Of a stretch of DNA of 64,000 nt, positions 1 through 64,000 are shown one piece after another. Source of the stretch: Haliotis cracherodii. Lineage: Eukaryota. Under the pieces are notes generated by a model. The model was not told the DNA's origin. It made no database searches and worked only from the letters and a program-made list of their open reading frames with translations. Numbering within the stretch: position 1 is the stretch's first letter; every line of letters begins with the position of its first letter. The position numbers and the translations under genes were made by a program. The stretch is taken from contig NW_027266292.1 in NCBI RefSeq assembly GCF_022045235.1, forward strand, positions 124,001 to 188,000. The letters run 5' to 3'.

Positions 1-1221
1 TAGGTTCCATTTTGCACAGTTCTGAATCTGAGAGATTAGATGAGTGAAACAGTCCGGTTCTGGGGGTGGACTGTTTGATAAAATCAGGAGAACCAGCATA
101 TCCACTGTCTGAGAAACTGTTGTCTTCCTTCACAGGGGAAGTGCACACTGTCCGGCTCATGTACGCATGCGCAGCCGGATGTGGAAACTGGGAACTGTGG
201 GAGGGTATTGTTCTCAGTCGCTCATGGCACTGACTTGTGTGTGACGTCACATTATCTGTTGGTGACGTCACGGGCACCTGCTGAATGTGCGTCATACGTC
301 GAGAGATGTGTTTTCTCAGCTGACGGTGTACATTGTCCGACACTCCTGGCAGAGAATGAACATAGGAGAGGATTTCTTCAGCACATTTGGAGAAGCCATG
401 TTGAAATCTGGCTTGAACTGCTTCTTTGACGTGTTTATGTGTGGTGTTGATCTTCCTGACGTTCCTCAGATAATCTACAGTCGTCTCCAAAATCTCGGCC
501 TTCTCCATCTTCTCATAGTTGGGGTCCTGGAAAAACGGATGACGAAATATTATAACGTTGTATGTTATGTATATAGAGAAAAGTATAGATACAAAACAAT
601 AAACGATTTTGAAAACAAAAACAGGTAAATGAGGAATTTTATTTCATTTACCGGTACATTACTTCTCTTCCATTAAAAAGATATAAAAAAATTAATAACC
701 ACTAAAATCAATACATGTCGTATCTAAGGTAATTAAACGACGAACGCTGCCTTTCACACAGTTTAAAAATAGAAAATTGTAATAAATTTAAAATAATATG
801 CTTACGTTTTTTTGCTCTGCCCCACAAACGATGCCCTTGATTTCTGACAGACATTGGTTGATTCTGGCCCGTCGCCGTTTTTCTGCCAACAGTTTTCGAC
901 CCTGAAGAAAAGAATATATCAGCATGAGTATTTTGTTACAGTATATAATTAAATATTATATATACAGGACAATATCGTGTTCCGCAGAATTATAACTAGT
1001 TATTACTGTAAAGGGGACAGATGTGACTTTGGCAAGATGCAAATAGCAGTAGTATTCATGATTAAGTCATTAGCTACGTGAATATGGGAGGGCGTCGATA
1101 TTTGTAAAAGCCCATATATTGACTTTCTGTTCACAGACAGAAACCAAATAAAAACAATGTGTACCTTTCTATATCCAATATATTCCGAGTCGGATTCCGT
1201 GTGTCTATCGAATGATTCCAT
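1..1221 (-). CDS. hes: HES-like bHLH-Orange repressor, copy 1 (3' end beyond the window)
   Basis: complement(join(<1..526,806..901,1165..1221)); GT-AG phase-0 introns. Exon 1 MESFDRHTESDSEYIGYRK, exon 2 GRKLLAEKRRRARINQCLSEIKGIVCGAEQKN, exon 3 DPNYEKMEKAEILETTVDYLR...Orange domain...DSGYAGS...DSELCKMEP, open to the window edge. Confidence 0.9.
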
Positions 1222-1555
1222 CACTGCAATGTGTTCAGCTCTGAGAGACAAGTTAGTGTGATGGAACGCAGCCTCCCGACCCGCCTTTATACCCCCAACA
1301 TTCCCCTACCCACGCTTATCTATGCACAGTTATGTTTTGACATCTGAATAGCCCGGCGCGATCCGATACACGCTGCCAATCAGCGCACGCCTAGCAAAGT
1401 GCCGGCACGCGCCGGCTCCCGTTAAACTTCACCCGGAAGCAGATGTTCTTCTCACGACCCGGCAGGGATGATATTCTTCAGGAGGAGGGAGCATCTTGCT
1501 TGGCGTGACACGAGGAGTTACGTGGCCGAGCACCCGGCCTGTCAACAATCCGCCT
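1222..1555 (-). promoter_or_regulatory. 5' UTR and proximal promoter of HES copy 1
   Basis: TATAAA (1286-1291), CCAAT box near 1376, class-C site GGCACGCGCC 1404-1413, Su(H) site CGTGAGAA 1449-1456, N-box CACGAG 1509-1514. The block is conserved ahead of all seven visible 5' ends. Confidence 0.85.
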
Positions 1556-2882
1556 CAATGTACTGCCATTAATGTGTCTAAATAAAATAGACTCCATGCT
1601 CAAATATTTTTTAACAACTTTCTATTCAGAACGTGTCACGCGCGGCATTGCGTCACATGCGGCCCAGATTCCGATATACCGTTGTATCTTATGAGGACTT
1701 GATACAACTTTGGTCGCTAGCATTATTTTAAAGTAAGGAATATGAAGAAGAATAAACACATATTTTTATTGAGGAATTGTTTGTTTTCAAAATGGCACAA
1801 ATTTCAAACATGTGTGACTATCATATTTGGTTTGTTAAAGAAACAAAATTAATATTCATATGCATTCGGGTATGGTAAATTCACGTGTAGAAGTGCATTT
1901 ATTTACTTATAATTTCTTGGATTATAAAGCAAGTAAGGGCAGCGTGAATTGAAAACCTATAAAACTAAAAATGACGTTGTACCAGTATTTCTGAAGATAA
2001 ATAATATTTATTTTTTAGCCTCTGTCAAAATAATGCAGAATATCCCAGTTAGTATTCGTCAAGAATAAGTGTCTCAGTTCAATATTTAGGGTTCAGATAA
2101 TTAGATACAATTAATATCCTGCTCAATTAAATCTCATTTCACATGTATTTAAAAGTATATATTAAAAAAATAATACCATTTGGATCCCCCCCCCCCCCCC
2201 TTCCAACTTAAGATCGTCGCATAACGTACAGGCATTGGAGTTAATCTCGTTCATTATCAATGTATAAATGTATAAACACTGAAAGATAAGATATACGCAG
2301 ATAAGCTGTCTGTCTGACTCGCAGATCGATAGTGACATCATTATCTTACTTGACATTGCTAATTAATCTTCTTAATGAGTCGCCAGACCGATCAGTGTCA
2401 TGTGGCTGTTAATAGTTGAAAAAATCATGTCTAGACTTCAGCTACCCTGGTAAAATTGGTTAATCTGGATAAACCCATACCAAATATAGAACTATAAGCT
2501 AATTTGGATAAACATCAATGTTTATAATATAACGGAGACAAGTATTTAGGTATCACCTTTGGAAGTCGCCGGAAATCAAGGTCAGTTTATTACAAAACTT
2601 TAAAATATATTAACATTGGGATGATATTATAGAATTATCTAATATATAATTATGTGATACTTGTTTCGTGTGGGCCGTGTGTCTGTGCAACTTAGATTAG
2701 GATACCTCCTTAAATAATCTTACAGAAATGGTATATTAAATTAGTTTTATTTGGGTCACTGTGGTGCTATTTCCAAACGAACACTATGGTTACACATGTT
2801 ATGAATGTAGTGCCATTGTAAATCACATACCATATACGTGTTTTAGGGACTTATATTATATGTGTCTTGTTAATCACACCTG

Positions 2883-3038
2883 NNNNNNNNNNNNNNNNNN
2901 NNNNNNNNNNNNNNNNNNNNNNNNNNNNNNNNNNNNNNNNNNNNNNNNNNNNNNNNNNNNNNNNNNNNNNNNNNNNNNNNNNNNNNNNNNNNNNNNNNNN
3001 NNNNNNNNNNNNNNNNNNNNNNNNNNNNNNNNNNNNNN
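2883..3038. other. Assembly gap
   Basis: Run of N. Confidence 1.
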
Positions 3039-3966
3039 CGTATACACCATGTATTACTGTAGCGTATTACATAAGCTAAATGTTGTCTGTCAGTCAATCC
3101 AGGTATTTGTGGAATAAATATGTTTTAAATTTTATGAAGTTTCCCTCTGATATTAGAACGCAAAAACAAGAACCATTAAACATTTCAATTATCAATTTGA
3201 CTAACATTAAACTTTAACATTTTAGTTTTATAAATTTATAGAAGAAGAAGAAGAAGGAGGAGGAGGTTTTATTTAAATGCCACACAGTTCATTAATGTTT
3301 CGTTCGTTTTCATTTTCATATATTGAGCAGATCCTGTCCGGGCAAATGGCCCATGCGACACTAATTCACAAGTAAAATACAAGTTAAGAGACCTAAACTG
3401 CTAGAATATAGTATATACATTCAATATATTTATATTTCACATTAATGGTAGCTATTTTGACACGTTCACATACTGAATAAAACACATGACAACCCTCACT
3501 GTATGTATACCACTTCACCTTGTAGGTCGCCGGTGACACGGCCAGGTAATTACAATCAAGTACTCAGTAAGTGGCGTCGACGGCCAGAGCTGTTGGTGAC
3601 AAACACGACACCCAGTCAAGTCATAATGAAACTGTTGAGTGGGGTGTCGGGGTGACAGCTTCACCCCAAGGGATATGTCCTGTATAACACACTCGGTCAG
3701 CGCAGGCGCAAAGAAAACGTTTCCAGTCATTAAGCCTGTATCCCTGTTTGTTCAGCTGGGAACAAGCTTCATCTGATGACATTCGTCAAATAAATTGTCT
3801 TTTAAGACCAAACTGCACATTTGATTGTTCATCCTACAGTGCGGACAGAGGTGGACTTACTGTAGTAAATGTGAAAAACACATTGTTAAACACATTTTGG
3901 TTTACTTTCGTTCATTTGTTCTGAAAAAAGCCCCCCTGCAGATCCCGGAGCCTATATTTGTCAGAG

Positions 3967-4131
3967 TGAGTGAGTGAGTATTGTTTTACGCCGCTTTTAG
4001 CAATATTCCAGCAATATCACGGCGGGGGACACCAGAAATGGGCTTCACACATTGTACCCATGTCGGGAATCGAACCCGTGTCTTCGGCGTGACGAGCGAA
4101 CGCTTTAACCACCAGGCTACCCGACCGCCCC
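3967..4131 (-). mobile_element. tRNA-derived SINE, family A
   Basis: Pol III A and B boxes, tRNA-Asp-like head, (ACTC)n tail, 12-bp TSD TATTTGTCAGAG (3955-3966 and 4132-4143). Confidence 0.9.
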
Positions 4132-4229
4132 TATTTGTCAGAGAGAGGCATTGTTTAGTTTTGTCTCAGCCTTTTCTACATGCAAATATAAAACCATTTA
4201 AAAAAATAAAAATATCATGTAGAATGGCC

Positions 4230-4435
4230 GTCCTTGTTCTGCACCATGAGTGTGGAATTTATTTATTTTATGAAGAAAATCCCAATCTAGATATGTATAC
4301 AAAAGCAAGTTTAGCCAGCTCTATCTAGCTCTATTCCACATATGAAATCAGCATCGGGGTAAAATATTTGTTTCATTTTTAGAGTCGAGAAGGATATTGT
4401 GTAATATAAGATTTCATAGACTAAATGTTAGTCTA
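4230..4435. repeat. TCTAG-rich dispersed repeat family (unclassified)
   Basis: Copies at 9975-10170 (inverted), 24170-24355 and 34715-34890; associated fragments at 5283-5450, 46850-47000, 60940-61022 and 63322-63410. Confidence 0.6.
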
Positions 4436-4660
4436 CTGCCCTTACAACCAGCCCCATTCCATCCCCCATCCCTTTCTCAACCCCTGCCAGCCTAAACTCA
4501 TCTCAGTCTCAGCTCAAGGCCTAATGCTCGAGAGTCCCCTTTTAGATTTTATTTTATTATTTAAACCGTATGCATAACGTCGGGGGTTAATTGGTCTGCT
4601 GTGAAACAAACAAGCCCTTATATGAGCTAGAGTCTGACAATGCTCCAAGGCTGTACTAGA

Positions 4661-4822
4661 GTGAGTGGGTATGGTTTTACGCCGCTTTTAGCAATATTCC
4701 AGCAATATCACGGCGGGGGACACCAGAAATAGGCGCCACACATTGTACCCATGTCGGGAATCGAACCCGAGTCTTCGGCGTGACGAGCGAACGCTTTAAC
4801 CACTAGGCTACCCGACCGCCCT
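4661..4822 (-). mobile_element. tRNA-derived SINE, family A
   Basis: Full-length copy near-identical to 3967-4131. Confidence 0.85.
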
Positions 4823-5636
4823 GAGGTACCAGAGTCAGAGTGTTTAAGCTGTACTGGAAGACAAGTCCCTGGATGGATAGTAATTTTATCCCCCTATAGT
4901 CAAGTCTAGATATGATATATGGACAGTGCATCTGAGGACTCCAGTCTCTTATAAGGACAACTTGTTCTTATCGTTGATACAATCTAGAAATTATGATTTA
5001 AACTAATAGTTATTGCCTTAGAGACTTGTGCAAATCTTGCTCGTGTCCTTTGTCCCATGTTGTGTAATATCAGTTGTAAGTATATATGTTTTCACAACCC
5101 TTGTCATAACTTGTGTGGTTTATATGTCACGTACATATTGCGTGCTTAATACAGGTGCTAGTATCACTGTACAACTGATTGTCATAACCCCACCCAACGT
5201 CTGTGCCCTACAAAATTTAAACACGATAAAGGTTTTCTAATTGAATCTAAATGACTGTTGACCTGCCTATTTATATTTATATTTAGTCCTAGAAATAAAG
5301 ATATCTTATTCTAAAACATACATCTATAAAATAACAATAATAAAATCATAATGGAGCCCAGAAAAATGCTTAATGTCTTAGAACTGAGACAATCTAAGAA
5401 TACCCAATCATTCTAGACTTGAGTTGGACTCCTTGGATTCTCTTGGGCCTGGGACACGGACTACTGTCTATTCCGACAGTCTAGCTATGCAGACGTCGTC
5501 CACTGATTCGATAAGAATAAACTCACTCTAAAGTTAATCCGTGAATCCATGCGCTGATATGCACTTGTCTAACTTGATCTAACTTAATCCAATGTTTATG
5601 AAAGTCTCGTATCAGAAACTGTAGCACGCTGTAGAT

Positions 5637-5850
5637 GATTCCCCCGTCCGTCGGAGTGAAGTAAGTCCATTAGTGTCAACACCTCACATCTCTGTCTGTG
5701 TTATAAACACCATGGTATATCACAGATCATTATGACGTCACGCTGAGATCTGTGACGTAACGTCATTGTTCACGGCCATCCATCTAGTAATGGAGATTGT
5801 TTGTAATGGTCTATCTGGTGATGAACCCCCTCTGGGCTGGACAAAACGGT
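5637..5850. promoter_or_regulatory. Conserved non-coding element B (CRE cluster), spacer 1-2
   Basis: TGACGTCA at 5733-5740 and TGACGTAA at 5753-5760; homologues in four other spacers, all in the same orientation. Confidence 0.55.
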
Positions 5851-6019
5851 TGATAGGGAACAAATTCGATGAAACGAGATTGAGTAATTGACATGTATAT
5901 TGCGAATAAAAGTACGTGATATTGGCGGTTTTATTTGACAGTGTTTGTCCACAGTGACTATCAGGGAACATAAATTTTCGTTACAACCTTTAAGGCGATT
6001 GTTCTCAAAATTCCCAAAT

Positions 6020-6146
6020 TCGATATAAGCAACCCCTAAAGCCCCCTCTTGGGTTGCACACACCACTTTCGCCCCTTTCGGAACACATTAAATGGCCTGG
6101 CCGGGCCCGTGTGCGAAATACGCATCAGTCGGAAAGCGCACGTTAA
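6020..6146. repeat. Dispersed repeat ending GTCGGAAAGCGCACGTTAA (probable DNA transposon end)
   Basis: Copies at 23655-23762, 47322-47455 (inverted) and 56410-56722. Confidence 0.55.
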
Positions 6147-6388
6147 ATCTCCAAAGTAAGTAAGTAAGTAAGTGAAGGCGATTGTGGTGGATATTTTTTA
6201 AATGTATGTACTGGTGTAGTTAAATCATAACACTGAATATATATAAACATTAAACGACAATGCTAGATGATAACCAGTCTCGATTATCAACGTTACACAT
6301 TCCATTTGGCGTCAAAGACTACGAGCAATGTAAATGGATCACTGAAAATCATTGATGACAATAGGTGTTCGCGAAAAGGGTAAGCATG

Positions 6389-6585
6389 TTTGTTTGTTTG
6401 TTGTTTAACGCCGCACTCAGCAATATTCCAGCTATATGACGGCGGTCTAATCGATGACATGCATCAACCAAGTCAGCGAGCCTGACCACCCGATCCCGTT
6501 AGTCGCCTTTTACGAGAAGCATAGTCGCCTTTTACGGCAAGCATGGGTTGCTGAAGACCTATTCTACCCCTGAATCTTCACGGGT
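6389..6585 (-). mobile_element. Family B short retroelement (no tRNA head), internally deleted
   Basis: ACCCGTGAAGAT 5' end, (AAAC)n tail, TSD GTAAGCATG. Confidence 0.8.
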
Positions 6586-6760
6586 AGAGTAAGCATGCCC
6601 TGTCCTACCAGTATTCAAAGAAACTGATATGTTCAAAGAAAACGTATGGAACAAAAAATGTATAAATATTATTGAAACTGCTACGGATTTAAATTATCGT
6701 TAGTGAAGCTACACTAACCAAGAGTGATATGCGCATTTCAAAGCCCTTTCCATTATCAAA

Positions 6761-7093
6761 ACCGCCTCCGTTGTCTAGTGGTAGAGCGTCCGCCCAGAGA
6801 GCTGAAGATCCGGGGTTCGATCCCCGGCAGCGTCATACAAAAAAATGTTAAAAGATGGTACATTGTCTGGCGCTCGGCATTAAGGGGCTAAAACAAGGAC
6901 TGCTCGGAGTCAGCATACTGTGTCTGAGTGGGGTATTCATGTTCAACTGCGGCATGGTATCTCAGCAGGCTTGCAATATGAATCGCCATCAATCCGGACA
7001 AGTACAAGCATCCACACACACACATTTGCGTGCACGTCGCTGTATTAGTGCAATAATCTTGTACGCGACGTTAAACCCCATTTTACCTCACCT
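6761..7093 (+). mobile_element. tRNA-derived SINE, family C (MetaSINE-like central domain)
   Basis: A box GTCTAGTGG, B box GGTTCGATCCC, then GTCATACAAAA..TTAAAAGATGGTAC..TGGCGCTCGGCATTAAGGG, which resembles the Meta domain as recalled; TSD CATTATCA. Confidence 0.7.
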
Positions 7094-8365
7094 ACATTAT
7101 CATAGGAAATCTCTGTTAAAAGCAGAGTACAGTGAACGATTCTGACTACATCATAAGAATGTGTTTTTGTGTCAGTTATACTGATGATACGAGGTGTTCG
7201 CGAAAATGTGAGGCTCCATCGAAGGCACCCGTCACAAACATCTCTACCATAAAACGTCTTGAAAGATCTACTAAGACTTTGAATGTTGTAACCCCGATAA
7301 AACAAATTTATGAAGGATTTTTTTTAATATTCGGAGAAAGACATGCTCGTTTGTACCTCAAATGTTGTGAAAATTACCAAAGGTTCGAACTGCTGGAATA
7401 TTGTTCGACATAAAGGGAAGGATTGCTCGATATAACAGGAAAGGTCGACTATTGGAAAGTCGAAGTGGTTTAAACATATTTTTATTTCAAAAGAAAACTT
7501 GATCGGTAAACAAGCAAAACTTGCTTATGTAAATACCTCTCCAGGTAATAACTTTACAACAACTGGTTATATATAAGATTATATATAAGATAGTGCTAAA
7601 AACATAAACATACTAAATGCACAAATGAAATACATGAAGCCAAAACAAGTAGTGCCTGTGAAATAAGATAATGCAGTTTTCCATTACTACATGTATAAAA
7701 TTAAGCTACTCGAATCTTTTGCTTTTGCCAATGAAATCGTGAACTGATTTAAGAATAGTCATGTGTGTAGAAATACATAGTGTTTCTGATATTATCGTAT
7801 TTTTTGGCAGGTATAGAAAAAGTGAATTGCGTCTTCAAAGTGGACAGTTGAAGTCATACAGTCAAGTTGGGATTTTGGGGGTAATTCTGAATCTTTTTGC
7901 ATAGATCAAATATGTAACATATGAGGTGGTTACACTGGCCCCTTTCAGTTTCAGCTGAGGTGGGTACATTTGCGGAATGGAATTGGCTATTTTACCATCA
8001 TTGCAGATATCAGATCATCGATATACCGGAAGATTAAGATACATTTCTTGGCAATATTCCCTTGGTTTTATATGCCAATGCGGGCAGAAATTCTGACATC
8101 ACAAAATAGAATCACAATCAGATGAAGTTTATTGTCCTAAATTAATGTGTTGAACAAAAACATTAAACAGAAATATATTCTTTAAAATATATGACTCGCT
8201 ATTTACTCCAGAAGGTAGACGGGTCCTCAAATCAGAAAATTGGTCTGAATGTGCAAGTATTATTGTGTCAAACATGGGTCAGATCCTGGGTGTTTAGGGG
8301 AAATCCCCCGACTACAACCTAACAATACACCGATGCTGTGTAAATCTGTGTCAGGGAAAATCTCT

Positions 8366-8690
8366 CAATACCCCGGCAAACATTCCTCCACTCTCACTGT
8401 CATCATCCCGCGATAAAACCCTGTTGATGATGTTGTGACACGCAGGAACAATGACAGTGACGGATGGCGCACGCGAAGTGTCAAAACGTCACGCGCCATT
8501 AATTCGCAACGTTATTGGATGCGAGGCTATGTACTGTTATCATCAACGCGGACGAAAGCCCCTTCTCAAGGAGATTCCTTCACAATACTCCACAATGGGG
8601 GCAAGTAATATTCGAATTCGCTTCAATTGAGTCACGTGGCATGCGGGCGGGCACCTGTTGTGGTGAAGGCAGTGATGAGTGTGGGAAAGT
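8366..8690. promoter_or_regulatory. Conserved non-coding element E+A, spacer 1-2
   Basis: Aligns with 61401-61705 and 49540-49844; contains TCACGTG, GGGCACCTG and a Su(H) site TGTGGGAA at 8680-8687. Confidence 0.55.
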
Positions 8691-9271
8691 TCAATGAAGA
8701 ATATGATAACGGGAGAAGGTAAACACGTTTGTTGTCTCACGTTGCCTGCCGGAAAAAGAAACAAAATTAATAAGTGTTACTTTGCACCTTGATACACGAT
8801 AAATCTCTTCTAACATCCGGCGTTTTATCTAAAACAAATTACGGAAAAGAGGAGAAATTGATAATTTTCTCGGAAATCCACATTTTTATTTGAAATAACG
8901 AATTGGAAAATAACGCAACGTTGGTAATGTGAGACCAATGTATGAAAATATAAAACATTCATGTTTATCAAGTCTTTGAAAGGCATTTAGAAGTGATACA
9001 CATAAGGAAGAGAATTTGCGGATGTCGACTTCTTTATTATGAGGAACACAACGTTTCATCTTAGAGTAAGTGTTCCTCATAATACAGAAGTTGACATCCC
9101 CAAATTCTCTTCCTTATTCATATTTCTGTTAGAGGCTTCTCTTTATGTTTTGGAAAACACGCATCTGATTTTCTTTGACAATGACTTCAAATCGTCGCTT
9201 TGACATCTTGAAGTTAAATTTAGAAAACAAACAAAGAGATAGCTTTGTTAGTTTGTTTCACTACAATCGAT

Positions 9272-9541
9272 CCATGACGATTCGGGGTAGAATAGATCTT
9301 CAGCAACCAATGCTTGCCTTACAATGCGACTATGCTTGTCGTAAGAGGCGACTAACGGGATCGGGTGGTCAGGCTCAATGACTTGGTTGATGCATGTCAT
9401 CGCATCCCAATTGCGTGGGCCGATGCTCATGTTGTCAATCACTGTTTTTTTATGGTACAGACTCGATTATTTACAGGCCACCGTCATATAGCTGGAAACT
9501 TGCTGAGTGAGGCGTTAATCAACAAACAAACAAACAACAAC
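9272..9541 (+). mobile_element. Family B short retroelement
   Basis: Homologous to 52419-52682. Confidence 0.8.
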
Positions 9542-10349
9542 AAAATCACTACAATCAGTGGCATGCACCATCAAAAGATAATAGAATGTATTAATAAATC
9601 GAAAATGAAGAATCAGTGATTTAGCATCGTACCTAACACCGTTTTATTGGCTATTTGGGGCTACAAAATAAGTTTCAAACAATCGAACCATTACAAATCC
9701 GATTCGACTTATCAGTGGTCAAATAATAGAATAATTAAAGGAATTCGCAAGGACCAGACAAGCAGTTCGGCACTGTCGAGAAATCGACATATCATATTTT
9801 GCAACAAACGGTTTTCAACTACATTAAACAAGTTTTGTTTGCTTCGTGTGTACCTTCGATTATGTTCGTGTATTATTCTTGCCAATTTATATAATGGATA
9901 ATTTAATGATTTTAAGTGCCTCATAGATCCTTCATGGGTCGGCTGATGCTTTTATATATCATACGTATGTATACTAGACTAACATTTAGTCTCTGAAATC
10001 TTATATTACACAAAATCCTTCTTGACTCTAAAAATAAAAAAATTCCCTATGCTGATTTCAGAATGTGTAATAGAGCTAGCTTGAGCTGGCTAGACTTGCT
10101 TTTGTATGCATTTCTAGATTATTATTTTTTCATAAAATAAATATATTCCACGGTCATGGTGCAGGACTAGTATGTATACGTGTAATGTTTTTTTATAGTC
10201 TTAACACCAGGTGGCACTATAATAAAATAATTTTCTTCTTCTTCTTCTTCTTCTCCAATGTGTACAATAGCGGTTTTTGCAGTGGGTTAAACTATAGTGA
10301 CAGAACGGGAAACTAAAGCGCTGGGCAAAAGAATGTATACACTGTGTAA

Positions 10350-10546
10350 TTGGATTTCACCAAAAGATTACAAACGTTATCAAAACGTTACTAAGCTGAA
10401 AACAGTTACAAACACTACAAACCTTATGTCCAAAACACAACGATGATACCCGTATCAAATACATCACCATGGAAAAAACATTTCTTGATTGTTTCATTTT
10501 TAGCCACCATCAAACATGGATGTGTACTTTCTTTTGCCCGACAGTT
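10350..10546. repeat. Dispersed repeat containing GATACCCGTATCAAATACATCA
   Basis: Copies at 15820-16005, 19610-19740 and 62045-62236. Confidence 0.6.
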
Positions 10547-10824
10547 GAGTTGATAATTCAATGGGACTGGGACGTATTTTTGTGTTTACTGATTTTTGAG
10601 ACTATGAGACTGTGTGACTGATGAGAGGTAATAATGGACTCACTGTAGAATGAGTTTACGTACGCTTCCATCAGTATTGCGGGAGATCACGGAGACTTTG
10701 TACTCGGATATCAGATATATGGAACCAATCCACTTGATGTCGGACTCTGACTGAGACCCTTTGTTTTCTTTTAAATGCGCCCGCTAGCGTGTGAGGTACA
10801 TTATTCCGGGACAAGCCGAATAGC

Positions 10825-11166
10825 GACTCGTGCCCCTCTCATGGCCATTTTTGCAACCGGGTACCGTCTAAGCGCAAACGGACAAAGCTAAAACAATTGT
10901 CAACTCGTTGCGTAATGGTTAACATATATTACCCCATATATTATATATATTTCAGATGCAATTTAAATCACATCGGAACATGCGGAATAATACAGTATGA
11001 TGGAACACATGTAACTGTGTCTTGGGTATATCTTTAGATGCAAGACGTATGTAAAATCAAAAAATATTTCTGAGGGATTCTATGACGAAGAACTTGAAAT
11101 CATGCGCGCATTCTGATTGGTTTGTCGTATTTTCGCACATAACATTCATTGATAGGGGGACGAGTC
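10825..11166. mobile_element. Putative MITE
   Basis: Ends GACTCGTGCCCCT and AGGGGGACGAGTC; the flanks are nearly contiguous in the paralogous empty site at 18397-18450. Confidence 0.5.
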
Positions 11167-11527
11167 TTCTTGCAGGTTACGGAAAGGGGCGAGTGGTGAC
11201 GAATGAGCACGGCTAATGTTCAGTCTTTCTCCCCCACGTGATCAGATTATTTGACGACCTATTGAAACAACATGTTCCAACGGACATGACGCACCGAACT
11301 AAAATATGACATTTCGGGTATCTTTGGGTTTCGGTGTATTAATATCAGAATGGACATAAACGCAACAGAGATGCTTGTGTTAACTGACATTTGGATACGT
11401 GTGATAAACGTAATGTTTGTGCATGTGATCCGGAGGCACCCACGGCTCACACAACAAGACTACTGGCAGGATTTGTATTGTGTGTGTTTGAGTTGGTTGA
11501 TGCTTAGCTCTTATCTGTCTTTGTATG

Positions 11528-11770
11528 TGTTGTTTTACGCCGCACTCAGCAATATTCCAGCGTTATGACGGCGGTCTGTAAATATTCGAGTCTGAACCAG
11601 AAAATCCAGTAATTGATATGATGAGCATCGATCCACGCTATTGGGATATGATGACATGCATCAACCAAGTCAGCAAGCCTGACCACCCGATCCTTTAAGT
11701 CGCCTCTTACGACAAGCATAGTCGCCTTTTACGGAAAGCATGGGTTGCTGAAGACCCATTCTCTACCCGT
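11528..11770 (-). mobile_element. Family B short retroelement
   Basis: Homologous to 16082-16351. Confidence 0.8.
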
Positions 11771-12482
11771 TGTATAGAAGTATATAGGTCCGTGAGTATA
11801 TAAATATGTTCATTTGGACGCATTTAAGCAAATCAGCCCAAATCAGATTTCACAATTCGCTGTGCAGATGTTTCGAAACTGATTCGCACTGATTACGTGC
11901 CTTGGTTTGTTACAACCATACCCGTGCTCGTGTCTTTCACGAAAGTGGTTTATGTCTAACATCTGGCTTTCCCACACTTATATAACACGATATATAACCG
12001 AAATACTGTGCATTAAACAATATTCACTCAGCTTACCATATCATGCCTATCATTAATAGGAAAGGATTTATATTATAATTATTTGGTTTTACATAATATT
12101 GTGTCAATATAATATAAATAATTTAACATAATCTAAGCTTTTAAAATATTCAACGGGGGAACACAAGGAATGGGTCACAGACACTGTACTTATGTTGAAA
12201 ATCGAACCAAGGTTTTAGGCGCAACAGGCTAACACCTTACCTACCAGGCCATACCTCCCCCAGTTTAAATGCAAATACAATCTTCCAACAGTTTACATAG
12301 AGACAAGGCAATAAAACGATATTATATTTAAAGCTTTTATTGTAATCCCGTTATAGGATTTATCACAGTTGTCAATGGCAGCACTCATGTGGTACCAGGG
12401 TTCAGAGATTTGATGATACGATGATAAGAATACATATGTATCTAGATGTTCATCACAAAAACAAGTCCATTTATGAAACAAA

Positions 12483-13887
12483 TCACCACGGCCTCCATGG
12501 AACCTGTTGCTCCGTCTTGATTTGTTGAGAGTAGGACCACGTGCTCTGGAGCCACGCCCTCACTCTCGAGTCATCAAAGTTTTTGTGGATTCTGCTCGAC
12601 TCCATTTTACAAAGTTCTGAATCTGAGAGATTGGATGAGTGATAGTGTCCGGTTCTGGGGGTGGATTGTTTGATAATGTCAGGAGAACCAGCATATCCAC
12701 TGTCTGAAAAACTGTTGTCCTCCGTCACGGGGGAAGTGCACACTGTACTGCTCATGTACGCATGCTCAGCCGGATGTGGATATTGGGAATTGCGGGAAGG
12801 CACTGCGCTCAGTCTCTCATAGCATTGACTTGTGTATGACGTCACATCATCTGTTGATGACGTCACGGGTACCTGTTCAATGTGCGTCATACGTCGGGAT
12901 ATGTGTTTTCTAAGCTGATGGTGTACATTGTCCGACACTCCTGGCAAAGACTGAATGTAGGATAGGACTTCTTCAGCACATTTGGAGAAGCCATGCTGGA
13001 ATCTAGCTTGAACTGCTTCTTTGACGTGTTGATGTGTGGTGTTGATCTTCCTGACGTTCCTCAGATAATCTACAGTCGTCTCCAGAATCTCGGCCTTCTC
13101 CATCTTGTCATAATTTGGGTCCTGTAAAATCGGAAGAAGAAGAATATAAATACATGTTATATATTGTGTAGAGGAGAGATAGCACTTGCGTATCGGTGGA
13201 TATTATTGTGTTTGTTTTGTTTGTTGCTAACTCAGCAATATTCCAGCTTTTTGATGGCGAGTCTGGACCAGACAGTCCAGTGATTGACATCATGAGAATC
13301 GATCCTCGCAACTGGGATCCCGTTAGTCGCCTCTGACGACAAGCATAGTCACTTTTACTTTTACGAAAGCATGGGTTGCTGAATACCTATTCTACCCCGG
13401 ATCTTCACGGGTGTATATGATTGTGAAAAAGTCTGTCCCAGATCACTGAAATGTGACAATACTTACATTTTGTTGTTGCTCTCGACACACGATGTCTTTG
13501 ATTTCTGACAGACTCTGGTTGATTCTGGCTCGTCGCCGTTTTTCAGCCATTAATTTTCGCCCCTGTAAGATAAAGAGATTAATTAATAACAAAATATTTG
13601 TATATGAAATACGGCTGGAAGATGTGCCCTAATTCCATGAAGATAAAAATGTTTCTCAGTAAAGAAGATCGGATTTTTCCCATTTCACCCGAATAGTGCA
13701 TTAGCCACGTGTTTCAAGTAGAATCATACAACAGTTTCAAGGCAAATAATATGACAATGACGACACATTTATTCCCATCAAATTAGTCACGTCCATTTGA
13801 GAATTATTATTTGAGTAATCTAATGCATACCTTTCTTCGGCCCATATATTCACTGTCAGATTCCATGTTATGAAAGTAAGATTCCAT
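12483..13887 (-). CDS. hes: HES-like bHLH-Orange-WRPW repressor, copy 2 (263 aa)
   Basis: complement(join(12483..13121,13467..13562,13831..13887)); exon 2 GRKLMAEKRRRARINQSLSEIKDIVCREQQQN (96 bp); Orange domain ARFQHGFSKCAEEVLSYI; ends WRPW-TGA. Confidence 0.95.
13208..13412 (-). mobile_element. Family B short retroelement in intron 2 of HES copy 2
   Basis: Deleted copy lying within intron 13122-13466. Confidence 0.8.
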
Positions 13888-14220
13888 CACTGCGATGTGT
13901 TCAGCTCTGAGGGACAAGTTAGTGTGATGGAACGCCGCCTCCCGACCCGCCTTTATACCCCCAACATTCCCCTACCCACGCTAATCTATGCACATTTATG
14001 TGTTGACATCTGAATAGCCCGGCGCGATCCGATACATCCAGCCAATCAGCGCACGCTTAGCTAAGTGGTGGCACGCGCCAGCTCGCGTTAAACATCACCC
14101 CGAGACAGATGTTCTTCTCACGACCCGACAGGGATGATATTCTTCAGGTGCAAGGAGCATCTTGCTTGGCGTGACACGAGGAGTTACGAGGACGAGCACC
14201 CGGCCTGTCAACAATCCGCC
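13888..14220 (-). promoter_or_regulatory. 5' UTR and proximal promoter of HES copy 2
   Basis: TATA 13952-13957, CCAAT, class-C site 14070-14079, Su(H) site 14115-14122, N-box. Confidence 0.85.
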
Positions 14221-14504
14221 TCATTATAATCTTGTGTTTCATTCAATGGAATAATATTTCCACCTATTTTGGAGCATGACACGCGCTGTGTCGCATTCCG
14301 TCGCCTACCGTTACCTGGACCAGTAACCAGGTGAAACACCACGGACGGCGTAAATACATATATATAGCTGTGTTAACTGAATAACGTCTTCTAATATACA
14401 AATCCTTCTTATGATTACACAAAGCGTTTGAAAATCATACCACGTAATTGTTAACAACATGAATAATATATAACTAGACGAAATGAAAACATATCGTATA
14501 AAAT

Positions 14505-14667
14505 GAGTGAGTGAGTATGTTTTATTCCGCTTTTAGCTATATTCCAGAAATATCACGACAGGGGACACCAGAAATGGGCTTCACATATTGAACCCATGTG
14601 GGGAATCGAACCTAGGTCTTCGGCGTAACGAGCGAACGCTTTAACCACAAGGCTACCCGACGGCCCC
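14505..14667 (-). mobile_element. tRNA-derived SINE, family A
   Basis: 14-bp TSD ATATCGTATAAAAT (14491-14504 and 14668-14681). Confidence 0.9.
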
Positions 14668-16081
14668 ATATCGTATAAAATCTGAACAAAGATCAAGGCA
14701 TATGTTCAAAACATTTTTTGTTATGACTACTTTGTATTTACCATTATCAAATATCAAATTTGATTTTTTTTAAAAGTTAAAAAGACAAACAACTAAACAA
14801 ATCTAGACTCGGGCGAAAAACAAGCTCTTCTTGAATTCTAAATTCCAAACCACTTTCGGAAATTTTCGACTGTTGATACGTAAACCAAATAAAAAACAAC
14901 GAGGCGCCCAAGACAGCAAAAGAAAATATGGTACATGTACATGGATTCTGACACCATCATGGTTCCTTATCCTAATTGGTCCACTTTACTTGTCGCCAGT
15001 CATTTGGAGATCACGTGGCTATTTGAATTTGGAATAGGAAAAAGGATCATTTGGCGAAGATATTGTAATAGAGAAAACGCTGCTTTTAAATTTTGCAAAT
15101 GCTTGTTTTCCCGTGTTTATCAGTTATTAGTCCTTATTACACAAAATATTATGTATTCTCAGTACATCGATGTGATGGTAACTATGTAACGTCACATTTA
15201 TTAACTAACAATGCATGAGACTTGAACAAAATATTAATGTTTGTTTTTCTTTCTAATACAGTATCAAGAACTGAAGATTAATGTTTATTTCAATTCTGAA
15301 AATTCAAAATTGTTAAATTTAAAAAGTATTATAAATATGCACATTTGTATTTGAAAATATACTTAACAAGAGAAATTACATACCCACTCTCCGTTTTAAT
15401 GCGTGAATCATGTTGCTACACATTAATAATACCTTTCATAAGCTACTTTCTTGTCAACACAACCATCAAACTGTCTGATGACCTTATCAGCTCCAGCCAA
15501 TTATCATCTGACAAAACAAAGTCGTTAGTGTCACAACAAGAACACAATGAGAGCGTTAATAGGCCTCGTTAGTAACCTACTGTAGCTGTACAGTAAGTGT
15601 TTGGAAACTTCCGTCCTTGGCCAACAAGACGGTGCCACTTACGACCTCGTGTCCAGACGGCGCCACGCTCATCGTTATCCCTCAACGCGTAAGCTGTTTT
15701 TAAATATCACAACAAAAAACATGTTGAATACTTACACCAAGACACGAATACACCCGACCCCTTACAAACACCCTTGCTCCTAACACCCGGGGCTATAGAA
15801 AGTATGCGCTTAGATAATGGATTTTACCCCAAAATTACAAACATTATGAAGACGTTTCTAGGCTGAAAACAATCGCCGAAACACTGCCCAACTAAAGCTC
15901 ACAGCGATAATACCTGTATCAAATACATCACCATCGAATAACCATTTCTTGTTTCTTTTATTTTCGCCACCATCAAACATGAATATTTTCTTTTGCCGAC
16001 AGTTTATACTGGGGTGTAAGAATGGTGTTGCGTATGTTGTTATATGTTTATATCTGTAAACAAAAATATCCCCAAACAACA

Positions 16082-16351
16082 TTTGTTTGTTTGTTTGTTG
16101 TTTAACGCCGCACTCAGCAATATACTAGCTATATGACGGCGGTCTGTAAATAATCGAGTCTGGACCAGACAATCCGGTGATTAATATCATGAGCATCGAT
16201 CCAAGCAATTGGGATCGATGACATGCATCAACCAAGTCAGCGAGCCTGACCACCCGATCCCGTTAGTCGCCTTTTACGACAAGCAGAGTCGCCTTTCACG
16301 GCAAGCATGGGTTGCTGAAGTCCTATTCTACCCCGGAATCTTCACGGGTCC
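16082..16351 (-). mobile_element. Family B short retroelement, full length
   Basis: GACCCGTGAAGATTCCGGGGTAGAATAGG head, 22-bp internal tandem motif, GCTGAGTGCGGCGTTAAAC(AAAC)n tail. Confidence 0.85.
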
Positions 16352-17352
16352 CACAAACAACAAACAAATAATCACACAATATAAACCAACACAGCCTTGC
16401 CAACATGTGCCGAGTTAATTTTATTTATTCTCAGATTGTTTTAAATATTGTAAATGTCCCAGACTCGACAAATGTACATTGCGTCGGAATATAGCTGGAA
16501 TGGCGCTGACTGCGGCGACAAACATCATTCATTCTCTTACTCAACAATATAGGCTGTCCCATTTTTAGATAGACAAATTAAGTGATTAGACCATCCAGAC
16601 AAAAAAAAGAAAAGTATGCACATTAAATATGATTTTCACACCCATCTTTCCTATTTGACGGACCCGTGAAGATTCCAGGGTAGAATAGGTCTTCAGCAAC
16701 CCAACCTATTCTAACCCGGACCTTCACGGGTATTTTTGCATATAACACTTATTACATAAAGGATAACAAAATGGATTGGGTTTTAGTTACAATATATGAT
16801 GTCAAAGTTGCATTATTGTTTGTAAAATATGTTTAATAAAATAGAACTGATGGGTATTCAACTCAAAAGCAATCCTAGAATGTGGACCATTCCATATTTT
16901 TATTTTTTCTTATTCAAAGCAACGAAAGTAATAATAAATGAGCATAGTTTCTGTATTGTTGATTGGTTTTAGCTTACCTAAAGTAGAAGGTGAAGAGAAT
17001 AGTTAATTTTGTTCTTATGGTTCTTGTATACGTGAATAAATAAATACTTTAGGCATTATATACGTGAGGTGAGCACACATTATGACGGCAGGTCTATCGC
17101 ATATAGCACCCTGGTCTATCTCTCAGACCCTGGAGAGTATATTGAAAAGGGAAACTCAGAATAGAGTAGAATCATTTGGCAAGTCTAGATTTTGTGTGTG
17201 GATATATGTATATATTTAAATGACTAAATTTAAGTCTAATAGACTTCCTGATAATGATTACAATTTAGTGCACACTCGTAAATACTTAAAAAAAGGAATC
17301 CAATTCAAGTCTAGAATGATTTGTCATGTTTAGATTGCCTGCCTCAGCTCTG

Positions 17353-17422
17353 AATTTTAGCGTTGCTCTGAGCTCCATTTGGACATATGTATCCAAATGG
17401 AGCCCAGAGCAACGCTAAAATT
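17353..17422. repeat. Foldback palindrome
   Basis: 31-bp arms around CATATGTA. Confidence 0.8.
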
Positions 17423-17450
17423 ATATATCCAAATGGAGCTCAGAGCAACG

Positions 17451-17452
<2 letters not shown>

Positions 17453-17525
<73 letters not shown>
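17453..17525. repeat. (TA)n microsatellite
   Basis: About 36 TA units. Confidence 0.95.
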
Positions 17526-17528
<3 letters not shown>

Positions 17529-17652
17529 ATGATAAGCTTGGACGCGATGTTAAACCCCATTTCACATCACCTCAAAATTGCTAACAAAATGTGTTAGCAA
17601 TTTTGAGGTGATGTGAAATGGAGTTTAACGTCTCGTCCCAGCTTATTATCAA
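17526..17652. repeat. Foldback palindrome derived from a SINE C tail
   Basis: Arms of about 60 bp around AAATG; the arm resembles 7056-7093. Confidence 0.8.
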
Positions 17653-18103
17653 TTTGTGAAGTAAATAATATTATACGTATTTACAATTTGTATCTTTTTA
17701 ATTTAATCATCTTTGAATATAACGATTCGAATCAACAATATGATATTTACTTATTATCGACCAATAAATATATACATTTTTTCAAGTGATGACATATTCA
17801 TATTGGGAAAACGGTGGAACGCAGCGCTGAGGTCATGGTGAAGATTTTCCAAGTGTTTATGGAAACGGGAAAGTGGACAATACGTGATATTTATAAACAG
17901 TAGTTTTATTACCGACCACATAAAGTTGAGGAAATGGCCACTTCAATACGCATTTCTCAAAACAAGAAAACATAATGTACACCAACAGACAATATAAACG
18001 AGAGTATCAGCTGTGGTTTTATCAGCCACGGGCCATGCGCGGCCAGTGTGACACCTCAATGAAAATTCCAATTATCTACGACTACAGTCTTGTAACGGCC
18101 CGC

Positions 18104-18216
18104 TTCCCACGGCATACCTTCACAATGATTCCGAGTGTATCGCGATGTGACACTTCGCGTGGTCACGTGCTAATAGCGTCACGTGACATACGGGCACCTG
18201 CCGTGATTAGTGTCAC
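18104..18216. promoter_or_regulatory. Conserved non-coding element A, spacer 2-3
   Basis: GTGACACTTCGCGT...TCACGTGACATACGGGCACCTG..GATTAGTGTCAC, with Su(H) site TTCCCACG at 18104-18111. Confidence 0.65.
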
Positions 18217-18762
18217 AACTTCCGCCTTCACGAGTCCGAGGCGTGCGGGCTCTGGGTGGAGAGATACGATTTAATATACCTGCTGGGACAATGTTTCTAA
18301 ATACTTGTATTTGTGTTTGCATTTGTGTGTTCTTTGGTGCTGACGTTGTATTTTTTTTATTATGATGTGTTGCTGTCATTCGTGACCAACTCGTGTTATT
18401 CCGAGACAAGCCGAATAGCGGTAACGGAAAGGGAAAAAGTGGTGACGAATGGTGTTGCTGTGAAATAAAGTGTATTTTCTTCCATATTTAATAACTTACA
18501 CAAGAATCTAACTTCACGTTTAGAAGTTATCAAGTATGCCTGAAACTTCGGACGAAACTGGAATCGCAATATAGAAACTTTTAAAATTTAATTTGGGTGA
18601 GTTTTCTACTTTTGAAAGTAACCAAATCAACTTCGTGAATAAATGCAAAATATACTAAATGTATGGGGATGTACATCTTCCCGAGGCAAGGGAGTTAACT
18701 GACTTAAAAAAAAACTCCCTTAAATTGTTTGATAGGCATTATCACAAGATGGCAGATGACAG

Positions 18763-18913
18763 AGTGGACACAATTTATGGATAACAGTTTCTTTATTTAC
18801 TGTAAAAGCGACATTTCGGTTTTCGCCAAGGCTTGACAACGATATAAGGATCTATACCGAAACGTCGCCTTTACAGCAAATAAAGAAGCTGTTATCCATA
18901 AATCGTGTCTACT
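18763..18913. mobile_element. Palindromic element with a minimal hammerhead-like motif (Penelope-like remnant)
   Basis: Imperfect inverted arms 18763-18820 and 18856-18913; relatives at 42946-43213, 54975-55030 and 56860-56970. Confidence 0.55.
18828..18871 (+). ncRNA. Candidate minimal type I hammerhead ribozyme variant
   Basis: AAGGC-UUGACAA-C-GAUAUA-AGGAUC-UAUACC-GAAA-CGUC-GCCUU: 5-bp stem I, U3-A8 covariant core, stem II with one mismatch, palindromic ACGU stem III. Confidence 0.45.
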
Positions 18914-19341
18914 CCCTTGCTTCGGGAATATACTAACGTGTTATAAGTGTTATTTATATTTGTTTCTACTGACCAAATCCACGAGATTCGTGACTAAGAA
19001 CCGCACGGATAATGGTTCAAGCTAATATCAAGGCAGAAAACATTACTGTATGCAAGTTGGGAATCGAACCCGGGCCTTCGGTCTGAAGAATCAACGCTTT
19101 TACCACTGCTTCACTATATAATATAATTGGTTGATGTTTGTCATCGTTTCCCAACTGCGTAGATCGAACCACATGATCACTGGATCACTTACAGGCAACC
19201 TTTACATAGCTGGAATAATGCTGAGTGCGGAGGGTTTTTTTAAGCAAAAAAAAATATATACTGAAAAAGCGTCTCTCGTGTTGATGGCACCATCTTGAAA
19301 CATGTCTGACAGCCATTGCTGGTTACAAACGCTTGAGTCTT

Positions 19342-19567
19342 GGTTTGTTGTTTAACGCCGCACTCAGCAATATTCCAGCTTTATGGCGGCGGTCAGTGAT
19401 TATCACCATGAGCATCGATCCACATAATTGTGATACGATGACTTGCATCAAATCAGTGAGTCTGACCACCCGATCCTGTTGGGCGCCTTTAACGGCAAGC
19501 GTAGTCACCTTTTACGGCAAGCATGGGTTGCTGCTGAAGACCTATTCTGTCCCGGATCTTAACGGGC
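19342..19567 (-). mobile_element. Family B short retroelement
   Basis: Diverged homologue of 16082-16351. Confidence 0.75.
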
Positions 19568-20178
19568 AGATTCAGAAATATATTCTTCTGAGCTATACTT
19601 TTGTAAATTGGATTGACAAAAAATTACACATGTTACAAGGCTGAAGACACACAACTAAGATACCCGTATGAAATGAATCACCATCTGATAGCCATTCTTG
19701 TTTCATTTTTAGCCATAAAACTTGGGTGTATCTTTTTCTTATCTCGCTACATAATTTTTCTGAAACATTTTCACGTTTTAATAACAATTCATCAAGTTCA
19801 TGTGTCTATCTTGCCCTTTTTCATAGTTTCCAATGCACGTGTTTCAATTTCACTATGCAACATAATTTTACGGAACAACTGGATCCGGGCCATCACAAAC
19901 AAGTGGTTGATAGCATGATAACTCAAGAAGGTCTATTCCGTGTATTAAACACGGGCAAGTTATCCATTGAATGGATCAAGTCGCTAATAATATGAAAATA
20001 TATAACGCAAAAAGATGTGCGTAAATAAATCATTTATATTCATCAACATGTGTAATATACCACAGACAATTTATATGAAAGTATATGAATAGAATAAGCA
20101 CTATGTGATGCGATTGTTGCACCATAATATTTATTTATGTAACTGTGAATCATAAGTTCATATTCTGTATAAAGCAAT

Positions 20179-21550
20179 TCACCACGGCCTCCATGGAACC
20201 TGTTGCTCCGTCTTGATTTGTTGAGAGTAGGACCACGTGCTCTGCAGCCACGCCCTCACTCTCGAGTCATCAAAGTTTTTGTGGATTCTGCTCGACTCCA
20301 TTTTACAAAGTTCTGAATCTGAGAGATTGGATGAGTGATAGTGTCCGGTTCTGGGGGTGGATTGTTTGATAATGTCAGGAGAACCAGCATATCCACTGTC
20401 TGAGAAACTGTTGTCCTCCTTCACAGGGGAAGTGCACACTGTCCTGTTCATGTACGCATGTGCAGCCGGATGCGAATTTTCGGAATTGTGGGACGGCACT
20501 GCGCTCAGTCTCTCATAGCACTGACTTGTGTATGACGTCACATCATCTGTTGATGGCGTCACGGGCACCTGTTGAATGTGCGTCATACGTCGAGAGATGT
20601 GTTTTCTCAGCTGACGGTGTACATTGTCCGACACTCCTGGCAGAGACTGAATGTAGGAGAGGATTTCTTCAGCACATTTGGAGAAGCCATGATGGAATCT
20701 GGCTTGAACTGCTTCTTTGACGTGTTGTTGATGTGTGGTGTTGATCTTCCTGACATTCCTCAGATAATCTACAGTCGTCTCCAGAATCTCGGCCTTCTCC
20801 ATCTTGTCATAGTTTGGGTCCTGGAACATTGACAATAAATTATGTAATTGAATTATAGTAATATAAAAGACGCGTAAATTTGTTTCAAAATATAGATAGT
20901 TTGAAAATCAAGCCAACGAGGATAAACATACCAATGTCAGAAATAAGTGTTTATATTTCATTATATTTTATATATCAATTAGTGATGACACCAGGTGTTC
21001 GCTAGAAGGTGAGCATATTTTGTGGTTCAGCTATTATCACCAAAACTATCATACGTTTTTTATCCATTGGGTCTATAGAAAAAAAACCATTCGTGAATTC
21101 CATATAATATCCACAAGTAAACTGACATTAAACTGAGATGTAAATACTTAGTTAAATATAAGTAAGAATACTTACATTTTGTTGTTGAACTCCACACACG
21201 ATGCCCTTGATTTCTGACAGACTCTGGTTGATTCTGGCTCGTCGCCGTTTTTCAGCCATTAACTTTCGACCCTGAAAGAAAACCCAGATCAGAATGAAAC
21301 AACGATGTGAATGTAAATGCAATGAAGATCACGACACGGTATTCTATCAAATATAACGACTGGGACACAGTCTATTCCCATTTCTCATGAATATGAAATT
21401 AGCCACGTGCTCGTGGTGTAAACAAGCACATATTATTTACAGGTTGTAAAAAGTGAATTTGAAACTTAATGATATGAGCAAGCTTATGTCTACCTTTCTT
21501 CGGCCCATATATTCACTGCCAGGTTCCGTGTTTTGAAAGTAAGATTCCAT
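20179..21550 (-). CDS. hes: HES-like bHLH-Orange-WRPW repressor, copy 3 (264 aa)
   Basis: complement(join(20179..20820,21176..21271,21494..21550)); GT-AG sites; exon 2 GRKLMAEKRRRARINQSLSEIKGIVCGVQQQN; ends WRPW. Confidence 0.95.
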
Positions 21551-21925
21551 CACTGCGATGTGTTCAGCTCTGAGAGACAAGTTAGTGTGATGGAACGCAG
21601 CCTCCCGACCCGCCTTTATACCCCTAACATTCCCCTACCCACGCTAATCTATGCACAGTTACGTTTTGACATCTGAATAGCCCGGCGCGATCCGATACAC
21701 GCAGCCAATCAGCGCACGCCTAGCGTAAGTGGTGGCACGCGCCGGCTCTCGTTAAACTTCACCCGGAGACAGATGTTCTTCTCACGACCCGACAGGGATG
21801 ATCTGCTTCAGGAGCAGGGAGCATCTTGCTTGGCGTGACACGAGGCCTAACCGAAATGAACACCCGGCCTGTCAACAATCTGCCTGTCAACAATTTAGTG
21901 TTTCATTCAATCAATTTTCCCACCT
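21551..21925 (-). promoter_or_regulatory. 5' UTR and proximal promoter of HES copy 3
   Basis: TATA 21615-21620, CCAAT, class-C site 21734-21743, Su(H) site 21779-21786, N-box, second GTGGGAA core at 21917-21923. Confidence 0.85.
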
Positions 21926-22634
21926 ATTTGGATTGAGTGTGACACTCGCAAAGTCGCATTCGTCGTTTAACGTTACGTGAAGTTTCATTTATTATATATA
22001 CAAAAAATATTTCAGTTTGACTGAAACAGTCTTATCATAATTTAAAACGTTATTTGTCACGTATTAGCAACAATCTTAAATGTTATTGCTTTTAAGTGTT
22101 TGTTTTCAATGTCAGACCCATTCTTGAAAAAGAATAAGGTAACCACTAGGTCTCGTTGGTCGGTTTCCACTTTATTTGCTTTCTTATTTTCAGTGAACAA
22201 GCTAATAACTGAATATTACCAACGGAAATATCACAATCGCGTGTAGACATAATCCGTATTAATCCACTTTTGATGCCGTCGTGTAGATGGCGTTGACGGA
22301 CGTATAAGACGGTCACGTGTTTCTTTGTGAACATGTGTAATGACATTTAAACTTTAATTTCACTGATTGAGGGAAAAATACAGGGTTTTTTCTCAGCCCT
22401 GATATGTGTCTTCCAAGACCCAATATATTTTATACTCAAAACAGCGAAATGTTAATATATGTACAGTGGTGTATAAAGTCAATATTTAATGTATCACTAT
22501 AATGTACAGATGCTGTTTAAAGTGTGTCTAAGCATTCAACGTATATATTATTACTATAAAGTCTCTCATAATTCCTTGGCGAATGGGTCAAATATTGTAA
22601 TGTATTTGTGTATGTTTCATATTTGTGAAGGTGA

Positions 22635-22796
22635 GTGAGTGAGTTTGGTTTTACGCCGCTTTTAGCAATATTCCAGCAATATCACGGCGGGGGACATCAG
22701 AAATGGGCTTCACACATTGTACCCATGGCGGGATTCGAACCCGGGTCTTCGGCGTGACGAGCGAACGCTTTAACCACTAGGCTACCCGACCTCCCC
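22635..22796 (-). mobile_element. tRNA-derived SINE, family A
   Basis: Full length; TSD TTG(T/C)GAAGGTGAG. Confidence 0.9.
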
Positions 22797-23291
22797 TTGC
22801 GAAGGTGAGACTCAAACATAAACTATATCTGTCTGTCTTCTTATTATCTGGATACTAACAAATACATGAAATATAATACTTGTTTATAGGAATTAATAGT
22901 CCTGTCCGGTATATTTTGCTGTAAAGTATAAAGTTGCTCAATTATATTTAAAACATATCACAAGCATCACAAGTAAATTCGTTGTCACACAGTGGTGAGC
23001 CAAGGCTGTTACTCACATCCATGTCAATTAATGTGACTGTGTCTATAACTTACACGAAACACATCTTGAACACAGGACCCTTCTTTATATTAGAAGAAGA
23101 ACATTATTTCATTAATGGGTCACAATTTCGACTAAAACAAGATTGGATACAAATGTCATAAAAATATCATACATATACGTAAAAATGCAAAGTCAATCCT
23201 ATAACGGCTAATGAGACATAATAGCACCATAATAATATACATATAACATATTTCACGACCCCGTTGTGCCACTCTCCACTCAGTCATGGAG

Positions 23292-23391
23292 CCAGACATG
23301 GTTTGGATAGCGATTATGTGTCAAGTGGTAATTCTTATTATCACAACCTGGTAATTAACCATCTACTCAGAATGAAAGTCGTTAGTGTCAG
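23292..23391 (+). promoter_or_regulatory. Conserved non-coding element C/D, D type, upstream of copy 3
   Basis: CCAGACAT..GTGTCAA..TAATTA..GTCGTTAGTGTCAG; further D copies at 30552-30651 and 38139-38238. Confidence 0.5.
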
Positions 23392-25231
23392 AACAGGTAA
23401 ATAATGTGTTCCTTTATTAGACTTACACGTCGCCGTATTGACGCATCGGTACGAAATAGTATAGACGCATACGATTCTGGAATGATGTTACGTGTTGTGC
23501 AGTGTGGAAATCCACACATTAAGGTGTAGGGTGTTGCGAAGTCCAATATGACCATGACCTGCATCACTACAGATGATAAATAATGCATCTAATAAACTAC
23601 AAAATCGCTTATACCACGCTAAAACCTTTTTAAAAAAAAATAAAAAAATAAAGTCCCCAAGGTTGCCCTTCTTTTTCGGACATACCCTCCTTGGTAAAAC
23701 CACAAATTGACCTCGCGGGCCCGTGTGCAAAATTCGCATAAAGTCGGAAAGCGCACGTAAAACACCAACTCTCTCTCCTTCTCTCATGATAAATATAGCG
23801 TCAATACTTATAAAAGTTTAAAGATCCACGGGTGATTTCATATCATTCATTCTTCACTGTATGTTTTATTCTTAATGTATTGTACACATATGGTGAGACT
23901 TTTAGAAACTATCAATCTGTCTGTAATCAGGGAAAACGGTTTCCACGCAGTAATAAGACCCCAACCTCTTAAACACCCGCGTTCACAGATATAGTATAAT
24001 CTCATTCTATAGTTTGAAGAGTTATTGTGGTAACTTTCTTAATTAATAGCCTACATTATATTATACTTAAATGTCCCTTTAAACCAATTCTAACACACAC
24101 GCTACGAAATAATACTCATATCGCTATAGCGTCAGCGTATATGTGCTTGTTATACGTAGTCTAGTCATGACTGTAGGAGATATTTATTTTATGAAAAAGA
24201 AACAATCTAGAAACGTATACAAAAGTCTAGCCGGTTCTAGCTAGCTCTATTCCACAGTCTATGAAATCAGCATAGAGAAATGTATTTATTTTATTTTTAG
24301 AGTCGAGAAGGGCGTTGTGTCATGTAAGATCCCATAGACTTAGTTTTAGTCTATACGTAGTCGTGTTTAATAAATTAGCATGTCCATTTTCTATAACACC
24401 ATAGATAAGTAACGTCCTACTTTAATTGCCAAACCAATACACCTGGTCTAATATTTCACAATATAAAGAATGCACATTTTTGCATATTAGCACATGCACC
24501 CATTATAACACCACAGATCTTACAGTGATCACAATTATTTAGACGTGCACACGTCTCTAAGGCAGTAATTATTAGTTTAAATCATAATTTCTAGATTACA
24601 TGAATATAAATAATAAGAACAAGTTGTCCCAATAAGAGACAGACTTGCTGTCATATTATCTAGACTTCCGTAGAAAGAATTATTACACATACATGGTCTT
24701 ATCTTTCAGTTAGACCTTGGAGGTTCTACTATACCAAATCAGAACCAGTTTGGCCAGTGCGGTTTTCGTAAGCCTTCAGTGCAGATCGAGAGATATCTGC
24801 AGGCTGTGATTGGAGGATATTCTGTAAGATTTTAATGTCTTTCAAATGTACATCCATCCAGTTATTAAAACTGACCATGTTTTTCTTTATTTAGTACTGT
24901 CTTTTTCAACATGATGACTTATGCTGAATGTGACCACAGCTATTTTCAAGTAGGTGACATTTGGTGCGTAACTGGGGGTGGTGTGTTTAGCTTCCTGTAC
25001 TCGGAAAAGGAGCTGGCTAAGCTAGTCATTTTTTATTTTTTTTTATTGCTGCTCTAAGGCCAAACTGTGCTCACACGTACAGGTAATGGCTTAGTTATTT
25101 TTAAAATAATTATAACGTTACTATAGAAGTCTTTGGGAAAACATTTGGAGCAAGGCTAACAGGTACTCAACTCTCTGTCCGGCTCATGAAGTGTTGAAGA
25201 ACGGTATGTATACTGAATATCCCTTTCTCAA

Positions 25232-25425
25232 AGAGTGAAAAAAGTCCATTAGTGTCAACACCTCACGACACTGTCTGTGTTATAAACACCATGGTACATC
25301 ACAGATCATTATGACGTCACGCTGAGATCTGTGACGTAACGTCATTGTTCACGACCATCCATCCAGTTTATAATGGTCTGTCTGGTGGTGAATCCCCTCT
25401 GGGCTGGACAAAACAGCTGATAGGA
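25232..25425. promoter_or_regulatory. Conserved non-coding element B, spacer 3-4
   Basis: Homologous to 5637-5850. Confidence 0.55.
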
Positions 25426-26159
25426 AATAATGGGGTGACAAGGTATCAATAATTCCACATGCTGTCTTTATTTCCAGGTAAGCATGTTCGGACACATTTA
25501 CAAGGCGCGGACACTCCCACTCGTGGACGAAACAGTTGCTAAAGCTCAGAAGTGACCTTTGACCAAGCCTGTTGTTGGATTTCACACAATGAAAAAGAAA
25601 ATACTCGAAAATGTGGATTTAATGATTTTTTTTCGTTTTAAGCGAGGTGAACAAAACTTCTCATGTTTACTCAAATATTGCAAGTCACAGATACAAGTGA
25701 GGTCAGTTTTGAATAGATTAGTTCAAGAAACAAATAAGTGTGCACAGTGTGCGAGCGACTCAAACAGCGATATATTTCAAATGTGAATTGTTATAACATT
25801 TCAAAACATTCAGTTCCCAAACCTCGGAGGATTACCAAGGTTTAATATTATCTGTGGTCAGTCAAAATGTTACAATACTCGCAGGGTTAAAAAGCATATT
25901 TTGCTTTCTTTCAACATCAAGGTGAATGCGAGATCGCGAGAATGTCCCTTACAGTATTCCATAAAGGTGACACGCTATGACATAACTGGAATATTGTTCA
26001 AAGCGGCATTAAACCCAACTCACTCTCTACCACCTGTCGAACGCTTCACACAAAGTCCAGTCACTTTGTTGAATTATTTCGTGACGTTGACACCGAGGGG
26101 AAAACAACCTTTTTTGTCAAGTGGAATAATAACTGATTGTCCATTGAACACTCCGGACC

Positions 26160-26371
26160 TTGCTGGACACTACAAACACGTGCATCAGAATGCCACCACG
26201 TGCAGTAGTGAAGGTGGCGCCCCCTATCGGAAAAATTAACGGTATTCTTATGGCCGGCAACTGACACTAACGACCTGGCCTTTCAGCAACAAGTTATTGG
26301 GCTACTGATTGTAATTATCAGACAATGCGGGTGATTATTTGACACCAAACTGTTATTATAATAATGTCTGG
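26160..26371 (-). promoter_or_regulatory. Conserved non-coding element C/D, C type (inverted), spacer 3-4
   Basis: Near-identical copies at about 33120-33342 and 40355-40577; reverse-complement copies at 47632-47990 and 55878-56035. Confidence 0.5.
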
Positions 26372-26792
26372 GTGTGAGGGTACTACCAGATAGTTGTGAA
26401 CGAACACGGTGCAAAATGCACCCTGTGAGAATCGCTGTTATATTAATAACAGTTTAGAAGGAGTGACAGATTATACTATGGTACTTGGCTTGAATATCCC
26501 GTGATGCGAACAATATGCCTGTGTGCATTGAGTATAGAGTAGCTGACTGTAACTAGCAGTCAAAACGAACAATGCTTGTTTCACACCAAACCGTCAGAAT
26601 ATTGTGCAGGTTGAACTCACTTATGCAAGAAAAATTGGTCTAATTTACAAATTGTATGGCGCAGTGCTGGATGTGGCGAAACGTATAGAGTTGGCCCAAG
26701 GAACGTGCTTCAGTAATGTCCCCTCAAATAATATCACATCAATAATTTCGGACAAGGGGCCCATTCCGCCACTCCACTTCAATGTACAGCTA

Positions 26793-26864
26793 TGTGACAC
26801 TTCGCGTTGTCACGCTCTCTGTAACGTCACGTGACATACGGGCACCTGTCGTGATTAGTGTCAC
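26793..26864. promoter_or_regulatory. Conserved non-coding element A, spacer 3-4
   Basis: Same E-box-rich block as 18146-18216. Confidence 0.65.
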
Positions 26865-27851
26865 TACGTCCCACTGTCCCAGTTCGAGGCGTGCAGGAGC
26901 TGGGTGGAGGTCGTTCATAATGAATCGGATAACACACGGATTTTATATACTTTCAATTGTGTATTCATTGTTTGTGTCTATTCAGGAGGAGTTTGGACGG
27001 AGTTGTGCTTTAATGGAGATACCTTTATGGATATGCGGTAGACGCCAGGCATTTTTAAAGTTTCAAAGTATCAAGCTTGCACCTGGTAAACACATGGTCT
27101 GTTCACCAGGTTTTACCATCTGATTTAATGAAACCAGTTAAATTTAATTCTAAAAAATCAACTTCTTTGATATGCAATTTCACCTGTGTTTGTTTTGCAG
27201 GACTTTGTCATTTCTGCAGGGACTTTGTCAGTGGAACACATCTGCGACATTTTTGCCTACTCTTTACCAATACGCTGCACAGCAACTGTGAAGTATTGTA
27301 CAAAACGGTTAACCCAATTCTGGGGCATTAACAGGAAAAGTTTACGCTCACTGTAGCAATGTATGACCATTAGGGGTGATTAACTTTGTGCTGACACGGC
27401 ACCACGGCAGGACTATTGCAACACAAACAAAGGTTTACCACCATGGCAGTTGTGTTTCAGCCAGCCATATGGTTAGTCGAATGCTAGGACGGTTATTAAG
27501 CAAGTGAGTTTTTATTTTAGTTCAACATGATTCTGTTTGTACACATGTCTTAGTGCCAGAATGTTTTGTCCTTCAGAAACAAGCTGACGACAGTATAAAG
27601 GATCATAATATTTTACAACTTTGAAGCTAGCAGAACAGATTCTTGATAACCTATTCTAATCAAGGTGTACTGGTGTATTCTACGGATATAAACTCGTAAA
27701 AAAATTACAGCAACGAAGTATAGTAGTGTTATATATTTCTTTTATCAACGAATATAATATATCACAGACAATGAATATGAAATGTCCTGTATGAAAAAGC
27801 ACTTTTATGTCGTATACAAAATCACAGCTATATAAAGTTGTCTGGAGCATT

Positions 27852-29154
27852 TTACCAGGGCCTCCACGGAACCTGTTGCTCCGTCTGAATCTGTTGTGAG
27901 TAGGACCACGTGCTCTGGAGCCACGCTCTCACTCTCGAGTCTTTGTCAACCATTTCTGATGGTATTTTACATCTTAGTTCTGAATACGAGAGGCTGGGGA
28001 GATAGTGTCCGGTTCTGGGGGTGGATTGTTTGACACTATCAGGAGAACCAGCATATCCACTGTCTGAGAAACTATTTTCCTCCTTCACAGGGGAAGTGCA
28101 CACTGTCCTGTTCATGTACGCATGCGCAGCCGGATGTTGATATTGGACATTGTGGGAGGGTAATGTTCTCAGTCGCTCGAAGCACTGACTTGTGTATGAC
28201 GTCACATCATCTGTTGATGATGTCATGGGCACCTGCTGAATGTGCGTCATGCGCCCACAGATGTGTTTTCTCAGCTGACGGTGTACATTGTCCGACACTC
28301 CTGGCAGAGACTGAATGTAGGAGAGGATTTCTTCAGCACATTTGGAGAAGCCATGATGGAATCTAGCTTCAACTGCTTCTTTGACGTGTTGATGTGTGGT
28401 GTTGATCTTCCTGACGTTCCTCAGATAATCTACAGTCGTCTCCAGAATCTCGGCCTTTTCCATCTTGTCATAGTTTGGGTCCTGGAAAAATGAATGACAA
28501 TAAATAACATGCATCGTGATATGTAAGAAATTATTTTTAAAAACAAGAAAGATATTATTTCAGTCTTTAATTTGAAATAGGAGTAAATTTGCAAGAATGT
28601 GAATATAGATTGTAAACATCGAAGGGAGCTACTTACATTTCGTTTATGTGCCGCACACACGATGCTTTTGATTGTCGACAGGCTTTGGTTGATTCTGGCT
28701 CGTCGCCGTTTTTCAGCCATTATCTTTCGACCCTGGAGAAAAAAACAGATTCATATGAAATGTATTCATGTTTGCATACAATATTTCAGGTTATCAAAAT
28801 ATATGTTCTGAAAGAACGCTTCGCTTGACTCTAGTCTCTGAAATGAACATATCCTACAGAAAACAGTTGTTAAATTATCTTAATAAAAATATAATAAATA
28901 GACCAGAGACTCTCTTCATCCTGGTACTGCAGTAATCTAGACTTGCCAATTATTATTGAGAAAGGGACAAACAGTCTATTCCCATTTCTTATGAATATTA
29001 AATTAGCCACGTGTTTCAGTCATGAACAAGCACATGTAATTTACACATTATAAACAGACCATTTGAAACTTTTTTATAAGAGTAAATTGATGCTTACCTT
29101 TCTTAGGCCCATATATTCACTGTCAGATTCCATGTTATCAAAGTAAGATTCCAT
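27852..29154 (-). CDS. hes: HES-like bHLH-Orange-WRPW repressor, copy 4 (260 aa)
   Basis: complement(join(27852..28481,28637..28732,29098..29154)); exon 2 GRKIMAEKRRRARINQSLSTIKSIVCAAHKRN; ends WRPW-TAA. Confidence 0.95.
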
Positions 29155-29530
29155 CACTGAGATGTGTTCAGCTCTTAAGGGACAAGTTGGTGTGATGGAA
29201 AGCAGCCTCCCGACCCGCCTTTATACCCCTAACATTCCCCTACCCACGCTAATCTATGCACAGTTATGTTTTGACATCTGAATAGCCCGGCGCGATCCGA
29301 TACACGCAGCCAATCAGCGCACACCTAGTTAAGTGGTGGCACGCGCCGGCTCGCGTTAAACTTCACCCTGAGACAGATGTTCTTCTCAGAGCCGACAGGG
29401 ATGATATTCTTCAGGAGCAGAGAGCATCTTGCTCAGCGTGACACGAGGAGTTACGTGGCTGAGCACCCGGCCTGTCAACAATCTGAGTAATTTTGATCCA
29501 GTGTTTCATTCAATTAAAGTGTATTCCCAC
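29155..29530 (-). promoter_or_regulatory. 5' UTR and proximal promoter of HES copy 4
   Basis: TATA 29220-29225, CCAAT, class-C site 29338-29347; proximal Su(H) site mutated (TTCTCAGA 29383-29390); distal GTGGGAA core at 29524-29530. Confidence 0.85.
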
Positions 29531-31454
29531 CCCTTCTTGGGCCGTGACACGCGCTGTGTCGCATTCCGTCGCCAACCGCAACCTTGAACAGTAACCAAGT
29601 GAAACACGAAGTTGATTGGATTTCTCTTGGATTTACAACACACAATACCCGTATTGACGGTGCTGACATGCAACCACAATATTAACAGATTGAAATTATT
29701 TCAGTGTTACTGGTCAGTACTGTTATCAGTATATAACTAGCCATGAATTGTATTTCTTTCCAAAGTCCCTTTTAGTGCCAACTTCACTCTTTTTAGTTCA
29801 CAGAAGAAATAATCCTGAAAAATATTTTATATAACGTCTTTGCCGTGCATTTTGTGAACAAGTTGTGTCATTATCAGTTGGTCGTTTACTTTCTACGTTT
29901 TGGCATTGTTTTCAGCTTACAAGCTGCAGATTATCACTAAGCCAGCTAATCCTTGTAATCCACTGTAGCTGTCGCCGCGAAGATGACGTTGTCAGACACA
30001 TCTTACTTATTATGTTCAAATCTAAGTTTATTATCTGACTGGAATATGGTATCTAGCTGAAATATGCGTGCTTTCGGTAAAAAAAAAGCAATTGTGTACA
30101 TTGGTGTAAAATACAACGCTGCTAAATTATTTTTTCATTAATGGGGAAAGATATAATAAGTAGTATTCATGGAGAAAATTCACCGCCACACAGTGTTTTT
30201 GTTGGACGAGGGCGGAAATGCATCTCGCCCTGAAGATGAGGGACGTGCGAGCCAGTCGCTGTTTTTTATCATTTGGAAATCTAATGCCTTTCATGATATG
30301 TTTATTATTTATTGTTATTTTTCCATGATGCTCTCTCAATTACAAACATAATAATTGAATGTAGTAACAGTCAATATTATCATTTTAGAGAATTAAAGTC
30401 ACTGTCACACAGTGGTGAGCCAAGGCTGTTACTCACCTCTATGTCAATTAACGTGAGTCTGTCTGTAACTTACAAGAAACATACCTTGTGCACAGAACCC
30501 TTCTTAATATTTCACGAATCGCGTTGTGTCATTCTCCACTCAGACCTGGGGCCAGACATGGTTTGGATAGCGATTATGTGTCAAATGGTAATTCTTATTA
30601 TCACAATCTGATAATTAACCATCTACTCAGAATGAAAGTCGTTAGTGTCAGAACAGGTAGATAATGTGTTTCTTTATTAGTCTGTACACGTCTCCTTATG
30701 GACGCATCACCAAAAAAAAAAGAGTAGAAAAATAGCATTCGGCTCATAGTTTCAAAAACAATTTCAATCTTGTTTTGCAGCCGTTCATGGACAAGTGCCA
30801 AGTCTCCATACAAAATCCTAGGCCCCCAATCAGAATATCAAATCACCGGAAATTTAGGATCGATAAACAAGACTTATTTGAACCCCTTTGAATATCTTTT
30901 GATATTAATGTTTCTGCAGTGTCCAAACAGCCCTTGATTAATCTACTTTACACGTCGCCACGAACACGTTGTCAGACACACAGGGTCACGTGATATTTAA
31001 TGTTGTCAGCTCAGCCGCCTGAGAAAGTGAATCAGAACACTTCAGGAAGGGACCACCCAGCCGTCACTGAGGGCAATGACATTAAACCTTGATATGACAT
31101 TAAACGAAACCTTGGGAGTTTAGAACCCAAAGTGTCGAACTATTGAAACTGCTTCCATCTTGTGTTTATAGCGATATTCCTTCCTATTAATAAGTGTATC
31201 CATGCATAGAAATTTAAGCCATGCCCATGTTTGGGCATATATCAATAATCATGCGCAAATAGATTTGCAAAAAAATCCACTTTAGTCTGTAAAACGAACG
31301 AATATTGTTTGTTATTTACACTCATATCCATATTTGACTTTGATATGATATTTACGAAATTGTTTAACTCTCTATCATATTTGATCAGTTCTTTCGTTTC
31401 GTAAAAATGGTATCTTACCGGAATGAGTGAAGTCTCTACTTTAGTTTTAACACT

Positions 31455-31615
31455 GTCCATAAACACTAGGATATATCACAGATTATCATGATGTCATGCT
31501 GAGATCTGTGACGTAACGTCATTGTTCACGGCCAACCATCCAGTGATGGAGATTGTTTGTAACGGTCTTTCTGGTGATGAACTCCCTCTGGGCTGGACAA
31601 AACAGCTGATAGGGA
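31455..31615. promoter_or_regulatory. Conserved non-coding element B, spacer 4-5
   Basis: Homologous to 5637-5850; first CRE changed to TGATGTCA. Confidence 0.5.
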
Positions 31616-34181
31616 ATAATAGGATGACAAGGTATCAAGAATTCCACATGCTGTGTTTATTCCTAGGTCAGCATGTTTGGACACATTTACAAGGTGTGGA
31701 CACTCCCACACGTGGACGAAACAGTTGCTGAGACTGAGAAAAGTGACATATGACCAGATCTGTGATTTGTGGATTTTACACAATGAAAGAAAACAACGAA
31801 AATGTGGATTTAAAGATTTGTTTTCTTTTTGAGCGAAGTGAACAGAACTTCTTATGTTTACTCAAATATTGCAAGTCACAGATACAAGTTTCGTGGACGA
31901 AACAGTTCAGATCAGATCTATTGTTGGATTTCACACAATGAAACATAAACCCAAATATGTATAACATTATGATCATAATAATGACACTTTAAAAAGGAAG
32001 TTCAACCACAAAAACAATTTGGATTTTTTTCTCCATTACTAAGTCGTCTTGGAGTGAGAGCATTCCAGTGAAATAGTTAAAAAGTTAGTCTTATGATAAA
32101 CTCTCCCAGAAATTTTAACTATAGTTCAAATATTCAAACAACGTGTCTTGAGTGTATGTCATATCGGGGATAAATGTTCCAAAGGGCAGTCACTGATGCT
32201 AGAACTATATTTAGATGCTTTTTGGCCTTTTTGTAGCGTAGTTCGTGCCACTAGTCACTGCAAAACATTTACAGAAACAGCTTTTGTGACTCTTAGAGAA
32301 AGAAACCATAAAATTGAATTGACTACGTTTTAATAAATAAACAATAACCTTGAACTATCTCTCTGATCTCGTCCCACCTGAAGTATTAGAAACTTAAGAC
32401 TATAACCTTAGAAATTGTTCTAAACTACAGCCACTAAATAACAGAAGGGCAAACTTGTGATATCTGTGCTTTCGGGACGACTGGACAGTTTAAAATGGAG
32501 CAGTTTTGAAACAAGAAATAGTGCGCATACGTTCGAGCGAACCATATACAACACGACTCCAATAAATTCATCCTTATTACATTATATTATTCCCAAAGGT
32601 TCAACATGATCAATATGATTCAATTAGGTTCAATTTGATCAAGGGTAGTCTTGTGTAGCGTTCACTCGTCACGCCGAGACCCGGTTCGATTCCACACATG
32701 GGTACAATGTGTGAAGCCCATTTCTGGTGTCCCCCCATTCAATGTGATTAAAATGATTCAATGAGGTTAAATATGATCAGTATTATTCATAAAAGTGCAA
32801 TATGATCTGTGGTGAGCCTGGCCATGCTCGTGTGCTAAAAAAGGTGGAAAAACGTCTCCCAATCTCCCCACCATTTTGCTTTCTCCCAACATTAAGCTGA
32901 CACGCCGTAACATAGCTGAAATACTGTTCAAAGCCGAAAACCAAACTCACTCACTCACACACTGCCACCTGTCGAATGCAATGTTTGACAAGATGGCCAG
33001 TCACTTTGATGAATTATTTCGTGACATTGACACCGGGGTGAAAACAATCGGGATTTGTTTTTGTCACGTGGAATAACTGATTGTCCAGTCAACACTTCGG
33101 ACATTGCAAGAACCATCTGCTGGACACTACGACCTCGTGCATCAGAATGCCACCACGTGCAGTTCCCCGCTGCTTGTAGAGAAGGTGGCGCACCCTATCG
33201 GAATAATTAACGGTTTCCTTATGACCGGCAACTGACACTAACGACCTGGCCTTTCAGCAACTAGTTGTTGGGCTACTGATTGTAATTATCAGACAATGCG
33301 GGTGATTATTTGACACCAAACTGTTATCATAATAATGTCTGGGTGAGAAAGTAGAAATAAGAATTGACAAGATGCTAAGACAGCCGAAATGATAGTTGAG
33401 AAAGAGTAACTTATTATGCCATGAAGTTTCAGCAATGACGCTTTGTTTAACATCCCATTAATAATTGTCCTCATATAATTAGGCCAGAACAAAAAGGTGA
33501 GGCGATACGTAATCATAAAACTGTAATCACTATGCATTAATTTAACATCCCATTTATAATTATCGTCATATAAGAGGCTGGAACCAAAAGGTGAGACTGC
33601 TAAAAGAGATCGCGTTCAAGATTATTGCACTTGTATAGCGAAGTCCATTTAAGTGTTTTCTGCTTGTACTGGTCCGGATAGACCCCAAAAAAGCTAATCC
33701 AAATGGAGCTCAGAGCAATGCTAAAATTCAGAGCTGAGGCAATCTAGACATGACAAGTCATTCTAGACTTGAGTTGGATTCCTTTTTAAGTATTTACGTG
33801 TGTGCACTAAATTGTAATCATTATCAGTAAGTCTATTAGACTTAAATTTAGTCATTTAAATATATACATATATCCACACACAAAATCTAGACTTGCCAAA
33901 TGATTCTACTCCTTTCTGAGTTTCCCTTTTCAATACATTCTCCAGGGTCGGAGAGATAGACAGGGGTTCTATATGCGATAGACCTGCCGTCATAATATTG
34001 AACTCATTCACACCCAGGAAATCGGTTGTTTTTTTAAAAACGCTTTGAATGCAGAAAGTGCGGTTAAACAAATGTGAAATGCCCAAGGACGTGCATTCAG
34101 TATTGACACCTAAATTAATAACCCAGTGATAATTTCGGCCTTTGAGTCACATTCCGCCACTCTACTTCTCAATGTTCGCTG

Positions 34182-34252
34182 TGTGACACTTCGCGTTGTC
34201 ACGCTCTGGTAAGATCACGTGACATACGGGCACCTGCGGCGATCAGTGTCAC
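34182..34252. promoter_or_regulatory. Conserved non-coding element A, spacer 4-5
   Basis: Same E-box-rich block. Confidence 0.65.
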
Positions 34253-35427
34253 AACTAACGCCTGTCCCAGTTCGAGGCGTGCAGGAGCTTGATGGAGGTC
34301 GTTAATAATGACCCTACAAGGATTTTATATACTTTCATTTGTGTTTTCACTGTTTGTGTCTATTCAAAGCGACGGACGGACGGAGTTGTGCTTTTATGGA
34401 AATACTTTAATGGACATCATGTCGACGCCAGGCCAGTTTCAAAGTGTCCCAGTGTTTAAGCTGGCATTTGGTAAACCAGTCTGTACGCCAGGTCTTATCA
34501 TCTGATTTAACGAAACCAGTTGAATTTAATTTAGATTTCACACATGTATTCTTTCTAGGAACTTTGGTCCTTTTTACTGTCCAACTGTCTACTTCATTCC
34601 TGACTGTTCTTCGACAATGCACTACGACACATTCTGATTTATGTTCAAAAAAGTAAACCCAATTCATCAGGGGACAGTTACCGTTTCAACGTAGACGAGC
34701 TTTTAATAGGAACAGTAGTCCTGCACCATGAACGTGATCTATAATTATTTTATGAAAAAAATAATCTAGAAATGCATTCAAAAGCAAGACCAGCAAGCTC
34801 AAGCTAGCTCACTCTGAAATCAGCATAGGGAATTTTTTATATATTTTTAGAGTAAAAAAAGCACATTGTGTAATATAAGATTTCAAAGATCTATAGGAAC
34901 AATTGCCACTGTAGACTGTATACCACCATTCAGTCAGCCATTGAGTGGAATGCTGGTTGTTAGAGAGATAAGCAAGTGCGTTTGGATTTTTGTCCGACAT
35001 TAAATATGTAATTGTGTGTATCTGTGTATCCACATGTCTGCACACGTGTTTGTGGCTGAAGAAATCTGTTGTTGGATAAAGTGTTTCAGATGCTCATTGT
35101 CAGAATTGTTTTTCCTTGTGATAGCTGACGACATTACAGAGGGTAATAATATTTTACTACTTTACCTAATAACTGGTAATATTTATACAGCTAGCAGACC
35201 TGATTTCTTGGAAAACTATTCAACCCAAGGTGCACTAGTACATACACCAGTATATCATGCTTAGAATAGGCACATCGTGAATTCGTAAAAAAACAACGAA
35301 GGATACAAGAGTTAAATAATACATCTTTATCAACAAATATGATTTATCACAGACAATGTATACGAACAGACCGATATAAAGAAGCACCATTATGACGTGT
35401 CCAAAATATAAAGTTGCATGGAGCATT

Positions 35428-36738
35428 TTACCAGGGCCTCCATGGAACCTGTTGCTCCGTCTTAATCTGCTGTGAGTAGGACCACGTGCTCTGGAGCCAC
35501 GATCTCACTCTCGAGTCTTTGTCAACAATTTCTGACGGTACGTTACAACTAAGTTCTGAATCTGAGAGACTGGGGTGATAGTGTCCGGTTCTGGGGGTGG
35601 ATTGTTTGACACTATCAGGAGAACCAGCATATCCACTGTCTGAGAAACTGTTGTCCTCCTTCACAGGGGAAGTGCAAACTGTCCGGCTCATGTACGCATG
35701 TGCAGCCGGATGTGGATATTTGGAATTATGAGAAGGTATTGTTCTCAGTCGCTCGGAGCACTGACTTGTGTATGACGTCACATCATCTGTTGATGACGTC
35801 TCGGGCACCTGTTGAATGTGCGTCAAACGTCGAGATATGTGTTTTCTCAGCTGATGGTGCACATTGTCCGACACTCCTGGCAGAGACTGAATGTAGGAGA
35901 GGATTTCTTCAGCACATTTGGAGAAGCCATGATGGAATCTGGCTTGAACTGCTTCTTTGACGTGTTGATGTGTTGTGTTGATCTTCCTGACGTTCCTCAG
36001 ATAATCTACAGTCGTCTCCAGAATCTCGGCCTTTTCCATCTTGTCATAGTTTGGGTCCTGGAAAAAATGAATAACAATAAATAACCAAGGCATACATCGT
36101 GATATATAAGAAATTATTTTTTTAAAAAAGAAAGATATTATTTCAGTCTTAAATTTGAAATAGGAGTAAATTTGCAAGAATGTGAATATAGATTGTAAAC
36201 ATCAAAGGGAGCTACTTACATTTCGTTTATGTGCCGCACACACGATGCTTTTGATTGTCGACAGGCTTTGGTTGATTCTGGCTCGTCGCCGTTTTTCAGC
36301 CATTATCTTTCGACCCTGGAGAAAAAAACAGATTCATATGAAATGTATTCATGTTTGCATACAATATTTCAGGTTATCAAAATATATGTCCTGAAAGAAC
36401 GCTTCGCTTGACTCTAGTCTTTGAAATGAACATATCCTACAGAAAACAGTTGTTAAATTATCTTAATAAAAATATAATAAAAAGACCAGAGACTCTCTTC
36501 ATCCTGGTACTGCAGTAATCTAGACTTGCCAATTATTATTGAGAAAGGGACAAACAGTCTATTCCCATTCCTTATGAATATTAAATTAGCCACATGTTTC
36601 AGTCATGAACAAGCACATGTAATTTACACATTATAAACAGACCATTTGAAACTTTTTTTATAAGAGTAAATTGATGCTTACCTTTCTTCGGCCCATATAT
36701 TCACTGTCAGATTCCATGTTATGAAAGTAAGATTCCAT
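35428..36738 (-). CDS. hes: HES-like bHLH-Orange-WRPW repressor, copy 5 (260 aa)
   Basis: complement(join(35428..36057,36220..36315,36682..36738)); GT-AG sites; ends WRPW-TAA. Confidence 0.95.
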
Positions 36739-37114
36739 CACTGCGATGTGTTCAGCTCTGAGGGAGGAGGTAGTGTGATGGAACGCAGCCTCCCGACCCG
36801 CCTTTATACCCCTAACATTCCCCTACCCACGCTAATCTATGCACAGTTATGTTTTGACATCTGAATAGCCCGGCGCGATCCGATACACGCAGCCAATCAG
36901 CGCACACCTAGCTAAGTGGTGGCACGCGCCGGCTCGCGTTAAACTTCACCCGGAGACAGATGTTCTTCTCACGACCCGACAGGGATGATATTCTTCAGGA
37001 GCAGAGAGCATCTTGCTTGGCGTGACACGAGGAGTTACGTGGCCGAGCACCCGGCCTGTCAACAATCTGAGTAATTTTGATCCACTGTTTCATTCAATTA
37101 AAGTGTATTCCCAC
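36739..37114 (-). promoter_or_regulatory. 5' UTR and proximal promoter of HES copy 5
   Basis: TATA 36803-36808, CCAAT, class-C site 36921-36930, Su(H) site 36966-36973, N-box, distal GTGGGAA core at 37108-37114. Confidence 0.85.
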
Positions 37115-38691
37115 CCCTTCTTGACCCGTGACACGCGCTGTGTCGCATTCCGTCGCCAACCGCAACCTTGAACAGTAACCAGGTGAAACACGAAGTTGAT
37201 TGGATTTCTCTTGGATTTACAACACACAATACCCGTATTGACGGTGCTGACATGCAACCACAATATTAACAGATTGAAATTATTTCGGTGTTACTGATCA
37301 GTACTGTTATCAGTATATAACTAGCCATAAATTGTATTTCTTTCCAAAGTCCCTTTTAGTGCCAGCTTCACTCTTTTTAGTTCACAGAAGAAATAATCCT
37401 GAAAAATATTTTATATAACGTCTTTGACGTGAATTGTGTGAACAAGTTGTGTCATTATCAGTTGGTCGTTTACTTTCTCCGTTTTGGCATTGTTTTCAGC
37501 TAACAAGTTGCAGATTATCATTAAGCCAGCTAATCCTTGGAATCCACCGTAGCTGTCGCCGCGAAGATGACGTTGTCAGACACATCTTACTTATTATTTG
37601 GAAATCTAAGTTTATTATCTGACTGGAATATGGTATCTAGCTGAAATATGACGTGCTTTCGGGAAAAAAGGACTTGTGTACATTGCTGCAAAATACAACG
37701 CTGCTAAATTATTTTTTCATTAATGGGGAAAGATATAATTAGTAGTATTCATGGAGAAAATTCACCGCCACACAGTGTTTTTGTTGGACATGGGCGGAAA
37801 TGCATCTCACCCTGAAGATGAGGGACGTGCGAGCCAGTCGCTGTATTTTTATAATTTGGAAATCTAATGCCCTTCGTGATATGTTTATTATTATTTATTA
37901 TTATTTTTCCATGATGCTCTCTCAATTACAAACATTATAATTGAATGAAATAACTGTCAATATTATCAATTTTAGAGAATTAAAGTCACTGTCACACAGT
38001 GGTGAGCCAAGGCTGTTACTCACATCCATGTCAATTAACGTGAGTCTGTCTGTCTCTTACAAGAAACATACCTTGTGCACAGAACCCTTCTTAATTTTTC
38101 ACGAATCGCGTTGTGTCATTCTCCACTCAGACCTGGGGCCAGACATGGTTTGGATAGCGATTATGTGTCAAATGGTAATTCTTATTATCACAATCTGATA
38201 ATTAACCATCTACTCAGAATGAAAGTCGTTAGTGTCAGAACAGGTAGATAATGTGTTTCTTTATTAGTCTGTACACGTCTCTTTATGGACGCATCACCAA
38301 AACAAAGTGTAGAAGCATAGCAATAGGCTCATAGTTTCAAAAACAATTTCAATCTTGTTTTGCAGCCGTTCAGGAAGTGACCACCCAGCCGTCACTGAGG
38401 GCAATGACATTAAACCTTGATATGACATTAAACGAAACCTTGGGACCTTAGAACCCAAAGTGTCAAACTATAGAAACTGCTTCCATCTTGTGTTTATAGC
38501 GATATTCCTTCATATTAATATCCACTTTAGTCTGTAAAACGAACGAATATTGTTTGTTATTTACACTCATATCCATATTTGACTTTGATGTGATATTTAC
38601 GAAAGTCTCTATCATATTTGATCAGTTCTTTCGTTTCGTAAAAATGGTATCTTACCGGAATGAGTGAAGTCTCTACTTTAGTTTTAACACT

Positions 38692-38850
38692 GTCCATAAA
38701 CACTAGGATATATCACAGATTATCATGACGTCATGCTGAGGTCTGTGACGTAACGTCATTGTTCACGGCGAACCATCCAGTGATGGAGATTGTTTATAAT
38801 GGTCTTTCTGGTGGTGAACCCCCTCTGGGCTGGACAAAACAGCTGATAGG
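38692..38850. promoter_or_regulatory. Conserved non-coding element B, spacer 5-6
   Basis: Homologous to 5637-5850. Confidence 0.5.
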
Positions 38851-40931
38851 GAATAATAGGATGACAAGGTATCAAGAATTCCACATGCTGTGTTTATTCC
38901 TAGGTCAGTATGTTTGGACACATTTACAAGGTGTGGACACTCCCACACGTGGATGAAACCGTTGCTAAGACTGAGAAAAGTGACCTATGACCAGATCTGT
39001 GATTTGTGGATTTTACACAATGAAACAAACCCACGAAAATGTGGATTTAATTTTGTTTTTCTTTTTGAGCGAAGTGAACAGACCTTCTTATGTTTACTCA
39101 AATATTGCAAGTCACAGATACAAGTTTCGTGGACGAAACAGTTCAGATCAGATCTATTGTTGGATTTCACACAATGAAACATAAACCCAAATATGTATAA
39201 CATTATGATCATAATAATGACACTTTTAAAAGGAAGTTCAACCACAAAAACAATTTGGATTTTTTTCTCCATTACTAAGTCGTCTTGGAGTGAGAGCATT
39301 CCAGTGAAATAGTTAAAAAGTTAGTCTTCTGATAAACTCTCCCAGAAATTTTAACTATAGTTCAAATATAAAACAACATGTCTTGAGTGTATGTCATATC
39401 GGGGATAAATGTTCCAAAGGGCAGTCACTGATGCTAGAACTATATTTAGATGCTTTTTGGCCTTTTTGTAGCGTAGTTCGTGCCACTAGTCACTGCAAAA
39501 CATTTACAGAAACAGCTTTTGTGACTCTTAGAGAAAGAAACCATAAAATTGAATTGACTACGTTTTAATAAATAAACAATAACTTTGAACTATCTCTCTG
39601 ATCTCGTCCCACCTGAAGTATTAGAAACTTAAGACTATAACCTTAGAAATTGTTCTAAACTACAGCCACTAAATAACAGAAGGGCAAACTTGTGATATCT
39701 GTGCTTTCGGGACGACTGGACAGTTTAAAATGGAGCAGTTTTGAAACAAGAAATAGTGCGCATACGTTCGAGCGAACCATATACAACACGACTCCAATAA
39801 ATTCATCCTTATTACATTATATTATTCCCAAAGGTTCAACATGATCAATATGATTCAATTAGGTTCAATTTGATCAAGGGTAGTCTTGTGTAGCGTTCAC
39901 TCGTCACGCCGAGACCCGGTTCGATTCCACACATGGGTACAATGTGTGAAGCCCATTTCTGGTGTCCCCCCATTCAATGTGATTAAAATGATTCAATGAG
40001 GTTAAATATGATCAGTATTATTCATAAAAGTGCAATATGATCTGTGGTGAGCCTGGCCATGCTCGTGTGCTAAAAAAGGTGGAAAAACGTCTCCCAATCT
40101 CCCCACCATTTTGCTTTCTCCCAACATTAAGCTGACACGCCGTAACATAGCTGAAATACTGTTCAAAGCCGAAAACCAAACTCACTCACTCACACATTGC
40201 CACCTGTCGAATGCAATGTTTCACAAGATGGCCAGTCACTTTGATGAATTATTTCGTGACATTGACACCGGGGTGAAAACAATCGGGATTTGTTTTTGTC
40301 ACGTGGAATAACTGATTGTCCAGTCAACACTCCGGACATTGCAAGAACCATCTGCTGGACACTACGACCTCGTGCATCAGAATGCCACCACGTGCAGTTC
40401 CCCGCTGCTTGTAGAGAAGGTGGCGCACCCTATCGGAATAATTAACGGTTTCCTTATGACCGGCAACTGACACTAACGACCTGGCCTTTCAGCAACTAGT
40501 TGTTGGGCTACTGATTGTAATTATCAGACAATGCGGGTGATTATTTGACACCAAACTGTTATCATAATAATGTCTGGGTGAGAAAGTAGAAATAAGAATT
40601 GACAAGATGCTAAGACAGCCGAAATGATAGTTGAGAAAGAGTAACTTATTATGCCATGAAGTTTCAGCAATGACGCTTTGTTTAACATCCCATTAATAAT
40701 TGTCCTCATATAATTAGGCCAGAACAAAAAGGTGAGGCGATACGTAATCATAAAACTGTAATCACTATGCATTAATTTAACATCCCATTTATAATTATCG
40801 TCATATATGAGGCTGGAACCAAAAGGTGAGACTGCTAAAAGAGATCGCGTTCAAGATTATTGCACTTGTATAGCGAAGTCCATTTAAGTGTTTTCTGCTT
40901 GTACGGGTCCGGATAGACCCAGAAAAAAATA

Positions 40932-41876
40932 ATCCAAATGGAGCTCAGAGCAACGCTAAAATTCAGAGCTGAGGCAATCTAGACTTGACAAGTCATTCTA
41001 GACTTGAGGTGGATTCCTTTGTAAAGTATTTACGAGTGTGCACTAAATTGTAATCATAATCAGGAAGTCTATTAGACTTAAATTTAGTCATTTAAATATA
41101 TACATATATCCACACACAAAATCTAGACTTGCCAAATGATTCTACTCTATTCTGAGTTTCCCTATTCAATATACTCTCCAGGGTCTGAGAGATAGACCAG
41201 GGTTCTATATGCCATAGACCTGCCGTCATAATATGTGCTCTCCTCACGTATTTTATGCCTAAAGTATTTATTTATTCACGTATACAAGAACCATAAGAAC
41301 AAAATTAACTATTCTCTTCACCTTCTACTTTAGGTAAGCTAAAACCAATCAACAATACAGAAACTATGCTAATTTATTATTAAATTTCGTTGCTTTGAAT
41401 AAGAAAAAAAAAATGAAATATGGAATGGTCCACATTCTAGGATTGCTTTTGAGTTGAATATCCATCAGTTCTATTTTATTTAACATATTTTACAAACAAT
41501 AATGCAACTTTGACATCATATATTGTAACTAAAACCCAATCCATTTTGTTATCCTTTATGTATTAAGTGTTATATGCTAAAATACCCGTGAAGGTCCGGG
41601 TTAGAATAGGTTGGGTTGCTGAAGACCCATTCCATCCCGGAATCTTCACGGGTCCGTCAAATAGGAAAGATGGGTGTGAAAATCATATATAATGTGCATA
41701 CTTTTTTTTTTTTGTCTGTATGGTCTAATCACTTAATTTGTCTATCTAAAAATGGGACAACCTATATTGTTGAGTAAGAGAATGAATGATGTTTGTCGCC
41801 GCAGTCAGCGCCATTCCAGCTATATATCGACGCAATGTAAATTTGTCGAGTCTTGGACATTTACAATATTTAAAAC
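40932..41876 (-). repeat. Inverted copy of 16438-17383
   Basis: About 940 bp reverse-complement match, including the fused family B heads. Confidence 0.9.
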
Positions 41877-42305
41877 TTGAGTTGGATTCCTTTTTAAGTA
41901 TTTACGTGTGTGCACTAAATTGTAATCATTATCAGTAAGTCTATTAGACTTAAGTTTAGTCATTTAAATATATACATATATCCACACACAAAATCTAGAC
42001 TTGCCAAATGATTTTACTCCTTTCTGAGTTTCCCTTTTCAATACATTCTCCAGGGTCGGAGAGATAGACAGGGGTTCTATATGCGATAGACGTGCCGTCA
42101 TAATATTGAACTCATTCACACCCAGGAAATCGGTTGTTTTTTTAAAAACGCTTTGAATGCAGAAAGTGCGGTTAAACAAATGGCGACACGTTCCTGTGAA
42201 ATGCCCAAGGAACGTGCATTCAGTATTGACACCTAAATTAATAACCCAGTGATAATTTCGGCCTTTGAGTCACATTCCGCCACTCCACTTCTCAATGTTC
42301 AGCTG

Positions 42306-42376
42306 TGTGACACCTCGCGTTGTCACGCTCTGGTAAGATCACGTGACATACGGGCACCTGCGGCGATCAGTGTCAC
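42306..42376. promoter_or_regulatory. Conserved non-coding element A, spacer 5-6
   Basis: Same E-box-rich block. Confidence 0.65.
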
Positions 42377-42945
42377 AACTAACGCCTGTCCCAGTTCGAG
42401 GCGTGCAGGAGCTGGATGGAGGTCGTTAATAATGACCCTACATGGATTTTATATACTTTCATTTGTGTTTTCACTGTTTGTGTCTATTCAAAGCGACGGA
42501 CGGAGTTGTGCTTTTATGGAAATACTTTAATGGATATCATGTCGACGCCAGGCCAGTTTCAAAGTGTCCCAGTGTTTAAGCTGGCATTTGGTAAACCAGT
42601 CTGTACGCCAGGTCTTATCATCTGATTTAACGAAACCAGTTGAATTTAATTTAAATTTCACACATGTATTCTTTCTAGGAACTTTGGTCCTTTTTCTGTC
42701 ATATCTACTTTATTCCTGACTGTTCTTCGACAATACGCTACCACACACATCTGATTTATGTTCAAAACAGTAAACCCAATTCACAAGGGGACACAGTTGC
42801 CTTTTCAACGTGGATGAGCTTTTAACAGGAACAGTTGCCACTGTAGAAATGTTTACCCCCATTCAGTCAGCCATTGAGTGGAATGCTGGGAATGTTGTTA
42901 GAGAGATAAGCAAGTGCGTTTTGAATTGTTCGAAATGAAATAAAT

Positions 42946-43213
42946 AGACACAATTTTATGGATAACAACTTCTTTAATACTGTGAAAAGCGACGTTTCCT
43001 TATACCGTTGTCACACAGTTTCGGAATAGATCCTTATACCGTTGTCACGTAGTTTCGGAATAGATCCTTATACCGTTGTCACGCAGTTTCGGAATAGATC
43101 CTTATACCGTTGTCACGCAGTTTCGGAATAGATCCTTATACCGTTGTCACGCAGTTGACCGAAACGTCGCTTTTCACAGTATTAAAGAAGTTGTTATCCA
43201 TAAAATTGTGTCT
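42946..43213. repeat. Perfect 53-bp inverted repeat enclosing about 4.7 copies of a 34-bp tandem unit
   Basis: Arms 42946-42998 and 43161-43213; unit CCTTATACCGTTGTCACRCAGTTTCGGAATAGAT across 42998-43156. Confidence 0.9.
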
Positions 43214-43682
43214 TTCTTGTCTTCCGTCAACTTCTAAGTAATTCCTATCAAACAATGAAATATTTAATTGTGTATCTGTATCTACATGTCTGAACAAACC
43301 ACGTGTTTGTGGTTAAAACAAACTGTTGTGGGATAAAGTGTTTCAGATGCTCATTGTCAGGATTTGTTTTCCTTCTGATAGGTGACGCCAGAACAGAGGA
43401 TAATAATATTTTACTACTTAACTTGTATTTTTTTATGGATCGACAGCTAGCAGACCTGATTTCTTGGAAAACTATTCTACCCAAGGTGCACTAGTACATA
43501 CACCAGTATATCATGCTTAGAATAGGCACATCATGAATTCGTAAAAAACAACGAAGGATACAAGAGTTAAATAATACATCTTTATCAACAATTATAATTT
43601 ATCACAGACAGTGTATATGAAAAGACCGATATAAAGAAGCACCATTATGACGTGTCCAAAATATAAAGTTGCATGGAGCATT

Positions 43683-44962
43683 TTACCAAGGCCTCCATGG
43701 AACCTGTTGCTCCGTCTTAATCTGCTGTGAGTAGGACCACGTGCTCTGGAGCCACGATCTCACTCTCAAGTCTTTGTCAACCATATCTGACGGTACTTTA
43801 CAACTAAGTTCTGAATCTGAGAGACTGGGGTGATAGTGTCCGGTTCTGGGGGTGGACTGTTTGACACTATCAGGAGAACCAGCATATCCACTGTCTGAGA
43901 AACTCTTGTCCTCCTTCACAGGGGAAATGCACACTGTCCGGCTCATGTACGCATGTGCAGCCGGATGTTGATATTTGGAATTGTGGGAAGATATTGTTCT
44001 CAGTCGCTCGGAGCACTGACTTGTGTATGACGACACATCATCTGTTGATGGCGTCTCGGGCACCTGCTGAATGTGCGTCATACGTCGAGAGATGTGTTTT
44101 CTCAGCTGATGGTGTACATTGTCCGACACTCCTGGTAGAGACTGAATGTAGGAGAGGATTTCTTCAGCACATTTGGAGAAGCCATGGTGGAATCTGGCTT
44201 GAACTGCTTCTTTGACGTGTTGATGTGTAGTGTTGATCTTCCTGACATTCCTCAGATAATCTACAGTCGTCTCCAGAATCTCGGCCTTCTCCATCTTGTC
44301 ATAGTTTGGGTCCTGGAAAAATGAATAACAATAAATAATCAAGGCATACACCGTAATATATAAGAAACTTTTTTAAAAAAAGAAGAAGATATTAAATTTG
44401 ATATAGGAGTAAACTTGGCTGAGAAATTGTATATTTTAAAACACGTAACTTGTGTTGCAAATGCAAAAGAAATAGATATAATTTATTTTTTTAATAGGAA
44501 AAATCTTGGGTATCTAGGGTAAATAGATGGTGAACATGGATTGTAATCAAAGGGAGCTACTTACATTTCGTTGATGTGCCGCACACACGATGCTTTTGAT
44601 TGTTGACAGGCTTTGGTTGATTCTGGCTCGTCGTCGTTTTTCTGCCATCATCTTTCGGCCCTGGAGAAAAAAAATAGATTGATGTGAAATTCCTTCATAT
44701 TTGCATACGATATTTCAGAATATCAAAATATAAGTTTTGAAAGAACCCTTAAATAGCGTGTTGAGAAAAGGGACAAACACAGTCTATTCCCATTTCTCAT
44801 GCATATTAAATTAGCCACGTGTTTTAAATGTAAACAAGCACATGTTAATTATAAGTTGTAAACAGTCCATTTGAAAGTTATTTTTAAGAGTAAACTAATG
44901 CCTACCTTTCTTCGGCCCATATATTCACTGTCAGATTCCATGTTATCAAAGTAAGATTCCAT
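43683..44962 (-). CDS. hes: HES-like bHLH-Orange-WRPW repressor, copy 6 (260 aa)
   Basis: complement(join(43683..44312,44565..44660,44906..44962)); exon 2 GRKMMAEKRRRARINQSLSTIKSIVCAAHQRN; ends WRPW-TAA. Confidence 0.95.
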
Positions 44963-45245
44963 CACTGCGATGTGTTCAGGTCTGAGAGGCAAGTTATTGT
45001 GATGGAACGCAGACTTTCGACCCGCCTTTATACCCCCAACATTCCCCTACCCACGCTAATCTATGTACAGTTATGTTTTGACATCTGAATAGCCCGGCGC
45101 GATCCGATACACACAGCCAATCAGCGCACGCCTAGTTAAGTGGTGGCACGCGCCGGCTCTCGTTAAACTTCACCCGGAGACAGATATTCATCTTGCTTGG
45201 CGTGACACGAAGAGTCACGTGGACAAGCACCCGGCCTGTCAACAG
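44963..45245 (-). promoter_or_regulatory. 5' UTR and proximal promoter of HES copy 6
   Basis: TATA 45027-45032, CCAAT, class-C site 45145-45154; an internal deletion near 45188 removes the Su(H) site; N-box changed to CACGAA. Confidence 0.85.
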
Positions 45246-45824
45246 TCTCATTATTATCTAGTGTTTGATTCAATAAAGGTTTATTTCCATCTATTTAGGG
45301 CACGCTATGTCGCCTTCAGTTACCTGGGTGCGGTGTCAAGTGCTTGATGACGATGATTGCATTTACAAGAGATTTCCATCTTCTACTGACGATGTGTCAT
45401 GTAAATATAAGACTCTGATTGTTTAATCTTTTGCATTTGTATGTAATCAGATTCGATCACAATGGCATATATAACGAATTTAATTCCAACGACAACTTTG
45501 TCCGAAAACTAAAATTTTATCATCTATATGAAACTGCTGTTAACTGATTAGGGAACGGCCCTTTAATATTCTGGGGGGGTTCTTCTTATTTTCTTAAGAG
45601 ATACAGTATGTCAAGTTTATTCAAAATATATTTGTTCGCTGGACGCTGCTTCGAAAGAATTATGAGAAATTAATTGTACCCCTCGCCTCTCCTCCCCTCT
45701 CCTCTCCAGTGTGAAAACAACCAATTGAAATTTAAAACAGACAGCCGTTTTAGCTAATGTGACTTTAGACTAAAGTTGCCTTTCAACAATAATAAATATT
45801 TCAGCAAGGTCACGACAGGGGAGA

Positions 45825-45990
45825 GGGGCGGTGGGGTAGCCTAGTGGTTAAAGCGTTCGCTCGTCACGCCGAAGACCCGGGTTCGATTCCCGACATGGGT
45901 ACAATGTGTGGAGCCCATTTCTGGTGTCTCCCGCCGTGATATTGCTGGAGTATTGCTAAAAGCGGCGTAAAACCATACTCACTCACTCTC
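45825..45990 (+). mobile_element. tRNA-derived SINE, family A, nested in an older antisense copy
   Basis: 15-bp TSD TCACGACAGGGGAGA (45810-45824 and 45991-46005). Confidence 0.9.
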
Positions 45991-47169
45991 TCACGACAGG
46001 GGAGACCAGAATTGGGCCTCACACACTGTACTCATTTACGAACGCTTCAACCACTATGCCAACCCATATTCCTGAGTGAGTTGAGTTTAAGGTTTTACTG
46101 AAAACCAGTTCTTTTGTACTCTTCACCTCTCTTCCAACAACATCTGTAAAAACGAATTGTAAACGCATGACAGGTTTTAAATTTTGTATTATGTATATTT
46201 GTATAATTCAGTAGGAAATAACAAATGCAAATACACAATGCATGTGAAAGGTAGCAATATTTTATTGTATCCAAATTTTGTAATATTCAGTATTTTAGTT
46301 TAAATATTATACAATATTCCATATTGATATATGCGTATTGTTTTTATCAGACGTTTTAAATGTTTTTCACATTGTTTGTGTTTGTCAATATTTTCTTTAT
46401 CCGAACGAAAACTAAAATGTCTTCACTCAGTACCGCAAACTCTAGACGCTTATTAAATCTCCATCCTCCTCAATGGATAACACAACAAGAAGATGTCTGG
46501 TGCCACTAGAATCATGGTACCATAATAATGTGGGTTCTTTTTCTTTGCGACAATAAGCTTAAGATCTCGTAAGACGGTAGCACAGGTCAATAACAACACA
46601 GGTCTTGTTTAACAGTGTGAATCAACATTTAAGGTGATGTTATGTTCCTGTGTTTTCATATTCACGGATTAATTTACTGCATGAATTATCCTCCCATTCA
46701 CATATACTTTGCATTGTTTGTTTAATAAAATGCCAGACATGTACTATGGCGGGAGAGAGAAATGTACACCCAAAGCACCATGAATCAATCTCTCTGGATC
46801 TCTCTGTATATTGACATTGTCTGTCCCAGAGCCTGGAGAATATTTCAATGAGGAATCCAACTCAAGTCTAGAATAAGTTGTCAAGTCTAGATTGCCTTAG
46901 CTGAAATTAACCATTGTTCTGGGCTCCATTTAAATTTTACTTTTTTTATTTTGCGGGTGTATATTTCTAAAAGAGATGACTTTATTTCTAGGACTAAGTG
47001 TTAGTCTATGGCACTGATTGTAGGTTTTGGAAAAATGTAATCTTGTTTAGTTTCATAATCCTCTATCTAAATCATCCAAGTCTATTGCGATCTCGTTTTA
47101 GATAGGTGGACAATATAATAAGTGATTACAGCTTTATGATTACATGTCGCCTCACGTTTTCGTTCTGGC

Positions 47170-47321
47170 NNNNNNNNNNNNNNNNNNNNNNNNNNNNNNN
47201 NNNNNNNNNNNNNNNNNNNNNNNNNNNNNNNNNNNNNNNNNNNNNNNNNNNNNNNNNNNNNNNNNNNNNNNNNNNNNNNNNNNNNNNNNNNNNNNNNNNN
47301 NNNNNNNNNNNNNNNNNNNNN
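47170..47321. other. Assembly gap
   Basis: Run of N. Confidence 1.
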
Positions 47322-47631
47322 TGCGATTTCCGACTGCAAGCGTATGTCGCACACGGGCCCGTGCAGGCCATCTAATGTGTTTCCGAAAAGGGGAAAAGTG
47401 AGTTTGTGCAACCCAGGAGGGGGGCTTTAGGGGTTGCTTATATAGTAATTTTGAAATTTGGAATGAATGCCAAGAGTGGGTGGATGAATAATGAGGATAA
47501 ATATTAATGCGATGTTAAATAAGGTGCCATTGCTGAAACTACATGGCATACTAACTTACTCTTTCTCAACTCTTTCTCAATCATTTCGGCTGTCTCAGCA
47601 TCTTGTCAATTTTATGTTGGTACTTTCGCAC

Positions 47632-47990
47632 CCAGACATTATTATGATAACAGTTTGGTGTCAAATAATCACCCGCATTGTCTGATAATTACAATCAGTT
47701 GCCCAATAACTAGTTGCTGAAAGGCCAGGTCGTTAGTGTCAGTTGCCGGTCATAAGGAAACCGTTAATTAATCCGATAGGGGGCGCCACCTTCTCTACAA
47801 GCAGCGGGGATCTGCACGTGGTGGCATTCTGATGCACGAGGTCGTAGTGTCCAGCAGATGGTTCTTGCCATGTCCGGAGTGTTGACTGGACAATCAGTTA
47901 TTCCACGTGACAAAACCGATTGTTTTCAACACGGTGTCAACGTCATGAAATAATTCATCAAAGTGACTGGACATCTTGTGAAACATTCCA
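47632..47990 (+). promoter_or_regulatory. Conserved non-coding element C/D, C type, upstream of copy 6
   Basis: Reverse complement of about 32970-33342. Confidence 0.5.
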
Positions 47991-48184
47991 TTCGACAGGT
48001 GGCAATGTGTGAGTGAGTGAGTTTCAAATAGTATCTAGTGTTCAAATATTCAAAACTGTCCGCCAATATTTAGGGTTTCTGAAGGGAATATTTCACATTA
48101 TGAAGCATTAACCTTTTGTGGGAGGTTAACGTGACAATACAAAACGGAGGCATGGTATCTGTGTAATTAGGATACTAATATATA

Positions 48185-48640
48185 CAGTCAACTCTAGTTA
48201 ATCCGACATTGTTGGTTGCATATGATTGTGTCTGATTAACGAGTATGTCGGATTAACGAAATTAGGTGATTTGTGATCAAAAATCGGACATCTTCATGAT
48301 AGATAATAACCATGAGTTGTAATAAAATCATTAAAAACGAAATATTTATATTGTTATGTTGTTTATTCATTCATTCCTGAATTCATAATTAATCGCATTG
48401 CAAAAATAATAATAATTTTCCCATTTATACATAACAGAAACATTACTCACTGAATTCATCACATCAACGACACACATTTCTACGTGTACATGCAAGTGCT
48501 ACTGTCTTGACAACTTGCAATCATTGACACTTCATCTACTTAAAATAGTCATCTTAATAGTCATTAAAAGGTACCCATCATTTGTGTCGGATAAAGCCGA
48601 TTGTCGGATTAACGAGTGTCGGATTAACGGGACTTGACTG
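48185..48640. mobile_element. Tc1/mariner (pogo/Tigger-like) MITE
   Basis: TIRs CAGTCAACTCTAGTTAATCCGACA and TGTCGGATTAACGGGACTTGACTG, TA at both flanks, subterminal GTCGGATTAACG repeats. Confidence 0.8.
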
Positions 48641-49539
48641 TAGATTGACATATAAAGTAACATTTCAGAAAGCAGTTAAACAAACGGAATGTAGTGAAAT
48701 CGTGGACACCGCCAACTCGGTGTAAACACAATTTACAGTGTACTCGTAAACGAACCGCATACACGTCTTTTTAATATAGGAATTGTATGAAAATAATTAA
48801 TTGATTAAACTGATTACGAATTCGTTTGCTTACGAATTCATCTACATCACAAAGAAACTGAGGTTTCAATTAATAGAATCAATCTTGCTAGGATTGAAAA
48901 CATTCCCAATCTTAATGTCCCAAATGAATTATTCCAGGGAGATGTTTTGCCTTTCGTCAGATGTATCGACATTTTATAAATTAAGTCCCAAAAAATCACA
49001 AATACGATTGGCACCGTCAATATAGCTGCGAAAAGTCTGGAATATTACACAGCAAACTATTAATGCTTCAGTAATATATAGGCGTCTCCAAGAAGGCAAT
49101 CCTCACTATTTATATTCCAATGTGAACGATACTTCCGTTTCTATTCAACGTTTCTCAATGGACAATAATCCACTGAAAATCTGATCACGCATATGATTAA
49201 AAACACATAGTTTTTGTCAATCACTGGATTGTCTGGTCCATACTCGGTTACTTACAGACCGCCATCATATGGCTGGAATTTGCGGAGTGCGGCGTTAAAC
49301 AACAACAAAAAAAACAACAACTTTTTGCATGTTTAAATGTCAGAACATAATGTTTATTGATATTGACACAGGTTTATAATCTTGTTAGGTTTCTTTATAA
49401 TGTTAAACTAAACCGTCACTCCTTTTCATATTTAAATTCAGGGTGGGTATATTTAAAATGTTATAGGAAGCTTATTGAAGGCCACCCGTGTAACGGTATG
49501 TCTCAAGCCTGTCACTACGACTGTAAATCTCAATAGCCG

Positions 49540-49844
49540 TGTAAACATTCCTTCAAACTCACCGCTATCATTGGGCCATAAAACGTCTTGTTGATGTGTC
49601 TGACACGGGTTATGGACAAGGATGAATAATGGAAGACGCGAGATGTCAAAATGCCACGCGCCACTGATGTCTTCCAAACACGGGAAACATGATACCCCTA
49701 CTCATCCCTCTGATTTCACAATCACTGCGAGAGGCCGTGGGAATGTTCTCGATATGGCCGTCAAAAGAGCCGGAGTGACACTTCGCGTCAGCACGCGCTA
49801 GTGAGGTCACGTGAACATACGGGCACCTGCTGTGATTAGTGTCA
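49540..49844. promoter_or_regulatory. Conserved non-coding element E+A, spacer 6-7
   Basis: Diverged E block, Su(H) site CGTGGGAA at 49736-49743, A block at 49775-49844. Confidence 0.6.
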
Positions 49845-50332
49845 ACTCGCGTTTTGGTTTAGGTGTGGCGCATTGTGTCCTTTTACGCTCGTTTAGGAGA
49901 AAATTACTCGTCATAAAATTGATTTTGATTGGTTTTAAGGAATGTGCGTCTATAATTTGGATTTGGGTAACATCTGGGGACTGAGGGTGGATGATTTTAT
50001 CTGGGTATTGACAGCACTGTTTATAGGGAGTTTGTCGATTTCTCACGAGGCTCTATTTTTTAATTGCAGCAAAATTAAGGTTAATTTCCGCTGTCCTGTC
50101 TGTTGTGCCAGATTTAATACCAGTTGGGACACTCATACGATATATCAATATATCATTCGCTTTTGCATTGCTCAGTGCGACGGTAAACAAACAAACATTC
50201 TGATACAGTAATTTTATGTGAAATGAGTAAAATTAACTTTAACACAACAAATGGCCCATCCTCGAATATCCAGTGTATATTATCTCCATTCTGTTCACGG
50301 TCTCAATCTCTCCTATCACTGACTTAGTACAA

Positions 50333-50598
50333 CCCGTGAAGATCCGGGGTAGAATAGGTCTGTAGCGACCCATGCTTACCGTAAAAGGCGATTTTGCTTT
50401 TCGTTAGAGACGACTGACGGGATCGGGTGGTCAGGCTCGCTGAATTTGTAGATGCATTTCATCGTATCCCAGTTGCGTTGATCGATGCCCATGATGTCAA
50501 TCACTAGGTTGTCTGGTCCAGACTCGATAATTTACAGACCGCCGTCATATAGCTGGAATATTGTTGAGTGTGACTTTAAACAAGACGCAAAGAAACAA
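50333..50598 (+). mobile_element. Family B short retroelement
   Basis: Full-length homologue. Confidence 0.8.
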
Positions 50599-51361
50599 AT
50601 CCGACTAATGTGAGGAAGAAACAGCAGTAATGCCCTCCTGTTTACAATTATGAATAAATTGCAGATTACATATTATATTTGTATTCATTATACCCGTGTA
50701 GAGATGTGAGTGATAGCATGTGCATGATCACCAACCACTGTTAGGCGACCACTAACCTACCGAAATGTGCAAATGTGTCCCAGACATATACGATATACAC
50801 CTTCAAAATACCATATTCCACAGGCGGGGAGAGAATGGTGATGCGCGTCGGCGATTATCTGTTTTGGAAATAAACAAAGTAGCAAAAGAATCTATACCTC
50901 TCTTGATTTTATCACATGTTGTTGTTTTTTATTTGAAATCATAGGTAGCAATATTATATAAAACATAAATAGTATTGGCGCTTAGTCAACACTCAAATAA
51001 TACTCCAACGTGTTTTCATCTTTTTTTAAAATATAATTCCAAAAATTCAAACAAAATCGCATAATGCACATCTGCTGCTGTGTATCTCAGACATCTGATT
51101 TTTAAAAATCAATATATTTACTTTTTTTCGACACAAATGAACATGGTAGGGATCAAATTAATTTCTTCATTGGATCAATACATTTTTACACAGAATTACC
51201 CAGGTACAGTTTACTTTTTACAAACTATTGCAGGAATCAGTGTTGATTAAGATGGGCATAATCAAATTTAACAACAGTTCTTTAAATATTCAATTACAAA
51301 AAATCATCGGTATACTTTCTTTTGTTCCTTTAGTTTAAGATAAAATTTTGTCTGGTCTGCA

Positions 51362-62826: not shown

Positions 62827-63092
62827 GTGAGTTGGGCTTATCGCCGCTTTTAACAGTATTCCAGTTATTTCACGGCGTTTCAGCTTAATGTGGGAGGAAA
62901 GCCCGAAGTGATGCAGACGTTTACCACTTCGATGAAACCCACGGTCACGGGTATGGTGCTGACAAACCTAGAAACATAAACGGGGCGAACCGGGATTCGA
63001 ACCCACAATCATAGGTTTCTGGCGTGCCCAAGGGACGCAACTTTGCACAGCGAATCGCGGCGCCTTAGACGACTGGGCCACCCGTGCCCCCC
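62827..63092 (-). mobile_element. tRNA-derived SINE, family D
   Basis: Head TGGCCCAGTCGTCTAAGGCG...GGTTCGAATCCC; same 3' tail as family A; 12-bp TSD TGAAAGGAATGA (62815-62826 and 63093-63104). Confidence 0.8.
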
Positions 63093-63538
63093 TGAAAGGA
63101 ATGATCTTATGGACTTTGAATAATAATATTTCTTCTAAATGCGATAAACTTCAACCAGACAATCATACGCTTTCCCCTTCGGTGCCATCTCTGGCAGTGA
63201 AAACAGAACAATGGAATTTGATAACTGATATCACATCTCAAAACAAACACAGCGCGAGGTAGTACGTGGCAATTATTACACACCCTGGAATATTATCTAA
63301 AAACATACACCTACAAAATAAATGGAACCCAGAGCTGACTCAATCTCGACTTTATTCTAAACTTTAGTTGGAATCCTTTTTAGCGTATTCTCCGGGGTCT
63401 AACAGACCTACTGCCTCATTCTGCGTGTAAGGCTTCGACACAATATAGATTGAGAACAAAGGCGAAGAATTTGTTGGTCAGATTTATTCATGTATCACAG
63501 ATAAAAAATGATGGACTATTCAGATTCAGCAACAATCA

Positions 63539-64000
63539 TCACCACGGCCTCCATGGAACCTGTTGCTCCGTCTTGATTTGTTGAGAGTAGGACCACGTGC
63601 TCTGCAGCCACGCCCTCACTCTCGAGTCATCAAAGTTTTTGTGGATTCTGCTCGACTCCATTTTACAAAGTTCTGAATCTGAGAGATTGGATGAGTGATA
63701 GTGTCCGGTTCTGGGGATGGATTGTTTGATAATGTCAGGAGAACCAGCATATCCACTGTCTGAAAAACTGTTGTCCTCCTTCACAGGGGAAGTGCTCATG
63801 TACGCATGCGCAGCCGGATGCGGATATTGGGAATTGCGGGAAGGCACTGCGCTCAGTCTCTCATAGCATTGACTTGTGTATGACGTCACATCATCTGTTG
63901 ATGACGTCACGGGCACCTGTTGAATGTGCGTCATACGTCGAGAGATGTGTTTTCTCAGCTGACGGTGTACATTGTCCGACACCCCTGGTAGAGACTGAAT
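63539..64000 (-). CDS. hes: HES-like repressor, copy 8 (3' part of the last exon only)
   Basis: Open frame from the window edge to WRPW-TGA; near-identical to exon 3 of copies 2, 3 and 7, with a 12-bp in-frame deletion (YMSTSPVK). Confidence 0.9.
   Translation of the reverse strand: MQSLPGVSDNVHRQLRKHISRRMTHIQQVPVTSSTDDVTSYTSQCYERLSAVPSRNSQYPHPAAHAYMSTSPVKEDNSFSDSGYAGSPDIIKQSIPRTGHYHSSNLSDSELCKMESSRIHKNFDDSRVRAWLQSTWSYSQQIKTEQQVPWRPW

What the first reader, a model, noticed from the sequence alone, without database searches (positions are those of the whole stretch)
13467..13562. The signature basic-region proline of HES proteins is replaced in every copy
Seen: the basic regions read RKGRK-L/I/M-(M/L)-AEKRRRARIN, with L in copies 1, 2, 3 and 7, I in 4 and 5, and M in 6. 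Known: Hairy/E(spl)/HES1 have Pro at this position (RKSSKPIMEKRRRARIN) and Hey proteins have Gly; the residue is associated with N-box/class-C preference. Inference: this is a distinct WRPW-bearing subfamily whose basic helix is uninterrupted, possibly with shifted DNA specificity, and the position still varies among paralogues.
Basis: partly seen in the sequence, partly recalled or inferred. Interest (0 to 1): 0.7.

Follow-up and report, generated by a model that had tools for sequence, protein, structure and literature searches.

The report
Proline-less HES repressor lineage of snails
These eight tandem abalone genes belong to a snail-wide branch of the Hairy/HES gene repressors that carries leucine (or isoleucine/methionine) where the family's textbook proline sits in the DNA-binding helix, a change that likely straightens the helix and fine-tunes, rather than rewrites, which DNA sites they bind.

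Summary
Observation confirmed: the 7 window copies carry L,L,L,I,I,M,L at bHLH basic position 6, aligned to HES1's Pro; an 8th copy straddling the window end has L. All 8 are intact bHLH-Orange-WRPW genes (basic-region dN/dS about 0.1), spliced in relatives. It is not an abalone oddity: the same Leu6 plus an unusual Ala8 marks one clade (98-100 SH-aLRT; still 98 with the basic region removed) found in limpets, abalones, a vent snail and heterobranchs (16 of 16 non-abalone members Leu). Outside the clade 181 of 195 readable proteins have Pro and none has Ala8. Members are already catalogued as ordinary Hes genes (LgHES1/9/10/11, PvHES3, BgHES3, AcaHes1); I found no paper remarking on the lost proline. 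Pro loss recurs sporadically elsewhere (Gly, Thr, His, Val, Gln, Leu). K5/E9/R12/R13 are invariant, published FoldX values rate L/M/I at position 6 as harmless in a normal bHLH helix, and AlphaFold extends the helix. So most likely a Groucho-recruiting CAC-site repressor with at most a HEY-like shift; binding is untested. The variation among paralogues is minor (one subclade, single-base steps). Verdict: new variant of a known kind, interest 0.42.

The parts
13831..13887 (-). copy 2 exon 1 (57 bp, ATG to basic residues R1-K2), phase-0 donor
   Evidence: intron 1 skipped in a contig of run X4
13467..13562 (-). copy 2 exon 2 (96 bp): basic positions 3-13 and helix 1
   Evidence: aligns ungapped to HES1 2mh3
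13551..13553 (-). basic position 6, TTA = Leu, where HES proteins have Pro
13545..13547 (-). basic position 8, GCT = Ala, second clade-specific residue
   Evidence: Ala8 in 36 of 36 clade proteins, 0 of 195 others
12483..13121 (-). copy 2 exon 3: loop, helix 2, Orange domain, Ser/Thr-rich tail, WRPW and stop
   Evidence: intron 2 skipped in contigs of X4 and X13
13952..13957 (-). TATA box, 70 bp above the ATG, in all 8 copies
14042..14046 (+). CCAAT box, in all 8 copies
14070..14079 (+). GGCACGCGCC, the extended class C (Hes1-type) repressor site, identical in all 8 promoters
14115..14122 (-). single Su(H)/CSL-type site CGTGAGAA (in copies 1, 2, 3, 5, 8; altered in 4, absent in 6, 7)
1..1221 (-). 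copy 1 (exon 1 1165-1221, exon 2 806-901, exon 3 runs off the window start and ends in WRPW in L003); Leu6 at 890-892
20179..21550 (-). copy 3 (exon 2 21176-21271); Leu6
27852..29154 (-). copy 4 (exon 2 28637-28732); Ile6
35428..36738 (-). copy 5 (exon 2 36220-36315); Ile6
43683..44962 (-). copy 6 (exon 2 44565-44660); Met6
53091..54581 (-). copy 7 (exon 2 54158-54250, 93 bp); Leu6
63539..64000 (-). 3' part of copy 8 (basic region lies beyond the window, G000:C29:188347-188439); Leu6, no intron 1

Best explanation
The window holds a tandem array of eight intact genes of a gastropod-wide, HES-derived clade whose basic region has Leu (in one subclade Ile or Met) instead of Pro at position 6 and Ala at position 8; the proteins likely dimerise, likely bind CAC-half-site elements (CACGTG and CACGCG) through the retained K5/E9/R12/R13 with a predicted continuous basic helix, and likely repress by recruiting Groucho through WRPW. 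Shown: gene structures, residue states, clade, purifying selection, splicing in relatives. Inferred: that losing Pro lets the basic region adopt the ordinary bHLH helix, so the likely effect is a HEY-like tuning (better fit to the symmetric CACGTG site, less tolerance of N-box half-sites) rather than a new motif; that the invariant class C site in each promoter is a HES-type repression or auto-repression input; that the single CSL site gives partial Notch input.
For: Domain set bHLH + Orange + terminal WRPW in all copies. Intron in phase 0 before basic position 3 as in the genome's Pro-bearing Hes genes, unlike the genome's Hey gene whose exon starts at position 7. Clade support 100 SH-aLRT, 98 with the basic region deleted. 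Leu6 in 16 of 16 non-abalone members across limpets, a neomphaline and heterobranchs. dN/dS 0.10 in the basic region, 0.03 in helix 2, 0.29 overall. K5, E9, R12, R13 in 36 of 36 clade proteins; Arg13 proteins prefer CAC (PMC3113581 section 14). In that paper's FoldX table, position 6 costs 0.07 (Met), 0.16 (Leu), 0.53 (Ile) kcal/mol against 6.36 for Pro in canonical bHLH-DNA scaffolds. AlphaFold helix 16-48 in P0002 versus 26-55 (from Lys5) in Pro-bearing P0036. Hey, also Pro-less, prefers the class B site and binds the N box very weakly (PMC1950541). GGCACGCGCC, the Hes1 ChIP motif (10.1101/336305), is in all 8 promoters, expected in 0.1% of shuffles of one promoter, and GGCACGCG also lies near CSL sites at 4 Pro-bearing Hes loci of the same genome.
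Against: No binding data exist for any clade member that I could find. Position 6 is a base-contacting, mutation-intolerant position, and Leu occurs there in only 0.59% of 510 bHLH domains, so a larger change in specificity is possible. The FoldX numbers come from non-HES scaffolds. The AlphaFold models are monomers without DNA with low global confidence (pTM 0.24 and 0.26; N-terminal helix turn pLDDT about 54). The promoter class C site could be read by the genome's Pro-bearing Hes proteins instead, and its sharing among 8 copies is one inherited event. With the long-branch gene L013 included, the clade's own branch fell to 70/0 (joint group 91/86).
Confidence: 0.6

Rival explanations
1. The substitution is functionally silent: the clade binds the same class B/C/N-box sites as HES1 with similar preferences, and Leu6 is only a lineage marker.
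For: Pro loss recurs in unrelated WRPW-bearing proteins (His, Thr x2, Leu x2, Gly x3 among 195 readable non-clade proteins; Val, Gln, His in a published alignment). Reviews report that Pro-bearing E(spl) and Gly-bearing Hey prefer the same class B site. Ile/Met exchanges in copies 4-6. Recalled, not seen here: 1990s Drosophila mutagenesis found little effect of replacing the proline.
Against: Leu6 is fixed in 16 of 16 non-abalone members over the whole gastropod tree and Ala8 in 36 of 36, which argues for constraint; Hey binds the N box only very weakly.
Confidence: 0.2
2. Leu6 plus Ala8 (and Gly3) give a truly different sequence preference, such as new flanking bases or a non-CAC half-site, so this clade regulates its own target set in snails.
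For: Positions 6 and 8 are both base-contacting in bHLH-DNA structures; both changed on the same branch and stayed fixed; Leu6 is very rare among bHLH proteins (0.59%).
Against: E9 and R13, the main half-site determinants, are unchanged; FoldX predicts little cost for Leu6 (0.16) or Ala8 (0.58) in normal geometry.
Confidence: 0.13
3. The clade has lost useful DNA binding and works as a HES6-like partner that titrates or tethers to other bHLH proteins and brings Groucho.
For: HES6 precedent (PMC2150829); a hydrophobic residue replaces a position that normally contacts DNA; the helix 1-loop segment is the most variable part of the bHLH among copies (dN/dS 0.29).
Against: The basic region is under stronger constraint than the protein average, all basic residues are kept, and the loop is as long as HES1's in the ungapped alignment, unlike HES6.
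Confidence: 0.07

Closest known systems
Hairy/E(spl)/HES family (e.g. human HES1, PDB 2mh3; the genome's nine Pro-bearing Hes genes)
   Same: bHLH + Orange + C-terminal WRPW; K5-E9-R12-R13; phase-0 intron before basic position 3 with a 96-bp exon; class C and CSL sites in the promoter; tandem clustering.
   Different: Leu/Ile/Met instead of Pro6, Ala instead of Met/Leu/Val/Ile at 8, Gly/Asp at 3, Cys at the end of helix 1; long branch in trees.
Catalogued gastropod Hes genes LgHES1/9/10/11, PvHES3, BgHES3 (PMC5381572 supplement) and AcaHes1, BglHes3 (PMC8166818 supplement)
   Same: Same Leu6/Ala8 basic region; these are the orthologues; Lottia also has four near-identical copies.
   Different: Listed only as numbered Hes genes; the word 'proline' does not occur in the main text of PMC5381572; the abalone eight-copy array and its Ile/Met subclade are additional.
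HEY family
   Same: Group E bHLH-Orange repressors without Pro6; class B site preferred, weak N-box binding - a model for how this clade may bind.
   Different: HEY has Gly6 and YRPW that does not bind TLE; different intron position in the basic region. The window proteins end in WRPW.
HELT and DEC/clockwork orange
   Same: Group E members without Pro6 (Lys6, Arg6).
   Different: No terminal WRPW; basic residue at 6 rather than a hydrophobic one; used as outgroup and fall outside the clade.

Membership tests
HES (Hairy/E(spl)), strict definition | bHLH domain | tested here: met
   PF00010 above cut-off in 5 of 5 proteins scanned
HES (Hairy/E(spl)), strict definition | Orange domain | tested here: met
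   PF07527 above cut-off at all 8 array copies; 4 of 5 proteins (Aplysia member 19 bits, under cut-off)
HES (Hairy/E(spl)), strict definition | C-terminal WRPW | tested here: met
   8 of 8 copies
HES (Hairy/E(spl)), strict definition | Proline at basic position 6 | tested here: not met
   L/I/M in 8 of 8 copies; so filed as a HES-derived variant, not as a canonical proline-bHLH
HES (Hairy/E(spl)), strict definition | HES-type exon layout (phase-0 introns, exon starting at basic position 3) | tested here: met
   7 of 8 copies; copy 8 has lost intron 1
HES (Hairy/E(spl)), strict definition | Nested among HES in a tree | tested here: inconclusive
   Falls among Pro-bearing HES away from the HELT outgroup, but deep forks are open and no HEY row was in the trees
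HES (Hairy/E(spl)), strict definition | Binding to class C / N-box / class B sites | not testable with these tools
   inferred from K5, E9, R13 only
HES (Hairy/E(spl)), strict definition | Groucho/TLE recruitment | not tested
   inferred from WRPW
HES (Hairy/E(spl)), strict definition | Notch target (CSL sites) | tested here: inconclusive
   one CSL-type site in 5 of 8 proximal promoters, no paired site seen
HEY | Gly at basic position 6 | tested here: not met
HEY | YRPW-type tail | tested here: not met
   WRPW in 8 of 8
HELT / DEC / Cwo | Lys6 or Arg6, no terminal WRPW | tested here: not met

The most novel reading that the evidence does not exclude
Gastropods evolved a fifth kind of group E repressor: a HES-derived, WRPW/Groucho-type protein whose Leu6/Ala8 basic helix reads a different site set from HES and HEY, kept as a single gene in most heterobranch snails and expanded into tandem arrays independently in limpets and abalones, possibly with sister Pro-less clades (His6/Ala8, Gln6/Ala8) from the same origin; it would be a natural test of what the HES proline does.
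Probability: 0.2. Interest if true: 0.7.

Novelty: new variant of a known kind. Interest (0 to 1): 0.42.

Why it matters
Reviews and a mollusc paper define HES proteins by an 'invariant' or 'HES-specific' basic-region proline, and one predicts that it destabilises DNA binding and links it to non-canonical sites. A clade that dropped it and then held Leu6/Ala8 across the gastropod tree shows the proline is not needed for a selected WRPW-type HES protein, and gives a ready pair (Leu-clade versus Pro-bearing paralogues from the same genome) to measure what the proline does. It also tells annotators that the abalone 'E(spl) m7/m8/mgamma-like' genes are one snail-specific clade. The impact is limited because the same question is open to simple mutagenesis of HES1 and no phenotype is attached yet.

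Tried and rejected
Sequencing or alignment artefact: rejected. HEY origin: rejected on tail and intron position; not tested by tree because no HEY protein was among the fetched rows. Abalone-specific novelty: rejected. Fold search of the monomer model against PDB gave no match at E <= 0.001; uninformative. A degenerate codon pattern search in G000 gave 110 matches against 97 for the control, too loose to use. The careful tree with the mixture model did not finish; one search is the quick tree. Primary papers on mutating the proline (Tietze 1992, Dawson 1995, Jennings 1999, Wainwright 1992) were not held; what I say of them is recall. Paper searches for a description of a proline-less Hes clade found none: (0 papers). 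Motif searches in the supplements of PMC4172395 and PMC8166818 found no sequences; the FASTA supplements of PMC8166818 and one image PDF could not be read and may show more members. No RNA holder on record as RNA was listed; the laid runs are guessed RNA contigs. Earlier scan findings: none. No caenogastropod, bivalve, cephalopod or chiton member appeared; these searches are word-limited or top-150 only, so this is not evidence of absence (16 of 16 bivalve Hes rows have Pro). No complex prediction was run.

Full report
1. Observation. The minus strand at 13467-13562 is a 96-bp exon bounded by AG and GT; exon 1 (13831-13887) supplies R1-K2 and exon 3 (12483-13121) the loop, helix 2, Orange domain and WRPW. 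The residue aligns without gaps to the Pro of human HES1 in PDB 2mh3. A search of the own genome found an eighth copy straddling the window end; it has Leu6 and has lost intron 1. The 10-20 kb on either side that I fetched (L001-L004) showed no further basic-region match.

2. The genes are intact and selected. All 8 reading frames are open and end in WRPW; four are identical to annotated database proteins labelled as abalone (Haliotis) 'enhancer of split-like' or 'HES-like' or unnamed. Pooled pairwise dN/dS among the 8 copies is 0.10 in the basic region, 0.29 in helix 1-loop, 0.03 in helix 2, 0.20 in Orange and 0.29 overall (Nei-Gojobori, pairs not independent). Contigs of guessed-RNA runs of related organisms skip intron 1 (X4) and intron 2 (X4, X13), 2 of 4 runs laid.

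3. How special is the change. In the same genome 9 of 10 other HES-type basic exons examined have Pro6 and one (L013) has His6 with Ala8. Of the best 150 cluster representatives, 137 were readable: Pro 128, Leu 6, Met 1 (a truncated clade member whose first residue may be a called start), His 1, Thr 1. Over all 262 proteins fetched, 31 were unreadable, 36 belong to the clade (Leu 33, Ile 2, Met 1) and 195 do not (Pro 181; His 1, Thr 3, Leu 2, Gly 3, Lys 3, Ser 1, Arg 1; 8 of these 14 end in WRPW); Ala8 occurs in 36 of 36 clade proteins and 0 of 195 others. These samples favour proteins close to the query, so divergent HES are under-counted. The two outside Leu6 cases are a lizard HES2-like and a fluke protein; the lizard protein sits among Pro-bearing HES2-like proteins and the fluke one elsewhere on a long branch, so they look independent of the clade.

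4. It is a gastropod-wide clade. The same basic region occurs in Gigantopelta, Patella (4 proteins), Aplysia, Lymnaea, Physella, Biomphalaria, Bulinus, Bradybaena (2), Candidula, Elysia (2) and Plakobranchus: Leu6 in 16 of 16. These and the window copies form one branch: 100 SH-aLRT in a 95-row tree; with the basic region cut out, 98 in a 59-row quick mixture-model tree, and 70/0 alone or 91/86 together with the long-branch L013 gene in a 61-row careful tree. Rows left out for thinning or long branches are listed in those scripts; no HEY row was available. Ile and Met are confined to the copy 4-5-6 subclade (97) and its counterpart P0008 in another abalone, and are one base away from each other and from Leu. 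That limpets, abalones and heterobranchs parted in the Palaeozoic is recalled, not computed.

5. Prior record. The supplement alignment of PMC5381572 (parts 24-25 read; main text searched) has 68 HES-labelled rows, 62 with the residue: Pro 48, Leu 6 (LgHES1, 9, 10, 11, PvHES3, BgHES3, all this clade by motif), Val 3 (leech), Gln 2, His 1, Arg 2 (human DEC). PMC8166818 lists the Aplysia and Biomphalaria members as AcaHes1 and BglHes3 (passages and supplement). Neither comments on the proline in what I could search. PMC4172395 (passages) treats Gly6 as the Hey signature and Hes as prone to lineage-specific tandem duplication. PMC1950541 (passages), PMC8431614 (passages), PMC8657788 (passages) and PMC8429573 (passages) state the proline as the family mark.

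6. Mechanism. PMC3113581 (sections 13-15 and supplement read) finds that E9 reads CA, R13 favours the CAC half-site, and positions 5, 6, 8 and 12 also touch bases; Pro6 is predicted to be incompatible with the canonical helix (6.36 kcal/mol) while Met, Leu and Ile cost 0.07, 0.16 and 0.53; Leu6 occurs in 0.59% of 510 bHLH domains. K5, E9, R12 and R13 are invariant in the clade. AlphaFold2 gives one helix from residue 16 (two before basic position 1) in P0002 and from Lys5 in the Pro-bearing control P0036; both are DNA-free monomers of low global confidence. Hey, the best-studied Pro-less relative, prefers CACGTG and binds the N box weakly. I therefore infer a normal continuous basic helix that binds CAC-type sites, with at most a HEY-like tuning, and Groucho recruitment through WRPW. 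All 8 promoters keep TATA, CCAAT and GGCACGCGCC, the Hes1 ChIP-seq motif (10.1101/336305, passages), seen in 0.1% of 3000 shuffles of one promoter; 5 of 8 keep one CSL site; four Pro-bearing Hes loci of the genome also have GGCACGCG beside CSL sites. This fits the usual Hes feedback wiring but does not show which protein binds there.

7. Verdict. Real, and a clean exception to a textbook family mark, held across snails; members are catalogued but, in my searches, not described as a proline-less clade. By the strict definition it fails the HES proline test and is best filed as a HES-derived variant that works like a HES/HEY repressor. Shifted specificity remains untested. Novelty: new variant of a known kind. 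Interest 0.42.

Noticed in passing
L001:1848-1994 (- strand), copy 8: Copy 8 has lost intron 1 precisely; exon 1 and exon 2 are one exon. Database proteins of other abalones with the same shortened N-terminus (P0003, P0007, P0178) suggest the loss may be shared.
   Followed up: partly
window 14070-14079 and the matching place of all 8 promoters: Invariant extended class C site GGCACGCGCC about 190 bp above the ATG, with CCAAT and TATA; single CSL site lost or altered in copies 4, 6, 7, which may uncouple some copies from Notch.
   Followed up: partly
L013:1845-1937 and 4711-4800 (G000:C15): A second Pro-less Hes-like gene with His6 and Ala8, resembling LgHES7/PvHES2; no Orange match or WRPW found in the stretch fetched; joins the clade only weakly on a long branch. 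LgHES4/PvHES4 (Gln6, Ala8) is a third such gastropod type in the published alignment.
   Followed up: partly
window 13230-13412 (intron 2 of copy 2): A very high-copy short repeat (depth 1e5 in laid contigs), probably a SINE or MITE.
   Followed up: no
exon 3 versus exon 2 of the array: Synonymous divergence is about 0.5 in exon 1-2 but 0.14-0.18 in helix 2/Orange, and the 3' 300 bp of copies 2, 3 and 7 are 96-98% identical: a hint of gene conversion homogenising exon 3 while the DNA-binding exon diverges.
   Followed up: no
window 27700-44960: Copies 4, 5 and 6 share long intergenic blocks at 93-99% identity with a spacing near 7.2-8.3 kb: the most recent duplications of the array.
   Followed up: no
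P0208, P0210, P0212; P0207; P0257; P0221; P0222; P0163: Other WRPW-ended HES-like proteins without Pro6: tardigrade-type Gly6 (a HEY-like residue on a WRPW protein), lizard Leu6 and Thr6, fluke Leu6, rotifer Thr6, an unnamed His6.
   Followed up: partly
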